Source: an uncultured Candidatus Saccharibacteria bacterium (GTDB taxonomy: Bacteria > Patescibacteriota > Minisyncoccia > Phycocordibacterales > 2-02-FULL-43-11). Taken from it: a DNA stretch of 64,000 nt. The position numbers and the translations under genes were made by a program. The notes beneath the pieces were generated by a model. The model was not told the origin of the DNA. It saw only the letters and a program-made list of their open reading frames with translations, and made no database searches. Below, piece after piece: positions 1-64,000 of this stretch. The stretch is from the NCBI GenBank assembly GCA_964348785.1, contig CAYGDO010000002.1, forward strand, positions 66,238-130,237, read 5' to 3'. Position 1 is the stretch's first letter. Each line of letters starts with the position of its first letter.

Positions 1-377
1 AGCTTATAGAAAAATTTTTAAAATGGGTAGAAAGTGTGGGGGAGTGGACTATAGCAGGACAAAACCCATCTTTTGATAGAGACTTCCTCATGAAAACTGC
101 CCATAGATACCATCTAAACTGGCCATTGGCGCACAGAACACTAGATTTACACTCAGTGGCATATATGCATATGGTTAAAGCTAAAATTGAGCCTCCGACA
201 ACCAAAAATCGTTCTGCTTTAAATCTTGATTCAATAACAAAATATTGCGGTTTAGACTTTGAAAGAAAAAAACATAACGCACTCGAGGACACATTACTTG
301 AAGCAGAGTGTTTTTCCAGATTAATGTACAACAAAAAACTTCTACCAGAATTTGAGAAGTTTGAGATACCGTTCTAA
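1..377 (+). CDS. 3'-5' exonuclease, DnaQ/DEDDh-like, C-terminal fragment (5' end outside window)
   Basis: Reading frame is open from the window start. ORF 36..377 begins at an internal GTG. Exo III-like motif 'HNALEDTLLEAECFSRL' is present. Confidence 0.55.
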   Translation, partial: LIEKFLKWVESVGEWTIAGQNPSFDRDFLMKTAHRYHLNWPLAHRTLDLHSVAYMHMVKAKIEPPTTKNRSALNLDSITKYCGLDFERKKHNALEDTLLEAECFSRLMYNKKLLPEFEKFEIPF

Positions 378-406
378 ATTAAAAATCAAATATCAAAAAG
401 TAAAAA

Positions 407-1030
407 ATGAATGAAGAAAAAGGAGATTTGATAAAAGGGAAGTTGGCTAAATTTTATGATTTAGCGACAATAAACTTTAAAGGATTGAAAACAGTACATA
501 AAAAAGCTCTATCCTTAATCAACCCAAAAGAAAATTCTGCTTTACTTGACGTCGGTTGTGGCACAGGAACAATTTTAAAAGCCTTGAGGGAAAAATTTGG
601 ATCAAACATCTCACTTTTTGGCATAGACCCAAGTTTAGATATGCTAGAAATAGCAAAAACAAAAACTAACAATTTAGAAATAACTTTTAAACAGGCCTAC
701 GGGGATGAATTACCTTTTGTAGATAACCAGTTTGATTGGGTCATTTCAATCCTTGCCATGCACCACATATCGAATGAACAAAAAGAAAAAGTGATTTCAG
801 AAATAAAAAGAGTATTAAAACCAAACGGTATAGTTCTAATTTCTGATCTTGGCAGACCTAAAAACTTTGCCGGTAAAATTTTGGCATGGTTTTCAAGAAA
901 CCACTCTTTTACAAGAGGTAACACAGAAACAATCGAAAAAATAATGATGGACAGCGGTTTCAAAATAATAGAAAAAAAGTGGTCCTGGTTTTTTATAGAA
1001 CATATAGTATTTAAGAAAGTCACTAGTTAA
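407..1030 (+). CDS. class I SAM-dependent methyltransferase (UbiE/COQ5-like, Methyltransf_11)
   Basis: Motif I 'LLDVGCGTGT', then acidic motif II and 'PNGIVLISD' motif. Confidence 0.8.
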   Translation: MNEEKGDLIKGKLAKFYDLATINFKGLKTVHKKALSLINPKENSALLDVGCGTGTILKALREKFGSNISLFGIDPSLDMLEIAKTKTNNLEITFKQAYGDELPFVDNQFDWVISILAMHHISNEQKEKVISEIKRVLKPNGIVLISDLGRPKNFAGKILAWFSRNHSFTRGNTETIEKIMMDSGFKIIEKKWSWFFIEHIVFKKVTS

Positions 1031-1109
1031 TAGTTGATAGAGTCTGTAAGGAAAATTGTAAATAAAAAACCTCCTCGAAAGAGAAGGTGGGGGAAGAACA
1101 CAGCCAAAA

Positions 1110-1349
1110 TCAAAGTACGGCTGGATCCATTTCCACACGAACATGTTCTCCGTGCAGGCGTTCAAATGCCCGCTCAACGACTATATTGTGATTCAAAACA
1201 AAACCTCCTCCTTGCTCTTTGTACTCCTCGCGCTGAACAGCCCCAAGAAAAACCAAGGCAAAAGAGTAAGCTTGATGGCTAGCACTACGAGCAATTGCCT
1301 CAGCAAATCTCACAACTGCGTGCCAATCATCGGCAGAAATCACTTTCAT
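1110..1349 (-). CDS. small hypothetical protein (about 80 aa) in a GC-rich island
   Basis: ATG at 1349 is preceded by GGAGGT RBS ('ggaggtaacttcaATG'). Local GC is clearly higher than the AT-rich background. The annotated ORF 1110..1427 over-extends upstream. Confidence 0.45.
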   Translation of the reverse strand: MKVISADDWHAVVRFAEAIARSASHQAYSFALVFLGAVQREEYKEQGGGFVLNHNIVVERAFERLHGEHVRVEMDPAVL

Positions 1350-1502
1350 TGAAGTTACCTCCAAAAAGAATCCTACCACCAAACAATTTAACATACAAAT
1401 TATACAATTTTTTACAAAGTTAGACAAGAAAATTTTAGATAAAAATGGCTCAACAAAGCCATTTTTTAATGTTTGACATACCCCAATCGTTATCGTGTTG
1501 TA

Positions 1503-1531
1503 TTGACAATAAAAACGAAAGGTGATATAAT
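1503..1531 (+). promoter_or_regulatory. sigma70-type promoter: TTGACA, 17-nt spacer, extended -10 TGaTATAAT
   Basis: Exact TTGACA at 1503-1508 and TATAAT at 1526-1531 with 17-nt spacing. Followed by about 120-nt leader with hairpin 'cagaggttcgcctctg' before the 1651 start codon. Confidence 0.5.
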
Positions 1532-1650
1532 AGTAAAGTAATCAGAGGTTCGCCTCTGGTTTTTGTTTGAGACTTTCCAGTATTCGTAAGAGAACAGTTT
1601 CAAACGCTTTCTGGTGCACTTTACAATAAAAGCCGCCAGATTGAAATAAA

Positions 1651-2121
1651 ATGAGTATACAAATAGTTACTAGCATGGTTTTGCTCCTCATGAACTTATA
1701 CAGTGGAACAACGACCACAGAAGCAGTTATACAAAAAAATATAGAGGACAGTTTTAAAAAAGAAATTCAGTCTACGGGACCTATCACTCTTGAGTCTCAC
1801 GTTAGAGAATACTTCAAAGATGACCCAATCTTAGCTGAAATTGCTAAATGCGAAAGCCAATTTAGACATATTGGAAGCACGGGTAAGGTCATAAGAGGTA
1901 AAGCTAATAAAGCTGATGTCGGAGTGATGCAGATAAACGAAAAGTATCACTTAGATCAAGCTGAAAAAATGGGTTACGACTTACATACTCTTGAAGGTAA
2001 TATGGCTTATGCAAAATGGCTATATGAAAAACAAGGTTCTCAACCTTGGTATCCATCAGAGAAATGTTGGAGTAAAGCGGTAATAAATACTGAAAACCAA
2101 AAAGAGTTAGCGAAATCATAA
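1651..2121 (+). CDS. secreted transglycosylase-like (Rpf/lysozyme-like domain) protein
   Basis: N-terminal hydrophobic signal. 'AKCESQF...VGVMQINEKYH...AYAKWLYEKQGSQPW' resembles the transglycosylase-like (Rpf) catalytic Glu region. Confidence 0.65.
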   Translation: MSIQIVTSMVLLLMNLYSGTTTTEAVIQKNIEDSFKKEIQSTGPITLESHVREYFKDDPILAEIAKCESQFRHIGSTGKVIRGKANKADVGVMQINEKYHLDQAEKMGYDLHTLEGNMAYAKWLYEKQGSQPWYPSEKCWSKAVINTENQKELAKS

Positions 2122-2136
2122 AAATTTCTTTCAAAA

Positions 2137-2166
2137 CCGCCACAAAATGTGGCGGTTTTGTTTTTT
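2137..2166 (+). terminator. rho-independent terminator
   Basis: ccgccac/gtggcgg stem followed by TTTTGTTTTTT. Confidence 0.7.
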
Positions 2167-2261
2167 ACTAAACCAAAAAAATTCATTTTAAATTTAATTA
2201 TGAAATAAAATAAAATTTAGTAAATATTTAAATATTTTATAAAAAGTTCATACTTTTAATT

Positions 2262-2723
2262 AGGCGAAGACTTCTCGATCGAACGGAAGAGTCAGGCGAC
2301 TCCTAGAAGCTCAATCGAGATGAGTTGAAAATTCTGCATCTGAACGGGTGTTCAGTCAGGATGAGAGTCCTTTGAAAATAGACTGGAAGATGTGACTTCC
2401 TATTCAGTCTCAAGGACAGAACCATAGCTAAGGTCAAAGGTCACCGTTCCACACGGCAAGCGCAATTCAGTGTCGGTAAGCTCGCGGAAAGGCGCGCTCT
2501 GCCAACGCAATGTGGAATGAACAAAATGCGGGTAACTATAATCCCGCTACCGAAGCTTGGTCCCTCCGGCAAACCATCATCGTCTTGGTTTTGACGATTG
2601 ATTAGGTAAGCCCTAAAAATGCCTCGGCCAAACCGCAGGGTTAAAGGTCGACCAAAGGGGAGGGGGTACGCGTTCTTCGCCTCGTTCTTTGCAACCGGTC
2701 CAGCTTTCAGGGCCGGTTTTTTT
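2262..2723 (+). ncRNA. candidate structured non-coding RNA, class unassigned (about 460 nt)
   Basis: No ORF. GC sharply elevated against flanks. Many perfect local hairpins (CUGAAC-GGGU-GUUCAG; AGACUG...CAGUCU; CGCG-GAAAGG-CGCG; GCGGG...CCCGC). Ends in a GC stem plus U7 terminator at 2694-2723. Confidence 0.45.
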
Positions 2724-3065
2724 ATTTTATATAAAATATTTTTTTAGAAAATCTGTAATGTTTGGAATGAAGTACAAATAAATTTATTTCCATAAATTTT
2801 TATCTATTCATAAAACCCAAAAAAACGACCAAGAAGAATAGGGGGGTAATTTCAAACCTTGCTCTATGACCCCCGTTACCATAAGCGTGTCGCACAATAT
2901 ATCTTTCCGGTAGTTATACCTGAGGGCCTTTAGAAGAGACCTCTCAAACCTTATTGTTAGTATTAATAGATATCAACTCAACATAACCTAAACAATAATT
3001 TAAAGTTTTATTTAGATAATTTATTCTTCTTTATGTATTCCCCCTGCAATAATTAATTATAAAAA

Positions 3066-3098
3066 CAAAAACCGGAGTTTTTTCCGGTTTTTGTTTTT
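3066..3098. terminator. bidirectional intrinsic terminator (A-run, hairpin, T-run)
   Basis: aaaaacaaaa-accggag-tttttt-ccggttt-ttgttttt. Lies at the 3' end of the minus-strand gene 3147..3455. Confidence 0.6.
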
Positions 3099-3146
3099 AA
3101 TTTGTTTAATTTACAAAATTTAAGGATAAAAGACTAAAATCAGACT

Positions 3147-3455
3147 TTAATTGGCCGGGACAACCTGATCAGCCTTACCAGGTATAGCATCCTTTAACTT
3201 CTTTAGGCCTTCTAATCCCAAACCAATAATAACCTTATCCCAAATAAATCTAGCAGGTTTTGCTAAAAGATTATTCCAAATAGTTTTTACTAAGCCCCAA
3301 GCGTATCCCAAATTCTTTTTTACTGTTGGAGAATCAAAAACAGTTTGAATATTTAGACCAAAGAACCCTAAAACTACTAAAGCAATAATGATTAGCACGA
3401 TTGCTTGAAAAAAACCTCCCTGCCCTTTTTTATAAAAAAACATATTATTATTCAT
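3147..3455 (-). CDS. small membrane protein, hypothetical
   Basis: One strong TM segment ('AIVLIIIALVVLGFFGL'). Lies upstream in the same orientation as the M23 peptidase gene. Confidence 0.45.
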   Translation of the reverse strand: MNNNMFFYKKGQGGFFQAIVLIIIALVVLGFFGLNIQTVFDSPTVKKNLGYAWGLVKTIWNNLLAKPARFIWDKVIIGLGLEGLKKLKDAIPGKADQVVPAN

Positions 3456-3507
3456 ATGTCAATATTATATAATAAAAAATAATTTTAGAAAAGAAAAAAG
3501 TTGATAA

Positions 3508-4791
3508 TTATAAATAAATAAGGGGATTCAAATAAGCACGTAGGTCCGCAACAGGCATTATATAACTACCACTACAAACTTTACTCTTTCTACTCATTAT
3601 TTGAACACCTTGAGTGGCATAAACAGTAAAATGTAAATGTGGGCCAGTCGAATAACCAGTATTACCTGAATAGCCAATAGTTTGACCTGTAGAAACTTCT
3701 TGTCCTGCCCCACTAACCTCAAAAGCTGAAAGATGGGCATAAAGAGTTGAAAGACCATTTGGATGTTCAATTAGAATCCATTTACCATAAGAAGTTCCTG
3801 GGCAAGCGGTATCCGTATTACCAAAACCCTTAACAATTCCACCAAGAGAAGCTTTTATTGCCGTTCCAACATTTATAGCCAAATCGATGCCATTATGACC
3901 AGAACCGTTATAAAGTTGAGGATTAGAAAGTGCAAATTTTGTATTACCAAAATATTGACTAATTTTTACCTTATCAAGAGGCCACTGTAAAATACCTTTG
4001 CCTGTTTTTGGATAACTATCAGGATCAATAGCAAACTTAAGTTGAGATTCAAACTCTAAAAGTTCTTTTTCAAAAGCGTCCTTGTTAGCTAATTGATTTT
4101 TTAATAATTTTTGATACTCGGATTCTTTATTTTTAGTTTGAGTTAACAATTTTTCTTGTTCAGCTTTCAAAGATTGCGAGACTTTTTTGTTTCCCAACAA
4201 TTCTAAATTCAAATTCTCTAATTGTTTCTTTATCAAAAGAGCCTGCGCTTTATCTTTCTCTAAACCTTTTTTTGTAACTTTCAAATCTGTAATCAATTTT
4301 GATAGATTAGAAGAGAAAATCTGGTTCTGTCTTAAAGATGACCAATACTCTGACATATTGTCATAAGCCAAAACTGTAAAAATCACCGATTTTGATTCTA
4401 AAACTTCAGTATCCTTAATTGACGATGCAATACCGTCAACGCTTTTTTGTATAGATAAATTTTTGTTATCTATATCAAAACCCAATGATTGAATTTCCAA
4501 CTTTTTACCACCAATTTTCTGTTCAGTGACTTTTATTTGAGCGGTAATCTTTTTCATTTCACCGTCATATATCTTAATTTTATTACTCAAAGTATTCTGA
4601 GCATTTCTAGAAGATTGTATCTGCTTCTCAGTGTTAGCAATTTCTTCCTCCAAAGCTTTAATAGCGTCTTTTCGCAATTGAATTTTACTTTGCAACTCTT
4701 CTGGAGTTTCAGAAAATACAAAAGAAAAACTGACCACCCAAACGAGCGTCAAAAATAAAATAGCCCTTATCTTAAACTGGCACTTATCCAT
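3508..4791 (-). CDS. M23 family metallopeptidase (murein endopeptidase) with N-terminal coiled-coil, EnvC-like
   Basis: Signal/TM, long coiled-coil, 'HNGIDLAI' and 'GNTGYSTGPHLHFTVY' LytM/M23 motifs. Confidence 0.85.
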   Translation of the reverse strand: MDKCQFKIRAILFLTLVWVVSFSFVFSETPEELQSKIQLRKDAIKALEEEIANTEKQIQSSRNAQNTLSNKIKIYDGEMKKITAQIKVTEQKIGGKKLEIQSLGFDIDNKNLSIQKSVDGIASSIKDTEVLESKSVIFTVLAYDNMSEYWSSLRQNQIFSSNLSKLITDLKVTKKGLEKDKAQALLIKKQLENLNLELLGNKKVSQSLKAEQEKLLTQTKNKESEYQKLLKNQLANKDAFEKELLEFESQLKFAIDPDSYPKTGKGILQWPLDKVKISQYFGNTKFALSNPQLYNGSGHNGIDLAINVGTAIKASLGGIVKGFGNTDTACPGTSYGKWILIEHPNGLSTLYAHLSAFEVSGAGQEVSTGQTIGYSGNTGYSTGPHLHFTVYATQGVQIMSRKSKVCSGSYIMPVADLRAYLNPLIYL

Positions 4792-6133
4792 TTATTAATT
4801 TTACCGCAAATTCTATTCTTTTTATTGTTTCGTTCTTCCCCAAGACAGATGCGATTGTAAAAGGGTCTGGAGACTTTTCCTTGCCAGATAGTAAATACCT
4901 AAAAGGCCACAATACCTCTCCCCTTCCATTGCTTTCGGCAAATGGCCAAACAACTTTTTTTATATCCTCAGCGGAAAAATTAGCATCGTTCATCGAAGAT
5001 ATAATTTCCAAGATTCCATTAAGATTCTTTAAGACAGAATTGAGATCACCCTTACCTTTCCAAATAAGATTTTCTTTTTGAAAATTTGGTTGAGCAAAGA
5101 AAAACTGTAAATCATCGTTTGCAACCATAATATCAATATCACCAAACTTATTTATTCGTTCAGTAATAATTGGTTCAATCTTAGAAATCAAATCTTTTTT
5201 ATATCCAGAAATATTATTTTTACTCAACCAATTATCATAAATTTCCTGTCTTTCTTTAGAATCAATTCTTTTTAGATGTTCCTTGTTAACCCAATCTAAT
5301 TTTTCTTCACTCCAAATCGCACCAGCCTTCTGCACTCTTTTTAAATCAAAGACGTTAACTAATTCTTCTAAAGAAAAAATTTCTTGATTATCTTGAGGAT
5401 GCCATCCTAAAAGAGCCAAATAATTTATAATGGCCTCTGGCAAATAACCTCTTTCTAAAAATTCTCTGAGTGCAACAGAACCCTGTCTTTTAGAAAGTTT
5501 AGATCTATCAGAAGCTAAAACTAGAGGTATATGAGCGTATGACAAACCTTTTAAACCTAAAGCCTCTCTAATCAATATTTGCCTTGGAGTATTAGCTAAA
5601 TGCTCCTCCCCTCTTATGACATGGGTCACCCCCATAGCATCGTCATCTACCACATTTGCGAAATGAAAAATCGGTTCATCAAAAGATCTTGCTATAACAA
5701 AATCGCCAAGATCAGAAGTATTAACTTTCACTTCTCCATGTATCAAATCATTAAAAATAACGTCTTTGTTTGGATTTTTAAATCTTATAACCTCATCTTT
5801 CTGCCCTTCTTCCAACACGGTTTCTTTTGATATATAAGCAATACCCTCATTAACAAGTTTTTCAATTAACTTACGATATAGAGGTAAATTGTCTGATTGT
5901 CTATAAACAGGGTCATTATCCCAATTAATGCCCACGAGTTTAAAACCTTTTATGATATCTTCCTCATACTCTTTCTTATTTCTTTTTTTATCAGTATCTT
6001 CAATTCTTAATAAAAATTTACCACCATTTTGTCTAGCAAATAAATAAGAAAATAACGCACTTCTAACACCGCCAATGTGCAAGTACCCGGTCGGACTTGG
6101 AGCAAATCTAGTTACAACTTTTGAATCTTTCAT
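4784..6133 (-). CDS. gltX: glutamate--tRNA ligase
   Basis: 'RFAPSPTGYLHIGGVRSALF' (HIGH) and 'KLSKR' (KMSKS) class I motifs. Confidence 0.9.
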   Translation of the reverse strand: MKDSKVVTRFAPSPTGYLHIGGVRSALFSYLFARQNGGKFLLRIEDTDKKRNKKEYEEDIIKGFKLVGINWDNDPVYRQSDNLPLYRKLIEKLVNEGIAYISKETVLEEGQKDEVIRFKNPNKDVIFNDLIHGEVKVNTSDLGDFVIARSFDEPIFHFANVVDDDAMGVTHVIRGEEHLANTPRQILIREALGLKGLSYAHIPLVLASDRSKLSKRQGSVALREFLERGYLPEAIINYLALLGWHPQDNQEIFSLEELVNVFDLKRVQKAGAIWSEEKLDWVNKEHLKRIDSKERQEIYDNWLSKNNISGYKKDLISKIEPIITERINKFGDIDIMVANDDLQFFFAQPNFQKENLIWKGKGDLNSVLKNLNGILEIISSMNDANFSAEDIKKVVWPFAESNGRGEVLWPFRYLLSGKEKSPDPFTIASVLGKNETIKRIEFAVKLING

Positions 6134-6137
6134 AAAT

Positions 6138-7262
6138 TTATTGATGTGATAAAGAAATTTTTATAAGTTCCTCAGCGATCTTTTTAGCAGAATCTGGTTT
6201 GAAAAAAGCCTTAGCTGAATCAGACATCTTATTTAACAACTCTCTGTTTTCCAAAAGACGTTTAATCTCGGAAACCAAAATAATCGGGGATAAGTTAGAT
6301 TCTTCAACAACTAAACACCCACCAAATCTAGCATAGTTGTAAGCATTTTTTCTTTGATGATCTCCATTAGATTCTGTAATCGGAATAATGATTGAAGGTA
6401 TACCCCAAGATGCAATCTCAAAAATTGATGAGCCTGCTCTTGAGATTATAAAATTGGCCGATCCTGCAACCATAGACATTGCCTCATCGTCAAAATAAGA
6501 AAAAGGATGATACCTCGTCAAAAAATTAACATTGTTTACCACTATAGAAGCTCTCTCTTTTACGTCCTTTATATTACTACGTCCTGTTTGATGTATTACC
6601 TGACAAAATTTCAAAAGTTCCGGCAAAGAAGACAAGATTATCTCATTGATTTTTTCAGCCCCCGAAGACCCGCCCAAAACCAATAAAACTGGCAAATCGT
6701 CTTCAAGGCCTAAAAAATTAAACGCTTCTTCTTTTTTATGTTTTTTTATTGAATCTCGAACTGGCTGTCCCACCCAAGCAGTTTTATTCTTTGGAAAAAA
6801 ATCTGCTGAATCTGGATAAGAAACAGCAACTCTATTTGCTATTTTTCCTAAAAATCTATTAGCGCGCCCTGGGATACTATCTGACTCGTGAATAATCACT
6901 GGTATGCCCCAAATCTTAGCGGCCAAAACTGTAGGGAAACTTGCAAAACCACCCTTACCAAAGACGACATCGGGATAAATCAAAAAAAGTTTAAACCAGG
7001 CGATAATAAAACCAAAAATTGTTTTAAAAATATCAATGAAATTTTTAAAAGAAAAATATAATCTAAATTTTCCAGCCGGTATTTTTACAAATTTTATACC
7101 ATATCTTCTAAGAGTATTTTCATCATAAGGATCTGGAGCACAAAAATACAAAGTTGGTTCAAGCAACTTTTGCTCTTTTACTATCTGCCTTATTTCTTCA
7201 ACTATGGCGATTATGGGATAAAAATGACCACCGCTACCCCCGCCAGTAAAAACAATTTTCAT
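6138..7262 (-). CDS. murG: undecaprenyldiphospho-muramoylpentapeptide beta-N-acetylglucosaminyltransferase
   Basis: 'MKIVFTGGGSGGHFYPIIAI' MurG N-terminus. C-terminal GT28 domain. Confidence 0.9.
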   Translation of the reverse strand: MKIVFTGGGSGGHFYPIIAIVEEIRQIVKEQKLLEPTLYFCAPDPYDENTLRRYGIKFVKIPAGKFRLYFSFKNFIDIFKTIFGFIIAWFKLFLIYPDVVFGKGGFASFPTVLAAKIWGIPVIIHESDSIPGRANRFLGKIANRVAVSYPDSADFFPKNKTAWVGQPVRDSIKKHKKEEAFNFLGLEDDLPVLLVLGGSSGAEKINEIILSSLPELLKFCQVIHQTGRSNIKDVKERASIVVNNVNFLTRYHPFSYFDDEAMSMVAGSANFIISRAGSSIFEIASWGIPSIIIPITESNGDHQRKNAYNYARFGGCLVVEESNLSPIILVSEIKRLLENRELLNKMSDSAKAFFKPDSAKKIAEELIKISLSHQ

Positions 7263-7266
7263 AAAA

Positions 7267-8379
7267 TTAAGTACTCCTTGAAACTCCTAAAGCAACACCA
7301 AGACCAATAAGAGACGCTAGCATTGAACTACCTCCGTGACTAATAAAAACCAGCGCCAAACCCGAAAGCGGTATTAACCCCAACATAGCAAAAATATTTA
7401 CAAATGATTGGGTGGTTATAAGTATAACAATGCCAATAACCACAAGTCTACCAAAAGAATCTGATGTTTTTTTTGCTATTCTAAAACCCTGAAACAAAAA
7501 TGCCATATAAAGAAAAATAATACTTAGACATCCAACAAGCCCAAATTCTTCTCCAATAACTGCAAATATGGAGTCCCCTATCGGTTCTGGCAATCTTCCA
7601 TATTTACTCGCACTTTGACCAAAACCCTTTCCAAAAAGGCCACCTGACCCAATAGCTATTAAAGACTGATTAACCTGATATCCAGAATCAATTAAATCTT
7701 TGCTGGGATCAAAAAAAGTTACAATTCTTTCTTTTATATAAGGCCTGGCTGAAATCAAAACTGAAAAACCTAAAATACCTATTACAAGAAATATGAGCAT
7801 ATCCTTCCATCTCGCTCCAGATACAAAAAACATACCGAAAGCAGAGACTAATAACACAAGCGCGTTATCAGTATCTTTTTGCCACATCATAAAACCCATA
7901 GCAACCGATAAAATAATTATAAAAGGTAATAAACCGTGTGTTCTGGTATTAATTTTATCTTTTACCGAAGCTATCCAAGCAGCAAGATAAATTATTGTGG
8001 CAATCTTTAAAAATTCCGCCGGTTGGACTGTACTACCGAAAATATTAAGCCACCTGGTCGCGCCACCGTGTTCAAAAGCCAAACTCGGAAAAAACAAAAG
8101 AGAATTTATGGCAAGAGCTAATAGAAAAATAAAAATTGAAACTTTCTTCCAAACAACATGTTTAAACTTTGAAATCAGATAGCAAAAAATAATACCCGGA
8201 ATAATGCCAAAAAAAATCTGACTTTTTAAAACAGAATAAAAAATAGGATTGCCTCTTGCCAGCAATCCAAAAGATGCCGAAAAAAAAGCAAAAAAACCTA
8301 CAACTACAAGCAAGATAGAGACTACTAAAAATTGTCTATCAACGCTTTTTTTTACTAAATAAAGATTAGAAAAACTCAT
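7267..8379 (-). CDS. ftsW: SEDS family cell-division/peptidoglycan polymerase FtsW
   Basis: Polytopic protein with SEDS-like loops ('SGYQVNQSLIAIGSGGLFGKGFGQS'). Lies between mraY and murG. Start set at the internal ATG at 8379, 2 nt after the mraY stop. Confidence 0.85.
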   Translation of the reverse strand: MSFSNLYLVKKSVDRQFLVVSILLVVVGFFAFFSASFGLLARGNPIFYSVLKSQIFFGIIPGIIFCYLISKFKHVVWKKVSIFIFLLALAINSLLFFPSLAFEHGGATRWLNIFGSTVQPAEFLKIATIIYLAAWIASVKDKINTRTHGLLPFIIILSVAMGFMMWQKDTDNALVLLVSAFGMFFVSGARWKDMLIFLVIGILGFSVLISARPYIKERIVTFFDPSKDLIDSGYQVNQSLIAIGSGGLFGKGFGQSASKYGRLPEPIGDSIFAVIGEEFGLVGCLSIIFLYMAFLFQGFRIAKKTSDSFGRLVVIGIVILITTQSFVNIFAMLGLIPLSGLALVFISHGGSSMLASLIGLGVALGVSRST

Positions 8380-8381
8380 TT

Positions 8382-9455
8382 TTAAGCTATAAAAGCAATT
8401 ATCATTCCTATAACAGATAAAATAATTGATATAACCCAATACCTCATTACCACCTTATAAGCTGGCCAACCTATAGCTTCGAAATGGTGATGCATGGGGG
8501 CAACTAAGAAAACTTTTTTACCTCTAAATTTTTTTGATAAAACCTGAATAATAACAGAAAGTGCTGTGACAAAAAGAGGCAAAGCGATTATAGGTAAAAC
8601 TGATACCCCGTATCCATCACCAAGAGTATCACTCATAAAAGCGACAACGGTTAAAGCTAAAGTGAGAGCCATCGAGCCAGTCTCCGTCATATAGTATCTA
8701 GCTGGTGGTATGTTAAACCACAAAAAGGCCAGGATAGCTCCCGCCACAACAGCACAAAAAGCCGATAGATTTATTTGATTCTGATGAAAAGCAATACCGG
8801 CGTAAGCTAAAAATATTGACCCAAAAACACCTCCAGCCAGACCATCGAGTCCGTCTATAATTCCACCCGCATAAACCGCAAGGGCTACCAATACAAAGAA
8901 AGGTATAAACCAGTATCCTAAAAATAATTCTTTCCAAAAAGGAATATTTATAGAATCAACATCCAATTTAAAATAAAACCAAAGAGACACCAAAAAAGCA
9001 CAAAGTCCGACAAAAAATAAACGTTTTTTTAGAGACAAACCTCCCACCTTGTAAGTAGAATTACCTTTAATTTCCAAATAGTCATCAACAAAGCCAACAA
9101 AAGCTCCTAAAATTAAGACTGACAAAGGTATCCACGTCTGATCTCTTGAGAGAAAATCTAGCTTATCAAAAAACTGAAAAGGTGTGGCCTTGTCTAAAAA
9201 AACCACCAATAAAGTTGATAGCAAAACTGAAAACCATATCACTACCCCACCCAAACGTGGTACTTGTGTTTCCCTCTCTTTATGAAGTTGATTAAAAATT
9301 GGAGTACCCGTGCCGTCAAAAGAAATGTCTTTAGCCTTTTTCTTCCACATTTCATTTTTGTATAAAAAATTGGCCCAGGGAAAAGTAAAAACAATACCGA
9401 TAAAAAATGAAATGGTTGCCGGAATTAAAACTTTTGCTATATCAGTTAACATCAT
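8382..9455 (-). CDS. mraY: phospho-N-acetylmuramoyl-pentapeptide transferase
   Basis: 'DDYLEI' and 'APMHHHFEAIGW' MraY motifs, polytopic. Confidence 0.9.
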   Translation of the reverse strand: MMLTDIAKVLIPATISFFIGIVFTFPWANFLYKNEMWKKKAKDISFDGTGTPIFNQLHKERETQVPRLGGVVIWFSVLLSTLLVVFLDKATPFQFFDKLDFLSRDQTWIPLSVLILGAFVGFVDDYLEIKGNSTYKVGGLSLKKRLFFVGLCAFLVSLWFYFKLDVDSINIPFWKELFLGYWFIPFFVLVALAVYAGGIIDGLDGLAGGVFGSIFLAYAGIAFHQNQINLSAFCAVVAGAILAFLWFNIPPARYYMTETGSMALTLALTVVAFMSDTLGDGYGVSVLPIIALPLFVTALSVIIQVLSKKFRGKKVFLVAPMHHHFEAIGWPAYKVVMRYWVISIILSVIGMIIAFIA

Positions 9456-9459
9456 AAAA

Positions 9460-10488
9460 TTAATTGTTCTTTTTACTTAAATACTCGAGCGTCGCCGTAG
9501 TTAGTTTTTCAACGTCAGTAAACCTATCTTCAAAAGTTGAACCCAGCGCAACTACAGATATTGGATTACCGAAACCTGCATCAAAAACTATGACCAAATT
9601 TCCACCTGCCAAATTAGTATACCCAGTTTTTGATGCTATGACACCTGGTATGGAGTTGATAGTTTTATTTGTATTTATTGCATTATGTTTCAAATTGCTT
9701 AATGAACTAATTTTTAATTCATCATATTTTGTATTCCTAAATATATTGGGATATTGATTGACTGCATAACCTATCAAAAAAGCCATATCTCTCGCTGAAC
9801 CATAACCACCTGCCAAAAAATCATTCTCATCGAGACCACTTTCATTATTGAAATAAGTCTGTGCCAAACCTAAATCTTTAGCTTTTTCATTCATCATTTT
9901 TATAAAATACTTTCTCCCCTCTTCCCTGCCCGTCTTTACAAAAATTTCTCCCAAACTTGAGGAAACTGTATAAGCGCCATCATTGGATGACTCAATTAAA
10001 ACCAAATTTAACAAATCGCCTAAACGCCATTTTTCGTCGGCATACAATCCGCTGTCACCTTCCATAACTAAATCTGTTTTCTCAACACTTATAATTGTTG
10101 ACTCAGAAACTAATGATAAGGCCGTAACTGCTGTCATTGTTTTGGTCAACGAAGCAAGGGGCAATTGAGAATCACCATTTTTTTCAAAAAATATCTCTCC
10201 AGAATTTACATCAAAAACGTATGCGGATTTGGCTTTTATATCAATATCTTTAAAAAAATCCTCTTTTTTAATTTCGACCAATGCAACACTGGCCTCATTA
10301 TCTTTTGAAAAATTATCTCCAGAAAAAATCTGTCCTCCGCTAAACAAAAATACTAAAATAAAAATAGAAAAAAGGGATAAAAAAATCTCAGTTTTTGTTA
10401 AAAATTTATCCCTTTTTACCTCTATAGGTAAATTTTCAGGAACATAATTATATTCAATACTATTATTCTGTTCCAAGTTGTCCATCAT
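9460..10488 (-). CDS. D-alanyl-D-alanine carboxypeptidase (serine-type, PBP5/6-like, S11)
   Basis: SxxK 'ASLTKTMT', SxN 'ESSND', KTG 'KTGYT'. Confidence 0.8.
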   Translation of the reverse strand: MMDNLEQNNSIEYNYVPENLPIEVKRDKFLTKTEIFLSLFSIFILVFLFSGGQIFSGDNFSKDNEASVALVEIKKEDFFKDIDIKAKSAYVFDVNSGEIFFEKNGDSQLPLASLTKTMTAVTALSLVSESTIISVEKTDLVMEGDSGLYADEKWRLGDLLNLVLIESSNDGAYTVSSSLGEIFVKTGREEGRKYFIKMMNEKAKDLGLAQTYFNNESGLDENDFLAGGYGSARDMAFLIGYAVNQYPNIFRNTKYDELKISSLSNLKHNAINTNKTINSIPGVIASKTGYTNLAGGNLVIVFDAGFGNPISVVALGSTFEDRFTDVEKLTTATLEYLSKKNN

Positions 10489-11074
10489 CTTGTTTTAAAT
10501 CATCTACTAATTGTTCACTTTTCTGTTCTTTTTGTTCATTCACAGAACTCTTAAAACTTTCTATATCCCTTCTTACTTCTTCATAATTAGGCAAATCTTT
10601 TAAATTTGAAACGCCCATAAAAGCAAGCGAGTCTGGGGTCGGCTTATACAAAAGAGCTCTGTGGTCTTTTGGGTCTTCAAATTTCTCTATCAATCCTCTA
10701 ATCATCAAATTTCGTAGAACAAATCCGGAATTAACACCTCTTATGTAATCTATTTCTTTTCTTGAAACTGGCCCCTGATATAAAACAATAGACAAAGTTT
10801 CCATTCCGGCTTTTCCGATATCTCTATTAAACTCATCTTTCGTTAATTCAGAAAAAAAATCAGCCAGGGATGGGTTAGTAGCCAAGACCAATTCATCACC
10901 TGTTTCCATAAGAAAAATACCCCGATTCTTAAGTTCTTCTTTAAGCTTAGTTATAGAATTCTTAACATTTTCCTCATTTTCTTTTAGCAAAGAGGCCACC
11001 TTTTTAATAGTAGTGGGTTCTGCCTTAAAGAATAACAAGGCCTCTATTTTTTGTTCTAAACTTATTTGATCCAT
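10463..11074 (-). CDS. scpB: segregation and condensation protein B
   Basis: 'IEALLFFKAEPTTIKKVASLL' ScpB N-terminal wHTH. Adjacent to scpA. Confidence 0.85.
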   Translation of the reverse strand: MDQISLEQKIEALLFFKAEPTTIKKVASLLKENEENVKNSITKLKEELKNRGIFLMETGDELVLATNPSLADFFSELTKDEFNRDIGKAGMETLSIVLYQGPVSRKEIDYIRGVNSGFVLRNLMIRGLIEKFEDPKDHRALLYKPTPDSLAFMGVSNLKDLPNYEEVRRDIESFKSSVNEQKEQKSEQLVDDLKQDDGQLGTE

Positions 11075-11104
11075 TTGGTCAATTCTAACAGAAAAACGAT
11101 ATTT

Positions 11105-11857
11105 TTAAATGTATTTAGGAGTTCCTATATCCTTTGTTTCTATAGTGATGTCCGAAAAATGTTCCTCCTGAGCGACATGCACTACTCCCTGTTTAACAAG
11201 TTCAAGCATAGCCAAAAAACTAACTATAACGTGTACTTTTTCTTTTTTCCCAAAACCTGAAAATTCTTTAAAACTCATCTTCAAAGAATCTTGGACTCTT
11301 TTTGAGAGATTTTGAATGACTTCTTCTAAGCTAATAACTTTCTGAACTATTGCTTTAGACAATTTCTCAAATTTTGGCAAAGAAAAAATAACTTGTTTTA
11401 TAGATAAAAGTAGATTTGGTAAAGTGATATTTTGATGAGGCGCAAAAACTTTACTAATCATTCTATTTTCCTGAAAAAGCAAAACATTTCTACCAAAAGA
11501 TGGTCTTAGGGTTTTTGATAATTCTTTGAATCTCTGGTAAATCTTTAACCTTCTCTCCAAATCTTCCATACTTCCCTGCTCTTCTTCTGACAATGCCAAC
11601 TCCGGCAAAAGAGCTTTTGATTTTATAAGAAGCAAAGTGGACGCCACCAAAATAAAATTAGCACTTTGTTCAATTGGAAAATCCGTAAAACTATTTACAT
11701 AACTTATATAATCATCAGCCACCTTAGCCAAAGAAATTTCGGTAATAGAAAGTTTTCTTTTTTCTATCAAAGATAAAAGCAACTCAAGTGGCCCCTCAAA
11801 TGCTTCCTGTTTAACTGTAAAAGATGACTGCATAATAAAATTTTTATTTTTTGACAC
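11105..11857 (-). CDS. scpA: segregation and condensation protein A
   Basis: 'FEGPLELLLSLIEKRKLSITEISLAKVADDY' ScpA signature. Confidence 0.85.
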   Translation of the reverse strand: MSKNKNFIMQSSFTVKQEAFEGPLELLLSLIEKRKLSITEISLAKVADDYISYVNSFTDFPIEQSANFILVASTLLLIKSKALLPELALSEEEQGSMEDLERRLKIYQRFKELSKTLRPSFGRNVLLFQENRMISKVFAPHQNITLPNLLLSIKQVIFSLPKFEKLSKAIVQKVISLEEVIQNLSKRVQDSLKMSFKEFSGFGKKEKVHVIVSFLAMLELVKQGVVHVAQEEHFSDITIETKDIGTPKYI

Positions 11858-13262
11858 TAAGACCCAATTCTAATAACTGTTCTTTTGAGATTTCGCTTGG
11901 CGCACTCATCATCAAGTCCTTTCCTTCGCCAGTTTTTGGAAATGCAATAACTTCTCTAATGTTTGGCTCGTTCTGAAGCAACATTACTATTCTATCAATT
12001 CCAGGAGCAAAACCACCGTGTGGAGGAGCTCCATATTTAAAGGCTTCAATCATATGAGCAAACTTTCTCTGTTGATCTTCTTCTCCAACACCAAGCAAAT
12101 CAAAAACTTTTTTCTGAATTTCTGATTTATGAATTCTTATACTTCCTGAAGACAACTCATAACCATTTAAAACTAAGTCATATGAATTTGCTCTGATTTC
12201 AAAAAGATTTTTATCAGTAGGACCAGTTGCGGACATAAACTTTTCTTCATCCTCTTTTTTAATTGAACAAAATGGATGATGTGCCGCTTGAACTTTTCCG
12301 TCATCAGTTCTTTCAAACATTGGAAAATCTACAATCCAAGCGAAAGCTAATTCATCAGGATTGCTTTTGTCTTTTCGAAGATCCGGCTTATCAGATCCAT
12401 ATTTATCCATAGATTCTTTAAAAGTTAATCTTGGGAATGGAGTTTCTGAAATTTTCTTATTTGGATAAACAGTTTTAATAAGTTCAATAAACATTTTTTC
12501 TGTATAAACCAAAACATCTTCTTGTTCAACAAAAGACATTTCAAAATCCAACTGAGTGAATTCTGGCTGTCTGTCGCCTCTTGTATCTTCGTCTCTCATA
12601 CATCTAGCAATCTGAAAATACTTTTCAAAGCCAGCAACCATCGAAAGTTGTTTAAATTGTTGAGGTGATTGAGGTAAGGCGTAAAATCTTCCTTTCTCAA
12701 GTCTTGAAGGAACAACATACTCTCTTGAACCTTCCGGAGTTCCCTTCATAAGTATAGGAGTTTCAATTTCAATGAAATCATTCTTGTGCATGTAGTCTCT
12801 AAAAAAAGCAATAATCTTATCTCTCATTCTGATATTTTTTTGAAGTCTTGATCTTCTCAAATCCAAATAACGATACTTCAATCGAACATCTTCACTAATT
12901 TCTTTTCCGTCAGTTCTAAGATCAAAAGGTGGGGTCTCAGCTTTATTTAGTATTTCTATACCCAATATTTCAAGTTCAATAGAACCATTTTCTTCATCTT
13001 TGTTTATCATCTTTTCAGGTCTGCCGTTTACTTTGGCCTTTAGAGCAAGAACCCATTCTGATCTTATTTCACCGGCAACTTGATGTGCCTCTTTGTGGTT
13101 AGGAAGAACAACAGATTGAACCTTGCCCGTCATATCACGAAAATCAAAGAAAATTAATTTTCCATGATCACGTCTAATATCTACCCAACCCTTCACTAAA
13201 ATTTCTTTACCAATATTATTTTTTAAATCTCTGATATATGTCCTTTCCATATTTTTAGACAT
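11844..13262 (-). CDS. aspS: aspartate--tRNA ligase, short form lacking the full bacterial insertion domain
   Basis: Class IIb motif 2 'RCMRDEDTRGDRQPEFTQLDFEMSF' matches AspRS 'FRDEDLRADRQPEFTQID'. N-terminal OB fold. 472 aa. Confidence 0.85.
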   Translation of the reverse strand: MSKNMERTYIRDLKNNIGKEILVKGWVDIRRDHGKLIFFDFRDMTGKVQSVVLPNHKEAHQVAGEIRSEWVLALKAKVNGRPEKMINKDEENGSIELEILGIEILNKAETPPFDLRTDGKEISEDVRLKYRYLDLRRSRLQKNIRMRDKIIAFFRDYMHKNDFIEIETPILMKGTPEGSREYVVPSRLEKGRFYALPQSPQQFKQLSMVAGFEKYFQIARCMRDEDTRGDRQPEFTQLDFEMSFVEQEDVLVYTEKMFIELIKTVYPNKKISETPFPRLTFKESMDKYGSDKPDLRKDKSNPDELAFAWIVDFPMFERTDDGKVQAAHHPFCSIKKEDEEKFMSATGPTDKNLFEIRANSYDLVLNGYELSSGSIRIHKSEIQKKVFDLLGVGEEDQQRKFAHMIEAFKYGAPPHGGFAPGIDRIVMLLQNEPNIREVIAFPKTGEGKDLMMSAPSEISKEQLLELGLSVKK

Positions 13263-13687
13263 TAACTATTAAAATATTTTTCTAAAACTTTATAATATTC
13301 TGAATTTTCATAAAAATTCTTGTAATTATTTTTATCTACCCATTCAAATTTGTCATGTTCACTTGATAACTTCACTTCACCTTTTTTATACTTACATTTG
13401 AAAGCCACTAAATAAACTTTCTTGGGATAATTTCTATGATTTTTTGGAAACTCATTATACCAAACAGCAAATGGCCGACCGACTTCAATCTCCAAAGTTG
13501 TTTCTTCTCTAACTTCCCTTTCTAAGGCAGAGACCAGACTGTTGGGATTTTCCATCTTGACTTCATCTTCTTGAATTTTTCCACCAGGAAAATCGAGGCC
13601 TAGAACTGGATCCATTAAAACCAAAACTTTATTGTCTTTTTCTATAAAAGCTTTTTGACCTACACAAAATAATGCATCTTCTTTCAT
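13262..13687 (-). CDS. NUDIX hydrolase
   Basis: Nudix box 'GGKIQEDE...ALEREVREETTLEI'. Confidence 0.8.
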   Translation of the reverse strand: MKEDALFCVGQKAFIEKDNKVLVLMDPVLGLDFPGGKIQEDEVKMENPNSLVSALEREVREETTLEIEVGRPFAVWYNEFPKNHRNYPKKVYLVAFKCKYKKGEVKLSSEHDKFEWVDKNNYKNFYENSEYYKVLEKYFNS

Positions 13688-13718
13688 TTTTTAATATTTT
13701 AATTTTTTAAAATAAAGC

Positions 13719-13758
13719 GCCCTCGCAAAAAACCAAAAACTGGTTTTTTGCGAGGGCG
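13719..13758 (-). terminator. 18-bp perfect-stem hairpin, minus-strand intrinsic terminator
   Basis: cgccctcgcaaaaaacca/tggttttttgcgagggcg with a 4-nt loop. Followed on the minus strand by CUUUAUUUU. Confidence 0.55.
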
Positions 13759-13984
13759 TTCTTCGCCAATTGGCGAAACGCGGTACCACCTCACTTTGTC
13801 TGGAATCATGATACAATCCCAAACCTCTTTAATGGCTTTTACAGTGCCAATTCTGTGGAGTTCTACATGGGAAAATACCCAATTCTTCTCCAAGCTCAGC
13901 CGTGTTTTCGGCTTCATCGCTACAAGGGTAGTTTATAACAAAAACATCTCTTTATATATGTTGACAAAACATCATTTTTAATAT

Positions 13985-14773
13985 TTAATTTTCGGTTTTT
14001 GATTTATTGTAGATTTCCGCCACTATCGCCTTATGATCACTCACCCCTTCTATAAGTTCAACATTCTCAACTAAATAATCAGGAGTTGAAAACAGACCGT
14101 CAACCATTAACTTTAAATTTTTTACTCTGTGTAAATTCGGATCAATACTTGAATCATATTTAAGCGGTATATTATCTTTATATCTTAAAGCAATTTTATT
14201 AAAAATTTCACCTCCTCTTGGTGCATTAAAATCTCCACATAAAATCAACGACTCTTTTTTATCACAAAAAGACAATAGTTTTTCAACGTCTTTTTTCTGA
14301 AATTCATTCGCCTTACCATCTGGTGTCCAAGTGAAGTGTGTTGTCGAAATAAAATAACTAACACCGTTCTTAATAACTTCTCCAAAAATAATGACTTTTG
14401 CTTCAATTTCATTCAGTAAAATCAATTGATCCTTTGTCATTGTGGAACTAAAATTTAAATCTTTTGGATCCCAACATTTTACAGAACTCTCATCACCCAC
14501 ATAATAAAATTTTTCTATATTCTTAATTTCAAATTTTGACAAAATTGCGACACCAACTGTATGTCTTACTCCATTTTTTATATCCCAGATAACCATCGGA
14601 GAAAAAACACCAAATACACCTAATTCTTTTTTCAAAGACAAAAAATCTTTTTCTGAGACTTCCTGAAGACAAATTACTTCTGGATCAAATTTATTGAAAA
14701 AATCTAAAACACTACTCAGGTGTTTATCTATTTCAATGTTTATAGAAACAAATCTAATAAAATCTTTGGGCAT
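13985..14773 (-). CDS. endonuclease/exonuclease/phosphatase (EEP) family protein
   Basis: 'VICLQEV', 'CGDFNAPR', 'SDHKAIVAEI' EEP catalytic motifs. Confidence 0.75.
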   Translation of the reverse strand: MPKDFIRFVSINIEIDKHLSSVLDFFNKFDPEVICLQEVSEKDFLSLKKELGVFGVFSPMVIWDIKNGVRHTVGVAILSKFEIKNIEKFYYVGDESSVKCWDPKDLNFSSTMTKDQLILLNEIEAKVIIFGEVIKNGVSYFISTTHFTWTPDGKANEFQKKDVEKLLSFCDKKESLILCGDFNAPRGGEIFNKIALRYKDNIPLKYDSSIDPNLHRVKNLKLMVDGLFSTPDYLVENVELIEGVSDHKAIVAEIYNKSKTEN

Positions 14774-14775
14774 CT

Positions 14776-15750
14776 TTAAAAATCAACACCGACAAGTTTT
14801 CGAACTAATTTCATTTTTTCTACCGCCTTAGATTTTGCCTTTTCACCTCCCTCTTTCAAAATTTTCAAAACACCAGCTTTATCCTTTGCAAACTCTTTTC
14901 TTTTTTCACGAAGTGGAGCAATAAAAGCAATCATGTCAGCCAACAATGCTTCTTTTAGATCTTTATATTTACCCTTTTTCTCTTCATAAAAAGCATCGAG
15001 ATATTTTTTATCTCTAAAGAGTTCATGTATTGCATAAACATTCTTTGGCAAATCACCGGTTGAATCAGTCACAATACCCATAACTAAAGTTTTAAGTTCG
15101 CTATCTTCGGCAAAAAGCGGGATAGTGTTTCCATAGCTTTTAGACATCTTTTGTCCATCAATGCCAGGAATTGTTTTAACAGATTCCAAAATCAAAGGTT
15201 CAGGCAATTTAAATGCTTCTCCAAAAATTCTGTTAAATTTTTCTGCTGTATCTCTTGCATATTCAACGTGTTGCTTTTGATCTTGCCCCACAGGCACAAC
15301 ATCCGCGTCATAAAGCAAAATATCCGCTGACATCAAAAGCGGATAATCAAAAGTACCGACAGAGACTTCCTTACCTTTCGCCATAGCGTCTTTGTACGCA
15401 TGAGCTCTTTCAAGATAAGGCATAGTAGTAATGCAATTAAAAATCCAAGCGAGTTCAGTGTGCTCAATAACATCTGATTGTTTAAATAAGGTGACTTTTT
15501 TTGGATCAAGACCTAATGCCAAGTAATCCAAAGCCAAATCAACAATATTTTCTGAAAGTTCTTTACCATTTTGAAGAGTGGTCAAAGCATGATAATCAGC
15601 AATAAAAACGTAAGAATCATGATCATTTTGCAAATCAACAAATTGTTTCATCGCGCCAAAATAGTTGGCAATATGAGGCCTGCCAGTTGGCTTAACGCCT
15701 GAAAGTAAAATTTTCTTTGAATTCATAAACTCAATGTTATCAGAAACCAA
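14776..15750 (-). CDS. trpS: tryptophan--tRNA ligase
   Basis: About 324 aa class I enzyme. 'SGVKPTGRPHIANYFGA' and 'KMSKS'. Confidence 0.9.
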   Translation of the reverse strand: MVSDNIEFMNSKKILLSGVKPTGRPHIANYFGAMKQFVDLQNDHDSYVFIADYHALTTLQNGKELSENIVDLALDYLALGLDPKKVTLFKQSDVIEHTELAWIFNCITTMPYLERAHAYKDAMAKGKEVSVGTFDYPLLMSADILLYDADVVPVGQDQKQHVEYARDTAEKFNRIFGEAFKLPEPLILESVKTIPGIDGQKMSKSYGNTIPLFAEDSELKTLVMGIVTDSTGDLPKNVYAIHELFRDKKYLDAFYEEKKGKYKDLKEALLADMIAFIAPLREKRKEFAKDKAGVLKILKEGGEKAKSKAVEKMKLVRKLVGVDF

Positions 15751-15829
15751 CTTTTTGAGAAAGAGTTGATTTAGACATACATGTCTTATTTATTTTCTAC
15801 AAGGTTCGACCTTGTAACTTTGAATACTA

Positions 15830-15997
15830 CCAACCATAAGGATAATAGACGGTTAACTCCACAATGTCCCCTTTTGTGTCTGTGGATAGAGTAATGGAAC
15901 CGAAGTGGTCGGTGAGGTGATATGAAAGAGCGGGAGATGGGGTTACTTCTACAGCTTTGGTTTGTTTTACTGCTCCGCCTTTTTTGATGAGTTAGTC
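15830..15997 (-). pseudogene. orphan remnant of an RHS core start (no start codon, begins right after a stop, ends 'YYPYGW*')
   Basis: About 165-nt duplicate, roughly 75% identical, of main-gene segment 17205-17362. Translates to 'IKKGGAVKQTKAVEVTPSPALSYHLTDHFGSITLSTDTKGDIVELTVYYPYGW'. Main-gene counterpart reads '...LIKKGGTIRQLKPIDLTSSSSLSYHLIDHLGSITLSTDTAGKVVELIDYYPYGS'. Confidence 0.6.
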
Positions 15998-16356
15998 CAA
16001 TAGTAAAGTTTAGTAGAATCAGTTGGATAATCACCTCCGCAATCTTTGTCTTTTTGGGGATCCACAATTTTATCAATTTCAACATCAAACATCCGCCAAC
16101 TGGGATTCTTAGCGTACGTATTGTCCCCCCTCTTTTCGTGACTAATAAAATGGCGCTCACTGGCACCGAAATTCTTAAAATTGTCCTGTGCCTGAAGTAA
16201 AGAAACTTCATTGGCTCCCAAAGTTTCAACAAACTTTAGTTGAGAAATGTCATCCTCCCAATTACAAATCGGGCAAATTTCGTAGTGTCCGGGAGGTTCT
16301 GAAAATACATCATACCCACAACACGGGCAAGTGAACATTGTTTCGTCTTTTTTCAT
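15967..16356 (-). CDS. CPCC-family cysteine-rich protein, putative cognate immunity protein of the upstream RHS toxin
   Basis: Literal 'CPCCGYDVFSEPPGHYEICPICNWEDD'. Starts 5 nt after the stop of the 2417-aa toxin gene. Confidence 0.6.
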   Translation of the reverse strand: MKKDETMFTCPCCGYDVFSEPPGHYEICPICNWEDDISQLKFVETLGANEVSLLQAQDNFKNFGASERHFISHEKRGDNTYAKNPSWRMFDVEIDKIVDPQKDKDCGGDYPTDSTKLYYWTNSSKKAEQ

Positions 16357-16361
16357 ACTAA

Positions 16362-19300
16362 TTACTTTAAACTTTTAAGTAAGCTCTTCAAACTGTTTGA
16401 GAGAGACTGCAAGTTGTTAATTAATTGTCCAGCTTGACGATCAAAATACGCCTGACCTGCTGACGGCTTAAAAAATGTATTGATGACAGTACCACCAGTT
16501 TTAGGATTAATTTGAAAAACCGCAAAAGAGTTCGACAAAGAATCGTAGGCCCTTGCCACACCTCCAGCATCTATTTTTAGTGAAGTTTTACCATTCATTG
16601 CGTCAGTTACAAAATCTCTAGCACCTTTTATATACTCCTTAGTATTTTTAAATCCAAATTTCTCTGCATGTTTCCCAGCATGATAAATTGCATTATCGGC
16701 CAACGTTAACTTGGTTCCTTTACTCCAGATACCCTCAAAGACTGGCACCACTTTCCCCGCGGGTATCTCCCCCGCAGTCAATGCCCCAACGGCCGCCATC
16801 CCATAATTTCCTTTATCTACATCATCTATTACTTGGCTGACAGCAACTTGCCCAAGTGGAGTGAGTAACGATTGGGCAAAGGAAGTTATCTGTGGAGCGT
16901 ACATTGTCAAAACCCCTGCAACAGCCACTAGAGCTGGAAGAAACCTCCCATCCGGGTCTTTGTAAGTTACGGGATTATTACCTCCATACGAATACGAATT
17001 CTGAACTTGAGGATTTAAAAGAGCTTCCTTCCCTTCTTTACTCATCCCCACTTCCCAAAACACCGGATCCTGATTAAGAAACTGCCCTCTTGCTCCATCG
17101 TAGTAACGAGCATTAAGGTAAGAAAGTCCTGTACTTGCATCAAACTCCTGCCCTATATACTTCCTCTGTTCTTTTGGAGAACCTCCTTCATCTGCCCTAA
17201 TACTACCATAAGGATAATAGTCGATTAATTCCACAACTTTACCAGCGGTATCTGTGGAGAGAGTAATAGAACCAAGGTGGTCGATTAAGTGGTAAGAGAG
17301 AGATGAAGATGACGTTAGGTCTATAGGCTTTAGCTGGCGGATTGTTCCTCCTTTTTTGATTAAGACGCCACCTCCTTTCTTAACTAGAAGCTTGGAGGCT
17401 TTGAGGTTGATGTAGAGAGTGGAGTCTGCTGTGACAGTAAGAACTTTACCTACAGGGACAATGACAGAAGCGGGAGCGGTAACGGAGCCCACAATAGTAC
17501 ACGAAGAAATCAGCGTGAAATCTCCTGTTTCTGGAATAACACAAGTACCAGCGTTTGCATTTGTTAACTTTGGAGCTACGGGTGTCTTTTTGTCAAAAGT
17601 GGAGAGTAACGTGTCGCCCACAAAAACGTGAGAAGTCTCGGACACAACAACGTCGTCAGAATTGTATCCTGCGTTGAAGTATTTAGATGGATACAAAGTA
17701 ACACCGCCTTTCCCATCAGAAACCTTCACCCTAGCGCCTCCGTGATCATAAGCGTAAGTGGAAGTGGCGAGACCGTTTGCAACAGAAATTAGGCGGTTGT
17801 TGTAGTCATATATATAGGAAATATTGCCAAACGAAATCAAATTACCACTTTTGTCGTAAGAGAGAGTGTTGGTTGCCACAGAACTACCGGTAACCGTCGA
17901 CGCGTGGGGGTTGGCGTAATCGGTACCATCATAAAAATAGTTAGTAGTTGTAAACTTCCCCACAGCACTACTAAATGGGGTATTTTCATTAAAAATAGGA
18001 GCTCCGAAAGCCGTGAGATGGTATGCATTCGCCGTAAAATCGTAATAATTATTGCCAAGTTTGTAGTAAGCAACAAGATTGGCCTCATTCCCACTCAACT
18101 CAGTAAGATAATTGCTATCCAAATCAACAAGCGAACGACTTGTATTCCAAAATCGGACATCGTCAACAAGACCGTCCCAATTATGCGGATTTGGGAAAGT
18201 GGCCTTACCGATAGCCAATTCATTAAACCCGCCATAACCTCTACCGACAGCAAGAGTGGGGCCTTTCACCAAAGTATGCCCGCTGCTAGTTGATGTTGCC
18301 AAATACAAGTTCATTTCTGTGCCATTGTAAGTTCCGACAATATGGTACCAAGAGCCGACAGAGAGGGTGGTGTCATAAATTATTCTTGCCCCCCCAACTC
18401 CTTCTATATGCCTGTCAAAATTAATGTGGTGAGATCCGTCAGTATAGCTTGTAGATAAAGAGTAACCGACATTGGTCACAGCATCCTGTTGAGACGCAAT
18501 AATATTGAACCCAGCGGAAGGCAAACTTTCAGGTTTTATCCAAGCCTCTATAGTAATAGGTCCCCCAGAAATACCAGCATTAGTTGGGACGGAAGCATAC
18601 TGACTAGAGTCTCCTTCAACATCTAAAGAATATGGGTTGAGTGAAACTTGCCCTTCAATTTTACTAATAATATTTCCAAGCGGATTGTAAGCAAAAGATT
18701 GTTGATTTGGCGTCGCCAATGCATCTACCAATCGATACAAATCATCATACTTATACGTCGCGATTTTCTTTGTGTTGGTTTCCGAATTATCCACAATCTG
18801 CAAAATATTTCCGACAGAATCGTAAGTGTAGGACAAATTTTGAAGTTGTAAGTTGTTAGCTGAAAGAGTCTTTTTATTTGTTAAGCGATAAAGTCGCGCT
18901 GGATCATAGGTATTTGTAGCAACAACACCATTACCATAAGTAATCGTTTTTAGCTGACCAAGTGGCGAATAATCAAAAGCGCCGATTTGCGTTACAGGTG
19001 TAGTTGTGGAAACTCCAGTTGCCGATATTGAATCAACTAAACCTGCGGAATTGTATATGTATGAAGTTTTTTTGGAATCAACGCCGGTCATTTCTGTCAC
19101 ACCTCCTCCTAAATTGTAGAGATAACTTGAAATGAAAGTTTTACCTCCAATAATTTTAGTTTCAGTTTTTGCTTGCCCCGCGGGGGTGTATGCGTAGCTA
19201 GTACTATTCATTTCTAAATTTGCCCCGACAGAATCATCGGCATAAGAAACCGCACAAAGCTTACCGATGCCGAAATCACAGGCGTCATAAGTGTAAGTTG

Positions 19301-22300
19301 TCCTAACACCTACAGGGATAGTTGAAATTGGAGAAGAAGCTGCCTCAATTTTCCCCAATCTATTCAACGAATCGTAAGTATAAACTGTTCGCGTACCATT
19401 CGGATCGGTTTTCCCCGTAAGATTGCCGACATCGTCATACTGATATGAGTAAACCCCGAAAGCGGTGTCACTTGGCGTGTGCAAATCTTCCGCCAAAAGT
19501 CGTCTACCGGAAAAGTCATAAGTGAAATTACGAATATTTTGAAGCGCATCTGTGATTTTTACAAGATTTCCTAAAGAATCATATTCATAAAATGTGGAGT
19601 AGGTGTCGGGATAATTAAATTCATCCACACGAGTAAGTCGGCCAAAAACATCTTTATAATATATTTTACTTTTACCGAGCGTGTCGGTAATTTTTGTCTG
19701 ACCGGGACTGAAATATGTATTGGTCGTCCCTAAAGCGTCAGTTTTCTGCACATTCCTACCGAGTGCATCATAAGTAAAGCTAGTATACAAAGAACTGTCA
19801 CTCGTGGCAGAAGTTTTACCTGAACCGTCACTAAAATATGGCAAAGATTGTTTTCCAACGCGACCCTCAGAATCATAAATTATGTCTGACACAATAAAAG
19901 TATTGGGATTTTCAGATTGTTTTCGAGTTTGTATCTCCCTACCAATGCCATCAAAATAAGTGTAGGTTTCGTTTGAAAGAGTACTGTTTATGAAATCAAC
20001 TTTTTTAACAGAAATATTATTTGGAGTATCTGTGTATTGATAAATTGTTTTTGTCACTAAAGAAGCCGAAATACCCGAAACCACGACGGAATTTCCGTCA
20101 GGCTGTTTTTCTTGAAGAGTACGGCCAAAAGCGTCGTATGCTTTGGAATAAATTTGATTATTTGAATCGGTGATTTGAATTGGCTTTCCTAGAGCGTAAT
20201 CGTAAAGATAAGTGGTTTTTTGATTCAAATGATTAGTGACTGAAATCGGAAAAAGATTGTATGTGTCGTAAGAATAACCGGTAGAATTTCCATTTGCATC
20301 GGTTGATGTTGCCACAAGCGCAAACGGATTGTATGTTGCAGAAGTAATGGAATACCTACCATCAGAAATCAAAGATTCTTGTTTTGTGCCATTGCCTTCT
20401 AAAAGTTGACCAAAAGGTAAATCATCAAAATATGTTTTTGATTCCGAAATCACATTTCCAGATTGCGAATTAGTAGTTTTATGAGATACCTCGTAATGAA
20501 TTTGTATTGAAGTTGAAGTGGAAACGCCCGCGTTTGAAGCGTACTCAACATTAGTTATAGTTTTGTCATTTCCAATATCAACAAAAGAATAAGAAGCGAG
20601 CGTGTTTGTTGACGCGGAAGTTACCTCGCCATAATCAACAGAAGAAATTAAATTGCCATTTGAGGTATCGTATGAATATTCCGTAGCGTGATCTTTGTGA
20701 GAAGTCGTGCCGTCAAAACTTTCTTCAATCTTTTTAGAAAGATACACAAATACCGGTGCGGAAGAAGTAAAGCCTGCTGAATTTACTCCCGCTAAAGGAG
20801 ACTCACTATAAATATTTTGATTTCTGGCGAACAACTTACCCTCCCTATCAAAAACTTCTGTTTTATATACAGAGCCGATTTTGCCGTAACTATCCCCTGT
20901 TTCTCCAGTTGAAGAGTTATCACCATTCCCCTGATGAAAATATGAAATTGTCACAGATTTTCCGGAATCTTTTGTAACCTTGCCAAATCCGGCAAATTTT
21001 CTATCGTGCGAACCGTTAAAAAATCCTTGCCCATCTGCGTAAGTGTATGTATCTACTTGTGGCTCTCCACCCACGCCATCGGTTGTAGTTATTTTGGACA
21101 CAATCCAAAGAACTGTTGGCAGTTTTAGATTAAACCGCTCACCCGAAGCGGAAGTTTTGTAATCAATAGATGTTTTTCCGCCTTGCGGGTAAGTTATAGT
21201 TTTTAAAATATCCGCTCTTGTTGTGGGGCCACTTGGAATATCAACGAGGGTGTCACCGTTGGTGTCATAGTAGTCGGTCAGTTGATAGGAAAAATTCCAC
21301 TTCCAATTGTAAGGATTTATTTTAATAAAATATGGAGACTTGAGGGTTGAACTTTTTACAAATCCATTTCCTGTATTTATGTAAACTTCATTATAATCCC
21401 CTGTTGTGTACCCGTTATCAAAATTTGGGTTGTTTGGCAAAACCCAACCACGCAAAACATCAACTAGCCCGTCAGCGTTAATATCCAGATACCGAACCCC
21501 CATATCATTACCGTCACCATCAGTCATCATTAATGTGTGGTCAGGTGAATCACCAAAAATAGGAACCATTGGTCCAGTTAACCCCCCATCTCCAGTACCT
21601 ATACGAAAAGAACTGTATCTATCGCTAGTCTTTGTATCATCTAAACCATCACCATTAACATCCATCGCACCCACTCGCCTCCTCTCCTCCCACCCAGATA
21701 TTTCGCGTCCATAAATTTCTGGTAGGCCATCTCCATTTGTGTCTGCAACGAAAGAGCCTTTGGCTACTAGCAAAGGAGTGGTAGTTGATATGTATGTATA
21801 ACTATTATCCAAACTATTAATACCGCTATTCAGATAAAGTGTCGGTGGATTGGGAGGAGGAGGACAGGTGGCGTTGGTACAACTACCTGCATTAAAGAGT
21901 GTAACCGGAACACCGAAAAAATCAGTTAAACCGTCACCATTCAAATCCGCAATACGCGCACCACTATCCTCTGGGCCTGAACCGTTTGAACCCCTAGTAT
22001 GATAAGCAAATCTTAAATTAGGTAGGGAATTTGAACCCGCTACGCCTAACTTGTTCCACTCCACCTGAATATTAAAACTATTTGATTCATAAGGGTTAAT
22101 TCCAAGCACAAATGAATCTGTGTAGCCATCACCATTCAAATCAGCATAAACATCTCCCCCTCTTTCTGGACCGTAAAAGAAAGAGCCGAGAGCCCAACTA
22201 AACGTACCGGATGAAATAGCAGGCTCAAGCCCCGTCGGTAAAACAGGATTTTCAAACCCCTTCGTGTACTCAAAAGTTGTTTGCGGTAAAGTTGTTGCAA

Positions 22301-23615
22301 CGTTTTGGGAGTCGTAGCCAGTTTCAGTAATTCCTGAAAGGATTGAACGTACGCCGTTTACACCAACTCCGTAGGCAAATTCGTATTTCTTTTTCAAAAT
22401 ATCACTGACACGAATTTCAATTATTTTGAGTCGTTTGGCATTGGTACTTAAAAATGCAAACTTGTATGAAGAAATAGCACTGTCTGAACGAGTATCTTCA
22501 TATACAAAAGTGACTTTGTAAATTCCAGATACAACTTCTCCGGAATTTGCCTGATGATTGGTATAAGTAATTTCAGTTGGATATACCTGACCGCCAGTTA
22601 CCGTATAGTTATATGAAATGTAATTACCGTTTGAATCACGGACTTCATCTAGATACCATTTAGCAACACGAGAAGCATTTGCAGGGTCCGCGTTTCGTGA
22701 AGTTGCCACCGAACCGAAAGTGTAGACTCTGCCGTTTTTATCATAAACCTTCCAACTCGTAGTGGTGGCGTTGTAAACATATTTCAAAAATTCGCCGGAA
22801 TCAACGCGAGGTTGATATAAACCAGCAATTGTAGTTGAGGCTAATTCACCGGATAAGCTGGAACTGAAATAATCTTGACCATACATTACTATATTTCCCT
22901 GCTTATTGATTCTCTCAATTGATGGAATGTTAAAATCCCAACCATACCCCATCGTATTTATGTTGGAATTCTCGGACGAGTTATATGAAATATTTAAAGA
23001 TGTCTCAACACCTGCCCTACCGGAAGGTGTAACAATCGGATAGGAATATGAAAGCGCTCCCGAGGAAGCATTGGCTTCGGGAAGAGTGGTTTTTCTATAA
23101 GCAAAATTGGAATTATCGTAAGTGGTTGGCTTGTTTTCCAACTGAGCGCTAGTGGCTTCAATTTCTGGAGGTAACAAGTCTTGCGCGTCCGGAGAAACCT
23201 CTGGAATTTCAGTGTCCAACTTTGGAGCTTCCGGAGCAATCTCGGGCACCACTTCAGTTTTTGGATTTGCATCTACAGTTGTTTCGGGAGTTATTTGTGT
23301 CGGGTCAGGTAAAATAGTAGAGCCTATTTCAGAATTTTCTGATGCAGAACTGCTTGGTGTTGATGTATCAGGAGAAACGTTGGTCTCAGCTGGGGTAGAT
23401 GGAGATGCAGTTTGGTCAGAGGAGGTTTCAACGGAAGCTACGGGGACAGGAGGTTGCGAAGCAACCTCCTGCGCAAACGCCACAGCAATCGGTTGCATTA
23501 AAAAAGCAACCACCAAAAAACTGGTTACGATTTTTTGCGTATTTGATTTTCTTATTTTCTTTGTAGAAACAATTGAAAAAAAGAAATTCATAGAATTTTT
23601 ACTGACACTTCCCAA
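16362..23615 (-). CDS. Tc-toxin-like TcB/TcC fusion / RHS polymorphic toxin: signal, S/T/P linker, SpvB domain, FG-GAP beta-propeller, YD repeats with LamG insertion, RHS core, C-terminal toxin domain
   Basis: SpvB-like N-terminal region. 'ADLNGDGLTD/DVNGDGLDD/LDINADGLVD' FG-GAP repeats. Many YD repeats ('YTYDALGR','YEYDSLGNL','YQYDDVGNL'). RHS core 'YHLIDHLGS...YYPYG...RYYDGARGQFLNQDPV...NPVTYKDPDGRF'. About 195-aa tip follows. Confidence 0.85.
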   Translation of the reverse strand: MGSVSKNSMNFFFSIVSTKKIRKSNTQKIVTSFLVVAFLMQPIAVAFAQEVASQPPVPVASVETSSDQTASPSTPAETNVSPDTSTPSSSASENSEIGSTILPDPTQITPETTVDANPKTEVVPEIAPEAPKLDTEIPEVSPDAQDLLPPEIEATSAQLENKPTTYDNSNFAYRKTTLPEANASSGALSYSYPIVTPSGRAGVETSLNISYNSSENSNINTMGYGWDFNIPSIERINKQGNIVMYGQDYFSSSLSGELASTTIAGLYQPRVDSGEFLKYVYNATTTSWKVYDKNGRVYTFGSVATSRNADPANASRVAKWYLDEVRDSNGNYISYNYTVTGGQVYPTEITYTNHQANSGEVVSGIYKVTFVYEDTRSDSAISSYKFAFLSTNAKRLKIIEIRVSDILKKKYEFAYGVGVNGVRSILSGITETGYDSQNVATTLPQTTFEYTKGFENPVLPTGLEPAISSGTFSWALGSFFYGPERGGDVYADLNGDGYTDSFVLGINPYESNSFNIQVEWNKLGVAGSNSLPNLRFAYHTRGSNGSGPEDSGARIADLNGDGLTDFFGVPVTLFNAGSCTNATCPPPPNPPTLYLNSGINSLDNSYTYISTTTPLLVAKGSFVADTNGDGLPEIYGREISGWEERRRVGAMDVNGDGLDDTKTSDRYSSFRIGTGDGGLTGPMVPIFGDSPDHTLMMTDGDGNDMGVRYLDINADGLVDVLRGWVLPNNPNFDNGYTTGDYNEVYINTGNGFVKSSTLKSPYFIKINPYNWKWNFSYQLTDYYDTNGDTLVDIPSGPTTRADILKTITYPQGGKTSIDYKTSASGERFNLKLPTVLWIVSKITTTDGVGGEPQVDTYTYADGQGFFNGSHDRKFAGFGKVTKDSGKSVTISYFHQGNGDNSSTGETGDSYGKIGSVYKTEVFDREGKLFARNQNIYSESPLAGVNSAGFTSSAPVFVYLSKKIEESFDGTTSHKDHATEYSYDTSNGNLISSVDYGEVTSASTNTLASYSFVDIGNDKTITNVEYASNAGVSTSTSIQIHYEVSHKTTNSQSGNVISESKTYFDDLPFGQLLEGNGTKQESLISDGRYSITSATYNPFALVATSTDANGNSTGYSYDTYNLFPISVTNHLNQKTTYLYDYALGKPIQITDSNNQIYSKAYDAFGRTLQEKQPDGNSVVVSGISASLVTKTIYQYTDTPNNISVKKVDFINSTLSNETYTYFDGIGREIQTRKQSENPNTFIVSDIIYDSEGRVGKQSLPYFSDGSGKTSATSDSSLYTSFTYDALGRNVQKTDALGTTNTYFSPGQTKITDTLGKSKIYYKDVFGRLTRVDEFNYPDTYSTFYEYDSLGNLVKITDALQNIRNFTYDFSGRRLLAEDLHTPSDTAFGVYSYQYDDVGNLTGKTDPNGTRTVYTYDSLNRLGKIEAASSPISTIPVGVRTTYTYDACDFGIGKLCAVSYADDSVGANLEMNSTSYAYTPAGQAKTETKIIGGKTFISSYLYNLGGGVTEMTGVDSKKTSYIYNSAGLVDSISATGVSTTTPVTQIGAFDYSPLGQLKTITYGNGVVATNTYDPARLYRLTNKKTLSANNLQLQNLSYTYDSVGNILQIVDNSETNTKKIATYKYDDLYRLVDALATPNQQSFAYNPLGNIISKIEGQVSLNPYSLDVEGDSSQYASVPTNAGISGGPITIEAWIKPESLPSAGFNIIASQQDAVTNVGYSLSTSYTDGSHHINFDRHIEGVGGARIIYDTTLSVGSWYHIVGTYNGTEMNLYLATSTSSGHTLVKGPTLAVGRGYGGFNELAIGKATFPNPHNWDGLVDDVRFWNTSRSLVDLDSNYLTELSGNEANLVAYYKLGNNYYDFTANAYHLTAFGAPIFNENTPFSSAVGKFTTTNYFYDGTDYANPHASTVTGSSVATNTLSYDKSGNLISFGNISYIYDYNNRLISVANGLATSTYAYDHGGARVKVSDGKGGVTLYPSKYFNAGYNSDDVVVSETSHVFVGDTLLSTFDKKTPVAPKLTNANAGTCVIPETGDFTLISSCTIVGSVTAPASVIVPVGKVLTVTADSTLYINLKASKLLVKKGGGVLIKKGGTIRQLKPIDLTSSSSLSYHLIDHLGSITLSTDTAGKVVELIDYYPYGSIRADEGGSPKEQRKYIGQEFDASTGLSYLNARYYDGARGQFLNQDPVFWEVGMSKEGKEALLNPQVQNSYSYGGNNPVTYKDPDGRFLPALVAVAGVLTMYAPQITSFAQSLLTPLGQVAVSQVIDDVDKGNYGMAAVGALTAGEIPAGKVVPVFEGIWSKGTKLTLADNAIYHAGKHAEKFGFKNTKEYIKGARDFVTDAMNGKTSLKIDAGGVARAYDSLSNSFAVFQINPKTGGTVINTFFKPSAGQAYFDRQAGQLINNLQSLSNSLKSLLKSLK

Positions 23616-24840
23616 TACAAATATCTCCGTCCGACACTAAATTCCCTGATAGTTTTATATCCCCAGCAACATCGAGTTTTGCCCCTGGAGTAGTAGTTCC
23701 GATTCCCACCCTACCCGTAGACTTTACTATAAGATATGAAGAAGAATTAATATACACGTCCCCTTTTGGTGGCGCGCCGACAGTCACATTATCAGCCGAA
23801 CTAAAACTAATAACATTTCTTTCGGTCCCAGAAGAATCTTTAAATTTTATAGATTGGCTATTATCAAGCAGTATGCTACCGCCACTTATGGTGAGTTTTT
23901 GAGTGGGCGATAAGGTACCTATACCTAATTTACCCCCAGTAAATACCATGTCTGGAGTAAGAGGATTAGAAACAACATTAGCAGTTAAACCAGTAGGGGT
24001 ATACCATCTAAAATCTGTAGCGGTATTTAATTGAACAGTAGCTGCCGTGCCAGAAGGAGTCACTCTATAACCAGCGCTATAAGATGGTTTACCTCCGGTA
24101 GACTGTAAAAACTCATTATTACCAGTCGTGTCGGTCATATATGTACCAAGATTTACATTATCTCCCCCTGTTGCACCTGAAGTTAATCTTAAATATCCTC
24201 CATTCAAAGTTAACCTCTCTGACGGTGAAATCGTCCCGACACCAACATTACCGGTTGAACCGACTATTACCATTCTTGACAGATGACCAGCCTTAAAATT
24301 AATGAGTGAGGTATAATCACCGAAATTAATTGGCAATGTGGTCTTACTGCCTGCCCCACCTGCAAAATAGAAACCAGTTGGATCCATACCAGCAATAATC
24401 TCTCTGTTTCTGTTTGAGAAAATATATCCACTAGTGGTATTACCGATACCAATACTACCGTAGGTTTCAAAAGGATAAAAAGGAGTTGTCGTACCCACCC
24501 CCATTCTTCCCGTCGTATCTATAGTAACTTTTGGATTGGAATTATTGGTGAAAAAATATAAATTGTGATTACTTTGAGTGCCTAGCCAACCACCAGGAAT
24601 TGAAGTATTCCAAACAAAAGTACCCATTTTCACCAAACCGTCTGTATGAACGAGACCATACTTACCGGTAGCTGTTTTTATAGTGAGAGGGCTTTCTGGA
24701 GAAGTCGTCCCGATACCAACATTACCAATGTTAGTATTGTAAATATTATTACCATTACTTTGCCAAAAAGCATCAGCAAAATTAATGTCCAAAAGAGTTA
24801 GAGTTGATAAAAAGACAACCAAAAATATTTTTTTATACAT
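23599..24840 (-). CDS. secreted repeat protein with tail-fiber-like 'G(N/S)VGIGTT(S/T)P' repeats, first gene of the RHS operon
   Basis: Signal peptide. Seven or more 'VGIGTTSP/ VGVGTISP / LGIGTLSP / VGIGTTTPGAKLDV' repeats. Ends 'DICIGKCQ'. Overlaps the RHS gene start by 17 nt. Confidence 0.6.
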   Translation of the reverse strand: MYKKIFLVVFLSTLTLLDINFADAFWQSNGNNIYNTNIGNVGIGTTSPESPLTIKTATGKYGLVHTDGLVKMGTFVWNTSIPGGWLGTQSNHNLYFFTNNSNPKVTIDTTGRMGVGTTTPFYPFETYGSIGIGNTTSGYIFSNRNREIIAGMDPTGFYFAGGAGSKTTLPINFGDYTSLINFKAGHLSRMVIVGSTGNVGVGTISPSERLTLNGGYLRLTSGATGGDNVNLGTYMTDTTGNNEFLQSTGGKPSYSAGYRVTPSGTAATVQLNTATDFRWYTPTGLTANVVSNPLTPDMVFTGGKLGIGTLSPTQKLTISGGSILLDNSQSIKFKDSSGTERNVISFSSADNVTVGAPPKGDVYINSSSYLIVKSTGRVGIGTTTPGAKLDVAGDIKLSGNLVSDGDICIGKCQ

Positions 24841-24983
24841 TTTTAAAATAGATGCCTATTTTACACAGGCAAGCTTTATATACGAGGCATTGATAAATCC
24901 GTCGCTTATAGTACCACTTTTAAAAATCAAGTCAAATTTAAAACAAACTAGATGCTACCAAAAATACCAAATATGAGAAAGTC

Positions 24984-25325
24984 TTATCTATTCAATTCGT
25001 CCTCTAACGATATAATGTAGATCTTATTAGCTACCAACCCCGAAAATTGCCCTCGAGAAGCGTTCATTGGATTAACACTTTCTAAACTCAATCTATAATT
25101 ATTAAAATAATTTTTTAAAACTTTTACATCATCACCATCTTTAAAATTTTTCAGAGTCTGCCACATATACATATCCTCTATATTTAAATCTTCAGAATTA
25201 AAACCTGCCAAATGTGAAGTCTTCCCGGAAACAGCCTCATCCTCGGAAAACTTGCGCATTTCATCTTTAAATACAATAAGCTTCTCCATCTCTAAATTTT
25301 GTTCACCTTGTTCCATATTTGCCAT
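24984..25325 (-). CDS. hypothetical protein
   Basis: ORF only. Acidic, no recognizable motif. Confidence 0.35.
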   Translation of the reverse strand: MANMEQGEQNLEMEKLIVFKDEMRKFSEDEAVSGKTSHLAGFNSEDLNIEDMYMWQTLKNFKDGDDVKVLKNYFNNYRLSLESVNPMNASRGQFSGLVANKIYIISLEDELNR

Positions 25326-25340
25326 AAAATTGTGATTAAA

Positions 25341-26936
25341 TTAATCTAATAAACTCAATTCTACAAAAAATTCTGACCCTTTGCCTTCTCCCTCAGACTC
25401 AACCCAAATTTTTCCGGAGTGTGCTTCTATAATCTTTTTTGCTAAATACAAACCTAAACCTGTACCAAGAATATTGACCTTTGATGCATCCTCCGCCCTG
25501 CTAAACTTCTGAAACAGATGCTCAATTGTCTCCTTCTTAATACCCACACCGGTATCTTTTACAGAAAAAATTGCTTTGTCATCTTTTTTATAGACAGAAA
25601 TCAACATAAAACCTGCCGGTGTATATTTGATTGAATTATCAATTATATTAGCTATTATCTGCCTAATTTTCAATTGATCTGCCATTACAAAAACTTTTTC
25701 GTTTATATTGATCTTCAACTCTAAACCTTTATTATCAATATTTGGCTTTATTTCATTTATCACCTCTTTTACAAGTTCAGATAAATCAAATTTGGCCATT
25801 TCATATTTCATTCTTCCTTGTTCAATTCTCGAAATATTCAAAAAATCTTCCACTAAATCGGCCAGTGAATCACTAGACTGAAAAATAGTTTTTACCGGCT
25901 CTTTTAAATGCGCTGGGACTTCACCAAAATCTCCCTCCATTATTTCTGACGCATAACCTTTTATAGCAGTCAAAGGGCCACGAATTTGATGGCTAGCAAG
26001 AGATAAAAATTCGCTTTTCAATTGATCCAAATCTTTCAATTTATCGTTGGCTTTTTCCAATTCCACTGCCAAGATTTGAATTTTTTCCCTTTGAGCGACT
26101 TCTCTATAAACACTTCTTACCAATAAAATACCAAATACAGTAGTTAATATTAAAACCGTTCCATTTATTAATTGATCAATTAACCTATCAGACAAAACGG
26201 TCCTAAAAAGCAAAATAAGCCATAGAGTTCCGGTCAACATTTCAGCTGAAATAATTCTTACGTTAAACAATTTATATCTCAAAATTGCGATAGTAATAAT
26301 TATTGGATAGAAAGCAAAAAGTGGTAATAAATAAGGAGGAATCTGCACGTTAAAAGTTAAAAAGAATACACTTCCCCCTCCTATAAATCCAAACAAAGAA
26401 GAAAAGAAAACCCACCACAACCTAGGTCTTTCTCTTTTCGCATAATTTTTTATAGCGTTAAACAGAAAAAACTGAGCAAGAATAGTGACTGCAAAAAAAT
26501 AGAAGGTAAAATAAATATAAAGAGGGCCAGCATCGGGAACAAATGGAAATGGGCCTTTGGCTAAGACATCTCTGATGTAGACTTGCGTATTACCAAAATA
26601 TAAAAAGAAAATGGTAAAAGGAATCGTTAAATAAAAATAAAATTTATAGCGATCAAACACTCTTACCAATTTTAAAATAAACAATAAATAAAAAAGTGGT
26701 ATTAAAATAGCCCCATAATGTAATATTTGGTCACTAATAAATGCAGTTTTTTTATCATCAGTAACAATCATCAAAAAATACCCGAAACTCCAGATGGCGG
26801 TGCTTAGGTTTAACAACATCCAAGAATTGCCTTCTTCTTTTTTTGAATCACTAAAATAAACTGCGGCACCAGACAATAAGGCCACTACCCCGCCAAGAAA
26901 AAGAGAAACGCTATAATAATTAAAAATAGAAAACAT
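25341..26936 (-). CDS. sensor histidine kinase with polytopic N-terminal sensor domain
   Basis: H-box 'LSLASHQIRGPLTAIKGY', G-boxes 'DTGVGI' and 'GTGLGLYLAKKIIEAHSGKIWVES'. Six or more TM helices. Confidence 0.85.
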   Translation of the reverse strand: MFSIFNYYSVSLFLGGVVALLSGAAVYFSDSKKEEGNSWMLLNLSTAIWSFGYFLMIVTDDKKTAFISDQILHYGAILIPLFYLLFILKLVRVFDRYKFYFYLTIPFTIFFLYFGNTQVYIRDVLAKGPFPFVPDAGPLYIYFTFYFFAVTILAQFFLFNAIKNYAKRERPRLWWVFFSSLFGFIGGGSVFFLTFNVQIPPYLLPLFAFYPIIITIAILRYKLFNVRIISAEMLTGTLWLILLFRTVLSDRLIDQLINGTVLILTTVFGILLVRSVYREVAQREKIQILAVELEKANDKLKDLDQLKSEFLSLASHQIRGPLTAIKGYASEIMEGDFGEVPAHLKEPVKTIFQSSDSLADLVEDFLNISRIEQGRMKYEMAKFDLSELVKEVINEIKPNIDNKGLELKININEKVFVMADQLKIRQIIANIIDNSIKYTPAGFMLISVYKKDDKAIFSVKDTGVGIKKETIEHLFQKFSRAEDASKVNILGTGLGLYLAKKIIEAHSGKIWVESEGEGKGSEFFVELSLLD

Positions 26937-26943
26937 AATTAAA

Positions 26944-28587
26944 CTACATCTTGTATAAATCTAAATACTTATTACCCAAAACAGACACTTGCGAATCTTT
27001 ATTCAGAAAATCTGCTAAGCCAACCAAAGATGGAAACATAATATTTGAACCGTGGTGTGGCTCTATGTGTATGTCCCCCAAAAATATTTTACCAGAATTA
27101 ATCATTTCGTTAAAAATTTTTAATTTTCCGTCTATGGCATAAATCGCTGACTGCGGAGAAGAACAAGAAACATGAGGATTTGAAATACCATGATAAACCC
27201 AACCTTCTGGAATCTTTTCTGGATGAAAATAACCATGCCAATGCGCCATTGCTAAACCCTTATTTTTTACAAGATTTAAAAACTCATCTTTCGGAGAAAA
27301 CTTCTGTAAAATACTGGCAATTATTACATTACCTACGGCATGAGCCAAAATAACCTTAGTGTCAAAAGATGGCTTATAGTCACTTTTCAAAACTAAACCC
27401 TTAGGAGAACAAAGATGCATTCTCCCATTTTTTAATCCTAATTTAATTATATCCTTATTGGGATCAAAATTAGTTTTATTACAACCGGAACGCAAACTAA
27501 GAACCCAGACTTCTGGCAATTTCATTACATATTTTAAGCCTTTTAAAGATAAAGCGATATATAAATTTCCATCAAAATTGGCAAAGTCTTTGTCGCCGAA
27601 TACAACACCTGAATGATTCTTTATAAAATCATCATAAATGATTAGATCCTCTAATTTAGAAGGTAGCTGTCTAGCAAAAAAACCAAAACTCATACCACTT
27701 CTCTCATCCAAATGAATACTGCCAATCCATTTATAAAAATTATTTCTAAAAGGCAAATCTGCTATTTTTTTGCCGGGTGGGTATAGCTTTGTCTTTTCAA
27801 ATTCTTTAGAACCCTTAATCAAATCGTCGACTGACTCTTTATGAAATGTATCAAAAGGATCAAAAGCGTTTGGTTGAAATACAAACTCAGAAAATTTATT
27901 TGGTCTTATGGGCGCCACAACTTTTGGCACTAAGGCGTGAAGAACAGAATTATTAAAATCTTTTTTTCTGTCATATATCGGATGCGAAGCATTAAAATTA
28001 TACAAAAGCCATTTATCTTTTTTTACTGCAATAACGATATTTGTCATATGATGTGCAAAAAGACTCATAGACGTATCAAAATGTTCCACAAAATCTGACT
28101 CCTCTGAAATACCCTTTGGCCAATTAACAATAGTAATAACAAAACTACCAGAAAAACTTATAGTATGATCCATTGGCAAATTCCAAGTTTCATTTTCTCC
28201 AAGAGCAATTACAGATATGCCCTTCTTTATCTTGTTTCTTCTAAACAAATTCCTGATAGCGCTAAGAGGCACATAATGTCTACTATTATCTAATTTAAAT
28301 ACTCCATTAAAAAAACAAATAAAATTATTTACCAAAATTCTGAAAAGTCTTCTAAAAATTCTAGGGATAGAAACCTTCTCTAAGGCCTCTTCATAAGGAA
28401 CAACATTCACCTTTAAATCACTAAAAGCTTTCTTTAATTGCTCAACAAAAGAAAAAACCTCTTCATCAATATGCTTCCCAACGTGAGGGTAAAAAGTCAC
28501 ATTCATTTTATCAGCCATCTCTTCAGCAGTAATTGAGACTGTTTCTTTTATGCTTAAAATTTTTTCTAGGGCTTCTTGACTTAACAT
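26944..28587 (-). CDS. hypothetical protein (547 aa)
   Basis: Long ORF with no motif I can assign. Confidence 0.45.
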   Translation of the reverse strand: MLSQEALEKILSIKETVSITAEEMADKMNVTFYPHVGKHIDEEVFSFVEQLKKAFSDLKVNVVPYEEALEKVSIPRIFRRLFRILVNNFICFFNGVFKLDNSRHYVPLSAIRNLFRRNKIKKGISVIALGENETWNLPMDHTISFSGSFVITIVNWPKGISEESDFVEHFDTSMSLFAHHMTNIVIAVKKDKWLLYNFNASHPIYDRKKDFNNSVLHALVPKVVAPIRPNKFSEFVFQPNAFDPFDTFHKESVDDLIKGSKEFEKTKLYPPGKKIADLPFRNNFYKWIGSIHLDERSGMSFGFFARQLPSKLEDLIIYDDFIKNHSGVVFGDKDFANFDGNLYIALSLKGLKYVMKLPEVWVLSLRSGCNKTNFDPNKDIIKLGLKNGRMHLCSPKGLVLKSDYKPSFDTKVILAHAVGNVIIASILQKFSPKDEFLNLVKNKGLAMAHWHGYFHPEKIPEGWVYHGISNPHVSCSSPQSAIYAIDGKLKIFNEMINSGKIFLGDIHIEPHHGSNIMFPSLVGLADFLNKDSQVSVLGNKYLDLYKM

Positions 28588-28593
28588 AAAAAA

Positions 28594-29310
28594 TTAATGA
28601 TTATACGTTTTTACTTTAGAGAGTTCTGACACAATTTTTAAAATATTTTTACTAGTTTCTTTATAATAATTAATCTCTGGGTCATGATCATTCTTAAGAA
28701 CCAGATCGCGCGCGTAAATAGGTCTCCCAAAAATCACTCGAACAAATCTTTTTCTCAAGACAAAGTCCCAAAAACCCATCTTATATAAATCAGTAAGCAA
28801 AATAGGAACAATTGGCAATTCTGTTTTTTCAGCAAGAAAAGTAACACCTCCTCTCGCCTCTTCAATCATAACATTTCCAGTCCTGGTTGTTTTACCTTCT
28901 GGAAATATCAAAAGACTATGTCCTTTTTGAATAATGTGAATGTGACGAGATAAAGAAATACCATAATCTTTATATCCCGATATTACAGAATGGGCTCCCC
29001 ATAATTTAAATACGGTCCCGCCATAAAAAATTTGTCTCCAACCACTAGTTTTATAAAAATCTTTTGGTCTTGAAGTGTAAAACATTGGCATAAACTTAGA
29101 TAAAAAAGGCAAACTAGCCGGAACCAAAACGGGATCAAGCTCACCTGTATGATTAGCAGCAAAAATTACGCCTGGAGATAATTTTTGTAAATTATCTAAA
29201 CCCTCCACTTTTAAGTGGAGGAAAAATCTAAAAAGTGGCCGAGTAATCGGCCATATTGCTGTTTGCAAAATTAAGGGGGTAAAGAGAAAAATTTTTTCTA
29301 TATTTTTCAT
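28594..29310 (-). CDS. plsC: 1-acyl-sn-glycerol-3-phosphate acyltransferase
   Basis: 'AANHTGELDP' (HX4D) and 'FPEGKTTRTG' LPLAT motifs. Confidence 0.8.
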   Translation of the reverse strand: MKNIEKIFLFTPLILQTAIWPITRPLFRFFLHLKVEGLDNLQKLSPGVIFAANHTGELDPVLVPASLPFLSKFMPMFYTSRPKDFYKTSGWRQIFYGGTVFKLWGAHSVISGYKDYGISLSRHIHIIQKGHSLLIFPEGKTTRTGNVMIEEARGGVTFLAEKTELPIVPILLTDLYKMGFWDFVLRKRFVRVIFGRPIYARDLVLKNDHDPEINYYKETSKNILKIVSELSKVKTYNH

Positions 29311-29367
29311 CTAATTTTGATGCCCGTATTTTAACATAAAACAACAAAAATAATACAAATTGTAAAG

Positions 29368-29395
29368 TTGCCAAATAAATAAGCAAGAGTAATAT
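29368..29395 (+). promoter_or_regulatory. candidate promoter TTGCCA, 16-nt spacer, TAATAT, driving the ncRNA candidate
   Basis: Sequence match placed about 7 nt before the GC-rich RNA start. Confidence 0.35.
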
Positions 29396-29400
29396 TTTCA

Positions 29401-29758
29401 ATGTCTTCGGTGTCGTGAGAAGGAAACGGAGCCACTGATGGGTCTCCCTGCGGAGATACAGAGGGCTCGTGTGATTCCCAAAAAAGTACCCGAAAGGGAC
29501 ATAAGGGAAGAGCCTAAACCCCGGCTTGGCTGGGGGGTTGAGGGACCTCAACATCACGGTATCTACGAACGGTCGCCGGAATAGGTTCGGCGTGACTTAG
29601 TAGGAGAACCGAGAGGTATCCCAAGTAGGTTCGTGCCATGCGACCGAATCCGTCCCAGAACTCTGGGATAAGGCTAAACTCTGAGCGCCCTTGCGAGCGC
29701 GCTCCTCCGAAGACCCGGACCCCCACGTTGCACAAGCGACGTGGGGTTTTGTTTTTTT
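29401..29758 (+). ncRNA. candidate structured non-coding RNA, class unassigned (about 355 nt)
   Basis: GC-rich island on the plus strand amid minus-strand genes. Long-range perfect 8-bp closing stem GUCUUCGG (29403-29410) with CCGAAGAC (29707-29714). GNRA hairpin CCC-GAAA-GGG. Ends with strong terminator ccccacg..cgtgggg plus U-run at 29721-29758. Annotated ORFs here are short and overlapping. Confidence 0.45.
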
Positions 29759-29765
29759 AAAAAAC

Positions 29766-31289
29766 CTAGAAAGAACTCAGCCCCGAATACTCCATAAGCA
29801 AATATTGAACTCTTTTCATTAAACGATCATCCTGATATTTTTCATACCCAACCGAATAAATTTTTCCATTTTCATTATTCCAAATCTCGTCAAAAAACTT
29901 TTGCGCATCTTTAAAAACCATTTCATCCTTGTCGCCCAAAACCAAAACGTTAGTTTCTAAATTATAATTTCCAAGATTTCTTCTTGTTAAATTTGCAGAG
30001 CCTTGTATGAGAGAATAATGATTACTTTTTCTAAAATTAAATGTTTTGTCACTTAAAGACGCCCCTACGGCATCTCTTTTAAATAAAATCAACTTGGAAT
30101 GACACTGCTCACCATGAGTTAAACACCATCTAACTTCAGTGTTATTTGATTTAAGAAGAACCTCGCTCGCCACTTGCCTATTTGGCACACCATCTTTTTC
30201 CCTACCAAAAGCATCTTTGTTGGGATCAAAAAAAAGTCTTATTTTCACCCCTCGCCTATCAGCCTTTTTTATGGCCCTCACAATATCTCTGTCAGAAATA
30301 TAAAACATTGCCATATCAAGACCGTCTCCACTTTGGAGAGTGCTCATCTCCTCCAAAATAGATTTTTTTATTGATTTCTCTGTTAAAAGTTGAACTCTCA
30401 AAGAAGAGGTCACTGTCTCAAAAATCTTTTTGTTAGAAAAATTTGGTTCTACAAAATTGCCATTTGAAAAATCAACAACTAATTTCTCGCTCTGAAGAAC
30501 ATCTCTCCATAATTTTTCATCCACAACTATGGCCGTATTACTGTGAGCACTTGATCCATCGTGAGGATTAGCAGAAGTTATAAGCACAGAAACTTTAATA
30601 TTATTGCTTTCTAACTTATCAGCCAAAACCACCTTCCTGTGGTTAGCCTTAAAATTAAAAAGGGAAAGGTAGGTTCTAATCCCAAGTTTTTGTCCACCTT
30701 GTTTAAAAGGGTTGGGTAAAAAACCAACCTCAGAACTATTAGGAAACCAACCAAAAAAAGCTCGCCAAAAACCACTATAAAGCGGGTTACTATCCCTTAA
30801 AACCTTCAAATTCGTGATTGTAACGCTTATTCCTGCGTCTTTAAGCTCCTCTAGGTGAATTGCCGTAATACCGCCATAAATCTCATTTATAGGGTCAGTA
30901 ATTACTTGTATGACAATTTCTGGATTTTGACGTTTTTTGGTTATTAATTTTTGAGTTAAATCATAAGATAAAGATTTGTAGGAAGAAGTGGCCGTGCCAA
31001 GCATTCCATTAAACAAAAACATATCCATAAGGATATACGAATGAGCTTCATCTATCATCTTAAAAACTTCATCAAAAATCTGTTGGTCCATTTTTCTACT
31101 GGAGGAATCGTCAATGTATGTCTTATCAGACAAAAATCGGACACTTTCTGAAGAAACATTGAAAACCGTTCCGGAAAAATTCACTCCTTTTGGCAAGAGT
31201 TTTACAAGACCATAAATAGCAAAAAAGACATAAATCAGAATTAAAACAAGAAAAAGTTTTTTACAAAAATTTTTAATTTTTAGAAACAT
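29766..31289 (-). CDS. phospholipase D family protein (cardiolipin synthase-like), N-terminal TM
   Basis: Two HKD-like motifs: 'HRKVVLAD...' and 'HSKLILFK...GSANLTRRN'. Confidence 0.65.
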   Translation of the reverse strand: MFLKIKNFCKKLFLVLILIYVFFAIYGLVKLLPKGVNFSGTVFNVSSESVRFLSDKTYIDDSSSRKMDQQIFDEVFKMIDEAHSYILMDMFLFNGMLGTATSSYKSLSYDLTQKLITKKRQNPEIVIQVITDPINEIYGGITAIHLEELKDAGISVTITNLKVLRDSNPLYSGFWRAFFGWFPNSSEVGFLPNPFKQGGQKLGIRTYLSLFNFKANHRKVVLADKLESNNIKVSVLITSANPHDGSSAHSNTAIVVDEKLWRDVLQSEKLVVDFSNGNFVEPNFSNKKIFETVTSSLRVQLLTEKSIKKSILEEMSTLQSGDGLDMAMFYISDRDIVRAIKKADRRGVKIRLFFDPNKDAFGREKDGVPNRQVASEVLLKSNNTEVRWCLTHGEQCHSKLILFKRDAVGASLSDKTFNFRKSNHYSLIQGSANLTRRNLGNYNLETNVLVLGDKDEMVFKDAQKFFDEIWNNENGKIYSVGYEKYQDDRLMKRVQYLLMEYSGLSSF

Positions 31290-31348
31290 AACGAAAGGTA
31301 TTTTAACATTTTGTCATAAAAAACACCCCTCGCAAACCAAAAGAGATG

Positions 31349-31582
31349 TTAAATCGGCACAATGACAAATCTGTCATTTTCCTGGCACAGTTCGAGCTCG
31401 CGCAAAAACGCCCTGACAACACCAAGCTCAACCCACGTTTTATCATCAACGTGAATGACACTAGTTCCAAGCAACCTGACCAAGTCCTCGTCGCGCCTAA
31501 ATGGTTTAAGAAACCGTTTTGCCCTCTTGCCCAGTTTCAATCCCCTTTTCCGTAATCTATGCAAGAAATTTTTAACAGTCAC
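31349..31582 (-). CDS. small basic hypothetical protein (77 aa) in a GC-rich island
   Basis: GTG start preceded by GGAGGT RBS ('ggaggtataagGTG'). Elevated GC. The overlapping plus-strand ORF 31346..31555 is rejected. Confidence 0.45.
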   Translation of the reverse strand: MTVKNFLHRLRKRGLKLGKRAKRFLKPFRRDEDLVRLLGTSVIHVDDKTWVELGVVRAFLRELELCQENDRFVIVPI

Positions 31583-31632
31583 CTTATACCTCCAGAGAAT
31601 ATGATAACTCTAAAACAAAGAGAATCAAAAAA

Positions 31633-32730
31633 TTATAAACCCTGTTTCTTCAATTCCTCAATCAATTTTTTAGAATCTTTTGAAAGTCTGGTTGGTATAT
31701 CTATCTTTATGTGAATCATCAAATCCCCTCTTCTTGTTTTATCAACCGGAACACCTCTACCTTTTACTCTTAATATTTCACCATGTTTAATTCCTTCGGG
31801 AATTTTTATTTTTATACTTCCATCCAAAGCTTTTATCTCATATTCATCGCCAAGAAGAGCACTAGAAAGTTTAATCGGTAAATCCATCGCCAAATTTGAA
31901 CCCTCCTTTCTAAACATTGGATGATTTCTAACATGAACCTTTATATACAAATCACCACTAACACCTTTTGAAATCGCTTCTCCTTCGCCGGTCATCCTAA
32001 TCATCTCACCATTTTCAATACCAGATGGAATTTTAACTGATATTTCGTGTTGTTTTTTTAACACACCCTCTCCGCGACATTTAGAACATGGTTTTTCAGG
32101 AACCTTTCCTCTTCCTCCGCAGACATTACAATTTCTAACAGTTGAAAAAGAGCCGAGAAAAGATTTTTTAGTTTCTCTAACTTGTCCCTTACCATTGCAA
32201 GTCACACAAATTTTTTCCCCAGTCCCTTTTTCAGCTCCATTCCCACTACAAGAATCACAAACTGAAGTCTTATTTAACAAAACCCTTCTTTCTGTACCAA
32301 AAATTGATTCTTCAAAAGAAAGTTCCACATCTATTGAAATATCTCTACCTCTTTTTTGCCTTCCACCCCCACCACCAAAAAAATCTCCAAATATATCTCC
32401 TAAATCAAACTCATTAGAAAAACCTCCCTGTCCGCCGAAACCTTTAGCAAAATCAGAAAAATCAAAACCACCAAAACCTTGAGATGGGTCAAATCCCCCG
32501 GCCTGCCCTCCACCATTTCCACCAAAAACTCTGCCGTAAGTATCATATTCGGCTCTTTTCTTATCATCAGACAACACTGAATAGGCCTCGCTGGCTTCTT
32601 TAAATTTCTGCTCATCACCACCTTTTTTATCAGGATGATATTTATGAGCTAAATTTCTAAAAGCTTTTTTGACTTCATCTTTTGAGGCTCCTTTTTGCAA
32701 ACCTAAAATTTCGTAATAATCTTTATTCAT
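31633..32730 (-). CDS. dnaJ: molecular chaperone DnaJ
   Basis: J-domain 'DYYEILGL...HKYHPDK', G/F-rich region, four CxxCxGxG repeats. Confidence 0.9.
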
Positions 32731-32821
32731 TTGGCTTGTAGTTTATTATTTAAGAGTTTTGAAAGCAAGGACGAAGACCGAATCGGTTTTTTATAAAACC
32801 GATTCGGTCTTAAAAACAATT

Positions 32822-34738
32822 TTATTTTGTTTCCGCGTCTCTTACATTTCCATCATTAGGAGAAGGGTCTGTTTTGCCTCCTTCTTCTCCATTTGGAGTA
32901 GCGTTGGCATTTTTATTCTGTTCATTCATATACTGGCCAATTTTCTGCATCTCAAGGGACAAAGCTTCAGTTGCACTTTTTATAACTCCCATATCAGTAC
33001 CATCTTTTACCTTTTTTACATCTTCAATTTTTATTTCAATACTCTTAACAACATCAGCTGGAATTTTTTCCTTGTAATCCCTTAAAGATTTTTCTGCCAT
33101 ATAGACTGATTGCTCGGCAATATTTTTCACCTCAACGGATTCTTTCTTTTTCTTGTCTTCTTCACCGTGAAGATCTGCTTCCTTCTTCATCCTCTCAACG
33201 TCAGCGTCCGACAAGCCACTTCTGGCTTCAATTCTTACAGATTGAGTTTTACCACTGGCTTTATCTTTAGCTGTAACTGATAAGATGCCGTTTGCATCAA
33301 CGTCAAAGACAACTTCAACCTGTGGCATACCACGTGGAGCTGGTGGAATTCCGTCCAAAATAAATCGTCCTAGAGATTTGTTATCTCCTGCCATAGCTCT
33401 TTCACCTTGAACAATGTGAATTTCTACAGAAGTCTGATTATCGGCCGCAGTTGAAAAAACTTGAGACTTAGAAGTTGGAATTGTGGTATTTTTATCAATC
33501 AATTTTGTCGCCACACCACCCAAAGTCTCAATACCAAGAGAAAGTGGAATGACATCAAGAAGTAAAATATCCCTAACGTCTCCAGAGATGACTCCACCTT
33601 GGATAGCGGCGCCAATGGCCACAACTTCGTCAGGGTTTACTCCCATATGAGGTTCTTTACCGAAAAAGTCTTTAACCATTTTCTGCATTGCAGGCATTCT
33701 TGTTTGACCTCCCACAAGAACCACTTCATTTATATCTCCTACTTTAAACGGAGAATTATCCATAGCTCTTTTTGTAATGGTCATAGCTCTATCCAAAAAT
33801 TCCGAGGCAAGTTCTTCAAGCTTGGCTCTGGTTAATTTCATAAGCAAATGCTTTGGACCGTTAGCATCAGAGGTAATAAAAGGTATATTGATTTCAGTCT
33901 CTACGGCCGTAGAAAGTTCAATCTTAGCCTTTTCAGAAGCCTCATCTAGTCTTTGCAGGGCCAATGGATCTTTGGTCACATCTATACCATTTTCTTTCTT
34001 AAATTGATCTGCTACAAAATTTATAATTTTCGCATCGATATCTCTACCTCCCAAGTGAGAATCCCCATCGGTTGATTTTACTTCAACTACATCATCTCCA
34101 ACTTCAAGAATCGAAACATCGAAAGTTCCTCCACCGAAGTCAAAGACTGCAATTTTCTCATCTTTCTTTTTGTTAAATCCGTACGCAAGAGCGGCGGCGG
34201 TTGGTTCGTTAATAATTCTTTTTACATCAAGGCCTGCAATCTTACCAGCATCTTTTGTGGCTTGTCTTTGGCTATCGTTAAAATAAGCAGGTACTGTGAT
34301 AACAGCTTCAGTAATTTTTTCTCCAAGCCTTGCCTCAGCATCTTGTTTAAATTTCTGAAGAATCATGGCCGAAACTTCTTCTGGTGTCATCCACTTGCCT
34401 GCCTTGCCGTCAGGCAGGTCACCAAGCTTTACTTCAACGCCACCATTTGATGCCTTTCTTACTTCAAACGAAACATTTTTTATATCCTTCTGAACTGCAG
34501 GATCGTCAAAGGTGTGTCCGATAAATCTTTTAATTTGAAAGATTGTATTTTTTGGATTTGTAACGGCTTGTCTTTTTGCAAGTAAGCCCACCAACCTCTC
34601 TCCAGTTTTCGAAGCTGAAATAATTGATGGTGTAGTTCGGACACCTTCTGCATTTTCTATTATCTTTGGTGTACCACCTTCCATAATGGCCATAGCTGAA
34701 TATGTAGTACCCAAGTCTATTCCTAATATTTTACTCAT
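32822..34738 (-). CDS. dnaK: molecular chaperone DnaK (Hsp70)
   Basis: '[15 protein letters not shown]', '[12 protein letters not shown]' Hsp70 signatures. Confidence 0.95.
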
Positions 34739-34762
34739 AGTTTTTTTAATTAGTTGTTAATC

Positions 34763-34789
34763 GCCTCATCGGCGATCTGCCGATGAGGC
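34763..34789 (-). promoter_or_regulatory. perfect 11-bp inverted repeat (GCCTCATCGGC-N5-GCCGATGAGGC) 25-50 nt upstream of dnaK start
   Basis: Palindrome in the dnaK 5' region. It is not the CIRCE consensus and is not followed by a U-run on the minus strand. Confidence 0.35.
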
Positions 34790-34937
34790 AGATTTATAAC
34801 CTTACTCGATAAGAACACGTTAAAAAAATAAAACCTCAATCAGTTACCGATTCATCGTTTTTTTCAATGAAAATTGGTTCACCAGTTGGCTAATTGAGAA
34901 TTGTCTCGCATGGCGAAATTCCGCCTAGCGGGAAAAA

Positions 34938-35237
34938 TTAAAAAGATGGAGCTCTAGTCATCTGACTGACAAAAAATTGATTTTGAAGGTAAGGAGAAAC
35001 CCTTTCAGAAAATTTTCTAAAAATATTTCGATTTTCAATATATTTCTTACTACCACATAAAAGGCAAAGCCTTGAATCATTTGAGTCAAAATTTGAATCT
35101 ACCGGAACCAGACTGACCACTTTCCAAAAAAATTTACCTCCTTTAAATACAACAAGAAAACTGGCCTGATATTCATTACCAGATTTATCAAAAATACGTC
35201 TCTCTACAATTTTTGCTCTATAATTTAAATCAAGCAT
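34938..35237 (-). CDS. hypothetical protein between grpE and dnaK
   Basis: ORF only. Confidence 0.35.
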   Translation of the reverse strand: MLDLNYRAKIVERRIFDKSGNEYQASFLVVFKGGKFFWKVVSLVPVDSNFDSNDSRLCLLCGSKKYIENRNIFRKFSERVSPYLQNQFFVSQMTRAPSF

Positions 35238-35243
35238 TTTATT

Positions 35244-35825
35244 TTATTTTGAAACGTACCTTCCAACCCTCACTTTGGCCGGTCTTAACACTCTATCATA
35301 GATTTTATATCCCTTCTGTAAAACATCGATAATAAAACCATCCTGTTTTTCATCCGCCACATCAACCATCTCAACTGCCAAATGTTTAGCAGGCTCAAAT
35401 TCTTCACCTTTTGGATCATCGGCTTTAATATTATTTTTCTCCAATGCCAAAATCAATTGAGAATAAATCATTTCCATCCCCTTTCTAAAGTTTACGTCAG
35501 CATTTTCCCAAGCTGGACTATTTTTAGCGGAATCAAAACTATCCATAGCATTTAAAATATCATTGGCTAACGGTTCAACAGCAAACTTTAAAAACTCAGC
35601 TCTTTCTGAAACTTCTCTCTTTTTATAATTTACAAAATCTGCCTGATTCCTTTGCCACCCAGTAAGATACTCGGTTGCTTTTGATTCGGCCTCCTTCAAC
35701 TTTAATCGCAATTTCTTTATAGTCTCAGCTTGAGATTCTTCAGCAACAACAGAGTCGTCAAGATCAGAATCTTGTTCTATTACAACGTCATTTTCGTCTT
35801 TGTTTTGCTTATTATCTTCGTCCAT
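35244..35825 (-). CDS. grpE: nucleotide exchange factor GrpE
   Basis: Acidic N-terminus, coiled-coil, 'GWQRNQADFVNYKKR' GrpE core. Confidence 0.85.
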   Translation of the reverse strand: MDEDNKQNKDENDVVIEQDSDLDDSVVAEESQAETIKKLRLKLKEAESKATEYLTGWQRNQADFVNYKKREVSERAEFLKFAVEPLANDILNAMDSFDSAKNSPAWENADVNFRKGMEMIYSQLILALEKNNIKADDPKGEEFEPAKHLAVEMVDVADEKQDGFIIDVLQKGYKIYDRVLRPAKVRVGRYVSK

Positions 35826-35913
35826 AGTCCATCTATTTTATACAAAAACTAGATAAAATCAAATGACGACATTTATAAAAAAATCCCGCTTGTGTAGCGG
35901 GATTTTTTTATAA

Positions 35914-36321
35914 TTAACGTTTGGACCACTGTGGAGCCTTTCTGGCCTTCTTCAAACCGAACTTTCTTCTTTCCTTACTTCTTGGGTCTCTCTTTAAAAA
36001 TCCTGCTTTTTTTAATTTCCTTCTAAGTTCCTGATCTTTTTCAACCAATACTCTTGCCAAACCGTGTCTTATGGCTTCAGCTTGCGAAGAAAAACCTCCG
36101 CCCTGAACCATAACTTCAACTTTAAATTTATCTTCAACTTTTGCTTTTGAAAATGCCTCAGTGGCAACTCTGTTGCCTTCTTTTGATTTAAAATAATCTT
36201 CAACGTTTTTACCATTCACAGTAAAAGAAGACTTTGTTGCAGGAGAAACTCTAACTCTGGCGATTGAAGTTTTTCTTCTACCCACTGCTTCTACATATGC
36301 TTTTTTTGTATCATTTTCCAT
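35914..36321 (-). CDS. rpsI: 30S ribosomal protein S9
   Basis: C-terminal '...GLKKARKAPQWSKR'. Confidence 0.9.
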   Translation of the reverse strand: MENDTKKAYVEAVGRRKTSIARVRVSPATKSSFTVNGKNVEDYFKSKEGNRVATEAFSKAKVEDKFKVEVMVQGGGFSSQAEAIRHGLARVLVEKDQELRRKLKKAGFLKRDPRSKERRKFGLKKARKAPQWSKR

Positions 36322-36331
36322 ATAACTTTTA

Positions 36332-36685
36332 TTATTCTGTAACCGATAGTTTCTTTAATCTGCCGACCTGTAGTCTATTTCTTGGCATCATTTTTCTTAC
36401 AGCCCCTCTAAATGCTTCGCCGATACCTTTCTTAGCAATAAGAGCTTCTAAAGAAAAACTTCGGAGACCTCCTGGATAACCAGAATATTTTGTATAAGTC
36501 TTGTTTTTCAATTTCTTTTCAGAAATATTAACTTTTGAAGCATTGATAATCTCAACACTTCCATCATAGACTTCATTCTTGGAGAAACTAACACTTTCTT
36601 TCCCCATAAGAATACTAGCTGCTTTTGAAGCAACTCTTCCGAACGATTTACCTGTAGCGTCTATGGTGTGTTTGTTCATAATCAA
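36332..36685 (-). CDS. rplM: 50S ribosomal protein L13
   Basis: L13 N-terminal signature. Immediately upstream of rpsI. Confidence 0.9.
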   Translation of the reverse strand: MIMNKHTIDATGKSFGRVASKAASILMGKESVSFSKNEVYDGSVEIINASKVNISEKKLKNKTYTKYSGYPGGLRSFSLEALIAKKGIGEAFRGAVRKMMPRNRLQVGRLKKLSVTE

Positions 36686-36718
36686 CGATTCTATAATAAA
36701 AACCTTTTAAAAATCAAC

Positions 36719-37066
36719 TTATACAAACTCAATGACTGCCATCTTGGCACCGTCACTCTTTCTAATTTTGGTTTTGATAATTCTTGTGTAACCACCACTC
36801 CTTTTTTCATACTTTGAAGCTAAATCGGTAAAAACCTTATCAGCAACTCTTTTTGAAGATCTTGAAGTAAGAAGTCTTTTTGAAGCTTGGCCACCTCTTT
36901 TACCAAGAGTAATCAATTTCTCAACAAAAGGACGTATTTCCCTAGCCTTCGCTTCAGTTGTTTGAATTTTTCCATTACTAAACAAACCTTCAATTAAAGT
37001 TTTTATAAGGGCTCTTCTTACCCCTTTTTCTCTACCAAATTTTCTTATGTTCTTTTTCTTTTTCAT
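36719..37066 (-). CDS. rplQ: 50S ribosomal protein L17
   Basis: L17 signature. Follows rpoA. Confidence 0.9.
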   Translation of the reverse strand: MKKKKNIRKFGREKGVRRALIKTLIEGLFSNGKIQTTEAKAREIRPFVEKLITLGKRGGQASKRLLTSRSSKRVADKVFTDLASKYEKRSGGYTRIIKTKIRKSDGAKMAVIEFV

Positions 37067-37078
37067 CTTTCTCTAAAA

Positions 37079-38053
37079 TTATTTCAATTTAATGCCTAAA
37101 TCTGAAAGAACCTTCTTAATTTCTTGAACACCTTTTGTGCCTAAACCATCAATATCTAAAATATCAGCTTCGCCCTTTCTTGCAAGACCACCGACTGTTC
37201 TGATATTAGCATTGATAAGAGCATTAGAAGTTCTCTGTGACAATTCAAGGGCTTCGATTCTAGTTTTCAAAATTTCTGGATCAACTTCCTTTTTAGGTTC
37301 TTTAGAAACTTCTTTTTCTGCTGAGGTGTTATTTTCAACAGGAGCTTCCTCTATAGGCGCTTCTTCAAAACCCACGACGGCTTTCAACTGATCAATCATA
37401 ATTTTTATTGATTGTTCTAAAGCATCATTGGGTGTAATTGTACCGTTAGTTTCAATAAACAATTTCAATCGATTGAAATCCGTTCTATTGCCAACTCTCA
37501 TATTTTCAACTTCATAATTAACCCTTTTTATAGGAGTGAAGCTGGCATCAAGAGCAATTTCTCCAATTGAAACTCTATCCTTTTGAATAGATTCTTTTGG
37601 CATGTAACCCAAACCTTGTTCAACTTTAATTTCCATATCTAATACAGCACCCTTTTCAGTTAAAGTGGCAATGTGTTGATCAGGATTCAAAACTTCAATT
37701 TGTCCAGGCACTTCAATATCACCGGCCTTAACTTCACATGGACCAGTAGCCTTAATTCTTAAAACTTGCGGCTCTTCAGTGGTTGCTTTGAAAATAACCT
37801 TCTTCAAATTAAGAATGATCATTATAACGTCCTCCTTTACTCCAGAAATAGTAGAAAATTCGTGACCAACATTTTCTATTTTTAAAGAAATTGGAGCAAC
37901 ACCAGGCAAAGAAGAAAGAATTATTCTTCTTAAAGAATTTCCTAGTGTATGACCATAACCAGGATAAAGACTGTCAATTTCATAAGAACCAGAGTTTTCT
38001 GATTCTTTAACTATCCTTGGCTTTGATGGCAAGACTATTTTTATATCAGGCAT
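37079..38053 (-). CDS. rpoA: DNA-directed RNA polymerase subunit alpha
   Basis: 'SLYPGYGHTLGNSLRRILLSSLPG' N-terminal domain, C-terminal domain HhH. Confidence 0.95.
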   Translation of the reverse strand: MPDIKIVLPSKPRIVKESENSGSYEIDSLYPGYGHTLGNSLRRIILSSLPGVAPISLKIENVGHEFSTISGVKEDVIMIILNLKKVIFKATTEEPQVLRIKATGPCEVKAGDIEVPGQIEVLNPDQHIATLTEKGAVLDMEIKVEQGLGYMPKESIQKDRVSIGEIALDASFTPIKRVNYEVENMRVGNRTDFNRLKLFIETNGTITPNDALEQSIKIMIDQLKAVVGFEEAPIEEAPVENNTSAEKEVSKEPKKEVDPEILKTRIEALELSQRTSNALINANIRTVGGLARKGEADILDIDGLGTKGVQEIKKVLSDLGIKLK

Positions 38054-38097
38054 ACTAATAAAAATTAGCTTTTAAAAATAAAAAATAAAAAATTAAA

Positions 38098-38700
38098 CTA
38101 TCTTCTGTAAAACTCCAAAATTGTAAAGATATCAAAAGCCAATTCTGTTGGGGAAAATCTTGGCAAAGACAAGACCTTACCCTCCATCTTTGAAACATCA
38201 AAATTAAGCCAATTTGGGACATTTGCTTCTTTTGATTTTTCTGCAATATTTGAAAAAATCTTCTTTCCTTTACTACTTGCTACTACAGTGACCAAATCAC
38301 CAATAGAAGCTGTAAAAGATGGCACATCTACTCTTTTGCCGTTAACTGCTATATGTCCGTGAGAAACCATTTGTCTTGAAGCAAGTCTTGTAGGAGCCAA
38401 ACCTAATCTGTATACAACATTGTCTAATCTTGTTTCAAGGGCTTCTATCAAACTTTCCTCTGGTTTCTTACTCTTCTCTGCAATAGCTTTTTCGGCATAT
38501 TTTTTAAACTGTCTTTCATTCATCAAATAAGTAAAACGGGCTTTTTGTTTTTCAAGCAAAGCTTTACCGAAATCAGTAACCATGCCCTCAAACTTTTTAC
38601 CCTTTCTTGACATTCGAGCAGCAAATTTTTGAGTTTGAGTTTTCTCAAATATTGCCGGTCCCAATCTTCTTGCTATTTTATATTTTGACTTTATTTGCAT
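38098..38700 (-). CDS. rpsD: 30S ribosomal protein S4
   Basis: S4 N-terminus and S4 RNA-binding domain. Confidence 0.9.
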   Translation of the reverse strand: MQIKSKYKIARRLGPAIFEKTQTQKFAARMSRKGKKFEGMVTDFGKALLEKQKARFTYLMNERQFKKYAEKAIAEKSKKPEESLIEALETRLDNVVYRLGLAPTRLASRQMVSHGHIAVNGKRVDVPSFTASIGDLVTVVASSKGKKIFSNIAEKSKEANVPNWLNFDVSKMEGKVLSLPRFSPTELAFDIFTILEFYRR

Positions 38701-38732
38701 ATACCTTTTGATCTTTTAAGTAAAATAATATT

Positions 38733-39161
38733 TTAGACTCTTCTTGGTTTTGGCGGTCTTGGCCCGTTATGTGGTACGGGGGTTGCGTCCTTTATTTTTT
38801 TCAAAACAATTCCTTTTGATATAAAACCTCTAACCGCTGATTCTCTACCCGCTCCAACACCGGAGATAACAACAGAAACTTCTCTCATGCCATATTCATT
38901 AGCTTTGTCAGCCAAAGTCTCTCCGACTTTCGCTGCGGCAAAAGGAGTACCTTTCTTTGCACCCTTGAAACCCAAAGCTCCGCTTGAAGATGAAAAAGCA
39001 ATATTACCCTTTTCATCAGCAACAGATAAGATAGTATTGTTATAAGTAGAACTAACAAAAAGAACACCGGAAGTTAAAACTTTCTTTTTTGATGACTTCC
39101 CAACTTTACTATTTTTATCGCTGGAAGTTTCGTTTGTTGTTACTATTCTTTTCTTTCCCAT
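38733..39161 (-). CDS. rpsK: 30S ribosomal protein S11
   Basis: S11 core 'ILSVADEKGNIAFSSSSGALGFKGAKKGTPFAA'. Confidence 0.9.
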   Translation of the reverse strand: MGKKRIVTTNETSSDKNSKVGKSSKKKVLTSGVLFVSSTYNNTILSVADEKGNIAFSSSSGALGFKGAKKGTPFAAAKVGETLADKANEYGMREVSVVISGVGAGRESAVRGFISKGIVLKKIKDATPVPHNGPRPPKPRRV

Positions 39162-39179
39162 TTTTTAAAAAATTATTTT

Positions 39180-39560
39180 TTATTTTTTCTCAGCAGCCCT
39201 TCTTCCTGTACCCATAGTCTTTCTAATGTTACCCCTTCTTGTTCTTGAATTTGTCTTTGTTCTCTGCCCTCTTGAAGGTAAACTTCTTGCGTGTCTTGCT
39301 CCTCTATAACACTTTACATCTTTAAGTCTTTTTATGTTTCCTGAAACTTCTCTTTTTAAATCGCCTTCAATTTTGTAACTCTCAATCACTTTTCTTATTG
39401 CATTCTCTTCATCCGCAGTGACTTCCTGTGATTTCTTATTAAGATCAACTTTGGCCTTTTTTAAAATTTCATTTGCTCTAGAGTGACCGATACCGAAAAG
39501 ATAAGTCAAAGCAATATCTATTCTTTTATTTTCTGGAAGTGTTATACCTAAAATTCTCAT
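39180..39560 (-). CDS. rpsM: 30S ribosomal protein S13
   Basis: 'MRILGITLPENKRIDIALTYLFGIG'. Confidence 0.9.
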   Translation of the reverse strand: MRILGITLPENKRIDIALTYLFGIGHSRANEILKKAKVDLNKKSQEVTADEENAIRKVIESYKIEGDLKREVSGNIKRLKDVKCYRGARHARSLPSRGQRTKTNSRTRRGNIRKTMGTGRRAAEKK

Positions 39561-39595
39561 TTTTTTTCAGAATAAGATTATAAAAAATAATTTGA

Positions 39596-39712
39596 TTAAC
39601 CCTGTCTCTGTTTATGTCTTGGGTTACCTGTACAAATAACATAAAGATAGCCCTTTCTACGGACTGTCTTACATTTCGGACACAACTTTTTTACTGATGC
39701 CTTGACTCTCAT
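39596..39712 (-). CDS. rpmJ: 50S ribosomal protein L36 (38 aa; below the ORF-track size cut-off)
   Basis: Hand translation gives '[38 protein letters not shown]' (C-x2-C...C-x-H zinc ribbon). Lies between infA and rpsM as in canonical operons. Confidence 0.85.
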
Positions 39713-39778
39713 CTATTTTTATTACAAAAACAAAAAACCTTTTTGTAGGCAGAAGCTTAACATCTCCTTGATTTTAAG

Positions 39779-40003
39779 TCAAAGTCTTTTGACAATTCTG
39801 CCTTTACCACCATAAGGATCCAAAACCAATCTTACCTTATCACCCAAAAGTACCCTTATATGGTTCATTCTCATTTTGCCAGCCAAATATGCCAAAATTA
39901 CATTCCCCCCATCTATTTCAACCTTAAATAAGGCATTTGGCAGGGCATCGACGACTACCCCGGCAACTTCATTTTGAATTGGTTTTTCAACGTTTTCTGA
40001 CAT
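39779..40003 (-). CDS. infA: translation initiation factor IF-1
   Basis: S1-like OB fold '...GKMRMNHIRVLLGDKV...GRIV'. Confidence 0.9.
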   Translation of the reverse strand: MSENVEKPIQNEVAGVVVDALPNALFKVEIDGGNVILAYLAGKMRMNHIRVLLGDKVRLVLDPYGGKGRIVKRL

Positions 40004-40044
40004 TTAAACAATTTTATACGTAGTACAATATAAGTCAATAAAGA

Positions 40045-41328
40045 TTACTCAGTTTTTACAACAATCTTCTCAGCAGAATCAGGAAAATGAATCATCCACA
40101 CCGGAGAAAGTATTGCTTCTGCACTAACCAATCCTTCATAATTAGGAAAAACTTCTTCTCTAATTTCCTTCCTTGTCTTACCAGCAACATCCATTGATAA
40201 TTTTTCGGAATCGATAACCCAAGTAAACAAGGCATTACCAGAAAGTCTAAAATCTATTTCCGGTGAATCAATTTTTGGTCTTTTTTTCCAAGAAAAATTA
40301 AGACCTTCATTAGATACGGAAACTCTAGCAGTAGAAGAGGAATTAGAAAAGATAGTTTTTGATACTATGTTTTCTTCCCAAACATCTTTTTCAAAAGCAA
40401 AAACATTCATAGTGGCTTTTTCCCTTACCAAGACGTTGGAACCACTTTTTGGATCAATAGGTAAAGACTCAAACTCTATGGTATAAGCTCCAGACGGAAA
40501 TACCTTACCTTCTGGTACTTTAGTAATTGCCTCAGCGATCATAGATTTCTCTAAATTGGCACGAAGTTCAGTTTTAACTGTTTTTTGTTTTGCGTCAGAC
40601 AACACATTTGTTACTCCAGAGTAACCCCCGGTCATTGGTGTTTTTGATTTTGCATAAAATCCGGCAAACCTTTTAGCATCAGATTTAAATCCTGGTATGG
40701 TAAAATCTGCCAAATCAATATTGTATTTCTCACCGGCCTCATCTGCATAAACCACCGCCTCAACGCTACCAAAGACAGATTCACCGTTTACAACCTTCAT
40801 ACCTGGGATATCAACCGATCTGTCTATTCTGTAAATCAAACCGTCTTTTGTCTCAAATCTAGTATTTTTTATCAATCTTTGAATGTCTTTAGAAAAAGCA
40901 TTGTAGATAGTTATAGTACCTGTAGCTTTTTTAGTAACCTGTTTTCTGCCATCAGCCGGAACTTCCTTACTTTCAATTTTAGAAAACGAAGCGCCGTAAT
41001 ACTTTAAAAAACCATCAGATTCAAGAGAAGAAATTTTCGCTTTCATATCAAGAGCTATTTCCTGACTTTCTGTTTTCGGAACAATTACAATCTCCGCTTT
41101 AGAAAAAACATAAGAAAGAGCAAACAAAAGAAACAAAACTGCCAATACAGCCACAACCCATAAACCTTTTCTGCTTGTATGTTTATATTCAATCATCTTT
41201 TCTTTTGTCTGGTGATAAACCGTTCCCCACTCTTTAGAATCCTTATTTACAACCTCTTTAGAAGATGACCGAACATAACTTTTAGGCAAAACATCCCTCA
41301 AAAAATTTTTTTTATTCATCTCACTCAT
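40045..41328 (-). CDS. membrane-anchored hypothetical protein (single TM after about 55-aa cytoplasmic N-terminus), possible PilN/PilO-like partner
   Basis: TM 'GLWVVAVLAVLFLLFALSYVF'. Directly downstream of the actin-fold ATPase gene. Confidence 0.4.
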   Translation of the reverse strand: MSEMNKKNFLRDVLPKSYVRSSSKEVVNKDSKEWGTVYHQTKEKMIEYKHTSRKGLWVVAVLAVLFLLFALSYVFSKAEIVIVPKTESQEIALDMKAKISSLESDGFLKYYGASFSKIESKEVPADGRKQVTKKATGTITIYNAFSKDIQRLIKNTRFETKDGLIYRIDRSVDIPGMKVVNGESVFGSVEAVVYADEAGEKYNIDLADFTIPGFKSDAKRFAGFYAKSKTPMTGGYSGVTNVLSDAKQKTVKTELRANLEKSMIAEAITKVPEGKVFPSGAYTIEFESLPIDPKSGSNVLVREKATMNVFAFEKDVWEENIVSKTIFSNSSSTARVSVSNEGLNFSWKKRPKIDSPEIDFRLSGNALFTWVIDSEKLSMDVAGKTRKEIREEVFPNYEGLVSAEAILSPVWMIHFPDSAEKIVVKTE

Positions 41329-41358
41329 TGAAATATAAAACTATTATAACACAACGAA

Positions 41359-42615
41359 CTAATTTTGTTGATGATAGTGGAAAAGAAAATCATTAAAAAA
41401 TACTGTTTGAGCAAATAAAAATGGATCTCTTTCAATAATACTTGGTGAATTTAAATATTTAATAAACAAATCAGCATCTAAAGCCTCAGCATTTATCGGA
41501 TAGGGACTCCTGCCGAAGACGGGTATTTTTTTACTCGTAATCAAATCGGCAAAAAGATGTCCTGAACCATCTCCCACTAAAATAAAAGCTTTGCTAGGCA
41601 TAAAAAATTGCCTAGAAATATCAGAAATCGATTCTGAAAATAATGCTAGCCAATCTTCCTCAACTTGTTTCAAAATATTTTTTAATTTTTCAGATAATTT
41701 TGGGCTGGTATTCTTTTCATCATGCACTCTAATCATTGAGAGAGCTAGATTGGGAGTAAGTCCGTGCATATCTTCCATAATTTTTCTGGCGATAAAATTT
41801 CTTCCTAGTGGAAAAGAGGCGTTGTCAGTAACGATACCATTTTTTACAACTGTAATATCTGTCGTCTCTCCGCTAATGTGAATAAGCATAAAATCTTTTT
41901 CATCGGGAAAAACTTTCCCCAAGACATCGTTGTAAACATGAACAGCTGAGTGAAATTCTATATCTGCACCGACAAAGTGCTTTAAACAAATTTTAGACAA
42001 ACTCCTTTCAACATCCTTAGACATCACACTAAAAAACATAAATAGCTCTAGCTCGGAACATTCTTTATTAAAAATATTTTTTACGTTATAACCATTAACA
42101 AAAGAGCCGACGACCACTTTCTCCACAACTTCAAAATGTTTAATTTCGCCCACAATATCATATTCTTCTTTAGCTTCTTTAGATAAAGAATGAAGAAATT
42201 GTTCTGATTCTCTATCAAGCAACTCCTTTAAAAATTTCTTATCAATCATAACAGGCTTTTGAAAAGAAAAATTTAAAGATTTTGTAGCATCAATATTCCA
42301 AGGAGAAGATACTGAACAAAAAATTTTATAGTAACTTGCTTTAACATCCTTTCCGTTCTTTCCAAGCAAAAAGGCCTTATCGGCCACCGACTTTAAAACA
42401 TCATCCAAAACACCAGACATCAAAGGTAACATCCTATGATTTGAAGACTTCAATTGTATTGGTATTTGTTTTCTTACAGAAAAAATAATCTCCGGTTTAG
42501 CTTCTTTTTGAAAATTAACTAAAGAAGCACCAACACTTCCACCACCAATATCTACCAAAATCGCTCTTCCTTCTGTAAATTCCTTATGTCCTTTAAGCAA
42601 TGAGAAAAAACTCAT
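41359..42615 (-). CDS. actin-fold ATPase, FtsA/PilM-like
   Basis: 'AILVDIGGGSVGASLV' phosphate-1 and 'HISGETTDITVVKNG' phosphate-2 motifs. Confidence 0.6.
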   Translation of the reverse strand: MSFFSLLKGHKEFTEGRAILVDIGGGSVGASLVNFQKEAKPEIIFSVRKQIPIQLKSSNHRMLPLMSGVLDDVLKSVADKAFLLGKNGKDVKASYYKIFCSVSSPWNIDATKSLNFSFQKPVMIDKKFLKELLDRESEQFLHSLSKEAKEEYDIVGEIKHFEVVEKVVVGSFVNGYNVKNIFNKECSELELFMFFSVMSKDVERSLSKICLKHFVGADIEFHSAVHVYNDVLGKVFPDEKDFMLIHISGETTDITVVKNGIVTDNASFPLGRNFIARKIMEDMHGLTPNLALSMIRVHDEKNTSPKLSEKLKNILKQVEEDWLALFSESISDISRQFFMPSKAFILVGDGSGHLFADLITSKKIPVFGRSPYPINAEALDADLFIKYLNSPSIIERDPFLFAQTVFFNDFLFHYHQQN

Positions 42616-42644
42616 TAAAATATTATAACATTTATGAATGTTTT

Positions 42645-44516
42645 TTAAACAAGCACGGCCTTGATTCTTCTTACTCCAGCTGAAACAGCTTCTTCTTTAG
42701 AAATTTTAAACGTACCAACAAGCTCGCTGGTATTCGAAACATGAGGACCTCCACAAAATTCTTTTGAGTATGCGTTGTCTAATGTATCTCCAATGTAATA
42801 GATGGAGACCTCATCACCATATTTCTCACCAAAAAAATGTCTGGCTCCAGTTTTTTCAGCATCTTTTAAAGGCATAACGATCTTGTTAACTGGCAATTTA
42901 GCTTTTATTTTATCATTTACTATTTCTTCTGCTTTCTTAATTTGTTCTGCTGTCATTTTTTGGGGATATGAAAAATCAAATCGAAGTCTTTCGGAAGTAA
43001 TATTACTTCCCTTTTGACCTACGCCTTCGCCCAAGACATCATGCAAAGCTTGATGCAATAGATGCGTCGCAGTGTGATATCGGACAACTTGCTCACTATT
43101 GTCAGCCAAACCTCCTTTAAATTTTTGTTCGGCGCCTGCGCGAGAAAGATCTTGATGTTTTTTCATTTCAGATTTAAATCCCTCTAAATCAACCGCGACA
43201 CCCCTTTCGACTGCAAGTTCCAAAGTCATCTCAATCGGAAATCCGTAACTAGAAAAAAGGACAAACGCGTCCCTGCCAGAAATATTATTTTTTGCTAATT
43301 TCTCAAATTCACGCAAACCGAACATAATTGTACCAACGAATTTAGTTTCCTCTAGAGCGATTTTATTTTCTATTTCTGCCTGTTTTGCCAAAAGGTTTGG
43401 ATAACAATCTTTATACTCCTCAATTATCTTGCCGACAAAAAAAGCTGCCGAGATGTCAGATTTAAGCTTATGAAGATGGTATACCGCTCTTCGCAAAATC
43501 CGTCTAACGAAATAACCTTGATCAGTATTTGAAGGATCAACACCGTCACCAATCAAAAATACAACGGCACGTAGATGATCTGCAACGATACGAAAGGATT
43601 TTTTCAGCGATAAGTCTCCGTAAGATTTTCCAGACAATTTCTCTAATTCTTTTATAAATGAATCAAAAACATCAATATTAAAAATATCTCTATAATCATT
43701 AACAGCCATCGCCATACGCTCTAATCCTCCACCGAAATCTACATTCCTCTGCGGTAATTTTGAAAAAGTTCCATCAACATTTTTCTTGTATTCCATAAAC
43801 ACATTATTACCGATCTCCAAAAAACGCCCGCAATCGCAGTTGGGGTGACAATGCTCACCAAACTTTTTGTCATGAATAATATCTGTAAATTCATAGAACA
43901 TTTCTGAATCCGGTCCTCCTGGCTCTCCTTTTGGCATATTCTCAGGAATTCCAGCTCTACTCCACCAATTTTTCCTAGCATCGTAATAAAAAATTCTTCC
44001 GCCTTGCATACCCAACTTATAACCATTTTCTTCGCTACCTATTTCTACTTCCTTGGCTTCCAATCCTTTTTGATTAAAGAGATTTTTCCATAACTCTGCG
44101 GATTCAACATCTTTAGGAATATTATTTTTTTTGTCACCAATAAAAACTGTAAAATATAATTTTTTAGGATCAATATTCATCTCTTCCGTTAAAAACTTAA
44201 ACATCCACTCTACCTGCTCTTTTTTAAAATAGTCACCAAGAGACCAATTACCCAACATTTCAAAAAAAGTAGTGTGACGATTGTCACCCACTTCTTCTAT
44301 ATCTACTGTACGAAAAGATTTCTGTGAATCAGCAATTCTACTGCCGAGAGGATGTTTTTCTCCAAGCAAATAAGGCACCATAGGTTGCATACCAGAACCA
44401 GTAAAAAGTGTAGTTGGGTCATTTTCAGGCACCAAAGAAGCAGAAGGAATGATGGCATGTCCTCTTTTTTTAAAGAAATCTAAAAATCTTTGCCTTATTT
44501 CATTTGAAGTTAACAT
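42645..44516 (-). CDS. alaS: alanine--tRNA ligase, short form lacking the C-terminal C-Ala domain
   Basis: AlaRS N-terminus '...DPTTLFTGSGMQ...FEMLGNWSLGDYFK'. Editing-domain 'HTATHLLHQAL' and 'CGGPHV'. 623 aa. Confidence 0.85.
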   Translation of the reverse strand: MLTSNEIRQRFLDFFKKRGHAIIPSASLVPENDPTTLFTGSGMQPMVPYLLGEKHPLGSRIADSQKSFRTVDIEEVGDNRHTTFFEMLGNWSLGDYFKKEQVEWMFKFLTEEMNIDPKKLYFTVFIGDKKNNIPKDVESAELWKNLFNQKGLEAKEVEIGSEENGYKLGMQGGRIFYYDARKNWWSRAGIPENMPKGEPGGPDSEMFYEFTDIIHDKKFGEHCHPNCDCGRFLEIGNNVFMEYKKNVDGTFSKLPQRNVDFGGGLERMAMAVNDYRDIFNIDVFDSFIKELEKLSGKSYGDLSLKKSFRIVADHLRAVVFLIGDGVDPSNTDQGYFVRRILRRAVYHLHKLKSDISAAFFVGKIIEEYKDCYPNLLAKQAEIENKIALEETKFVGTIMFGLREFEKLAKNNISGRDAFVLFSSYGFPIEMTLELAVERGVAVDLEGFKSEMKKHQDLSRAGAEQKFKGGLADNSEQVVRYHTATHLLHQALHDVLGEGVGQKGSNITSERLRFDFSYPQKMTAEQIKKAEEIVNDKIKAKLPVNKIVMPLKDAEKTGARHFFGEKYGDEVSIYYIGDTLDNAYSKEFCGGPHVSNTSELVGTFKISKEEAVSAGVRRIKAVLV

Positions 44517-44544
44517 AGAGAAAAATATACCAGAAAAAAGGCCA

Positions 44545-44575
44545 ATAAAAAAGGGCGGATTGCTCCACCCGCGAG
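44545..44575 (-). terminator. intrinsic terminator after the GC-rich ORF
   Basis: Minus strand: GGGTGGA-gcaa-TCCGCCC then TTTTTT. Confidence 0.5.
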
Positions 44576-45070
44576 TCAGTCCTTCCTCATTCTATAAGGA
44601 CTGGGCCCGTCTGGAGATCGGTCCAATAACTCTTGAACCCGATCCCTCATCCGAGGTTCCATTTTCTGAAGCAACCCCGCCATCGTGTCCGGACAAGCAG
44701 GTGAAGTCTCAGCGGTCAGTTGTGGCCAACCACCATCACCGTCCGCCGGATCCTGCATAGGCCAACCGTTGCCAGTTTCGGCCGTAACGGGAGGTGTAGA
44801 AGCCGGGACAAGTTCCACATCCGGCTCTCCAAACATTCGACACAAAACTGTCAGAATATTATTCTCCGCATCAATCCCAATCCCTAAAAACCTTCCCAGG
44901 GCATCCGAGACTACGGTAGAATCTGGGACACACTCACCGTGCGCAACGAAGCCCTGCTCTCCAACACTTACCCACTGACCGAACATCGGCGAACCGTCGA
45001 GCTGAAGACCGAGAATTCTCTGACGAGCTTCAGAAGTCAAAAAATTCACACCAGCTTTTTCATTACTCAT
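44576..45070 (-). CDS. hypothetical protein in a strongly GC-rich island
   Basis: ATG preceded by AGGAGG RBS (8-nt spacing). GC far above neighbours. Own terminator. Confidence 0.5.
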   Translation of the reverse strand: MSNEKAGVNFLTSEARQRILGLQLDGSPMFGQWVSVGEQGFVAHGECVPDSTVVSDALGRFLGIGIDAENNILTVLCRMFGEPDVELVPASTPPVTAETGNGWPMQDPADGDGGWPQLTAETSPACPDTMAGLLQKMEPRMRDRVQELLDRSPDGPSPYRMRKD

Positions 45071-45108
45071 AGAAAGATCCTCCTAAACACCAATTTACTC
45101 CAAAAAAA

Positions 45109-45444
45109 TCAGGCGTCAACAACCATAGATTCTTCCTTCAAAATCTTCTCTTTATTTTTAATTCCACGATTATACCCACCAAGAGAACCGTCAGATTTTA
45201 TAACTCGATGACACGGAACTTTAGGATTATAATTTGTATGTAAAATTGCTCCAACAGCTCGCGTTGCTTTTTCATTTCCAGCCAACTTTGCCACTTCCTT
45301 ATAAGACAAAGTCTCACCTTTTTTTATTTTTCGAACAATAGAAAAAACTTTATCCCTGAAAGAGAGTTTGTCCTGAATTTGCTTTTGATTCTTTTTTAAT
45401 TTTTGTTTTCTTTTCTCCATCTTCTTTTTTTTCTTCATTATCAA
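45109..45444 (-). CDS. ogt: methylated-DNA--protein-cysteine methyltransferase
   Basis: 'VPCHRVIKSDGSLGGY' MGMT active-site motif. 5' end overlaps the upstream nuclease ORF, so the true start may be the internal Met near 45420. Confidence 0.8.
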   Translation of the reverse strand: MIMKKKKKMEKRKQKLKKNQKQIQDKLSFRDKVFSIVRKIKKGETLSYKEVAKLAGNEKATRAVGAILHTNYNPKVPCHRVIKSDGSLGGYNRGIKNKEKILKEESMVVDA

Positions 45445-46207
45445 TTTTTAAATTCATCACAGAATCTTTAAATGCTTTGCCAGCCGATTCTCTATATTCA
45501 CAATACTCGCAACCTTGTCCAGATTTTGGTATTTTTTCTGAAACTAAACAATTTTTTATTTTTGGCAAAACCTCATCTATCCAATCCGCGTTTCCTGTAT
45601 ATGGAATTATATTCACATCAAATTCAAGTTTGGCATCAAAAGCTTCTCTATCCCTCTGACCATTAACATAAACAAAATAACCAGTATCCGACACTTCAAA
45701 ATTATTTTTTCGAAGTAACCATTGATAAACTTCCATCTGTCTTCTGTATTGATTATGCCAACGAGTGTCTTCCAATTCTTTGACCTCTTTATCCTTACTT
45801 GTAGCCTTATAATCAACCACATGAAGTTCACCAGTTTTGTTATTTTTCCAAATATCATCAACGGCTCCAAATATCAACAAATTTGTTTCCTTATCTAAAT
45901 ATTGAACACCGGTAAAATTATGCCTCCACTCATCCATCATTTCATTTTGAAAAGGTACAGCATCAACTCCAAAACTTTTCATCAAAGGGTGTGCTGTCTC
46001 TTTTGCCCTATGAAGATCAAATTCTTTCTTAAGAAGATGGTCAACAGCATTATTGAGCGTGAAAGACGGAATCGAAGGCCTACCCACTCCCAACCTCTGT
46101 TCAAGATAAAAACATCTAGAGCATTCCAAAAATAAATCAATTTTTGACCTTGAGACTTTAAATGGATTTTTCTGATTAGGAACAAATGGATTTTTTTTAA
46201 AAGGCAT
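45350..46207 (-). CDS. Cas4/RecB-like PD-(D/E)xK nuclease with Cys cluster
   Basis: 'GAVDDIW...LHVVDYKATS' (D...DYK motif III), N-terminal 'CSRC' and C-terminal 'CEYCEY' cysteines. Confidence 0.6.
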   Translation of the reverse strand: MPFKKNPFVPNQKNPFKVSRSKIDLFLECSRCFYLEQRLGVGRPSIPSFTLNNAVDHLLKKEFDLHRAKETAHPLMKSFGVDAVPFQNEMMDEWRHNFTGVQYLDKETNLLIFGAVDDIWKNNKTGELHVVDYKATSKDKEVKELEDTRWHNQYRRQMEVYQWLLRKNNFEVSDTGYFVYVNGQRDREAFDAKLEFDVNIIPYTGNADWIDEVLPKIKNCLVSEKIPKSGQGCEYCEYRESAGKAFKDSVMNLKIDNEEKKEDGEKKTKIKKESKANSGQTLFQG

Positions 46208-47066
46208 TTTGTTTAATATTATTTTGATGTGTTTGCTCCTGACTACAAACCTGTCTAGCTTCTTCAGAAATAATTTTTATACTTTGTTCTGAAAAACCCA
46301 AATTAACAAGTTTACTTGCATCCATTGCGTCCTTACATAAAACAACCCCAGATTCTATAAGAGTTCTTTTTTCAACCTGACTAATAGAATTAAGACAAGT
46401 TATAGGATGAAGCCCGACATCTTCGATAAAATCATGGAGATTGTGTTCTCTTGGATAATTCCAACCCATAAGACGAAGTCCGGCGCATCTAGCATAAGAA
46501 ATCGCCCTATCTGTAAATTTAGTATTTGTTATTAACCAAAATTCATCAAGTTTTCTTTTTTTACCGTAAGAAAAATCAATATTTTTTAAATCATCAGCTC
46601 TAGCTTTTACATAAAGTGCCACCTTTAAATCAGATTTTAAACCGATCTGATTATGAAATTTTGCTTCTGCCATTATAAGTTTATTCTCATTCCAAGCTAC
46701 CAAATCAATTTCATGCTCAGCACAATGCCCTTTTACAAAATGATTATTGTCCGATTCATAACCATACATCTTAAAAACACTAGCCATAAATTTTTCAAAA
46801 GGAAATCCTGAAGGACCAAGTTCTCCAAGAGCGCGTCTTAAAGAATATCTAGCGGCGGCAGGTTTTATTTTTTTACCCAATAGGTAAAAAGCATGATCAT
46901 AAATCATAGACGTGGACATTCCGTCTTCTAATTCCCTAGCAATATGTTCAACCACACCCTTAGCGACATTAACCTCCGCACCAGAATTCAAAAGTGATTG
47001 CTCTAGTTTATCTGGATTGAAAATCTCTCTCTGACCATTAGATTTTGTAATGTATATATCTTTCAC
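46197..47066 (-). CDS. ATP-cone domain fused to Mrr-like restriction-endonuclease-fold domain
   Basis: N-terminal ATP-cone-like 'ITKSNGQREIFNPDKL...'. C-terminal 'HEIDLVAWNENKLIMAEAKF' D-x-E-x-K-like core. Confidence 0.55.
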   Translation of the reverse strand: MKDIYITKSNGQREIFNPDKLEQSLLNSGAEVNVAKGVVEHIARELEDGMSTSMIYDHAFYLLGKKIKPAAARYSLRRALGELGPSGFPFEKFMASVFKMYGYESDNNHFVKGHCAEHEIDLVAWNENKLIMAEAKFHNQIGLKSDLKVALYVKARADDLKNIDFSYGKKRKLDEFWLITNTKFTDRAISYARCAGLRLMGWNYPREHNLHDFIEDVGLHPITCLNSISQVEKRTLIESGVVLCKDAMDASKLVNLGFSEQSIKIISEEARQVCSQEQTHQNNIKQNAF

Positions 47067-47107
47067 AGAGAAATTATACTACAGAAAAGAACCTTCGTTT
47101 AAAGGCT

Positions 47108-48310
47108 TTATGCCACTATTCCACCCCCCATACAAATATCACCTTTATAAAAAACTATTGATTGCCCCGATGCCACCATTTGAGGTTTTTTAAATTTTAC
47201 CTCTATTCCATTACTCATTTTTGCAATCTTGCAATTCTCAAGCTCTTGCCTATACCTAGTTCTAGCTAAAAAACCCTTTGTTCCTTCCTTTAAAAAAACA
47301 TTATCGTCAACTAACAAATTTAATTTCTTCAAGATTATTTTTTCATTTCTAAAATAAAAATTTTTATCATTTGAAACAGTAACCGTGTTATTTTTCAAAT
47401 CTTTAGCCACAACAAAATATGGTCTATCGTTTGGAGTTTTTTCTGTAATAGTAAAACCACCCCTTTCACCAATAGTCACAAAATAAGCCCCATCATGAAA
47501 ACCAATTTTTTTACCTTTTTCATTAAAAACTTCACCTTTTTTAGTTTTAATATAATGTTTCAGAAAATCTTTCATATCAACTTTGCCCAGAAAACAAACT
47601 CCCTGGCTATCTTTTTTCTTTGCCGTTGGTAAATTAAATTTCTTAGCCAACTTTCTGACTTCGCTTTTTTCCAAATGACCAACAGGAAAAAGTATTTTAG
47701 ACAGATGTTCTTTTTTAATATTCCACAAAAAATAACTTTGATCTTTATTTTTATCAATGCCAACCAACATTTGATAATGGAAAGTAGAAGGTAGAAAGTA
47801 GCCAGACTTTTGACTCTCATCTTTTTTCATTCCACTTTCCAATTTCAACTTTCTACTTTCCAATATTTGTGCATAATGTCCAGTCGCCACATAATCCGCA
47901 CCTTGCCTTATTGCCCAATCAAAAAAAGCTCCGAATTTTATTTCCTTATTACACATCACATCAGGATTGGGAGTTTTCCCTTTTCTATATTCCTCAATCA
48001 TATAATCAGCCACTTTTTCTTTATACTCCTTCTCTAAATCTAAAGTCATAAAAGGAATATCGAGAGTTGCGCAAACTCTCATGGCATCAAGTCTCTCTTC
48101 CTTCCAAGTACATTCCATAAAATCTGGTGACCATGTTTTTATAAAAACACCAACAACATCAAAACCTGCCTTTTTAAGTAAAGCAGCAGAGACCGAAGAA
48201 TCCACACCTCCGGACATACCGACAAAGGCCTTATTTTTATTTATTTTTTCTAATTGACTTATCACAAAAATGATGTTATCACGTATCATGGTTAAACCCA
48301 AGTTCATCAT
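47108..48310 (-). CDS. mnmA: tRNA-specific 2-thiouridylase
   Basis: PP-loop 'VGMSGGVDSS', 'CFLG' catalytic Cys region. Confidence 0.85.
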   Translation of the reverse strand: MMNLGLTMIRDNIIFVISQLEKINKNKAFVGMSGGVDSSVSAALLKKAGFDVVGVFIKTWSPDFMECTWKEERLDAMRVCATLDIPFMTLDLEKEYKEKVADYMIEEYRKGKTPNPDVMCNKEIKFGAFFDWAIRQGADYVATGHYAQILESRKLKLESGMKKDESQKSGYFLPSTFHYQMLVGIDKNKDQSYFLWNIKKEHLSKILFPVGHLEKSEVRKLAKKFNLPTAKKKDSQGVCFLGKVDMKDFLKHYIKTKKGEVFNEKGKKIGFHDGAYFVTIGERGGFTITEKTPNDRPYFVVAKDLKNNTVTVSNDKNFYFRNEKIILKKLNLLVDDNVFLKEGTKGFLARTRYRQELENCKIAKMSNGIEVKFKKPQMVASGQSIVFYKGDICMGGGIVA

Positions 48311-48650
48311 GTCGCCGTCATCTTTTCAAAAATCAGAACCCCAAACGCTGTCGGAGTTTGTCGCCCTGAGTCAAGAAATGGGTATAGTGGTCAAAAATCC
48401 CCCGACAAGTGTCGATCTCGATCGGCTAGCTGAGAGGTTCGCCGGTATAGAAATACCCCTTCAGCCTCTCCCTTGTTCTTTCAGTTATTTCGGTGGTTGG
48501 TATAGTGACCAATGGAAACGCGAAGTCCGGACAGAAGATGGTCGGTTACTTTTCACCATCAGGATCGGCGATCAACATATCTGCAGATTTCACTTCACTC
48601 TCACCATAGAGCCAGAAGCGTTCAGGCTTCTCTCTATACCGATACCATAA
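48309..48650 (+). CDS. hypothetical plus-strand ORF in a GC-rich island (could instead be non-coding)
   Basis: GC-rich. Plus-strand terminator hairpin at 48651-48680. No convincing RBS. 5' end overlaps the mnmA start divergently. Confidence 0.3.
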   Translation: MSPSSFQKSEPQTLSEFVALSQEMGIVVKNPPTSVDLDRLAERFAGIEIPLQPLPCSFSYFGGWYSDQWKREVRTEDGRLLFTIRIGDQHICRFHFTLTIEPEAFRLLSIPIP

Positions 48651-48713
48651 AGATTGCGCACGCAGTCTTTTTTATTTTCTATACCCCACTCTCCACCTTC
48701 TACTCTCTAACTC

Positions 48714-49733
48714 CTACCTCAAATATTTCTCCTTATTCAAAACATGTTCATCGTGTGTCGAAGCGTAATACATTTTGCCATCCTTACCAGTTAAATAATA
48801 AAGATAATTAGATTTTTTTGGATAAATAACAGCTTTAATAGAATCAAGCCCCGGATTGGTTATTGGGGTAGGAGGCAAACCAATTCTAGTATAAGTATTG
48901 TAAGGAGAATCCTCTTTTAAATCCTCAGTAGTTAAAGTAAAAGAATGTTTACCATTCCAATATCGAAAGACCGCATCCACTTGAAGTGGCATCTTTATAT
49001 CCAATCTTTTCCACAAAATTCCAGCAATCATTTGTTTACTTAAATAATCCTTACCCTCTTCTTCAACAATAGAGGCCATATTTATTATTTGATCTAAAGT
49101 GCGTTTGGTTTTTTTAATATCTGATTCAAGAGGTTTAATCTTTAATAAAAAATTATTGTTCAAAGTTTTTATAACATCATCGGGGCTTACATCATACAAA
49201 AATAAATAAGTGTCAGGAAAAAGTTTTCCTTCAAAAGCTAACGCTTTTTTTACAAATTCCTCACTTTTAAAATCACTAATTTTTTGTTTCAAAATTTCTG
49301 CCATTTCTTTGACGGATGTTCCTTCAGGAAAAACAAACTCTAGAGATTCAAAGCCCCTCTTTCCTTCAACCAAACGGTACAAAACAAAAAAAAGATTTTG
49401 CCTTTTATCAAATAAATAAGCCTCAGCTTTAACCTTTGCGTCACCCGGAAAAAAAGAAACCAAAACCCTAAAAGCTAAAGGTGATTTTATAATTTTTTCT
49501 TTATCCAGTCTTAAAGCGACCGCATTTAAAGTCTCACCTTTTTCAATTTTAAAAATAAAACTTTTTTCTCCTTTGAGAAAATTAACCGGAGTTGCAATAA
49601 AAATAAAATAAAAAACTAAAAAAATAAAGCCGAAAAACCCAAAGATATAAAATAATCGTTTGAGTCTAGAATCCCTTTTACCGTACAAATCAAAAAAATG
49701 ATTGTCTCTTATATTTTTATTGTCAAAATCCAT
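48714..49733 (-). CDS. mltG: endolytic murein transglycosylase MltG (YceG family)
   Basis: N-terminal TM. '...GLPPTPITNPGLDSIKAVIYP...YLYYLTGKDGKMYYASTHDEHVLNKEKY' YceG motif. Confidence 0.8.
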   Translation of the reverse strand: MDFDNKNIRDNHFFDLYGKRDSRLKRLFYIFGFFGFIFLVFYFIFIATPVNFLKGEKSFIFKIEKGETLNAVALRLDKEKIIKSPLAFRVLVSFFPGDAKVKAEAYLFDKRQNLFFVLYRLVEGKRGFESLEFVFPEGTSVKEMAEILKQKISDFKSEEFVKKALAFEGKLFPDTYLFLYDVSPDDVIKTLNNNFLLKIKPLESDIKKTKRTLDQIINMASIVEEEGKDYLSKQMIAGILWKRLDIKMPLQVDAVFRYWNGKHSFTLTTEDLKEDSPYNTYTRIGLPPTPITNPGLDSIKAVIYPKKSNYLYYLTGKDGKMYYASTHDEHVLNKEKYLR

Positions 49734-49739
49734 AAAAAA

Positions 49740-51119
49740 CTAACGTGGTAAATTGGTAGGCGGCTCCGATTTCTTTGAAGGAATTCTACCCAAAGTTGGA
49801 GTGCCAGCGACAGTACCAGGAAAATGAAAAATTGTTGCCAATTCTTCAGTCATTAAAATCATAGGCGTAGCTTCAAAATTCTTAAACGGATACTGAAAAA
49901 AAGACCGCATTTTGTAAGCTTCAAGCATTTCCTCCTCCATAACGTTTCTTCTAAATCTTTTCAAATCTCTCCACGGTTCATCTGGATCCGTATACCAGCC
50001 AAGCTTAAAGCCATTTGAGTTAGCTGAATTATATTGACGAAAACTACCAACCAAACCAGTTATAGAAATTGGTGTAAAAGATTCTTTAGTACAAACATAT
50101 ATACCACGAATGATAGCTTCAAACGGAAATTTGTCTCGGCTGCGCTCAAGAGATTTTATAGTTTCAATTTGTCCAGGAGTATAATTTGGAAAACCTGGAA
50201 TTTTTTCTCCATCGGAATTTATTCTAACGGAGGTCGCCTCTTTCTTTATTTCCGCTATCTTCTCATCTATTTCCTCTTTCCAGTCACCTTTCAATCCTAA
50301 AAATCTACCGTCAATAGTCTTTTCTTTTCTATGGGCTTGAACAATTATCTGAATCCAAACCTGCTCACCCTTCTTTAAAGATCCTAAGTATTCTAAAACG
50401 GAAGTCATTGGATCAATTTTAAATTCTTCTTTTGTATCTAGTTTATCTAAACCATAATCTACATATGTTTTTATAGGGAAAACATCTTCTTTTTCTAAAG
50501 TGAAATAGGTTCCCCACATCGGAAAATTAATTGGGTCGTGATGAATAGATTTTGTATAATCTTCGGCTTCATAAATCTCGATAGTTGGATACTGAGCATA
50601 AAGTTGAGCTTCTATTAAATTTCTCCATTTTTTCAAAGCCCAAATAAAAAACCTTACTTCACCATCAATGGAAGCTATTTCAAAAGAAAACCAAGGCCTT
50701 ACCTTTCCTAAAGAAAAAGCTTCCTTGGTAGTTGCGGAACCAGTTTGATATAAAGAAGTAAAAAATATCTCCATTGCCAGGGGGCTTTTATTGGTCTCTT
50801 TAGGGATTTTTATTTCAAGAAGAACTGACCCCTCTTTCCTTATCCAAGCAGCCCTTATGTATCTCATATAATAGTTGAAAAGTATGTTAGCCAAAATCAA
50901 AGGAACAAAAAATGGTGCAAAAACCATAACCATTTTGATAACCCCAAAAATTATCGGGCTATGAAAGAAAAAACCTCCAAAAAAATAAACTGAGACTAAA
51001 ATACCTAAAAAAGAAAGCCAAAAGACCGACCACTCCAAAAAATGTCCGCTTTTTGGTTCAGCCAGTTTATAAAATAAATCTAAAAGTTCGTAAAAAAGTT
51101 TTTTAAGAAACTTCAACAC
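49740..51119 (-). CDS. hypothetical membrane protein (459 aa)
   Basis: Two N-terminal TM helices. No assignable motif. Confidence 0.45.
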   Translation of the reverse strand: MLKFLKKLFYELLDLFYKLAEPKSGHFLEWSVFWLSFLGILVSVYFFGGFFFHSPIIFGVIKMVMVFAPFFVPLILANILFNYYMRYIRAAWIRKEGSVLLEIKIPKETNKSPLAMEIFFTSLYQTGSATTKEAFSLGKVRPWFSFEIASIDGEVRFFIWALKKWRNLIEAQLYAQYPTIEIYEAEDYTKSIHHDPINFPMWGTYFTLEKEDVFPIKTYVDYGLDKLDTKEEFKIDPMTSVLEYLGSLKKGEQVWIQIIVQAHRKEKTIDGRFLGLKGDWKEEIDEKIAEIKKEATSVRINSDGEKIPGFPNYTPGQIETIKSLERSRDKFPFEAIIRGIYVCTKESFTPISITGLVGSFRQYNSANSNGFKLGWYTDPDEPWRDLKRFRRNVMEEEMLEAYKMRSFFQYPFKNFEATPMILMTEELATIFHFPGTVAGTPTLGRIPSKKSEPPTNLPR

Positions 51120-51191
51120 AACTCTATTTTACATCATATTTAGAAATCAAAAAACCGTCCTTTTTAAAAAAGACGGTTTTTTGATTAAAAT

Positions 51192-52229
51192 TTACGATAT
51201 ATGGTACCTATTCTCTTTATCTTTATAAAAATATCGAGTATTTTGTAGATTAACCAAAATGGTATTTTCCTTTACGTATCTTTCTTTCATGACCTTATCA
51301 ATAATCTCCTGTTTAGTCATCGGACCATTTTTATCCAAAACCTTCTTTATTACGTCTTTGACTACGCCAGAAACATAACCCCACTCCGACAAAGCATAAA
51401 GACCTCTACCCACCAAAACAAATCTTTTATCTTTTATGAGTTCATTGTGAGTGGTGGCAATGTGAGCCTTTTTACCAAAAAGTTTTTCAATAGATTTGGC
51501 TACTTCCACAAAGTGAATCGGTGAACCGTGTTTTCTAAGAACCAAAAAAGCGTAATCTCTTATACCTTTTGCTTTAATATTCGGAGAAGAAACTAAACCC
51601 CATTCACCAAGAGGATTTTTACCAATGGTCTTTGAAATCGATAACCATCTTCTGATAATGTCGTCCTTCTTATAATGATCGGCAACATCCTCAACATGAG
51701 TCAAAAATTGAGCAATAATATCAAGTTCTGAAACTAAATGGTCTTCATTCAAATTTTCATAAAGTTTTTTTAATGCCTTGTGAACTTTCTCAGCGAGTTG
51801 TTCATTAACATACCAACGATGTTTAAAATGGTCATCATCTTTTTCTTTTTTGAACGAACCTCCTAACACCAAAAGAAAATGTATGTGGTTCTGTATACTT
51901 TTATCATTTGAGATATGGTTCAATAGATCATCCTCTCCAACCATTCCACCAAGAGTCTCCAAGAGTTGCTCTAATTCAACAAAAACATCCTTTTCTTTAG
52001 AATAGATTTCTGACTTTTTTATACTATGAAGAGCGTAATTTTCTATTTGCCTAACTCTTTCTCTTGTAATGCCATATTTCTTGCCAATAGCCTCCAGTGT
52101 CATCTTGTGAGAATCCTTTCCTAAACCAAATCTGCCCGTCAAAACATCCCTTGCTCTGTCAGGCAAAGCGGTTAGAAGTCTCTTCACTACCTGCTTTGGC
52201 TTGCTATTTATTGCATTTTTGGCACTCAT
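51192..52229 (-). CDS. sigma-70 region-4-like HTH domain protein
   Basis: 'TLEAIGKKYGITRERVRQIE' region-4.2-like HTH at the N-terminus. C-terminal HTH-like 'GPMTKQEIIDKV'. Confidence 0.5.
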   Translation of the reverse strand: MSAKNAINSKPKQVVKRLLTALPDRARDVLTGRFGLGKDSHKMTLEAIGKKYGITRERVRQIENYALHSIKKSEIYSKEKDVFVELEQLLETLGGMVGEDDLLNHISNDKSIQNHIHFLLVLGGSFKKEKDDDHFKHRWYVNEQLAEKVHKALKKLYENLNEDHLVSELDIIAQFLTHVEDVADHYKKDDIIRRWLSISKTIGKNPLGEWGLVSSPNIKAKGIRDYAFLVLRKHGSPIHFVEVAKSIEKLFGKKAHIATTHNELIKDKRFVLVGRGLYALSEWGYVSGVVKDVIKKVLDKNGPMTKQEIIDKVMKERYVKENTILVNLQNTRYFYKDKENRYHIS

Positions 52230-52336
52230 TTTTTTATTTTTATAAATTTAAGTAATTAATCAAAACAATTGGAGATTGTTTTTTATCATTAACTATCATT
52301 CTAGTCAAGTCAAGACTTTTGTCAATAGTTAAACCG

Positions 52337-55300
52337 CTAAACGACCAAACTTACCAGCTTACCTTTAACATAAATTTCCTTTTTTATACTCTTACCCTCT
52401 ATCCAATTCTGCACCTCTTTAAGGCTTTTTGCCCTAGCAAACACTTCATCTTCCGATATGTCCTTCGAAACTAAAAATTGCCCTCTAATTTTGCCATTTA
52501 TTTGAACCATTATCATAAACTCATCATCAACCATCTTAGTTTCATCATATTTTGGCCAACTTTCTAGCGCAATAATGTCTTTATTCCCTAACTCATTCCA
52601 TAGTTCTTCCGCTAAATGAGGGGCGAATGGCGAAAAAATTTTAAGATAATCTTCAAACATCTTTTTTGGAACAAAATCAGAAGAATCCATCTCATTGGCA
52701 CAAATCATAAGAGCTGAAATGGTCGTGTTAAATCTCATACCCTCTATATCTTCACCAACTTTTTTTATAGTCTTATGAACAAGAGTTTCTAATTTATTAT
52801 TAATGTTTTCTTTTGTAGCCTCTATCCTAGAGTTGGCGAGCTGGCTTACAACTTTTTGTCCTATTCTCCATACTTTTTCAACAAATCTTCTTGCTCCAAC
52901 AATTCCATCAACACTCCAACTAATGGCCTGATCAAAAGGTCCCATAAACATTTCATAAATGCGCAAAGAATCAGCACCAAGTTTGTTTACAATATCATCA
53001 GGATTTATAACGTTCCCTTTAGATTTGGACATTTTTACGCCACCTTCTGCCAAAATAAGACCGTGGGAAGTTCTCTTATTATAGGGTTCTTTGGTTGGCA
53101 CAACACCAATATCAAATAAAAATTTATGCCAAAAACGAGAATACAAAAGGTGCAATGTTGTATGTTCCATTCCACCGTTATACCAATCCACGGGGCCAGT
53201 TTTTAGTTGATAGTTTTTAGTTGATAGTTTTTCGGAAATACCGGACCAATAATTAAATTCTTTATCAAAATCTTGAATCTTTAATTTTTTATTTTTGATT
53301 TTTGATTTCATCAAATACGCGAGGTAATACCAAGAACTACCGGCCCAATTTGGCATAGTGTCAGTCTCTCTTCTAGCATGCCCTCCACAATGAGGACATT
53401 TTGTATTCACCCATTTTTCAATAGATGATAAAGGTGACTCACCGTCATCAGTTGGTTGATATTTCTCCACATTGGGTAATTTAACAGGCAAATCTTTTTC
53501 TGGAACTGGGATAAATCCCGATGGAATTGTTAGACCAAAAACTGCTGGTTCATCAGATCCACAAAAATGTCTATCAGAAGGATAAGCAAAATTGACTTCA
53601 ACTCCATATGCTAAGGCCAAAGCATCATTTTCTTTTTTTGGAATAACGCCCTCCGAACTATCACCTAGCACTTCAACAAATTTTGTCTTAGTCCGAGCTT
53701 TTTTGAAATCAAACTCCCAATCATTACTTTTTTCAACACCCTCTCTTCTCTTATCAGAAAAGTTGGGGCTAATAAAGCTGTCTACAAAAACTACTTTATG
53801 AATTTTCGTCTTGAGTCTCGGCAAAAGCTTGTGGACAACAATTCCCCCCAAACTGTGGGCAACGATAATCGTATTTTCATTAAATTCAACATTTTTAAGC
53901 AAAAAATCTACCTGTTCGTCTATTTTTATACCATCCTTACCAATCGGTAAATTTTTAGCAAAGACCGAGTGCCCACCCGCTAATAATCTTCTTTTGAGTT
54001 CCGGGAAAAAATTAGCGTCTACTGAACCACCTCTGCCATGAATGATGACAAAATTAAATTTTTGCTTGGCACATTGTTCACAAAAAACTACTGGAATTGG
54101 TTCACCCCAATAATGTTGTCTTGAAAAAACCCAATCGCGAAGTTTATAATTAATAGCTTTTTTGCCCCAACCATTTTTAATCAAAAACTTTATGATGTCT
54201 TCCCGCGCCTCATCCCATCTTCGCCCTTTGAATTCTACCGGCTCTTCAAGAATACCATCCTCCTCCCGATAAAAAATTTCTTGTTTCCTAACAAGCTCGG
54301 CCTTAACCTCGTCTTTTGGAAAAAGCACTGGATGAAGTGGTATATCGAATTTTTTGGCAAAAGCATAATCTCGTTCATCATGAAAACTACAATTAACAAC
54401 ACCCGTACCATAATCAGAGACAACAAACGAAGCGACCCAGATTGGTAACTGTCTTTTAGCTGGAATATAATCAACATATCGCCCTGTAAAAATTCCATCC
54501 ATCTCACCTGTCTTTTCGTAAACACCGTTTGAACGTTTAGCAATCATCTCTTTCGCCTTCTTCATTACACCGTCCTCAAACTGTGTACCTTTTACTAGTT
54601 CAAAAAGCTTTGGATGATCCGGAGCAATTACAGTGAAAGTCTGCGCCATATAGGTTTGAGGAATTGAATCATACATCTCAAAATGCATATCTAGATCTTT
54701 AACTTTGAACTGTAGATTAACTCCTTCTGAACGTCCGATCCAATTTCTTTGCTGAATTTTTATTTTTTCCAAAAAATTTACATCGTCTAAATCTTTATCC
54801 AATCTGTCAGCATATTTTGTAATAGCAAGCATCCACTGCTCTTTGTCTTTCTTTTCAACTGGAGTACCACATCTTTCACAACATCCATCAACCACCTCTT
54901 CATTTGCTAAACCAATTTTATCTTTTGGACACCAATTTATAGGCATTTTCTTTTTGTATGCCAAACCATGTTTCAACAATTGAAGAAAAATCCATTGCGT
55001 CCATTTGTAATATTTAGGATCAGTAGTATTTATTTCTCTATCCCAATCAAAAGAAAATCCTACCGCCTTCAACTGCCTCCTGAAAGTATCTGTGTTTTGT
55101 TTAGTAACCTTTATGGGATGAATACCTGTTTTGATAGCATAATTTTCTGTTGGTAATCCGAAAGCATCCCAACCAATAGGATACAAAACATTAAAACCCT
55201 CCATCCTTCTTTTTCGACAAATCACATCCATAGCTGTATTCGAGCGAATATGCCCAACGTGAAGTCCATCGCCTGAAGGATAAGGAAATTCAATCAACCC

Positions 55301-55402
55301 GTAAAATTTAGGTTTTTTACTTCCATCAACGGCCTTGAAAATTTTCTTCTTTTCCCAAACTTTTTGCCATTTATTTTCTATCTTTTTATGGTCATAATCC
55401 AT
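52337..55402 (-). CDS. leuS: leucine--tRNA ligase carrying an inserted alpha/beta-hydrolase-like domain
   Basis: 'P..GDGLHVGH' HIGH, 'KMSKSKGN'. CP1 'IWVASFVVSDYGTGVVNCSFHDERDYAFAKKF'. About 230-aa insertion between 'CEQCAK' and 'KCPHCGG' contains 'IIHGRGGS' and 'AHSLGG'. Confidence 0.9.
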   Translation of the reverse strand: MDYDHKKIENKWQKVWEKKKIFKAVDGSKKPKFYGLIEFPYPSGDGLHVGHIRSNTAMDVICRKRRMEGFNVLYPIGWDAFGLPTENYAIKTGIHPIKVTKQNTDTFRRQLKAVGFSFDWDREINTTDPKYYKWTQWIFLQLLKHGLAYKKKMPINWCPKDKIGLANEEVVDGCCERCGTPVEKKDKEQWMLAITKYADRLDKDLDDVNFLEKIKIQQRNWIGRSEGVNLQFKVKDLDMHFEMYDSIPQTYMAQTFTVIAPDHPKLFELVKGTQFEDGVMKKAKEMIAKRSNGVYEKTGEMDGIFTGRYVDYIPAKRQLPIWVASFVVSDYGTGVVNCSFHDERDYAFAKKFDIPLHPVLFPKDEVKAELVRKQEIFYREEDGILEEPVEFKGRRWDEAREDIIKFLIKNGWGKKAINYKLRDWVFSRQHYWGEPIPVVFCEQCAKQKFNFVIIHGRGGSVDANFFPELKRRLLAGGHSVFAKNLPIGKDGIKIDEQVDFLLKNVEFNENTIIVAHSLGGIVVHKLLPRLKTKIHKVVFVDSFISPNFSDKRREGVEKSNDWEFDFKKARTKTKFVEVLGDSSEGVIPKKENDALALAYGVEVNFAYPSDRHFCGSDEPAVFGLTIPSGFIPVPEKDLPVKLPNVEKYQPTDDGESPLSSIEKWVNTKCPHCGGHARRETDTMPNWAGSSWYYLAYLMKSKIKNKKLKIQDFDKEFNYWSGISEKLSTKNYQLKTGPVDWYNGGMEHTTLHLLYSRFWHKFLFDIGVVPTKEPYNKRTSHGLILAEGGVKMSKSKGNVINPDDIVNKLGADSLRIYEMFMGPFDQAISWSVDGIVGARRFVEKVWRIGQKVVSQLANSRIEATKENINNKLETLVHKTIKKVGEDIEGMRFNTTISALMICANEMDSSDFVPKKMFEDYLKIFSPFAPHLAEELWNELGNKDIIALESWPKYDETKMVDDEFMIMVQINGKIRGQFLVSKDISEDEVFARAKSLKEVQNWIEGKSIKKEIYVKGKLVSLVV

Positions 55403-55465
55403 AGCGAAATATTACACTAGAAGTGTCTATTTTCAAAAAAGGAAATTTGATGGGCAAATATACTT

Positions 55466-58400
55466 TTAATTTGTCACAACATCAGTAGAAGAGGCTGTCG
55501 GTTCTATAATCGCCGGCATAGTCGTAGTAGATATATCGATAACAGGTAAAGTTGTTGACGCTTGAGAGTTCGGATTAAAAACAACTACAGTCCTTGTGGA
55601 AGTGGCAAAATTCATCATTGAATCATGGGCAACCCAAACTACTTCATAGGTACCCTCTCTAGATGTGTCCACTGTGCTACTTGCCAAATCAGGCATCAAG
55701 CTTTGCCCTTTAGAATCTAAAGCTGTGGCCCCCAAATCAATATACGTAGAATTTAAAGCGATTTCTGATGGGTTATTACCAATAAGAGTAATGACGGGTG
55801 TAGAAGTTGATACTACATTTGTCTGATTATCAATTTTTATATTAGAAAATACAGTTTTAAATTGTTCTTTAGTAACACATATATCCTCCAAACAAAGTTC
55901 TTTAGTCTCAACTCGATCAAACACTCCTAAAACTGAAGTAATTTTTGAGCCCATCCACTCAGCAACATTTGAGACAAAACTAGAAACCGTAGAAGTTGAA
56001 ATTTTAGATTCTAAATTCAAAATTCTTGATTCAATATCATTTAGACGAATAGAAGAAAAAACCGGAACGGAAATTAAAGTTGAGGAGGCCGTTGAAGATG
56101 CAATGGAAAAAGTGCTTGTTGCCGTCTGCCTCATATTTAAAACTGAAGCCAAATCTTGAACCGCAGAAACTGTTAAAGCTGTTAAGTTGCCATAAGAAAT
56201 ACCTTTACTACCCTCTTCACCAGAAACCACTTCAGGAATTTCTTTCTCGATATCTTGAGCAATAAAACCTATTTGAGGTAAGTGGTTCCCTTTCATCTCA
56301 TAATAAACAGGTTTTAAATTTAAAATGGATTGAAAAGAATATTTATTATTTAAAGGAATAATATTTTCCTTGTACGAAATATCAGATGCGCTAGTCCAAG
56401 CTCCAGCAGCATTTAAAGTCGCAGTATTTAATGACCCCCCTGTATCTCCTCCCAAAAAGGACATTACCCCAGACGTATTCATATATATGCTACGAAAATC
56501 AGTATTACCCGTTTCAGCTATATAAAGACCGCCCGTTTGATCATTAGCCGATTGAGTAATTGATAATCTGGCAGTAGGCGATGTTGTGCCCAATCCAATA
56601 ACACCAGTATTTTTAACTATAAAATCAGTTCTAGTTGAGGAGCCAATAACAAAAGATGGTCCGCCTATGCTATTTGGATTTATAGAAAATTGACCCCATG
56701 GAGTAGTAGTACCAACACCTAAATTACCATCAGAAGATTGTGCATAAAAAGTCGGATATAAATTATTTATAAAAGTTGAAATATATGATGATGTGCCGTG
56801 GATCACATCCTTAAGGCCATCACCATTTACATCCCCGACTGCAATTGAATTACCAGCCCCAACCGTATTATAAAGTTTTCGTGTTCTGAAAGTTCCATTA
56901 CCATTATTAATCAAAACTGATATTTGAGCTGTATTATTATTAGGAATAACTATATCTGGCCTAGTATCATCATTTAAATCACCGATAGCTATAACGAAAG
57001 GATTAACAATAGAAATACTATAAGCAACAGGTGATGCCAAAGTTCCACTAGTACTTCCCATAAAAATTGATACAGTACTTGGACCATTTGCGTTTGTAGA
57101 AACAACGTCATCATAGCCATCACCATCGAAGTCATCTACTCCTACCCAATAAGGCTGACCACTATTTGGCGAATAATCCGTCCTTGTGGCAAGAGTCCCA
57201 TCACCATTATTTAAAAAAATAGAAATTTTTGAACTACTCCAACAAGCAGTTGCGACATCCAACCAACCATCACCGTTAAAATCACCAAAAGTTGCCCCTC
57301 TTGAAGCAGAAAGATTCGAATAAGATACATAAGATGCAAAAGTGCCATCGCCATTATTCAAAAGAACGGAAATACCGCTAGCTCCTTGTGCCACCGCAAC
57401 AATATCATTCCAACCATCCCGATTAATATCACCAATATCGACACCATTAGGCCCAGCGCCAGTTGAATAATCAACTTTATTAGCAAAAGTTCCATCACCA
57501 TTATTTATAAAAACAGAAATAGTATTCGCGGTATAATTCCCAACAATTACATCTTGCGAACCGTCATTGTTTACATCACCTATAATAGAATCAATAGGAT
57601 TTGTACCCGCAGTATAGGTTACAGGAGCAGATAACACACCGGAGCTATTTAAAAACACTGTCATATTACTATTTGTATAATCCACACCAACAGCGTCAAC
57701 CCGTCCGTCACCATTTAAATCAGCAGTTTTGTCTCCCAAGGCGGCGCCAGTTGCAGATAAATCTACTCTTGTAGCAAAACTACTATCCATTTTAGAAACA
57801 GTTAAACCGGATGGTCCATTAACCTTCAGAGAACCAGCAAAAGTAGACGTGGCATTATAAGTATTAGTAGTTAAATTACCAGAAACAAATGCGTCACCAA
57901 CCACAGTAAACTTAACAAAAGGTGAGGATGTACCAACGCCAACATTACCTCCATTAGTGACAACAAAATTTGTAGCGGTAGAAGAACCTATCACAAAAGA
58001 TGGTGTTGTTATGCCATTTGGATTTATAGAAAATTGACCCCAAGGTGTACTAGTCCCGACTCCGATTCTGTTATTAATAGAATCGACATATAAAGTCCCA
58101 GAATCAAAATTGACATCGCTTGAAATTGTAGAAGTACCCGAACTTAAAGAAACAGTGAGTACTCCAGAAATAGTTGTGGAACCGCCAGATAAAGCTCCAG
58201 AAAAATTTCCGGTAACACTATCTAATCCTCCAGTTAAAGTGATAGAAGAACCGGAAAAAGAAGAATCTGAAATTGTGGCTCCACTTATAGTAACACTCGA
58301 TAATTTATCTATTTTATTAGATAAAGATATAGCTTGATAAACAGGAGCTAAAGATAAAGAATTATATGCTTGCTGTTTTTGTTGTTGATTAGCAACTAAA

Positions 58401-58873
58401 TATTTTATTTCGCTAATTTGTCTCTCCAATTTAAGCTTCAAATCATTAACGGAATTATCTATATCATTTTGAGATACACCAGAAATTTCTATTGTTTTAA
58501 TAATTTTTATTTGAGGTTCTTTTTTTTCTTCGGGCACAATATCTTGTGATTGTCTTGGCGTTGTTGAACTAACAACCGTGTTTAAATTTGCACCAAAACT
58601 TAAAGAATTTACAGAAGCCGGCAAATGATTGACCTTATCAAGCAAAACTGAAAAAGATGCTGAGGTATGATTAAAAATTCTAACCACTGTTCTGTTAAAA
58701 TTTAAAGCAAAATAAAAAGGAGCTCTTAAAACTTCAGAAAATGAAAGGGCCGAAGCAAAAGAGGGTGAAAAAATAAAAGAAGTAAACACCAAAATAACCA
58801 AAAAAATGTTTAGATTATTTTTTATGCTTTTATTCCACATACTTAAGACAAAAAACTTTTTTATCTCGTTCAT
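55466..58873 (-). CDS. large secreted surface protein: tail-fiber-like GxGTxTP repeats, FG-GAP beta-propeller, peptidase-S74 intramolecular-chaperone domain, C-terminal Ig-like (DUF5011-like) domain
   Basis: Signal peptide. 'NRIGVGTSTPWGQFSINPN' repeated. Seven 'D(L/V/F)N(G/N/R/D)DG..D' FG-GAP motifs. 'SDISYKENIIPLNN...LKPVYYEMKGNHLPQIGFIAQDIEKEIPEVV' S74 chaperone motif. 'VITLIGNNPSEIALNSTYIDLGATALD' Ig-like. Confidence 0.7.
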   Translation of the reverse strand: MNEIKKFFVLSMWNKSIKNNLNIFLVILVFTSFIFSPSFASALSFSEVLRAPFYFALNFNRTVVRIFNHTSASFSVLLDKVNHLPASVNSLSFGANLNTVVSSTTPRQSQDIVPEEKKEPQIKIIKTIEISGVSQNDIDNSVNDLKLKLERQISEIKYLVANQQQKQQAYNSLSLAPVYQAISLSNKIDKLSSVTISGATISDSSFSGSSITLTGGLDSVTGNFSGALSGGSTTISGVLTVSLSSGTSTISSDVNFDSGTLYVDSINNRIGVGTSTPWGQFSINPNGITTPSFVIGSSTATNFVVTNGGNVGVGTSSPFVKFTVVGDAFVSGNLTTNTYNATSTFAGSLKVNGPSGLTVSKMDSSFATRVDLSATGAALGDKTADLNGDGRVDAVGVDYTNSNMTVFLNSSGVLSAPVTYTAGTNPIDSIIGDVNNDGSQDVIVGNYTANTISVFINNGDGTFANKVDYSTGAGPNGVDIGDINRDGWNDIVAVAQGASGISVLLNNGDGTFASYVSYSNLSASRGATFGDFNGDGWLDVATACWSSSKISIFLNNGDGTLATRTDYSPNSGQPYWVGVDDFDGDGYDDVVSTNANGPSTVSIFMGSTSGTLASPVAYSISIVNPFVIAIGDLNDDTRPDIVIPNNNTAQISVLINNGNGTFRTRKLYNTVGAGNSIAVGDVNGDGLKDVIHGTSSYISTFINNLYPTFYAQSSDGNLGVGTTTPWGQFSINPNSIGGPSFVIGSSTRTDFIVKNTGVIGLGTTSPTARLSITQSANDQTGGLYIAETGNTDFRSIYMNTSGVMSFLGGDTGGSLNTATLNAAGAWTSASDISYKENIIPLNNKYSFQSILNLKPVYYEMKGNHLPQIGFIAQDIEKEIPEVVSGEEGSKGISYGNLTALTVSAVQDLASVLNMRQTATSTFSIASSTASSTLISVPVFSSIRLNDIESRILNLESKISTSTVSSFVSNVAEWMGSKITSVLGVFDRVETKELCLEDICVTKEQFKTVFSNIKIDNQTNVVSTSTPVITLIGNNPSEIALNSTYIDLGATALDSKGQSLMPDLASSTVDTSREGTYEVVWVAHDSMMNFATSTRTVVVFNPNSQASTTLPVIDISTTTMPAIIEPTASSTDVVTN

Positions 58874-58907
58874 TTTAGCACGAAAACAAAAAAATTATGT
58901 GGAAAAG

Positions 58908-60062
58908 TTAGATTTTGAACTCAATCACATCTCCATCCTTAACAACATACTCTTTGCCCTCAGTCTTCACCCATCCTTTTTCTCGAGCAAGAGAATAAGA
59001 ACCAGCTTCAAGCAGTTTGTCCCAATGTACAACCTCAGCCCTTATAAATTTCTCTTTAAAATCTGTGTGTATTGCCATACCTGCAATTGGCGCAGTAGAA
59101 CCGACTTTAACAGTCCAAGCCCTGGTTTCGTCTTCACCGGTCGTAAAATATGTCATGAGACCTAAAATTTCATAACTTTTTACGATTAAGTCATCTACAC
59201 CTCCCGCAAAAGCACCCATTTCTTTTTTCATTGTTTCTTTTTCTTCACCACTCATATCTTTCAAATCACTTTCAACTGAAGCATCAATCAAAACCCAACC
59301 CGAATTTGTTTCTTTGAAAAATTCCATGAGTTTAGTCCACCGAGGATCAACTACTTCACTTGCCCCGTTAGAAGTAGCCCCTCCCGCCGCGGGCGGGGCG
59401 TCAGTTCTAATGGGGTCCAAATTTTTACCTCCTGATTTTTTGTTTAAAACATAAAGAATTGGCTTTGAGGTCAAAAGATTTACTTGCTTTAAAATATTTT
59501 TCTCATCTTCAGTTAAAACAACACTGTTAGCCAATTTACTATCTTCTAAGACTGGTTTGATTTTTGATAAAATTTCGTGCTCAGCGATCGCTTCTTTTTT
59601 TCTAGCTTTTACATCTTTATTTAAGGATTCCATTCTTTTTGTAACAGTTTCAAGATCAGACAAAATCAATTCTAAATTTATAACCCCAACATCTCTTAAT
59701 GGATCAATTCCCCCATCAACGTGAATAACCTTGTCATCTTCAAAAATACGAACTACTTCAGCAATCGCATCTGTTTCTCTAATATGAGATAAAAATTTAT
59801 TACCCAAACCCTGACCTTCTGACGCTCCTTTTACAAGCCCGGCAATATCTACAAATTCGACAATGGCGGGGATAGTTTTTAATGATTTACTAAATACAGA
59901 TAATTTTCCTAGTCTATCGTCTGGCACGGCAACCACCCCAACTGACGGGTCGATAGTACAAAATGGATAATTTTCAGCTGGAACACTCTTCTTTGTTAAA
60001 GCGTTAAAAAGCGTTGATTTGCCGACATTCGGTAATCCCACAATCCCAATTGATAAATTCAT
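58908..60062 (-). CDS. ychF: ribosome-binding ATPase YchF/Ola1 with in-frame 18-aa insertion
   Basis: 'IGIVGLPNVGKSTLFNALT', 'NYPFCTIDPSVGVV', 'VDIAGLVKGASEGQGLGNKFL', TGS C-terminus. Insertion 'PIRTDAPPAAGGATSNGA' is encoded by the palindromic element at 59362-59415. Confidence 0.9.
   Translation of the reverse strand: MNLSIGIVGLPNVGKSTLFNALTKKSVPAENYPFCTIDPSVGVVAVPDDRLGKLSVFSKSLKTIPAIVEFVDIAGLVKGASEGQGLGNKFLSHIRETDAIAEVVRIFEDDKVIHVDGGIDPLRDVGVINLELILSDLETVTKRMESLNKDVKARKKEAIAEHEILSKIKPVLEDSKLANSVVLTEDEKNILKQVNLLTSKPILYVLNKKSGGKNLDPIRTDAPPAAGGATSNGASEVVDPRWTKLMEFFKETNSGWVLIDASVESDLKDMSGEEKETMKKEMGAFAGGVDDLIVKSYEILGLMTYFTTGEDETRAWTVKVGSTAPIAGMAIHTDFKEKFIRAEVVHWDKLLEAGSYSLAREKGWVKTEGKEYVVKDGDVIEFKI
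59362..59415. repeat. MITE-like palindromic element copy 1, in-frame inside ychF
   Basis: TIRs GCCCCGTTAGAA ... TTCTAATGGGG flank GC palindrome cccgccgcgggcggg. Local GC spike. Confidence 0.5.
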
Positions 60063-60102
60063 ATTAAATGCGAAACAACTAATAACAAATGACCACTTCT
60101 CG

Positions 60103-60146
60103 CCCCGTTAGAAATAGCTCTTTTAAGAGCGTTATTTCTATTGGGG
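60103..60146. repeat. MITE-like palindromic element copy 2, intergenic upstream of ychF
   Basis: Same TIRs GCCCCGTTAGAA ... TTCTATTGGGG with a different internal palindrome AGCTCTTttAAGAGCG. Confidence 0.5.
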
Positions 60147-60210
60147 CCGACATTCGGTAGGCCTACAATCCCAATTGATAAACTCATATTAAATGCGATG
60201 CAACTAATAA
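60146..60210. repeat. about 65-bp direct duplicate (roughly 90% identical) of the ychF 5' end, including a start codon and the first 10 codons (copy at 60021-60085)
   Basis: gccgacattcggtaggcctacaatcccaattgataaactcatattaaatgcgatgcaactaataa versus gccgacattcggtaatcccacaatcccaattgataaattcatattaaatgcgaaacaactaataa. The two copies flank element copy 2. Confidence 0.5.
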
Positions 60211-60292
60211 TAAACCGCCAATCAAAGACATAAAAAAGAGTATATATTAAATACTCATCATTATCTAGATTAATCTATTAAAAACAAAAAAC

Positions 60293-60766
60293 TTAAAAAC
60301 CCTTCGTAACACATCCGGATTTAGAAGTGAAATCCCATTCAGCATTACCGATATACCAACCAGACGCATTATAACCCAAACCGCATACTATATATCTATT
60401 TACTCCATCAAACACAGATATGGCATATCTAGGAACTGAAATATCACTAGTCCAACCACCACACGCGACACCGCAATATCTAAAACCTGTATCTGTTATA
60501 TTTGGCAGAACAGCCACATCACCATTACAAACATTTCCTCCTCCAAGGGCATCGCTTGCTGGAATATTCAAAGCAACTCCACCATTCAAACAATTATGTG
60601 CCACATCATTTACAACCATCATCATCTGAATTATCTTCGCCTGTTTAGCTTTTGTCCTTGCACTACTTAAGCTTGCAAAAACTACTGAAGATAAAACTCC
60701 AATTATTGATATAACCACCAAAAGTTCAACTAGAGTAAAAGCTTTATTACTATGAAAAATTGACAT
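60293..60766 (-). CDS. type IV pilin / pseudopilin-like protein with prepilin N-terminal methylation motif
   Basis: 'KAFTLVELLVVISIIGVLSSVV' class III signal. Cys-rich C-terminal globular part. Confidence 0.75.
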   Translation of the reverse strand: MSIFHSNKAFTLVELLVVISIIGVLSSVVFASLSSARTKAKQAKIIQMMMVVNDVAHNCLNGGVALNIPASDALGGGNVCNGDVAVLPNITDTGFRYCGVACGGWTSDISVPRYAISVFDGVNRYIVCGLGYNASGWYIGNAEWDFTSKSGCVTKGF

Positions 60767-60834
60767 TATGATATTTTTCTAAAATAGAAAAAATAAACTA
60801 CCAATCGAGTATAATAATGATAATATAAAACCAA

Positions 60835-63800
60835 ATGAATTCCAAATTTACACATCTCCACACTCATTCCCACTATTCACTTCTTTCTGCTTTACCAAAG
60901 ATTGATGAGTTAATCACAAAAACCAAAGAAAAAGGAATGAACGCCATCGCCCTTACTGATAATGGTAATTTATATGGTGCAATTGAATTTTACAAAGCTT
61001 GCAAAAAAGCAGAAATCAAACCAATAATCGGGATTGATGGCTATATGGCAATAAGAAAAGCAACTGACAAACAAGCAGGTATAGACAACAAAAGAACCCG
61101 TCTAATACTTCTCGCAAAAAATAACGATGGTTATAAAAATCTAATAAGATTGACTACGGAGTCCCACACAGAAGGCTTCTACTACAAACCTAGAATGGAT
61201 TTTGCAATGCTTGAAAAGTACAAAGAAGGATTAATAGCAATAATTCCATCATTTTCTGGAGATATTATAAATTCACTACGATACGACGATGAAGAAAAAG
61301 CTTTAGAAAAGCTAAAAAAATATCAAGAAATTTTTGGAAAGGACTTATATTTTGAAATAACTCACCACAGCGAACTTGAAGGTCACGAAGAAAACATAAA
61401 AAAAATAATAGATTTTGCCAAAAAACAAAAAATTCCATTGGTCGCTTGCCATGACGTTTATTATTTGGAAAAAGAAGACCATAAAGCAAGAGAAACGCTT
61501 GTTGCTGTAAATAACCAAACCGATTTTGCTGATAGAGAAAGGAATGAGGCTGATTTTTCTTTTGTCGGAGAAGAAGAAATAAATAAATGGTTCAAAAATA
61601 ACCCTGAGGCTATAGAAAATACACAAAAAATAGCTGAAATGTGTAACGTAACACTAGATTTAGGAAAATGGGTTTTCCCTGCTTACAAAACTAAAGATGG
61701 AGTAACACCGGACGAAGAATTAAAAAGGTTAGCTTATGAAGGGGTAAAAACTAGAGGGGTAAAAGATACCGAAGAACTTAGAAAAAGAGTTGACTACGAA
61801 CTTGAAGTTATAAAAAATAAAGGTTATTCACCATACTTTTTAGTTGTGTCTGATTTGTTAAGACATGCTAAAAAGACTGGCATTTTAAGCACCACAAGAG
61901 GCTCGGCCGGAGGTTCAATGGTTTCTTACCTTACATATATCACCACAGTAAACCCGATAGAATACAATTTGCCCTTCGAAAGATTTTTAAATCCGGAAAG
62001 ACCTTCGGCTCCCGATATTGATATGGATATAGCGGACGACAAACGTGATGCAATGATTGATTACGTTAAACAAAAATATGGTGCCGACAAAGTTGCCCAA
62101 GTTGGAACTTTTGGAACAATGATGGCAAGAGGTAGTGTAAGAGATGTAGCAAGAGCACTTGGACATCCATATACCTTAGGAGATCAAATAGCAAAATTAA
62201 TTCCTATGGGTTCACAAGGATTTCCAATGACGATAGAGCATGCCTTTGAAATTGTACCGGAACTTAAAAAACTTTATGACGGCGATAAAACTGTACAAGA
62301 AATAATTGACACCGCAAAAAAAATTGAAGGTTGTGCAAGACATGTTTCAGTCCACGCGGCAGGTGTGGTTATTGCCCCAGAACCACTGACAAACTTCACA
62401 CCTCTCCAATACGATCCCAAAGGTGAAGGTAAAATTATTACTCAATACGACATGTATTCCATAGAAGAAGCTGGTTTATTAAAATTTGATTTTCTTGGAA
62501 TTAAAAACCTTTCCATTTTAGCTGACGCAGTCCACCGTGTTGAAGTAATAGAAAATAAAAAAATAGATTTAGATAATATACCAATTGATGATAAAAAAAC
62601 TTACGAGATGCTAGCGCGAGGCGAAACTACCGGTGTTTTCCAATTGGGAGGTGACGGGATGACAAAATATTTAAAAGATTTGAGACCTTCTAGAGTTGAT
62701 GATATTAGCGTTATGGTCGCATTGTACCGTCCAGGCCCAATGGACAATATCGATGAATATATTGCACGAAAACACGGCCAAAAACCCGTCAAATATCTTC
62801 ATCCAAAAATGAAAGACTTTCTTGACAGAACTTTTGGCGTGCTTGTTTATCAAGACGATCTCCTTATGACCGCTCTTGTTCTCGCTGGATATTCTTGGGG
62901 TGAAGTCGATAAATTCAGAAAAGCTGTTGGTAAAAAAATCCCCGAAGAAATGGCAAAACAACACAAGATATTCGTGGAGGGATGTAAAAAACATAGCGAT
63001 ATTCCAACTGAAAAAGCCGAAGAAATTTGGAAATTGTTCGAACCCTTTCAAGGTTACGGTTTCAACAAAGCCCACGCTGCGAGCTACGGCCGTCTTGCCT
63101 ATCAAACTGCTTACATGAAAGCCAACTTCCCTGCCATCTATATGTCTTCAGTTCTTACGGCCGATTCAGGTGATGTGGAAAAAATTGGAGAAACAATCAC
63201 CGAATGCAAAAGAATGGGTATCCCAGTTTTACCTCCATCTGTTAACGAAAGCTATTCTGGCTTTTCAGTCGTCCGAACTGATGTGCCAGAAAATGACAAA
63301 ATTCGTTTCGGTTTAACAACAATAAAAAACTTTGGTGAAGGGATTGCAAAAATCATCATTGAGGAAAGAAAACTTGGCGGAAAATTTAAATCGCTTTCAG
63401 ATTTTTTAAAAAGAGCAAAAGACAGAAATTTAAATAAAAAATCAATCGAGGCCCTTGTTATGTCTGGCGCACTTGATGAATTTGGTGAGAGAGGACAAAT
63501 GATGGCCAATATGGAAAAAATTTTAGCTTTCGTAAAAGAAGAAGGGAACAAAGCTACTGATCAGACTTCCCTTTTCTTTGGCTTTCAATCAAATGTAGGT
63601 GAAAACGTTGACGAATTAAAACTTGATAAATCAGAACCAGCAAAAACCGAAGACAAACTAGCTTGGGAAAAAGAATTGCTTGGTCTTTATATTTCTGGAC
63701 ATCCGCTTGATAAATTCAGAGATGTTCTAGAAAAAAGAGATGTAAATGTCAAAAAAGTTAAAGAAGAAATGAAAGAAGGAATGATTGTAGTAATCGGAGG

Positions 63801-64000
63801 AATTTTAGAAGAAATAAGAACAACAATCACAAAAAAGAACGACCAAATGGCTTTTGCCAAAATCAGTGATTTTTCTGGGGGAATTGATACAGTATTTTTC
63901 CCTAAAGTCTACGAAGAATTTAAATCCTTAATTATAGGAGAAGCTTGTATTGCCGTGAAAGGTAGAGTTTCAGATAGAAATGGAGAAAAAAGCATTGTTG
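60835..64000 (+). CDS. dnaE: DNA polymerase III subunit alpha (3' end outside window)
   Basis: PHP domain 'HLHTHSHYSLLSALPKIDELI...IALTDNGNLYGAIEFYKAC'. Pol III alpha core motifs. Frame open to window end. Confidence 0.9.
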   Translation, partial: MNSKFTHLHTHSHYSLLSALPKIDELITKTKEKGMNAIALTDNGNLYGAIEFYKACKKAEIKPIIGIDGYMAIRKATDKQAGIDNKRTRLILLAKNNDGYKNLIRLTTESHTEGFYYKPRMDFAMLEKYKEGLIAIIPSFSGDIINSLRYDDEEKALEKLKKYQEIFGKDLYFEITHHSELEGHEENIKKIIDFAKKQKIPLVACHDVYYLEKEDHKARETLVAVNNQTDFADRERNEADFSFVGEEEINKWFKNNPEAIENTQKIAEMCNVTLDLGKWVFPAYKTKDGVTPDEELKRLAYEGVKTRGVKDTEELRKRVDYELEVIKNKGYSPYFLVVSDLLRHAKKTGILSTTRGSAGGSMVSYLTYITTVNPIEYNLPFERFLNPERPSAPDIDMDIADDKRDAMIDYVKQKYGADKVAQVGTFGTMMARGSVRDVARALGHPYTLGDQIAKLIPMGSQGFPMTIEHAFEIVPELKKLYDGDKTVQEIIDTAKKIEGCARHVSVHAAGVVIAPEPLTNFTPLQYDPKGEGKIITQYDMYSIEEAGLLKFDFLGIKNLSILADAVHRVEVIENKKIDLDNIPIDDKKTYEMLARGETTGVFQLGGDGMTKYLKDLRPSRVDDISVMVALYRPGPMDNIDEYIARKHGQKPVKYLHPKMKDFLDRTFGVLVYQDDLLMTALVLAGYSWGEVDKFRKAVGKKIPEEMAKQHKIFVEGCKKHSDIPTEKAEEIWKLFEPFQGYGFNKAHAASYGRLAYQTAYMKANFPAIYMSSVLTADSGDVEKIGETITECKRMGIPVLPPSVNESYSGFSVVRTDVPENDKIRFGLTTIKNFGEGIAKIIIEERKLGGKFKSLSDFLKRAKDRNLNKKSIEALVMSGALDEFGERGQMMANMEKILAFVKEEGNKATDQTSLFFGFQSNVGENVDELKLDKSEPAKTEDKLAWEKELLGLYISGHPLDKFRDVLEKRDVNVKKVKEEMKEGMIVVIGGILEEIRTTITKKNDQMAFAKISDFSGGIDTVFFPKVYEEFKSLIIGEACIAVKGRVSDRNGEKSIV

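What the first reader, a model, noticed from the sequence alone, without database searches (positions are those of the whole stretch)
29368..29758. Second GC-rich structured RNA candidate with promoter, long-range closing stem and strong terminator
This is one of only two plus-strand features within about 57 kb of minus-strand genes. Candidate promoter TTGCCA-16-TAATAT sits about 7 nt upstream. The 5' GUCUUCGG (29403-10) is perfectly complementary to CCGAAGAC (29707-14) about 300 nt away, a P1-like closing helix. Internal hairpins include a GNRA-loop CCC-GAAA-GGG. It terminates at ccccacg...cgtgggg plus U-run. The annotated ORFs in this region (29228..29557, 29514..29735) are short, overlapping and on the opposite strand. 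I could not fit RNase P (no room for P3), the SRP helix-8 motif, or a tmRNA tRNA-like domain.
Basis: seen in the sequence. Interest (0 to 1): 0.8.

Follow-up and report, generated by a model that had tools for sequence, protein, structure and literature searches.

The report
Stand-alone mini copy of 23S rRNA domain I
A small, separately transcribed RNA gene in this tiny-genome (CPR-type) bacterium is a trimmed copy of the first domain of the large ribosomal RNA, kept in shape by natural selection even though the real ribosomal RNA is intact elsewhere; it may work as a look-alike that binds ribosome-building proteins.

Summary
Window 29403-29758 (+) is a real RNA gene. It has a conserved promoter (TTGCCA-16-TAATAT), an 8-bp closing helix P1 (29403-10 / 29707-14) and a strong terminator (29721-46 plus U-run).

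No Rfam family matches. RNase P RNA and tmRNA lie elsewhere in the 792-kb genome, and no SRP RNA or 6S RNA was detected.

The new result is its identity. The RNA is collinear with 23S rRNA domain I, roughly helices H10/H11 to H22 (Rfam LSU model positions about 215-475). The H18-H20 arm is trimmed, and the ends are tied by P1 and P10, which I could not align to rRNA.
- A covariance model built only from the mini-RNAs hits genuine 23S genes (up to 60 bits).
- A profile built only from genuine 23S genes finds this locus as its only significant hit in the window.

The organism's own 23S, on contig C3, keeps a complete domain I. So this is a paralogue, not a split rRNA piece.

Homologues exist in two related assemblies and, in a different gene context, in one other family of the same class. 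Eleven of 44 core pairs show double (compensatory) changes. Similar contigs occur in a sediment metatranscriptome.

The function is inferred: a trans-acting rRNA mimic that binds domain-I-binding proteins.

The parts
29368..29395 (+). Sigma-70-type promoter, TTGCCA-16-TAATAT. The predicted start is about 7 nt downstream, at the first base of P1.
   Evidence: scan. The -35 and -10 boxes and an upstream TTGTAAAG are conserved in L050 and L051.
29403..29758 (+). Whole predicted transcript: a 312-nt body (29403-29714) plus linker, terminator hairpin and U-run.
   Evidence: Metatranscriptome contigs about 88% identical cover only 29420-29683.
29403..29410 (+). P1, 5' strand (GUCUUCGG). I found no rRNA counterpart for this closing helix.
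   Evidence: Pairs with 29707-14. L050 has GUCUUGGUG / CACCAAGAC.
29426..29470 (+). P2, an expanded H10-like hairpin. The flanking GAAGGAAA and GUGAUUCC match the LSU consensus GGAAaAGAAA ... GAuuCC.
   Evidence: Base covaries: GAGCC/GGCUC in the window against GGAGAU/AUCUCC in L051 (read from the sequences printed). LSU consensus. nhmmer alignment.
29475..29509 (+). H11-like helix, UUCCC / GGGAA, with an apical CCC-GAAA-GGG hairpin (29489-98).
   Evidence: Aligned to the LSU H11 region by a profile of real 23S genes. Conserved in L051, reduced in G426, deleted in L050.
29512..29684 (+). Core four-way junction, equivalent to LSU model positions about 264-475. It is closed by GCC / GGC, which corresponds to the LSU pair aGcC / GgCu.
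   Evidence: Covariance models R1 and R2. R2 hits genuine 23S genes over its full length at 60.5 bits and 35-58 bits. Covariation.
29519..29535 (+). P4, an H13/14-like hairpin.
   Evidence: Three of 7 pairs have double changes. The metatranscriptome variant has 29524 G>U together with 29530 C>A.
29542..29549 (+). H16-like helix, 5' strand (GGGACCUC). It pairs with 29613-22 (GAGG-UA-UCCC).
   Evidence: RNAalifold. Matches the LSU consensus pairing GGa.ccgcc / ggcgg..uCC. Nearly invariant, so there is no covariation. A U>G change in L051 disfavours the alternative local hairpin.
29557..29611 (+). Trimmed H18/H19-like arm: P6 29557-64 / 29603-11 and P7 29574-92, with a loop AUAGG resembling the LSU H19 loop UGGAAAg. 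H20 and the distal part of H18 are missing.
   Evidence: Compensatory pair 29557 C>A with 29611 G>U in the metatranscriptome variant.
29628..29645 (+). P8, an H21-like hairpin, followed by the conserved GAAUC.
   Evidence: Two pairs with double changes. LSU consensus.
29654..29667 (+). P9, an H22-like hairpin.
   Evidence: Two of 5 pairs with double changes.
29670..29679 (+). AAGGCUAAAC, the invariant strand equal to the 23S AAGgCuAAaUAc.
   Evidence: Invariant in the four stand-alone copies. LSU consensus.
29683..29704 (+). P10, a local hairpin for which I found no rRNA counterpart. It is absent in G426.
   Evidence: GAGCGC/GCGCUC (window), GAUGCUCU/AGAGCAUC (L050) and GAAUCC/GGAUUC (L051), read from the sequences.
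29707..29714 (+). P1, 3' strand (CCGAAGAC).
29721..29758 (+). Intrinsic terminator: 11-bp stem, 4-nt loop and U-run. It faces the 3' end of the convergent PLD-family gene.
   Evidence: Compensatory changes in L050 and L051.
29228..29735 (-). Two overlapping minus-strand ORFs (29228-29557 and 29514-29735). I judge them spurious.

Best explanation
WHAT IT IS (shown; my confidence about 0.9). Window 29403-29758 (+) is an independently transcribed, stable, highly structured RNA. It is a miniaturised paralogue of the 5' domain (domain I) of 23S rRNA.
- It is collinear with the LSU from the GGAAaAGAAA strand before H10 to the AAGGCUAAA strand after H22. That is Rfam LSU model positions about 215-475, or E. 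coli nt about 170-435 by my memory of the numbering.
- It keeps H11-, H13/14-, H16-, H19-, H21- and H22-like helices and the junction strands almost letter for letter.
- It has lost distal H18 and H20.
- Its two ends are tied by a helix (P1) and, in this lineage, an extra hairpin (P10); I could not align either to rRNA.
- The organism's real 23S gene has its own complete domain I. The RNA is therefore an extra molecule, not a piece of a split rRNA.

HOW IT LIKELY WORKS (inferred; about 0.35). It acts as a trans-acting molecular mimic. It folds like the domain I core and offers that surface to one or more proteins that normally recognise nascent 23S domain I. Candidates are early-assembly ribosomal proteins such as uL4, uL24, uL22 or uL13, or an assembly or modification factor. 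The RNA would titrate, store or chaperone them, and so couple free-protein levels to ribosome production. Known analogies are 6S RNA for RNA polymerase, and the cis-acting rRNA-mimic leaders of r-protein operons.

The single confidence figure given (0.5) is a compromise between these two parts.
For: IDENTITY
- Model R2 was built only from the three mini-RNAs. It matches genuine bacterial 23S genes over its full length: 60.5 bits, E about 1e-13, at L059/L062/L063/L064, two of which (L059, L064) were put to Rfam and score RF02541 at 1237-1836 bits. It also matches four 23S genes of other classes of the same phylum at 35-58 bits.
- Reverse test: an nhmmer profile built only from six genuine 23S domain-I segments finds 29453-29608 as the only significant hit in the 64-kb window (E 2.8e-7). 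It also finds the homologues in L051, L050 and L067.
- Pairwise alignment to a real 23S gives z = 9.6 against shuffles, on the + strand only.
- Helix-by-helix correspondence can be read against the Rfam LSU consensus printed.

NOT THE REAL rRNA
- The genome's 23S 5' part, C3:992-1, scores RF02541 at 689 bits over model positions 1-880, with domain I complete.

INDEPENDENT GENE
- Conserved promoter and terminator.
- The neighbours are an acyltransferase and a PLD-family gene on the other strand.

SELECTION
- Homologues lie at L050:2063-2398 and L051:4498-4851.
- A second lineage, G426, has its own promoter, its own closing helix and different neighbours.
- In the core, 93.8% of cells are paired and 11 of 44 pairs have double changes. 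None of 500 shuffles reach this, and slid controls give at most 2 pairs.
- RNA identity is 62-73%, while third codon positions of the adjacent gene are 53-60% identical.

EXPRESSION (weak)
- A sediment metatranscriptome holds contigs of 317, 229 and 151 nt that match only 29420-29717. They share the mini-specific trimmed arm and differ by substitutions that include compensatory pairs.

MECHANISM
- H18-H20 (E. coli nt 281-359) is the primary uL4/uL24 site (PMC6426284).
- Mimicry of rRNA sites by regulatory RNAs is an established principle for r-proteins (PMC10931766).
Against: AGAINST THE MIMIC MECHANISM
- No binding partner is shown.
- The best-known protein site in this region, the H18/H19/H20 three-way junction, is reduced here to a stem with one hairpin. 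A uL4/uL24 decoy is therefore not the obvious reading.
- The H11-like hairpin is dispensable in L050.
- The RNA is rare. It was not found in four same-genus genomes even at E <= 10. It was not found in 150 genomes of the order. It was found in 1 of 150 genomes of the class and in no other of 61 genomes in G426's order. A core regulator of ribosome assembly would be expected to be commoner.
- No r-protein gene is adjacent.

LIMITS OF THE EVIDENCE
- Only four stand-alone copies are known, three of them close relatives.
- The covariation alignment was fitted to the model.
- Model E-values are rough.
- The expression evidence rests on assembled contigs from one study and cannot give ends or strand.
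Confidence: 0.5

Rival explanations
1. Exapted scaffold. The RNA descends from 23S domain I but now does something unrelated to rRNA-binding proteins. Examples would be the RNA subunit of a lineage-specific RNP, a decoy for a phage or toxin factor that attacks ribosomes, or a catalytic or ligand-binding RNA.
For: - Sporadic, accessory-gene-like distribution.
- It sits in a variable spot that holds tRNA genes in same-genus genomes.
- The primary uL4/uL24 junction is trimmed.
- The closing helices P1 and P10, for which I found no rRNA counterpart, show remodelling.
Against: - The parts under the strongest conservation are exactly the rRNA junction strands (GCCYAAACC, GGGGUUG, UAUCCCAAGUA, GAAUC, AAGGCUAAAC). 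This argues that the rRNA-like surface itself is what is selected.
- No partner gene is shared between the two lineages. The 77-aa neighbour is absent from G426, and the flanking genes differ.
Confidence: 0.25
2. Non-functional relic. It is a decaying fragment of an old 23S gene copy that happens to be transcribed.
For: - It is rRNA-derived, rare, and unrecognised by Rfam's LSU model.
- Several rRNA helices have been lost.
Against: - Helices are kept by double (compensatory) changes in 11 of 44 core pairs, with 93.8% of cells paired.
- Promoter and terminator are conserved.
- The same domain boundaries, each closed by a different new helix, occur in two lineages from different families.
- The RNA is more conserved than third codon positions next door.
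- At 56% GC it differs in composition from the organism's own AT-rich 23S domain I (44% GC), so it is not a recent duplicate.
Confidence: 0.08
3. Genuine ribosome component. It would be a separately encoded piece of a fragmented 23S rRNA (like 5.8S or chloroplast 4.5S), or an alternative domain I used in specialised ribosomes.
For: - Homology with domain I.
- Apparent abundance in an RNA library.
Against: - The real 23S has an uninterrupted, complete domain I.
- The same-genus genomes G001 and G004 show matching conserved 23S 5' blocks yet lack the mini-RNA.
- The ends of the mini-RNA pair with each other rather than with other 23S segments.
Confidence: 0.04
4. Cis-antisense or convergent-transcription regulator of the PLD-family (cls-like) gene. 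Read-through of the terminator would give antisense RNA.
For: - Convergent arrangement with only 7 nt between the U-run and the stop codon of the gene.
- The adjacency is kept in L050, L051 and a groundwater relative.
Against: - Strong 11-bp terminator.
- cls homologues at 53-58% identity have no such RNA.
- The G426 copy sits between a subtilase and an MFS gene.
- I found no alternative pairing that covaries with the terminator arms (inspection of the sequences).
Confidence: 0.04
5. A known housekeeping or Rfam RNA (RNase P, tmRNA, SRP, 6S, a riboswitch, an intron) in a divergent form, or a protein-coding region on the minus strand.
For: Its size and GC-richness resemble those of housekeeping RNAs. 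Two minus-strand ORFs are present.
Against: - No Rfam match at E <= 10 in three homologues.
- RNase P RNA and tmRNA are found elsewhere.
- It is absent from same-genus genomes, which is unlike an essential RNA.
- No downstream same-strand gene exists for a riboswitch to control.
- The ORFs are not conserved and carry stops in the homologues. ORF 29514-29735 has no protein relatives.
Confidence: 0.02

Closest known systems
23S (LSU) rRNA domain I, Rfam RF02541
   Same: Collinear order of helices (H10/H11-, H13/14-, H16-, H18/19-, H21- and H22-like). Near-identical junction strands, including the closing pair aGcC/GgCu and AAGGCUAAA.
   Different: - About 312 nt instead of about 2900.
- Has its own promoter and terminator and is not in an rrn operon.
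- Distal H18 and H20 are deleted.
- The ends are closed by helices P1 and P10, for which I found no rRNA counterpart.
- Does not reach the Rfam LSU threshold, or even E = 10.
- Coexists with an intact 23S domain I.
rRNA-mimic leaders of ribosomal-protein operons (for example the uL1, uS8, uS15, bL20 and uL4/S10 leaders)
   Same: The proposed principle is the same: an RNA outside the ribosome that resembles a protein's rRNA site (PMC10931766).
   Different: - Those are short cis-acting 5' UTR elements upstream of r-protein genes. They resemble one binding site, usually by convergence.
- This one is a homologous copy of a whole sub-domain. It is a free-standing terminated transcript with no r-protein gene nearby.
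Separately encoded LSU pieces (eukaryotic 5.8S, chloroplast 4.5S, fragmented organellar rRNAs)
   Same: A separate small RNA that is homologous to part of the LSU rRNA.
   Different: In those cases the main LSU lacks that segment and the piece is built into the ribosome. Here the 23S retains the segment, and the mini-RNA closes on itself.
Protein-sequestering mimic RNAs (6S RNA, CsrB/RsmZ)
   Same: An abundant stand-alone RNA proposed to titrate a protein by imitating its natural nucleic-acid target.
   Different: There is no sequence or structural relationship. RF00013 (6S) finds nothing in the genome. The partner protein here is unknown.

Membership tests
Bacterial LSU rRNA (RF02541) | Scores at or above the Rfam gathering threshold for the LSU model | tested here: not met
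   No match at gathering over the window. No match at E <= 10 over 29200-29900, L050/L051 or, at E <= 1, L067.
Bacterial LSU rRNA (RF02541) | Collinear sequence and structure homology with a 23S domain | tested here: met
   R2 hits real 23S genes over its full length at 35-60 bits. A profile of real 23S genes hits the locus at E 2.8e-7.
Bacterial LSU rRNA (RF02541) | Is part of a full-length 23S gene or rrn operon | tested here: not met
   It is flanked by protein genes on the other strand. The real 23S 5' part is at C3:992-1.
Fragmented or split LSU rRNA piece (5.8S/4.5S-like) | The main LSU gene lacks the corresponding segment | tested here: not met
   The organism's own 23S aligns to LSU model positions 1-880 without a gap in 215-475.
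r-protein operon leader (cis rRNA mimic) | Lies in the 5' UTR of a ribosomal-protein operon, on the same strand | tested here: not met
   A terminator follows the RNA. There is no same-strand gene downstream. The neighbours are an acyltransferase and a PLD-family gene, or a subtilase and an MFS transporter in G426.
r-protein operon leader (cis rRNA mimic) | Binds the cognate ribosomal protein | not testable with these tools
   This needs EMSA, filter binding or a pull-down.
RNase P RNA (RF00010) | Matches the covariance model and is the genome's only copy | tested here: not met
   No match at the locus. A full-length match lies at C1:142804-143241, 78 bits, E 1.6e-24.
tmRNA (RF00023) | tRNA-like domain and tag reading frame | tested here: not met
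   ARAGORN finds none in the window. tmRNA lies at C4:67654-68066, 87 bits.
SRP RNA (RF00169 / RF01854) | Helix 8 motif, model match, and presence in all relatives that have Ffh | tested here: not met
   No model match anywhere in the genome. The RNA is absent from same-genus genomes. No Ffh or FtsY was detected either.
6S RNA (RF00013) | Long irregular hairpin with a central bubble, and a model match | tested here: not met
   No match in the genome. The fold is a multi-branched junction.
Riboswitch or other cis-regulatory leader | Controls a downstream gene on the same strand | tested here: not met
   No + strand gene follows; the genes on both sides lie on the - strand.

The most novel reading that the evidence does not exclude
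This would be the first example of a bacterial trans-encoded 'rRNA-domain mimic': a free-standing, selected miniature of 23S domain I. It would sequester or chaperone early 50S-assembly proteins or factors, and so form a new class of ribosome-biogenesis regulator in ultra-small CPR bacteria.
Probability: 0.3. Interest if true: 0.85.

Novelty: new variant of a known kind. Interest (0 to 1): 0.7.

Why it matters
Ribosomal RNA is normally thought of as one molecule with one job. Here a selected, separately expressed miniature of a single rRNA domain sits beside an intact 23S gene. This shows that rRNA domains can be duplicated, trimmed and re-used as independent RNAs.

If it binds domain-I proteins, several things would follow.
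- It would be a natural minimal model of the site where 50S assembly starts.
- It would be a new kind of trans-acting regulator, working by homology rather than by convergent mimicry.
- It would offer a handle on ribosome biogenesis in uncultivated CPR bacteria.

There is also a practical lesson. GC-rich 'orphan' RNAs in AT-rich genomes can be rRNA derivatives that Rfam's full-length rRNA models do not flag.

Tried and rejected
SEARCHES THAT FOUND NOTHING USEFUL
- blastn of the RNA against the family and 300 genomes of the order gave only short chance matches inside coding regions.
- Pattern GATTCCCAAAAAAGTA...hairpin in genome contigs gave one chance hit, in a methyltransferase gene of Ca. 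Aerophobus. The pattern was badly chosen, because that hairpin is deleted in L050.
- Pattern GGTATCCCAA-N-GGGATAAGGCTAAAC found nothing in metagenome contigs or viral contigs.
- Using the spurious 73-aa antisense ORF as a protein query to fish for homologous loci found nothing.
- The cls protein in 40 relatives at E <= 1e-20 gave no hit. The gene is accessory in the genus.
- More distant cls loci (L052-L056) carry no RNA.
- Four of the eight hits of the successful pattern (L058, L060, L061, L065) are chance matches: no R2 hit and no Rfam hit.

IDEAS THAT DID NOT HOLD
- SRP RNA idea. No helix 8 motif was seen by eye and the models find nothing. The SRP proteins also appear to be absent.
- 77-aa basic neighbour as a partner protein. 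It has 3 relatives among 1.84 billion representatives and is absent from G426, so it is not a shared partner.
- Idea that the organism's own 23S domain I is unusually defective and needs help in trans. Relatives without the mini-RNA carry comparable or larger insertions.
- Possible riboswitch-type anti-terminator. I found no covarying alternative pairing.

LIMITS OF THE TOOLS AND DATA
- The other GC-rich candidate (window 2250-2725) shows no similarity to LSU positions 1-1967 or SSU positions 653-1533.
The distant-member searches therefore used R2 only.
- Read laying gives contigs only, so I draw nothing from regions without cover or from depth.
Full report
1. THE OBSERVATION

The region 29401-29700 has 56% GC against about 30-36% in its flanks.
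- A sigma-70-like promoter, TTGCCA-16-TAATAT, at 29368-95.
- An 11-bp intrinsic terminator at 29721-46 with a U-run.
- GUCUUCGG (29403-10) is the exact complement of CCGAAGAC (29707-14).
- CCC-GAAA-GGG lies at 29489-98.
- The strand folds to -149 kcal/mol, z = -4.5 against dinucleotide shuffles.

The two minus-strand ORFs have no Pfam match above the curated cut-off. ORF 29514-29735 has no relative among 5.8 billion proteins. They are not kept open in the homologues.

2. WHAT IT IS NOT

Rfam 15 finds nothing in the whole window at gathering thresholds. It finds nothing over the RNA even at E <= 10, and the same holds for the homologues.

The window lies in a 792-kb, 36% GC, 11-contig genome. 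PLD-gene homologues carry names such as Candidatus Paceibacterota and Nomurabacteria, which marks the group as Patescibacteria/CPR.
- RNase P RNA is at C1:142804-143241.
- tmRNA is at C4:67654-68066.
- SRP RNA (small and large) and 6S RNA are not detected anywhere.

3. FINDING RELATIVES

Direct searches failed.
- blastn against the family and 300 genomes of the order gave only chance matches.
- In same-genus genomes the spacer between the acyltransferase gene and dnaJ holds tRNA genes. It holds no RNA of this kind and no PLD-family gene.

Going through the neighbouring PLD-family protein worked. Two Logan contigs whose PLD proteins are 78% and 68% identical carry the RNA at the same place: L050:2063-2398 and L051:4498-4851. 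The synteny is DnaJ, a 77-aa gene, the PLD gene, the RNA, then the acyltransferase gene. Loci with PLD proteins at 53-58% identity do not carry it.

Laying public runs on the locus added two results.
- A groundwater relative shows the same RNA-PLD adjacency.
- A sediment metatranscriptome holds contigs of 317, 229 and 151 nt. They match only 29420-29717, at roughly 88-95% identity with few gaps.

4. STRUCTURE AND SELECTION

The three sequences support these helices with compensatory changes.
- P1: C-G to G-C in L050.
- P2, P4, the P6/P7 arm, P8, P9, P10 and the terminator.

I built a single-sequence model R1 of the core (29512-29684). It recovered L051 at 89 bits and L050 at 80 bits.

On the resulting alignment:
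- 93.8% of cells are paired.
- 11 of 44 pairs have changes on both sides.
- None of 500 shuffles reach this.
- Partners slid by 1-3 columns give 30-54% paired and at most 2 such pairs.

Caveats: only three sequences, and the alignment was fitted to the model.

The metatranscriptome variant adds compensatory pairs in P4 (29524 G>U with 29530 C>A) and in P6 (29557 C>A with 29611 G>U).

RNA identity among the three is 62-73%. Third codon positions of the adjacent gene are only 53-60% identical. The -35 and -10 boxes and an upstream TTGTAAAG are conserved.

5. THE TURN

A pattern taken from the longest invariant block, GGGGTKGAGGGACCTCAAC, hit eight metagenome contigs. Four of them matched model R2 (built from the three mini-RNAs) over its full length at 60.5 bits, E about 1e-13. 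The two of these that I put to Rfam (L059, L064) are genuine bacterial 23S rRNA genes, scoring RF02541 at 1237 and 1836 bits. In them the match lies at LSU model positions about 268-480.

The Rfam LSU consensus, printed against the genome's own 23S, lets the RNA be read helix by helix.
- GAAGGAAA ... GUGAUUCC corresponds to GGAAaAGAAA ... GAuuCC.
- UUCCC / GGGAA with the GAAA hairpin is H11-like.
- AGCC ... GGCU is the LSU long-range pair aGcC/GgCu.
- P4 is the H13/14-like hairpin.
- GGGACCUC with GAGG-UA-UCCC is the LSU helix GGa.ccgcc / ggcgg..uCC, which is H16-like. This settles in favour of the long-range pairing that RNAalifold preferred.
- P6/P7 is a shortened H18/H19. Its loop resembles UGGAAAg, and H20 is missing.
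- P8 is H21-like and is followed by GAAUC.
- P9 is H22-like.
- AAGGCUAAAC is AAGgCuAAaUAc.

Helix names and E. coli numbers are from my memory of the standard map. The one anchor taken from a paper is H18-H20 = nt 281-359 (PMC6426284).

Further checks agree.
- Pairwise alignment to a real 23S gives z = 9.6 against shuffles, on the + strand only.
- The reverse test is independent. An nhmmer profile built only from six genuine 23S domain-I segments finds 29453-29608 as the only significant hit in the 64-kb window (E 2.8e-7). It also finds the homologues in L051 (2.9e-6), L050 (7e-6) and L067 (0.005).

6. NOT A PIECE OF THE REAL rRNA

The genome's 23S 5' part sits at the end of contig C3 (992-1, minus strand). 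It scores 689 bits over LSU model positions 1-880, with domain I complete.

That copy is AT-rich (44% GC) and carries insertions of 27, 54 and 23 nt. R2 does not recognise it. Same-genus genomes without the mini-RNA show the same conserved blocks and even longer variable stretches.

The mini-RNA is therefore an extra, old, GC-rich paralogue. It is not a split-gene fragment and not a recent duplicate.

7. DISTRIBUTION

R2 results were as follows.
- Nothing in four same-genus genomes at E <= 10.
- Nothing in 150 genomes of the order.
- In 150 genomes of the class, one hit: G426:C18:21586-21802.
- No other hit in the 62 genomes of G426's order.
- In 150 genomes of the phylum, four hits, all inside real 23S genes.

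The G426 copy is stand-alone.
- No LSU sequence lies within 1.5 kb on either side, and there is no Rfam match at E <= 1 over the RNA.
- It has its own promoter, TTGACA-17-TATATT.
- It begins at GGAAGAAAGC..GAUUCCC and ends at AAGGCUAAACC.
- It is closed by a different helix, GUGGGCU / AGCCCAC.
- Its neighbours are a subtilase and an MFS transporter.

So the same rRNA sub-domain, with the same boundaries, is closed by unrelated helices in two families and sits in unrelated gene contexts. This argues that the sub-domain itself is the selected unit. It also argues that the PLD and acyltransferase neighbours are incidental.

These are samples of the groups, and R2 is only moderately sensitive (32 bits for G426). 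I therefore write 'not found in those searched', not 'absent'.

8. MECHANISM

Shown:
- homology to 23S domain I;
- an independent transcription unit;
- purifying selection on the fold;
- coexistence with an intact 23S.

Weakly supported: expression.

Inferred: the RNA works by presenting a domain-I-like surface to proteins that normally bind nascent 23S there.
- The H18-H20 junction is the primary uL4/uL24 site (PMC6426284).
- uL3, uL4, uL13, bL20, uL22 and uL24 start 50S assembly, and r-proteins are known to be regulated through RNA structures that mimic their rRNA sites (PMC10931766).

Against a simple uL4/uL24 decoy: the three-way junction is reduced to one hairpin, the RNA is rare, and no r-protein gene is nearby.

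I put the mimic or sponge reading at about 0.35. An exapted, unrelated function is about 0.25, a relic about 0.08, and the remaining rivals are lower.

9. COMPARISON WITH WHAT IS KNOWN, AND NOVELTY

Four full-text searches of the paper library touched on structured or rRNA-like RNAs, 23S mimics or trans-acting rRNA mimicry. None turned up a described stand-alone paralogue of an rRNA domain in bacteria. That is a limited library, not proof of absence.

The RNA is homologous to LSU rRNA but fails the membership tests for the following.
- An rRNA gene: the Rfam threshold is not reached, it is not in a 23S gene, and the real 23S is intact.
- A split rRNA piece.
- An r-protein leader.
- Every housekeeping RNA tested.

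I class it as a new variant of a known kind: an rRNA-derived, possibly rRNA-mimicking RNA.

Noticed in passing
whole genome G000; also G001-G005, G080, G426, G565, G583: No SRP component was detected.
- SRP RNA models find nothing.
- The Ffh M domain (PF02978) finds nothing.
- The SRP54-type GTPase domain (PF00448) gives nothing, or only marginal P-loop matches, in G000, its genus and five other Patescibacteria.
- No DT[AS]GR motif and no SRP-type GTPase arrangement appears in the six-frame translation of G000.
- The same Pfam searches ring in 14 of 14 control genomes.
This is either a real loss of the SRP pathway or a sensitivity or assembly problem.
   Followed up: partly
window 2250-2725 (+): A second GC-rich (0.52) stretch without a long ORF, ending in a terminator-like hairpin and U-run near 2697-2725. 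It has no Rfam match. It shows no similarity to LSU positions 1-1967 or SSU positions 653-1533. Its identity is open.
   Followed up: partly
window 31349-31582 (-); L050:221-454; L051:2742-2975: A conserved 77-aa protein with a very basic N-terminus, encoded just upstream of the PLD-family gene. It has no Pfam family. Only 3 relatives exist among 1.84 billion representative proteins. It co-occurs with the RNA in the three syntenic loci but is absent from G426.
   Followed up: partly
G000:C3:1-992 (L066): The genome's real 23S rRNA 5' domain carries AT-rich insertions relative to the Rfam consensus: about 27 nt near H10, 54 nt in the H13/14 hairpin and 23 nt before H18. The contig ends inside the gene. 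Relatives have even longer variable stretches.
   Followed up: partly
window 1-64000; L040:2303-2375; L046:~460-680: ARAGORN finds no tRNA gene in the whole 64-kb window. In same-genus genomes, one or two tRNA genes occupy the acyltransferase-dnaJ spacer, which here holds the RNA, the PLD gene and the 77-aa gene. A groundwater relative has a tRNA directly upstream of the RNA promoter (loose end at 29326). The site is a variable spot.
   Followed up: partly
window 29229-29310 (-): A weak RsaE-like match (26.9 bits, E 0.03, far below the gathering score of 79) built around a hairpin at 29235-54, inside the 5' end of the acyltransferase ORF. Probably chance.
   Followed up: no
window 44576-45070 (-): A 164-aa ORF in a stretch of 55% GC, far above the local 30-37%. 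It was not examined and shows no rRNA similarity.
   Followed up: no
window 16362-23615 (-): A very long ORF of 2417 aa, with somewhat raised GC (0.40-0.45), in a genome of only 792 kb. Not examined.
   Followed up: no

What the first reader, a model, noticed from the sequence alone, without database searches (positions are those of the whole stretch)
29368..29758. Second GC-rich structured RNA candidate with promoter, long-range closing stem and strong terminator
This is one of only two plus-strand features within about 57 kb of minus-strand genes. Candidate promoter TTGCCA-16-TAATAT sits about 7 nt upstream. The 5' GUCUUCGG (29403-10) is perfectly complementary to CCGAAGAC (29707-14) about 300 nt away, a P1-like closing helix. 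Internal hairpins include a GNRA-loop CCC-GAAA-GGG. It terminates at ccccacg...cgtgggg plus U-run. The annotated ORFs in this region (29228..29557, 29514..29735) are short, overlapping and on the opposite strand. I could not fit RNase P (no room for P3), the SRP helix-8 motif, or a tmRNA tRNA-like domain.
Basis: seen in the sequence. Interest (0 to 1): 0.8.

Follow-up and report, generated by a model that had tools for sequence, protein, structure and literature searches.

The report
Stand-alone copy of 23S rRNA domain
A tiny-genome bacterium (Patescibacteria) has a separate, well-maintained gene for a ~315-base RNA that is a shrunken, fast-evolving copy of one folding unit of the large ribosomal RNA; this has not been described as an independent bacterial gene, and it may act as a decoy for ribosomal proteins.

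Summary
Window 29403-29714 (+) is a GC-rich (57% against 35.6%) RNA gene with a conserved sigma-70-type promoter, an 8-bp closing helix and a strong intrinsic terminator. It lies between convergent cls and divergent plsC.

Five related Patescibacteria contigs carry it at the same place. In a 14-helix model, 27 of 80 pairs show compensatory change, against 12.8±2.4 in shuffles. No reading frame is conserved.

It is not RNase P, SRP or tmRNA RNA, but it is not unclassifiable either. One homologue (L036) matches Rfam LSU_rRNA_bacteria positions 233-470 (40 bits, E 8e-11), and the helices I derived by hand coincide with that model's helices. A covariance model built only from eight true 23S rRNAs ranks every family member first in its locus (12-29 bits).

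The RNA is therefore a diverged copy of a 23S domain I sub-domain (E. coli about nt 200-445). It has its own closing helix and two extra hairpins. It keeps only 41-59% of positions that are invariant in true 23S.

Best reading: a selected rRNA-domain paralogue that probably mimics 23S to bind domain-I proteins such as uL4 and uL24. This mechanism is inferred, not shown. A trans-supplied ribosome piece cannot be excluded without the genome's own 23S gene.

The parts
29360..29395 (+). Promoter: invariant TTGTAAAGTTG (29360-29370) overlapping the -35 TTGCCA (29368-29373), a 16-nt spacer, and the -10 TAATAT (29390-29395)
   Evidence: Consensus scan. Both hexamers and the upstream 11-mer are conserved in all 6 homologous loci. 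The AT-rich spacer between plsC and the promoter is not conserved.
29403..29714 (+). RNA core (312 nt) from the 5' strand of P1 to the 3' strand of P1. The predicted start of transcription is about 29401-29403.
   Evidence: CM R1 scores 307.8 bits at 29403-29715. In the 80-pair structure, 89% of cells are paired and 27 pairs show double-sided change, against 12.8±2.4 in shuffles (0 of 500) and 2-5 in the slid controls.
29403..29410 (+). P1 5' strand, GUCUUCGG. It pairs with 29707-29714. This closing helix is not part of the 23S rRNA architecture.
   Evidence: Perfect complementarity. L024 and L034 have GUCUUGGUG/CACCAAGAC: one base is lost from each strand, the helix is extended by further pairs, and it still pairs.
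29417..29419 (+). P1b 5' strand, GAG. It pairs with CUC at 29679-29681. It sits in the stretch that aligns with the 23S 'GAGGAAAAGAAA' segment.
   Evidence: This is the only new stack with 2 co-varying pairs in an all-against-all column scan (GAG/CUC, GGG/CCC, GGA/UCC).
29429..29468 (+). P2 (GAGCC/GGCUC) with a variable tip, P2.1 (29442-29457). This hairpin is inserted relative to 23S rRNA.
   Evidence: Covariation: GAGCC/GGCUC against GGAGAU/AUCUCC in L025. The tip is absent in L025 and L036.
29475..29509 (+). P3 (UUCCC/GGGAA) with tip P3.1, GUACCC-GAAA-GGGAC (29486-29500). It corresponds to the 23S helix GAUUCCcc..ggGGaau (H13 region).
   Evidence: Aligned to LSU model positions 233-270 and to E. 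coli nt 231-288. The universal loop AGUAGYGGCGAGCGAA is replaced here, shortened in L034 and deleted in L024.
29511..29514 (+). Pd 5' strand, AGCC. It pairs with GGCU at 29672-29675. This long-range helix closes the multi-helix core and equals the '[[[[ ]]]]' helix of the LSU model.
   Evidence: Invariant in all copies. The same pairing is annotated in the Rfam LSU consensus and in the RNAalifold consensus of true 23S segments.
29519..29535 (+). P4 hairpin, CCCCGGC-UUG-GCUGGGG (23S H16-like position)
   Evidence: 4 of 7 pairs show double-sided change and 100% of cells are paired.
29542..29622 (+). P5-P6-P7 arm. P5 is GGGACCUC (29542-29549) with GAGGUAUCCC (29613-29622). P6 is GGU[A]UCU (29558-29564) with AGAACC (29605-29610). 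P7 is a hairpin with loop AUAGG (29572-29596). This is a reduced version of 23S H18-H19; H20 is missing.
   Evidence: P5 equals the '(((-(((((' helix of the LSU model. The rival local hairpin GUUGAG/CUCAAC is hit only by uncompensated changes (4 broken cells, 0 compensations). P6 has 3 co-varying pairs and P7 has 5.
29624..29648 (+). P8 hairpin (29628-29645), flanked by AGUA (29624-29627) and GAA (29646-29648), a loop-E/S-turn-like pair of strands. It corresponds to 23S 'GAGUA[cggCgggg..ccccGccg]GAAu' (H21 region).
   Evidence: LSU alignment. nhmmer aligns family positions 221-295 to E. coli nt 371-443, E 0.009. 2 pairs co-vary. The motif assignment is my inference.
29652..29679 (+). P9 hairpin GUCCCAG-AACU-CUGGGAU (29652-29669), followed by AAGGCUAAAC (29670-29679). 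It corresponds to 23S H22 plus the universal AAGGCUAAAUAC.
   Evidence: 3 pairs co-vary and 100% of cells are paired. LSU alignment.
29683..29704 (+). P10 hairpin. It occupies the place where true 23S continues into CUGACUGACCGAUAG, so it is not part of the 23S architecture.
   Evidence: 3 pairs co-vary (GAGCGC/GCGCUC, GAAUCC/GGAUUC, GAUGCUCU/AGAGCAUC).
29707..29714 (+). P1 3' strand, CCGAAGAC
   Evidence: See the P1 5' strand entry.
29721..29758 (+). Intrinsic terminator: CCCCACGUUGC-ACAA-GCGACGUGGGG followed by UUUUGUUUUUUU. It ends 8 nt before the stop codon of the convergent cls gene (29766).
   Evidence: Terminator scan: 11 pairs, 8 of them G-C. The stem co-varies in three lineages.

Best explanation
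Window 29403-29714 (+), with its promoter at 29360-29395 and terminator at 29721-29758, is an independent gene for a stable, compactly folded RNA of about 315 nt (about 355 nt with the terminator hairpin). The RNA arose as a copy of a sub-domain of 23S rRNA domain I (E. coli about nt 200-445; roughly helices H13, H14, H16, H18-H19, H21, H22). That branch has been cut out of the rRNA context and capped by a new closing helix (P1). It gained two hairpins (P2, P10) and lost H20 and the universal H13 loop. Since then it has evolved under selection for its fold, but much faster than real rRNA.

Shown:
- it is homologous to 23S domain I;
- it is a separate transcription unit in sequence terms;
- its helices are kept by compensatory change;
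- it is not a complete or standard rRNA.

Inferred: how it works. It keeps the invariant junction strands of the 23S sub-domain and a reduced form of the H18-H19 arm. H18-H20 is the primary binding site of uL24 and uL4. The most likely mechanism is therefore molecular mimicry: the RNA binds one or more proteins that normally recognise this part of nascent 23S rRNA (uL4, uL24 or an assembly factor). It would then act in trans as a decoy or buffer, or as a feedback sensor for ribosome building.

My confidence that it is a selected, rRNA-derived structured RNA gene is about 0.85. My confidence in the protein-mimicry mechanism specifically is about 0.35. The single figure given below (0.5) is a compromise between the two.
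For: Gene-like anatomy conserved in 6 loci:
- Promoter, P1 and a co-varying terminator are all kept.

Structure:
- 89% of cells are paired.
- 27 of 80 pairs show double-sided change, against 12.8±2.4 in shuffles (0 of 500) and 2-5 in the slid controls.
- Peripheral hairpins come and go while junction strands stay invariant.
- No frame is conserved.

Homology to 23S:
- Rfam LSU_rRNA_bacteria matches L036:7-216 at model positions 233-470, 40 bits, E 7.7e-11. The helix-for-helix correspondence includes the two long-range helices I had derived independently.
- Model R2, built only from 8 true 23S segments of diverse phyla, puts the RNA first in every locus: L036 29.1 bits, L025 20.8, L034 19.5, L024 13.1, window 29448-29686 12.0 bits with E about 2e-4.
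- nhmmer gives two collinear matches to E. coli 23S, at nt 231-288 and 371-443.

Not an ordinary rRNA:
- It terminates after about 315 nt and sits between cls and plsC.
- It keeps 41-59% of 95 positions invariant in true 23S, while left-out true 23S sequences keep 94-99%.
- Lineages whose Cls proteins are 68-78% identical have RNAs only about 70% identical.

Mimicry lead:
- uL24 and uL4 bind cooperatively to H18-H20, nt 280-360 (PMC13351717).
- Mimicry of rRNA sites is the established way r-proteins are sensed in bacteria (PMC7247131, PMC3616713).
Against: - No expression data and no binding data are available.
- The family was found in only 5-6 short metagenomic contigs, representing about three independent lineages. 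Covariation counts therefore rest on few events, and they were made on an alignment fitted to the model.
- The arm that would carry the uL4/uL24 site is strongly reduced: H20 is lost and many invariant positions between nt 299 and 347 have changed. Binding of those particular proteins is therefore uncertain.
- All known rRNA mimics for r-proteins are short cis elements in mRNA leaders, not trans-encoded whole sub-domains.
- The window copy matches true-23S models only weakly (12 bits, filters off) and did not pass Rfam's filters.
- The E-values of my models are rough. Short AT-rich junk reached about 10 bits in one locus.
- I could not inspect this genome's own 23S gene.
Confidence: 0.5

Rival explanations
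1. It is an rRNA-derived structured RNA that has taken on a new function unrelated to ribosomal proteins, for example a scaffold for another protein, a self-assembling RNA or a ribozyme. The 23S junction strands are kept only because they hold the fold together.
For: - About half of the universally invariant 23S positions have changed, and H20 and the H13 loop are lost.
- New elements P1, P2 and P10 have been added and are kept by covariation.
- The gene travels with cls and a conserved 77-aa basic protein, not with ribosomal genes.
Against: - Nothing points to a specific alternative function.
- The most conserved nucleotides are exactly the ones shared with 23S. That is what mimicry predicts.
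Confidence: 0.25
2. It is a true ribosome component. In this clade the 23S rRNA gene lacks the H13-H22 branch, and this gene supplies the branch in trans (a bacterial rRNA in pieces).
For: - It is homologous and collinear with one self-contained branch of domain I, including the base helix P1b.
- It has high GC, a strong promoter and selection on helices, as expected for rRNA.
- CPR rRNA genes are often unlinked and rearranged (PMC8172020).
Against: - It evolves far faster than rRNA: about 70% identity between close relatives, and whole hairpins are gained or lost between copies that are 87% identical.
- It has lost 41-59% of invariant positions.
- Both ends pair with each other rather than with another rRNA piece.
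- Syntenic relatives (L037-L048) have no such gene at this site.
- A survey of CPR 23S rRNAs reports losses of H9, H63 and H78, not of H13-H22 (PMC9297842).
Confidence: 0.1
3. It is a decaying relic (pseudogene fragment) of a former 23S rRNA gene, with no function of its own.
For: - It is a partial, strongly diverged rRNA-like sequence outside any rRNA operon.
- Its distribution is narrow.
Against: - Promoter and terminator are conserved across lineages with 68-78% Cls identity.
- 27 base pairs are kept by double-sided change.
- New helices (P1, P10) co-vary.
- GC is held at 50-57% in 32-36% GC genomes.
- Neighbouring non-coding spacer is not conserved.
Confidence: 0.07
4. It is a highly diverged member of another housekeeping RNA class (RNase P RNA, SRP RNA, tmRNA or 6S) that Rfam misses in Patescibacteria.
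For: - CPR RNase P RNAs often fall below Rfam cut-offs (PMC8172020).
- The size (about 315 nt) and the closing helix are compatible with RNase P.
Against: - No Rfam match to these families at E<=10 in a 331-nt search.
- No tmRNA by ARAGORN.
- No CR-I or CR-V motif within 2 mismatches in the RNA.
- No similarity to E. coli rnpB.
- All supported helices are nested, there is no P4 pseudoknot, and the A-rich strand precedes the first hairpin.
- There is positive evidence for a different origin, 23S domain I.
Confidence: 0.02
5. The region encodes a small protein on either strand (for example the 109-aa or 73-aa minus-strand ORFs, or the 48-aa plus-strand ORF).
For: Open frames of 40-109 codons exist, as expected in GC-rich sequence.
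Against: - Open frames fall in different frames and places in each homologue, and indels are not in threes.
- The only Pfam match is a sub-threshold hit: Steroid_dh, 18.3 bits against a cut-off of 22.6, E 0.0024.
- Gene callers placed no gene here on five contigs.
Confidence: 0.01

Closest known systems
Bacterial 23S rRNA, domain I (Rfam RF02541 LSU_rRNA_bacteria, model positions about 200-470)
   Same: - The helices are collinear: GAUUCCC../..GGGAA, AGCC/GGCU, the following hairpin, GGGACC../..GGUAUCCC with an inner GGAA-loop hairpin, the AGUA-hairpin-GAA unit, and the last hairpin followed by AAGGCUAAA.
- The junction sequences are shared.
   Different: - It covers only about 8% of a 23S rRNA and has its own promoter, closing helix and terminator.
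- It has two extra hairpins, and H20 and the universal H13 loop are lost.
- It keeps 41-59% of invariant positions, against 94-99% for true 23S.
- It is below Rfam's gathering score (40 against 50 bits), and most copies do not pass the filters.
- It is not in an rRNA operon.
Ribosomal-protein leaders that mimic rRNA binding sites (for example the L4/S10, L20, L1 and S15 leaders; PMC7247131, PMC3616713, PMC6097659)
   Same: It is an RNA that reproduces part of an rRNA structure outside the ribosome. The proposed use is recognition by a ribosomal protein in order to balance r-protein and rRNA supply.
   Different: - Known mimics are short (about 40-150 nt), are usually convergent rather than homologous, and act in cis in the 5' UTR of the regulated operon.
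- This RNA is a homologous copy of a whole sub-domain, about 315 nt long, and is a separate gene with no downstream gene on its strand.
- Binding is untested.
Separately encoded rRNA pieces (eukaryotic 5.8S, chloroplast 4.5S, fragmented mitochondrial rRNAs of Chlamydomonas and Plasmodium; PMC8660880, PMC3382252)
   Same: It is a discrete gene that encodes only a segment of the large-subunit rRNA.
   Different: - Those pieces keep the conserved rRNA nucleotides and pair with the other pieces to rebuild the rRNA.
- Here the two ends pair with each other, conservation of universal positions is poor, and close relatives lack the gene.
- No such case is known to me in free-living or symbiotic bacteria (my knowledge).
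Diverged RNase P RNAs of CPR bacteria (PMC8172020)
   Same: It is a GC-rich structured RNA of about 300-400 nt in a CPR genome that escapes Rfam thresholds and is closed by a terminal helix.
   Different: It has no CR-I or CR-V sequences and no P4 pseudoknot, and its helix order is different. It is positively assigned to another origin.

Membership tests
LSU rRNA, bacterial (RF02541) | Reaches the family's curated gathering score in Rfam | tested here: not met
   The best copy (L036) scores 38.8-40 bits against a gathering score of 50. The window copy, L024, L025 and L034 give no reported LSU match.
LSU rRNA, bacterial (RF02541) | Collinear sequence and helices of domain I (model positions 233-470) | tested here: met
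   Helix-for-helix alignment. The true-23S model R2 ranks every copy first at 12-29 bits. nhmmer matches to E. coli nt 231-288 and 371-443 are collinear.
LSU rRNA, bacterial (RF02541) | Full-length molecule with domains 0-VI, including the peptidyl-transferase centre | tested here: not met
   The RNA closes on itself at 29707-29714 and terminates at 29758. Protein genes flank it, and there is no other LSU or SSU match in the 64 kb.
LSU rRNA, bacterial (RF02541) | Keeps the nucleotides that are invariant across bacterial 23S rRNAs | tested here: not met
   41-59% of 95 invariant positions are kept, against 94-99% for left-out true 23S. Caveats: the alignment is approximate and no CPR 23S was in the reference set.
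Fragmented (split) rRNA piece | The organism's main 23S gene lacks the segment supplied by the separate gene | not testable with these tools
Ribosomal-protein-binding rRNA mimic (r-protein leader type) | Reproduces the rRNA site recognised by a ribosomal protein | tested here: inconclusive
   A reduced H18-H19 arm and the junction strands are kept. H20 and many invariant positions between nt 299 and 347 are lost.
Ribosomal-protein-binding rRNA mimic (r-protein leader type) | Lies in the 5' UTR of the ribosomal-protein operon it controls | tested here: not met
   It has its own terminator and no downstream gene on the plus strand. Its neighbours are plsC, cls, dnaJ and dnaK.
Ribosomal-protein-binding rRNA mimic (r-protein leader type) | Specific binding of the protein | not testable with these tools
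   This needs EMSA or pull-down experiments.
RNase P RNA (bacterial type A/B) | CR-I (GAGGAAAGUCC) and CR-V (ACAGAAnnnGGCUUA) forming the P4 pseudoknot | tested here: not met
   No match within 2 mismatches inside 29403-29714. All supported helices are nested. There is no Rfam hit and no similarity to E. coli rnpB.
tmRNA / SRP RNA | tRNA-like domain with a tag reading frame (tmRNA); helix-8 GNAR loop with the GGAAGCAGCC strand (SRP RNA) | tested here: not met
   ARAGORN finds no tmRNA in the window. There is no Rfam match to SRP or tmRNA families at E<=10. The only GNRA hairpin is dispensable, being absent in L024.

The most novel reading that the evidence does not exclude
In this Patescibacteria clade the large ribosomal RNA is built from separately encoded pieces. 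The H13-H22 branch of domain I is transcribed from this stand-alone gene, far from the rest of the 23S rRNA, and joins the 50S subunit in trans. That would be the first split, dispersed rRNA gene in a bacterium.
Probability: 0.1. Interest if true: 0.92.

Novelty: new variant of a known kind. Interest (0 to 1): 0.72.

Why it matters
Large, complex-folded bacterial RNAs with no assigned role are rare, and they have repeatedly led to new biology. This one has a traceable origin: a ribosomal RNA sub-domain that was duplicated, capped, given its own promoter and terminator, and then kept by selection.

If it is a trans-acting mimic, it would be a new way of sensing or buffering early-assembly ribosomal proteins (uL4, uL24) in organisms with reduced ribosomes and few assembly factors. 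It would also show rRNA domains acting as raw material for new non-coding RNA genes. If instead it is a ribosome piece, it would be the first dispersed rRNA gene in bacteria.

There is also a practical point. Standard annotation (Rfam at gathering score) misses it completely, and gene callers may place spurious ORFs on it.

Tried and rejected
**Rfam searches.** The whole window gave no match at gathering score and nothing on this RNA at E<=5. Three sub-ranges of the window copy gave nothing relevant. The LSU link appeared only when the truncated homologue L036 was scanned.

**RNase P, tmRNA, SRP.** All rejected:
- motif scans found nothing;
- ARAGORN found nothing;
- blastn against E. coli rnpB, 16S, 23S and 5S gave only scattered, non-significant words for the window copy.

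**Other RNA classes.** A cobalamin riboswitch was rejected because the GCCACUG in the window copy is not conserved. An intron-containing tRNA or a group I intron was rejected because there is no D-arm or T-arm and no Rfam hit. A riboswitch-controlled antisense RNA to cls was rejected because no co-varying antiterminator exists.

**Protein coding.** Rejected.

**Searches for more homologues.**
- The metagenome pattern scan gave 4 chance hits.
- Three viral-contig scans gave 0 or chance hits.
- Phage, plasmid and E. coli BLAST gave nothing.
- The cls-based genome scan found only distant relatives without the RNA.
- CM R1 found nothing in 24 other Patescibacteria loci, nor elsewhere in the window.

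**Local hairpin GUUGAGG/CCUCAAC.** It is predicted by MFE folding of the window copy. I rejected it in favour of the long-range P5 helix.

**Possible loop-P7 to J10/1 tertiary pair (AGG/CCU against UGG/CCA).** It rests on a single evolutionary event and overlaps P1 and P10, so it is not claimed.

**The other GC-rich RNA at 2262-2726.** It is not the same family.
Full report
**1. The observation**

- TTGCCA (29368-29373) lies 16 nt upstream of TAATAT (29390-29395).
- GUCUUCGG (29403-29410) is exactly complementary to CCGAAGAC (29707-29714).
- An 11-bp stem with 8 G-C pairs (29721-29746) is followed by UUUUGUUUUUUU.

The segment is 55-59% G+C in a window of 35.6%. It folds far better than shuffled controls: -149 kcal/mol, z = -4.1.

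The flanking genes all lie on the minus strand:
- a PlsC-type acyltransferase, 28594-29310;
- a cardiolipin-synthase-like PLD protein (cls), 29766-31289;
- DnaJ and DnaK further on.

The RNA is therefore divergent from plsC and convergent with cls. The cls protein's best named relative in the genome collection is a Candidatus Nomurabacteria MAG at 50% identity. The host is thus a Patescibacteria (Paceibacteria-like) bacterium.

**2. It is a conserved RNA gene, not chance and not a protein**

I used cls and plsC relatives to fetch contigs. The same RNA turned up in the same place and orientation on five further metagenomic contigs:
- L025, L024 and L034 carry complete copies;
- L035 and L036 are cut by contig ends.

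The Cls proteins of these lineages are 68-78% identical to the window's, and the RNAs are about 70% identical.

What is conserved fits an RNA gene.
- The -35 and -10 hexamers and an upstream TTGTAAAGTTG are invariant.
- The terminator stem co-varies: CCCCACG, CCCTGCG, CCCGGCG.
- P1 loses one base from each strand in L024 and L034 and still pairs.
- Whole peripheral hairpins are gained or lost. The tip of P2 is absent in L025 and L036. The GAAA hairpin is replaced in L034 and deleted in L024.
- The strands between helices stay invariant.

Open frames fall in different frames and positions in each copy. Gene callers placed no gene there on any contig.

**3. Structure**

I derived a 14-helix model by hand and built covariance model R1 (318 positions, 77 of the model's pairs). 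I then re-aligned the six copies to it.
- 89% of cells are standard pairs.
- 27 of 80 pairs show change on both sides, against 12.8±2.4 in column shuffles (0 of 500) and 2-5 when partners are slid by 1-3 columns.
- P4, P6, P7, P9, P10 and P2.1 each have three or more co-varying pairs.

An all-against-all column scan found one further nested 3-bp helix, P1b, with two co-varying pairs: GAG/CUC, GGG/CCC, GGA/UCC.

Two long-range helices are invariant: Pd (AGCC/GGCU) and P5 (GGGACCUC with GAGGUAUCCC). The local hairpin that competes with P5 in single-sequence folds is hit only by uncompensated changes.

Caveats:
- Only about three independent lineages are represented.
- The alignment was fitted to the model.
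- RNAalifold, run independently on the same alignment, recovers P2, P2.1, P3, P4, P8 and P9. It does not recover the terminal helix, because two rows are truncated.

**4. What it is not**
- Rfam gives nothing at gathering score anywhere in the 64 kb. It gives nothing relevant for the window copy at E<=10.
- ARAGORN finds no tmRNA.
- Lui et al. report that CPR RNase P RNAs often fall below Rfam cut-offs (PMC8172020), so I tested RNase P explicitly. There is no CR-I or CR-V motif within two mismatches in the RNA. There is no similarity to E. coli rnpB. All supported helices are nested, so there is no P4 pseudoknot.
- No match was found in phage, plasmid or E. coli collections.

**5. What it is**

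Scanning the homologous loci gave the key result. The truncated copy L036 matches Rfam LSU_rRNA_bacteria at 38.8 bits (E 1e-8) in a 22-kb search. In a 400-nt search it scores 40 bits (E 7.7e-11) over model positions 233-470.

The alignment is helix for helix.
- GAUUCCC../..GGGAA equals my P3.
- The model's bracketed GcCc/GgCu equals my Pd.
- The next hairpin equals P4.
- GGaccgcc../..ggcgguauCC equals P5.
- GAGUA-[hairpin]-GAAu equals P8 with its flanks.
- The last hairpin plus AAGgCuAAa equals P9 and the strand after it.

The two long-range helices I had inferred without any covariation are therefore real 23S helices.

Only one copy passed Rfam's filters, so I made an independent test. I collected the corresponding 23S segment from eight phylogenetically spread bacteria and built model R2 from them alone. 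The eight were E. coli, Ralstonia, Azospirillum, Bacillus, Cetobacterium, C. difficile, Vescimonas and Streptococcus.

R2 ranks the RNA first in every locus:

| Locus | Bits | E-value |
|---|---|---|
| L036 | 29.1 | 3e-9 |
| L025 | 20.8 | 1.5e-7 |
| L034 | 19.5 | 6.2e-7 |
| L024 | 13.1 | 1.1e-4 |
| window 29448-29686 | 12.0 | about 2e-4 (filters off) |

A profile of the family also gives two collinear nhmmer matches to E. coli 23S, at nt 231-288 and 371-443.

By eye, the inner arm is homologous too. 23S GGUCUGGAAAGGCC-GCCAUAGGAGGUAACAGCC corresponds to GCCGGAAUAGGUUCGGC-GUGACUUAGUAGGAGAACC.

The RNA thus corresponds to E. coli 23S nt ~200-445. Helix names (H13, H14, H16, H18-H19, H21, H22) are assigned from my memory of the standard numbering and are approximate.

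**6. It is not an ordinary rRNA**
- It closes on itself with a helix that 23S lacks (P1).
- It carries two extra hairpins (P2, P10).
- It lacks H20 and the universal H13 loop AGUAGYGGCGAGCGAA.
- It ends at a terminator 8 nt from the cls stop codon.
- At 95 positions invariant in the eight true 23S rRNAs it keeps 41-59%. Any true 23S left out of the set keeps 94-99% (the alignment is approximate and no CPR reference was available).
- It also evolves much faster than rRNA would between such close relatives.

Syntenic relatives lack it: L037-L042 have dnaJ next to plsC, and L043-L048 and L026-L029 have other arrangements. Where present, it travels with cls and a conserved 77-aa basic protein.

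**7. How it most likely works**

Shown: a diverged copy of an rRNA sub-domain is kept as a separate, structure-selected gene.

Inferred: its function. The nucleotides under the strongest constraint are the junction strands it shares with 23S. It retains a reduced H18-H19 arm. [quoted passage not shown]

Bacteria routinely sense free ribosomal proteins with RNA elements that imitate rRNA sites, but those are short cis-acting leaders (PMC7247131, PMC3616713, PMC6097659).

I therefore propose that this RNA acts in trans as a mimic of nascent domain I. It would bind uL4, uL24 or another domain-I binder as a buffer or decoy. My confidence in this mechanism is about 0.35.

Rivals:
- an rRNA-derived RNA with an unrelated new function (0.25);
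- a trans-supplied piece of a split 23S rRNA (0.10). Fast evolution, loss of invariant positions, self-closure and patchy presence argue against it. So does a survey of CPR 23S rRNAs that reports losses of H9, H63 and H78 only (PMC9297842);
- a decaying pseudogene (0.07). Covariation, the conserved promoter and terminator, and the maintained GC content argue against it.

**8. Novelty and verdict**

I found no description of a stand-alone, trans-encoded copy of an rRNA sub-domain in bacteria (the library is incomplete).

I rate it a new variant of a known kind (rRNA-derived or rRNA-mimicking RNA), with interest 0.72. The decisive missing datum is the 23S rRNA gene of the same genome.

Noticed in passing
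window 2262-2726 (+): A second GC-rich RNA-like island. It has its own closing helix (GGCGAAGA at 2262-2269 with UCUUCGCC near 2685-2692) and its own terminator (about 2696-2725). MFE is -164 kcal/mol, z = -4.45. There is no Rfam match at E<=10, and model R1 does not hit it. It shows only scattered, non-collinear 10-35-nt similarities to E. coli 16S and 23S.
   Followed up: partly
window 44576-45070 (-): A 164-aa ORF of about 62% G+C in a 35.6% G+C window, with a good ribosome-binding site and a terminator. It has no Pfam family. It looks like a compositionally foreign or unusual protein gene rather than an RNA.
   Followed up: partly
window 13749-13926 (-): A T-box-leader-like element at 48.3 bits, E 1.6e-7, below Rfam's gathering score of 93. 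The specifier region is much shortened. The ORF just downstream (13262-13687) is a NUDIX hydrolase, an unusual partner for a T-box.
   Followed up: no
window 31349-31582 (-): A conserved 77-aa protein with a very basic N-terminal third and no family assignment. It sits between dnaJ and cls. Wherever the DNA upstream of cls was available (window, L024, L025) it is present together with cls and the RNA, and it is absent where they are absent. It is a possible partner of the RNA, but this is untested.
   Followed up: partly
window 16362-23615 (-): A 2417-aa protein with SpvB, TcdB-middle, FG-GAP, RHS-repeat and laminin-G-like domains. It is a large polymorphic-toxin-type protein in a reduced genome.
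   Followed up: no
L026:1360-1897: A related Patescibacteria contig has an uncalled 540-nt island of up to 60% G+C between two genes. It is unrelated in sequence to the RNA studied here.
   Followed up: no
window 1-64000: There is no tRNA, rRNA or any other Rfam family at gathering score in 64 kb. Standard annotation would leave the structured RNA studied here, and the second RNA-like island at 2262-2726, unannotated.
   Followed up: yes

What the first reader, a model, noticed from the sequence alone, without database searches (positions are those of the whole stretch)
45109..47066. Clustered Cas4-like Fe-S nuclease, ATP-cone/Mrr-like nuclease and Ogt: candidate nucleotide-sensing DNA repair or defence module
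Three consecutive minus-strand genes are involved. The first is an ATP-cone domain fused to an Mrr-type restriction-endonuclease fold. The second is a RecB/Cas4-like PD-(D/E)xK nuclease with N-terminal CxxC and C-terminal CxxC cysteines (DYK motif 'VVDYKATS'). The third is MGMT/Ogt. The nuclease ORF and ogt overlap by about 95 nt as annotated. An ATP-cone allosteric sensor on a restriction-like nuclease is an uncharacterised architecture. No CRISPR array or cas1/cas2 is nearby, so the Cas4-like protein is stand-alone.
Basis: partly seen in the sequence, partly recalled or inferred. Interest (0 to 1): 0.55.

Follow-up and report, generated by a model that had tools for sequence, protein, structure and literature searches.

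The report
Three housekeeping DNA-maintenance genes in Parcubacteria
The three genes are real and their domains were read correctly, but they are conserved, vertically inherited housekeeping genes in a fixed gene block of a tiny-genome bacterium, not a phage-defence system; the one real lead is that the nuclease with the ATP-sensing domain belongs to a very large untested family.

Summary
Three overlapping minus-strand genes encode:
- an ATP-cone + AF1548/Mrr-like PD-(D/E)xK nuclease (46197-47066);
- a solo Cas4-like RecB-family nuclease with CxxC…CxxC cysteines (45350-46207);
- a single-domain Ogt with an intact PCHR site (45109-45420/45444).

The Cas4-like/ogt overlap is real. It is identical in two other assemblies and recurs in relatives. 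The frame offset varies between loci, so it is not a fusion or frameshift.

The "module/defence" reading is only partly supported.
- Both nuclease families have thousands of members. They are as conserved as AlaRS and MnmA.
- Neither matches any phage record, and there are almost no plasmid matches or defence-model hits.
- The near-constant arrangement across 80 species is DUF8128-mltG-mnmA-ATP-cone nuclease…alaS.
- Among 65 species loci with enough downstream sequence, Cas4-like follows in 26%, Ogt in 22%, both in 17%, and a family-4-like uracil-DNA glycosylase in 62%.

In Bacteroidota and Chlamydiota, full-length homologues of the ATP-cone nuclease often precede a β-CASP nuclease, an AMP/thymidine-phosphorylase-like gene and a PRPP-synthetase-like gene.

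Best reading: Cas4-like and Ogt are repair genes. The ATP-cone nuclease is probably adenine-nucleotide-gated and tied to nucleic-acid turnover or salvage. All three belong to known kinds, and interest is modest.

The parts
46197..47066 (-). ATP-cone + AF1548/Mrr-like PD-(D/E)xK nuclease + AF1548-like C-terminal domain, 289 aa, GTG start
   Evidence: Pfam. PDB 1Y88 at E=4e-30. AF2 model with pLDDT 84, and Foldseek to 1Y88 at E=3.6e-14, TM 0.80. A 100% identical protein is in the database. D121, E134 and K136 are invariant.
46860..47057 (-). ATP-cone domain (aa 4-69)
   Evidence: PF03477 scores 26.9 bits against a cut-off of 25.8. K8, G11, K20, S24 and L25 are invariant across Patescibacteria, Bacteroidota and Chlamydiota. 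Foldseek aligns this part to E. coli NrdR 9fxk at 25% identity over 88 columns.
46467..46808 (-). Mrr_cat / AF1548-like nuclease core (aa 87-200) with the H118-E-x-D121 … E134-x-K136 motif
   Evidence: PF04471 scores 24.0 bits against a cut-off of 21. Invariant columns. The motif corresponds to the D38/E51/K53 predicted for AF1548 in PMC1821046.
46248..46406 (-). AF1548-like C-terminal domain (aa 221-273)
   Evidence: PF22357 scores 27.6 bits against a cut-off of 23.9. It is aligned to 1Y88 residues about 140-195.
46197..46207 (-). 11-nt overlap between the stop of the ATP-cone nuclease gene and the ATG of the Cas4-like gene
   Evidence: Read directly from the sequence.
45350..46207 (-). Solo Cas4-like (PF12705) RecB-family nuclease, 285 aa, with CxxC (C29, C32) … CxxC (C233, C236), D117/D118, D132-Y-K134 and Q157xxxY161
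   Evidence: Pfam, PADLOC and NCBIfam. Invariant columns. AF2 model with pLDDT 89. Foldseek hits to Cas4 7mi4, AdnAB, MGME1, lambda exonuclease, Exo5 and AddB.
45353..45373 (-). C-terminal tail motif GQTLFQG after a Lys-rich linker; candidate partner-docking peptide, possibly for the sliding clamp
   Evidence: 48 of 120 Cas4-like homologues end in [LM]F within their last 5 residues. The same test gives 1 of 120 ATP-cone nuclease homologues and 1 of 62 window ORFs, that one being this gene. The clamp-binding function is an inference.
45109..45444 (-). Single-domain Ogt/MGMT (maximal ORF 111 aa; probable start ATG 45420 or 45438), active site PCHRV
   Evidence: PF01035 at 1.8e-27 and TIGR00589 at 81.7 bits against a cut-off of 46.4. 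It aligns to human MGMT residues 94-172.
45350..45420 (-). Dual-coding overlap of the Cas4-like tail and the Ogt N-terminus (at least 71 nt, up to 95 nt)
   Evidence: The sequence is identical in two independent assemblies, L001 and L002. Domain-level overlap recurs in L004, L031, L071, L076 and L078 with differing frame offsets.
47108..48310 (-). mnmA (tRNA 2-thiouridylase), the near-constant upstream neighbour
   Evidence: Pfam families listed. mnmA lies immediately upstream of the ATP-cone nuclease gene in 53 of 71 species loci.
44553..44570 (-). Terminator-like hairpin plus T-run that probably ends the co-directional gene run, downstream of the 164-aa ORFan and before alaS
   Evidence: No terminator-like site lies within the trio.

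Best explanation
The three genes are co-directional and overlapping, and probably co-transcribed. They are housekeeping genes of a Parcubacteria (Paceibacteria, Taylorbacteria-like) genome. They lie in an ancestral syntenic block: sigma factor, DUF8128, mltG, mnmA, ATP-cone nuclease, a variable slot, then alaS. The variable slot holds Cas4-like, ogt, UDG, an HD 5'-deoxynucleotidase-like gene or MgtC in different lineages. The trio is not a dedicated three-part machine and not a defence system.

Shown:
- the domain composition and the intact catalytic motifs of all three proteins;
- the overlaps;
- the synteny statistics;
- the size and high conservation of both nuclease families.

Inferred:
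1. Cas4-like is a metal-cluster RecB-type exonuclease acting in DNA repair or end processing. It is possibly tethered to a partner, perhaps the sliding clamp, by its C-terminal xTLF tail.
2. Ogt is a suicide O6-alkylguanine alkyltransferase made of the catalytic domain only. It is translationally coupled to Cas4-like.
3. The ATP-cone protein is a DNA-directed nuclease whose activity or oligomeric state is set by ATP/dATP binding to the ATP-cone, as in NrdR and ribonucleotide reductases. Its cellular job is nucleic-acid turnover or nucleotide economy rather than restriction.
For: Domains and motifs.

Folds.

Family size and conservation. The searches returned 6,952, at least 8,000 and 7,522 relatives. 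Median identity across species is 50% for the ATP-cone nuclease, 58% for Cas4-like and 55% for Ogt, against 52% for MnmA and 51% for AlaS.

Synteny. MnmA lies immediately upstream in 53 of 71 loci, and AlaS lies downstream in 55 of 65. Within 4 kb downstream, UDG occurs in 40, Cas4-like in 17, Ogt in 14 and an HD/YfbR-like gene in 11 of 65 loci.

Cas4-like and Ogt are linked in this locus (odds ratio 27.5, p=3.6e-6, not corrected for phylogeny). Other recurrent Cas4-like neighbours are UDG and PolA.

No defence signal.

Nucleotide-metabolism context of full-length homologues (38-42% identity, all key residues shared). A β-CASP/RMMBL nuclease lies immediately downstream in 5 of 9 non-CPR loci. 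In 4 of those 9 it is followed by a thymidine/AMP-phosphorylase-family gene and a ribose-phosphate pyrophosphokinase-like gene. PPK2, a P-type ATPase, phosphoketolase, glgP or acetate kinase lie nearby (Pfam).

CPR bacteria are known to run an archaeal-type nucleoside/AMP pathway (PMC5113843).

Against: No biochemical data exist for any of the three families in this lineage.
- The ATP-cone match passes Pfam's cut-off only marginally. The canonical 'KR' dipeptide is 'K-A/S' here, so ligand binding is unproven.
- The nucleotide-salvage context comes from Bacteroidota and Chlamydiota, not Parcubacteria. In Parcubacteria the neighbours are repair genes and mnmA.
- Gene order in CPR genomes is broadly conserved, so adjacency is weak evidence for or against a functional link.
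- The tight overlaps (11 nt and at least 71 nt) would also fit a dedicated functional unit.
- The sampled loci are the best-scoring 80 in each scan, so they are biased towards relatives of the query.
- The clamp-binding reading of the tail is motif resemblance only. The tail does not match the canonical QL[SD]LF motif exactly.
Confidence: 0.6

Rival explanations
1. Dedicated three-step repair pathway. Ogt, acting like an ATL lesion sensor, marks O6-alkylguanine. The ATP-cone nuclease nicks nearby and the Cas4-like exonuclease resects. The three proteins work as one unit.
For: The genes are tightly packed, with overlaps of 11 nt and at least 71 nt. Cas4-like and Ogt are linked within the locus. 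The full order ATP-cone nuclease, Cas4-like, Ogt, UDG recurs in distant lineages such as L007, L012, L076 and L078. Single-domain MGMT relatives (ATL proteins, PDB 3gva and 2kif) appear among the matches; that ATL proteins hand lesions to excision repair comes from general knowledge, not from a tool result.
Against: Only 11 of 65 loci carry all three genes. Two thirds of Cas4-like genes lie elsewhere. Ogt keeps its catalytic Cys, so it can repair directly without a nuclease. The ATP-cone nuclease is kept in most genomes without the other two next to it.
Confidence: 0.15
2. Nucleotide-sensing anti-phage module. The ATP-cone detects ATP/dNTP depletion or a surge during infection and releases the Mrr-like nuclease, as an abortive-infection or restriction-like response. 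The Cas4-like nuclease helps to degrade DNA.
For: The catalytic domain belongs to the Mrr (type IV restriction) family. After AF1548, the nearest folds are ligand-activated CARF nucleases (Can2, Cdn1) and defence effectors (MspJI, Avs4). PADLOC Cas4 profiles hit the second gene.
Against: No PADLOC system component is hit in the trio or in ten flanking ORFs. There is no methyltransferase partner and no CRISPR or cas genes. Neither nuclease matches any phage record, and plasmid matches number two and one. The genes keep a fixed position inside a housekeeping block in more than 50 species. Sequence conservation equals that of AlaRS and MnmA, which is unlike fast-evolving, patchy defence genes.
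Confidence: 0.07
3. The ATP-cone protein is mainly a nucleotide-responsive DNA-binding regulator, an NrdR analogue. It would use the nuclease-fold and C-terminal domains to bind DNA rather than to cut it.
For: ATP-cone plus a nucleic-acid-binding module is the NrdR design, and NrdR is a fold match.
Against: D121, E134, K136 and H118/E119 are invariant across three phyla, which argues for retained catalysis. No RNR genes lie next to it in any locus examined.
Confidence: 0.06

Closest known systems
AF1548 of Archaeoglobus fulgidus (PDB 1Y88; Pfam Mrr_cat + AF1548-like_C)
   Same: The nuclease core and C-terminal domain match: E=4e-30 by sequence, and 33% identity with TM 0.80 by fold. The D/E/K triad matches the one predicted for AF1548 (PMC1821046).
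   Different: AF1548 is 199 aa and has no ATP-cone. It is itself of unknown function, being a structural-genomics entry.
NrdR and the ATP-cones of ribonucleotide reductases
   Same: An N-terminal ATP-cone acts as an adenine-nucleotide sensor attached to a nucleic-acid-directed module. Pfam PF03477 is matched and there is a fold match to 9fxk.
   Different: The partner domain is a PD-(D/E)xK nuclease rather than a zinc ribbon or a reductase. The canonical KR dipeptide is K-A/S here. There are no RNR genes in the neighbourhood.
Ligand-gated PD-(D/E)xK nucleases Can2, Card1 and Cdn1 (CARF nucleases)
   Same: They have the same logic of a small-molecule sensor domain fused to a restriction-fold nuclease. 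They are the best fold matches after AF1548.
   Different: Their sensor is CARF binding cyclic oligoadenylates and they are linked to type III CRISPR. Here the sensor is an ATP-cone, there is no CRISPR, and the gene is a vertically inherited housekeeping gene.
Mrr-type (type IV) restriction endonucleases
   Same: The catalytic-domain family PF04471 is matched above its cut-off.
   Different: There is no Mrr N-terminal DNA-recognition domain. The distribution is neither patchy nor on mobile elements. No defence context was found.
Solo Cas4 and pfam12705 Cas4-like nucleases (Hudaiberdiev et al. 2017, PMC5704561)
   Same: This is a stand-alone RecB-family nuclease with a Cys cluster. [quoted passage not shown] The fold matches Cas4, AdnAB, AddB, MGME1 and Exo5.
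   Different: The score is below the cas4 equivalog cut-off (25.8 against 65 bits). The cysteines are arranged 2+2 (CxxC…CxxC) rather than as C…CxxCx5C. It carries a Lys-rich tail ending in xTLF. No cas1, cas2 or array is present.
Ogt/MGMT and alkyltransferase-like (ATL) proteins
   Same: The PF01035 domain carries PCHRV, the Tyr and Arg of the DNA-binding helix region, and the Asn hinge, all aligned to human MGMT residues 94-172. It is small, like the ATL proteins 3gva and 2kif.
   Different: It lacks the N-terminal domain of classical Ogt and MGMT. Unlike ATL proteins, it keeps the catalytic cysteine.

Membership tests
Cas4 (CRISPR-associated; TIGR00372 / PF01930) | RecB-type motifs: Asp, (D/E)xK, QxxxY | tested here: met
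   D117/D118, D132-Y-K134, Q157 and Y161 are invariant in 30 homologues.
Cas4 (CRISPR-associated; TIGR00372 / PF01930) | Score above the curated family cut-off | tested here: not met
   TIGR00372 scores 25.8 bits against a cut-off of 65. PF01930 is not reported for the window protein at E<=0.1. PF12705 is met, at 52.6 bits against 22.
Cas4 (CRISPR-associated; TIGR00372 / PF01930) | Four-Cys Fe-S site arranged as one N-terminal Cys plus a C-terminal CxxCx5C | tested here: not met
   The arrangement is C29xxC32 … C233xxC236, with C220 nearly invariant. The metal (Fe-S or Zn) cannot be identified with these tools.
Cas4 (CRISPR-associated; TIGR00372 / PF01930) | Genomic association with cas1, cas2 or a CRISPR array | tested here: not met
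   There is no repeat array in the 64 kb window and no Cas hits in ten flanking ORFs. None was seen among the recurrent neighbours in 160 related loci.
AF1548-like nucleases (Mrr_cat + AF1548-like_C) | Both domains present with the catalytic D…ExK | tested here: met
ATP-cone domain proteins | PF03477 match above cut-off and the ATP-cone fold | tested here: met
   26.9 bits against 25.8, which is marginal. Foldseek to NrdR gives probability 1.00 and 25% identity. K8, G11, E14 and K20 are conserved.
ATP-cone domain proteins | Binds ATP/dATP and transmits an allosteric signal | not testable with these tools
   This needs binding and activity assays. The canonical Arg after the first Lys is missing.
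Type IV restriction (Mrr-like) or a known anti-phage defence system | Hits to defence-system models; defence-island or mobile-element context; patchy distribution | tested here: not met
   PADLOC gives only a non-significant CARF_PDDEXK hit at 0.023. The flanks are clean. There are no phage matches. The gene keeps a fixed housekeeping synteny.
Ogt/MGMT | PF01035 / TIGR00589 above cut-off with the PCHR active site | tested here: met
   95.5 bits against 27, and 81.7 against 46.4. PCHRV aligns to the human C145 site.
Ogt/MGMT | Two-domain architecture (N-terminal Methyltransf_1N plus the C-terminal domain) | tested here: not met
   Only the C-terminal domain is present. The whole ORF is at most 111 aa.
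   All three occur together in 11 of 65 species loci. From the Cas4-like side, the ATP-cone nuclease lies upstream in 17 of 50 loci and Ogt downstream in 13 of 66.

The most novel reading that the evidence does not exclude
The ATP-cone/AF1548-like protein may be the founding example of an adenine-nucleotide-gated nuclease that controls entry of DNA or RNA into nucleotide salvage and catabolism. In Bacteroidota and Chlamydiota it would head an operon with a β-CASP nuclease, an AMP/thymidine-phosphorylase-like enzyme and a PRPP-synthetase-like enzyme. In Parcubacteria, which are reported to have limited biosynthetic capabilities (abstract), it would be a core gene that matches nucleic-acid scavenging to the ATP/dATP pool. 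A secondary reading is that the Cas4-like nuclease is a clamp-tethered repair exonuclease specific to small-genome bacteria.
Probability: 0.3. Interest if true: 0.6.

Novelty: new member of a known kind. Interest (0 to 1): 0.33.

Why it matters
As a defence or repair "module", the finding dissolves into conserved synteny, so it does not add a new system.

What remains useful is a pointer to two very large, strongly conserved and experimentally untouched families in Patescibacteria.

The ATP-cone nuclease would extend ATP-cone allostery beyond ribonucleotide reductase and NrdR to a nuclease. It could explain how organisms with limited biosynthetic capabilities (abstract) regulate nucleic-acid scavenging.

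The CxxC…CxxC Cas4-like nuclease, with its C-terminal docking-like tail, is a candidate core repair enzyme for genomes that lack much of the classical repair machinery.

The case also shows a practical annotation problem. Gene callers truncate ogt to avoid a real 71-95 nt overlap.

Tried and rejected
- **Fusion or programmed frameshift between Cas4-like and Ogt: rejected.** The frame offset between the two genes is 0, 1 or 2 in different loci, and no homologue is long enough to be a fusion.
- **Assembly or sequencing error at the A-rich junction: rejected.** The whole trio is base-identical in two other assemblies from different sequencing runs.
- **Structured RNAs in the region: nothing found.** There are no Rfam matches at gathering score in the window, and only two sub-threshold chance-level matches in 44400-48800. 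No tRNAs were found.
- **Sequence search of PDB with the ATP-cone part alone:** no match.
- **Literature on ATP-cone + nuclease:** three searches found no description of this architecture.
- **UDG, HD or MgtC homologues in the window:** none.
- **Correlation of ATP-cone nuclease and MnmA identities across loci, as a test of co-inheritance:** not significant (rho=-0.10) and not informative over this narrow range.
- **The Flagellatimonas plasmid context of a Cas4-like homologue:** uninformative, as the neighbours are hypothetical proteins.
Full report
**1. What is there**

The window is AT-rich (about 33-36% GC) and almost all genes lie on the minus strand. Homologues carry Patescibacteria/Parcubacteria names, mostly Taylorbacteria and Paceibacteria.

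Three consecutive minus-strand ORFs occupy 45109-47066.

- **Gene 1 (46197-47066, 289 aa).** It matches Pfam ATP-cone at aa 4-69, Mrr_cat at aa 87-200 and AF1548-like_C at aa 221-273, all above the curated cut-offs. The ATP-cone match passes only marginally. Residues 93-273 align to the structural-genomics protein AF1548 (PDB 1Y88) at E=4e-30.
- **Gene 2 (45350-46207, 285 aa).** It matches PDDEXK_1 at 8e-14 and several PADLOC Cas4 profiles. It scores far below NCBI's cas4 equivalog cut-off, at 25.8 against 65 bits.
- **Gene 3 (45109-45444).** It contains only the C-terminal MGMT domain (1.8e-27) with PCHRV. It aligns to human MGMT residues 94-172, including the DNA-binding and active-site residues.

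**2. The overlaps**

Gene 1's stop and gene 2's ATG overlap by 11 nt.

For gene 3, the Pfam domain starts at residue 29 of the maximal ORF. That position is upstream of gene 2's stop. There is no ATG, GTG or TTG between residue 9 and residue 29. The start must therefore be TTG 45444, ATG 45438 or ATG 45420, giving overlaps of 95, 89 or 71 nt.

The last conserved residues of gene 2 (…TLFQG*) and the first conserved residues of the Ogt domain (LSFRDK) are encoded by the same nucleotides in different frames.

- The whole trio is base-identical in two other assemblies from different sequencing runs, so this is not an assembly slip.
- The source's gene caller avoided the overlap by calling a 61-aa truncated Ogt.
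- In relatives that carry both genes, domain-level overlap recurs in L004, L031, L071, L076 and L078.
- The frame offset between the genes is 0, 1 or 2 in different loci. This excludes a conserved frameshift or fusion.
- No terminator-like site lies within the trio. The first one follows the next ORF, at 44570-44553.

**3. The proteins**

*ATP-cone nuclease.* An AF2 model has pLDDT 84. Its best PDB fold match is 1Y88 (E=3.6e-14, TM 0.80 on the target). The next matches are the ligand-gated CARF nucleases Cdn1, Can2 and VC1899, then MspJI, AspBHI and Avs4. NrdR matches the N-terminal part.

In 26 Parcubacteria sequences, and again in a 14-sequence alignment spanning Patescibacteria, Bacteroidota and Chlamydiota, these residues are invariant:
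- H118, E119, D121, E134 and K136, the PD-(D/E)xK triad, equivalent to AF1548 D38/E51/K53 as predicted in PMC1821046;
- C115, H138 and C194;
- the ATP-cone residues K8, G11 and K20;
- most positions of the linker motif GP[ST]G[FY]PFE.

The canonical ATP-cone 'KR' dipeptide is 'K-A/S' here, so nucleotide binding is plausible but unproven.

*Cas4-like nuclease.* An AF2 model has pLDDT 89. It matches Cas4 in the Cas4-Cas1-Cas2 complex (7mi4), the AdnAB and AddB nuclease domains, MGME1, lambda exonuclease, Exo5 and Dna2.

Invariant residues are C29/C32 and C233/C236, D117/D118, D132-Y-K134 and Q157…Y161. The cysteines are arranged 2+2, unlike the 1+3 pattern of Cas4, AddB and Dna2.

48 of 120 homologues end, after a variable Lys-rich linker, in xLF or xMF within their last five residues. 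The window protein ends in GQTLFQG. The same test gives 1 of 120 for the ATP-cone nuclease family. In the window it gives 1 of 62 ORFs, and that one is this gene.

This looks like a C-terminal docking peptide. It resembles bacterial sliding-clamp-binding motifs, but that resemblance rests on my own knowledge and does not match the QL[SD]LF consensus exactly. I treat it as a hypothesis.

**4. Family size and conservation**

The ATP-cone nuclease query returned 6,952 relatives. The Cas4-like query returned at least 8,000. A Bacteroidota homologue of the ATP-cone nuclease returned 7,522.

NCBI names in these lists include 'ATP cone domain-containing protein', 'restriction endonuclease' and 'ATPase'. 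The architecture is therefore catalogued but uncharacterised. Three literature searches found no paper describing an ATP-cone fused to a nuclease.

For the Cas4-like gene, Hudaiberdiev et al. 2017 already reported that solo Cas4 is over-represented in CPR bacteria and evolves mainly vertically. They suggested it may have an unknown repair or defence role (PMC5704561).

**5. Is the trio co-conserved?**

A scan of one genome per GTDB species found at least 598 species with the ATP-cone nuclease. I analysed the best 80 loci, each with 8-kb flanks.

- The constant arrangement is DUF8128, mltG, mnmA, ATP-cone nuclease … alaS.
- MnmA lies immediately upstream in 53 of 71 loci with enough upstream sequence.
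- AlaS lies within 8 kb downstream in 55 of 65 loci with at least 3 kb downstream.

| Gene within 4 kb downstream of the ATP-cone nuclease | Loci (of 65) |
|---|---|
| UDG-superfamily gene (PF03167, GEAPG motif) | 40 |
| Cas4-like | 17 |
| Ogt | 14 |
| MgtC | 14 |
| HD_3/YfbR-like 5'-deoxynucleotidase | 11 |
| Cas4-like and Ogt together | 11 |
| Any of UDG, Cas4-like or Ogt | 49 |

Within this locus, Ogt tracks Cas4-like: 11 of 17 loci with Cas4-like also have Ogt, against 3 of 48 without it. The odds ratio is 27.5 and p=3.6e-6, not corrected for phylogeny.

I then started from the Cas4-like gene in 80 metagenome loci.
- The ATP-cone nuclease lies upstream in 17 of 50 evaluable loci.
- Ogt lies just downstream in 13 of 66.
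- Other recurrent neighbours are UDG, PolA, a peroxiredoxin and MgtC.

So the trio is a recurring but minority arrangement. Cas4-like and Ogt form a real pair within a variable 'repair slot'. The ATP-cone nuclease is anchored to mnmA, not to them.

Median identity to the window proteins across species is 50% for the ATP-cone nuclease, 58% for Cas4-like and 55% for Ogt. The figures for MnmA and AlaS are 52% and 51%. These genes evolve like core genes.

**6. Defence?**

- PADLOC gives only the generic Cas4 profiles for gene 2 and nothing significant for genes 1 and 3.
- Ten flanking ORFs give only cross-family domain hits: PP-loop for MnmA, and a sigma-factor helix-turn-helix.
- There is no CRISPR-like array.
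- Neither nuclease has any match in 50,697 phage records.
- In 72,556 plasmids, the ATP-cone nuclease has two matches and the Cas4-like nuclease has one.

The defence reading has no positive support beyond fold kinship with Mrr and Can2.

**7. A functional lead for the ATP-cone nuclease**

The two plasmid matches are from Pontibacter (Bacteroidota) and Criblamydia (Chlamydiota). They are full-length at 38-40% identity. In both, the gene heads the same operon: ATP-cone nuclease, a β-CASP/RMMBL metallo-β-lactamase nuclease, a roughly 500-aa thymidine/AMP-phosphorylase-family protein, and a ribose-phosphate pyrophosphokinase-like protein.

In Criblamydia the operon is flanked by phosphoketolase, glgP and acetate kinase.

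I looked up seven more non-CPR homologues.
- The β-CASP gene lies directly downstream in three of them (Cyclobacterium, a Saprospiraceae MAG, and one further contig). That makes 5 of 9 in all.
- Two of those three also carry the phosphorylase and Prs-like genes, making 4 of 9 in all.
- PPK2 and a P-type ATPase recur nearby.

This context concerns nucleic-acid breakdown and adenylate or pentose-phosphate metabolism. It fits an ATP-sensing domain. It also fits the known reliance of CPR bacteria on an archaeal-type nucleoside/AMP pathway (PMC5113843).

The lead is indirect for the window's gene, because it comes from other phyla. In Parcubacteria the only neighbour with a nucleotide-catabolism flavour is the HD/YfbR-like gene, in 11 of 65 loci.

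**8. Verdict**

The sequence observation is correct. The interpretation as one nucleotide-sensing repair or defence module is only partly supported.

Most likely, these are three independently conserved housekeeping genes that are co-transcribed in a long syntenic run.
- Cas4-like and Ogt are a translationally coupled repair pair. In many relatives a UDG gene occupies the same slot.
- The ATP-cone nuclease is a member of a very large, untested family. It is probably an adenine-nucleotide-gated nuclease connected with nucleic-acid turnover or salvage.

Each gene is a new member of a known kind. Interest is modest (0.33). The main value is the testable hypothesis about the ATP-cone nuclease family and the annotation lesson about the real ogt overlap.

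Noticed in passing
window 44576-45070 (-), GC-rich island 44560-45080: A 164-aa ORF has 48-58% GC in a roughly 34% GC genome. It has a strong AGGAGG Shine-Dalgarno site and is followed by a terminator-like hairpin. It is a complete ORFan: it finds only itself among 1.84 billion representative proteins, has no Pfam or PADLOC hit, and has no homologue in 160 related loci. As RNA it folds somewhat better than shuffles (z=-2.8), but there is no Rfam match. It lies between ogt and alaS, the stretch that holds a UDG gene in many relatives. It could be a recent acquisition, an unrecognised RNA, or a real lineage-specific protein.
   Followed up: partly
window 48311-48713: A 403-nt GC-rich (about 48%) gap between mltG and mnmA has no minus-strand ORF. 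A gap of similar size is present in related loci, but blastn finds no sequence conservation. There is no Rfam match and no fold signal (z=-0.96).
   Followed up: partly
window 45353-45373 and homologues P0121-P0240: About 40% of Cas4-like homologues end in xLF-COOH (ETLF, GTLF, QTLF, KKLF and so on) after a variable Lys-rich linker. Many of the others end in poly-Lys. This may be a docking peptide for the sliding clamp or another partner.
   Followed up: partly
L163 (Pontibacter plasmid) 1972-6597; L164 (Criblamydia plasmid) 5995-10602; L167; L171: A conserved operon in Bacteroidota and Chlamydiota runs ATP-cone nuclease, β-CASP/RMMBL nuclease, AMP/thymidine-phosphorylase-like gene, PRPP-synthetase-like gene. 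PPK2, a P-type ATPase, a GAPDH-like gene, an SDF transporter, PFK or phosphoketolase often lie nearby. I found no description of it in three literature searches on ATP-cone/nuclease terms.
   Followed up: partly
window 45109-45294 versus 45109-45444: The source assemblies' gene caller annotated ogt as a 61-aa fragment starting at GTG V51. This removes the first 22 or so residues of the MGMT domain, evidently to avoid the long overlap with the Cas4-like gene.
   Followed up: yes
window 16362-23615 (-): A single 2,417-aa ORF coincides with the only other raised-GC stretch of the window (about 40-42% GC). It was not analysed.
   Followed up: no
window 1-64000: No tRNA gene and no Rfam family reached threshold anywhere in the 64 kb.
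   Followed up: no
window 41359-42615 (-) and 49740-51119 (-): Two conserved proteins of unknown function belong to the same syntenic block. The 418-aa ORF after alaS has no Pfam hit but has homologues at +3/+4 in 15 loci. The 459-aa DUF8128 protein lies upstream of mltG in most loci.
   Followed up: no
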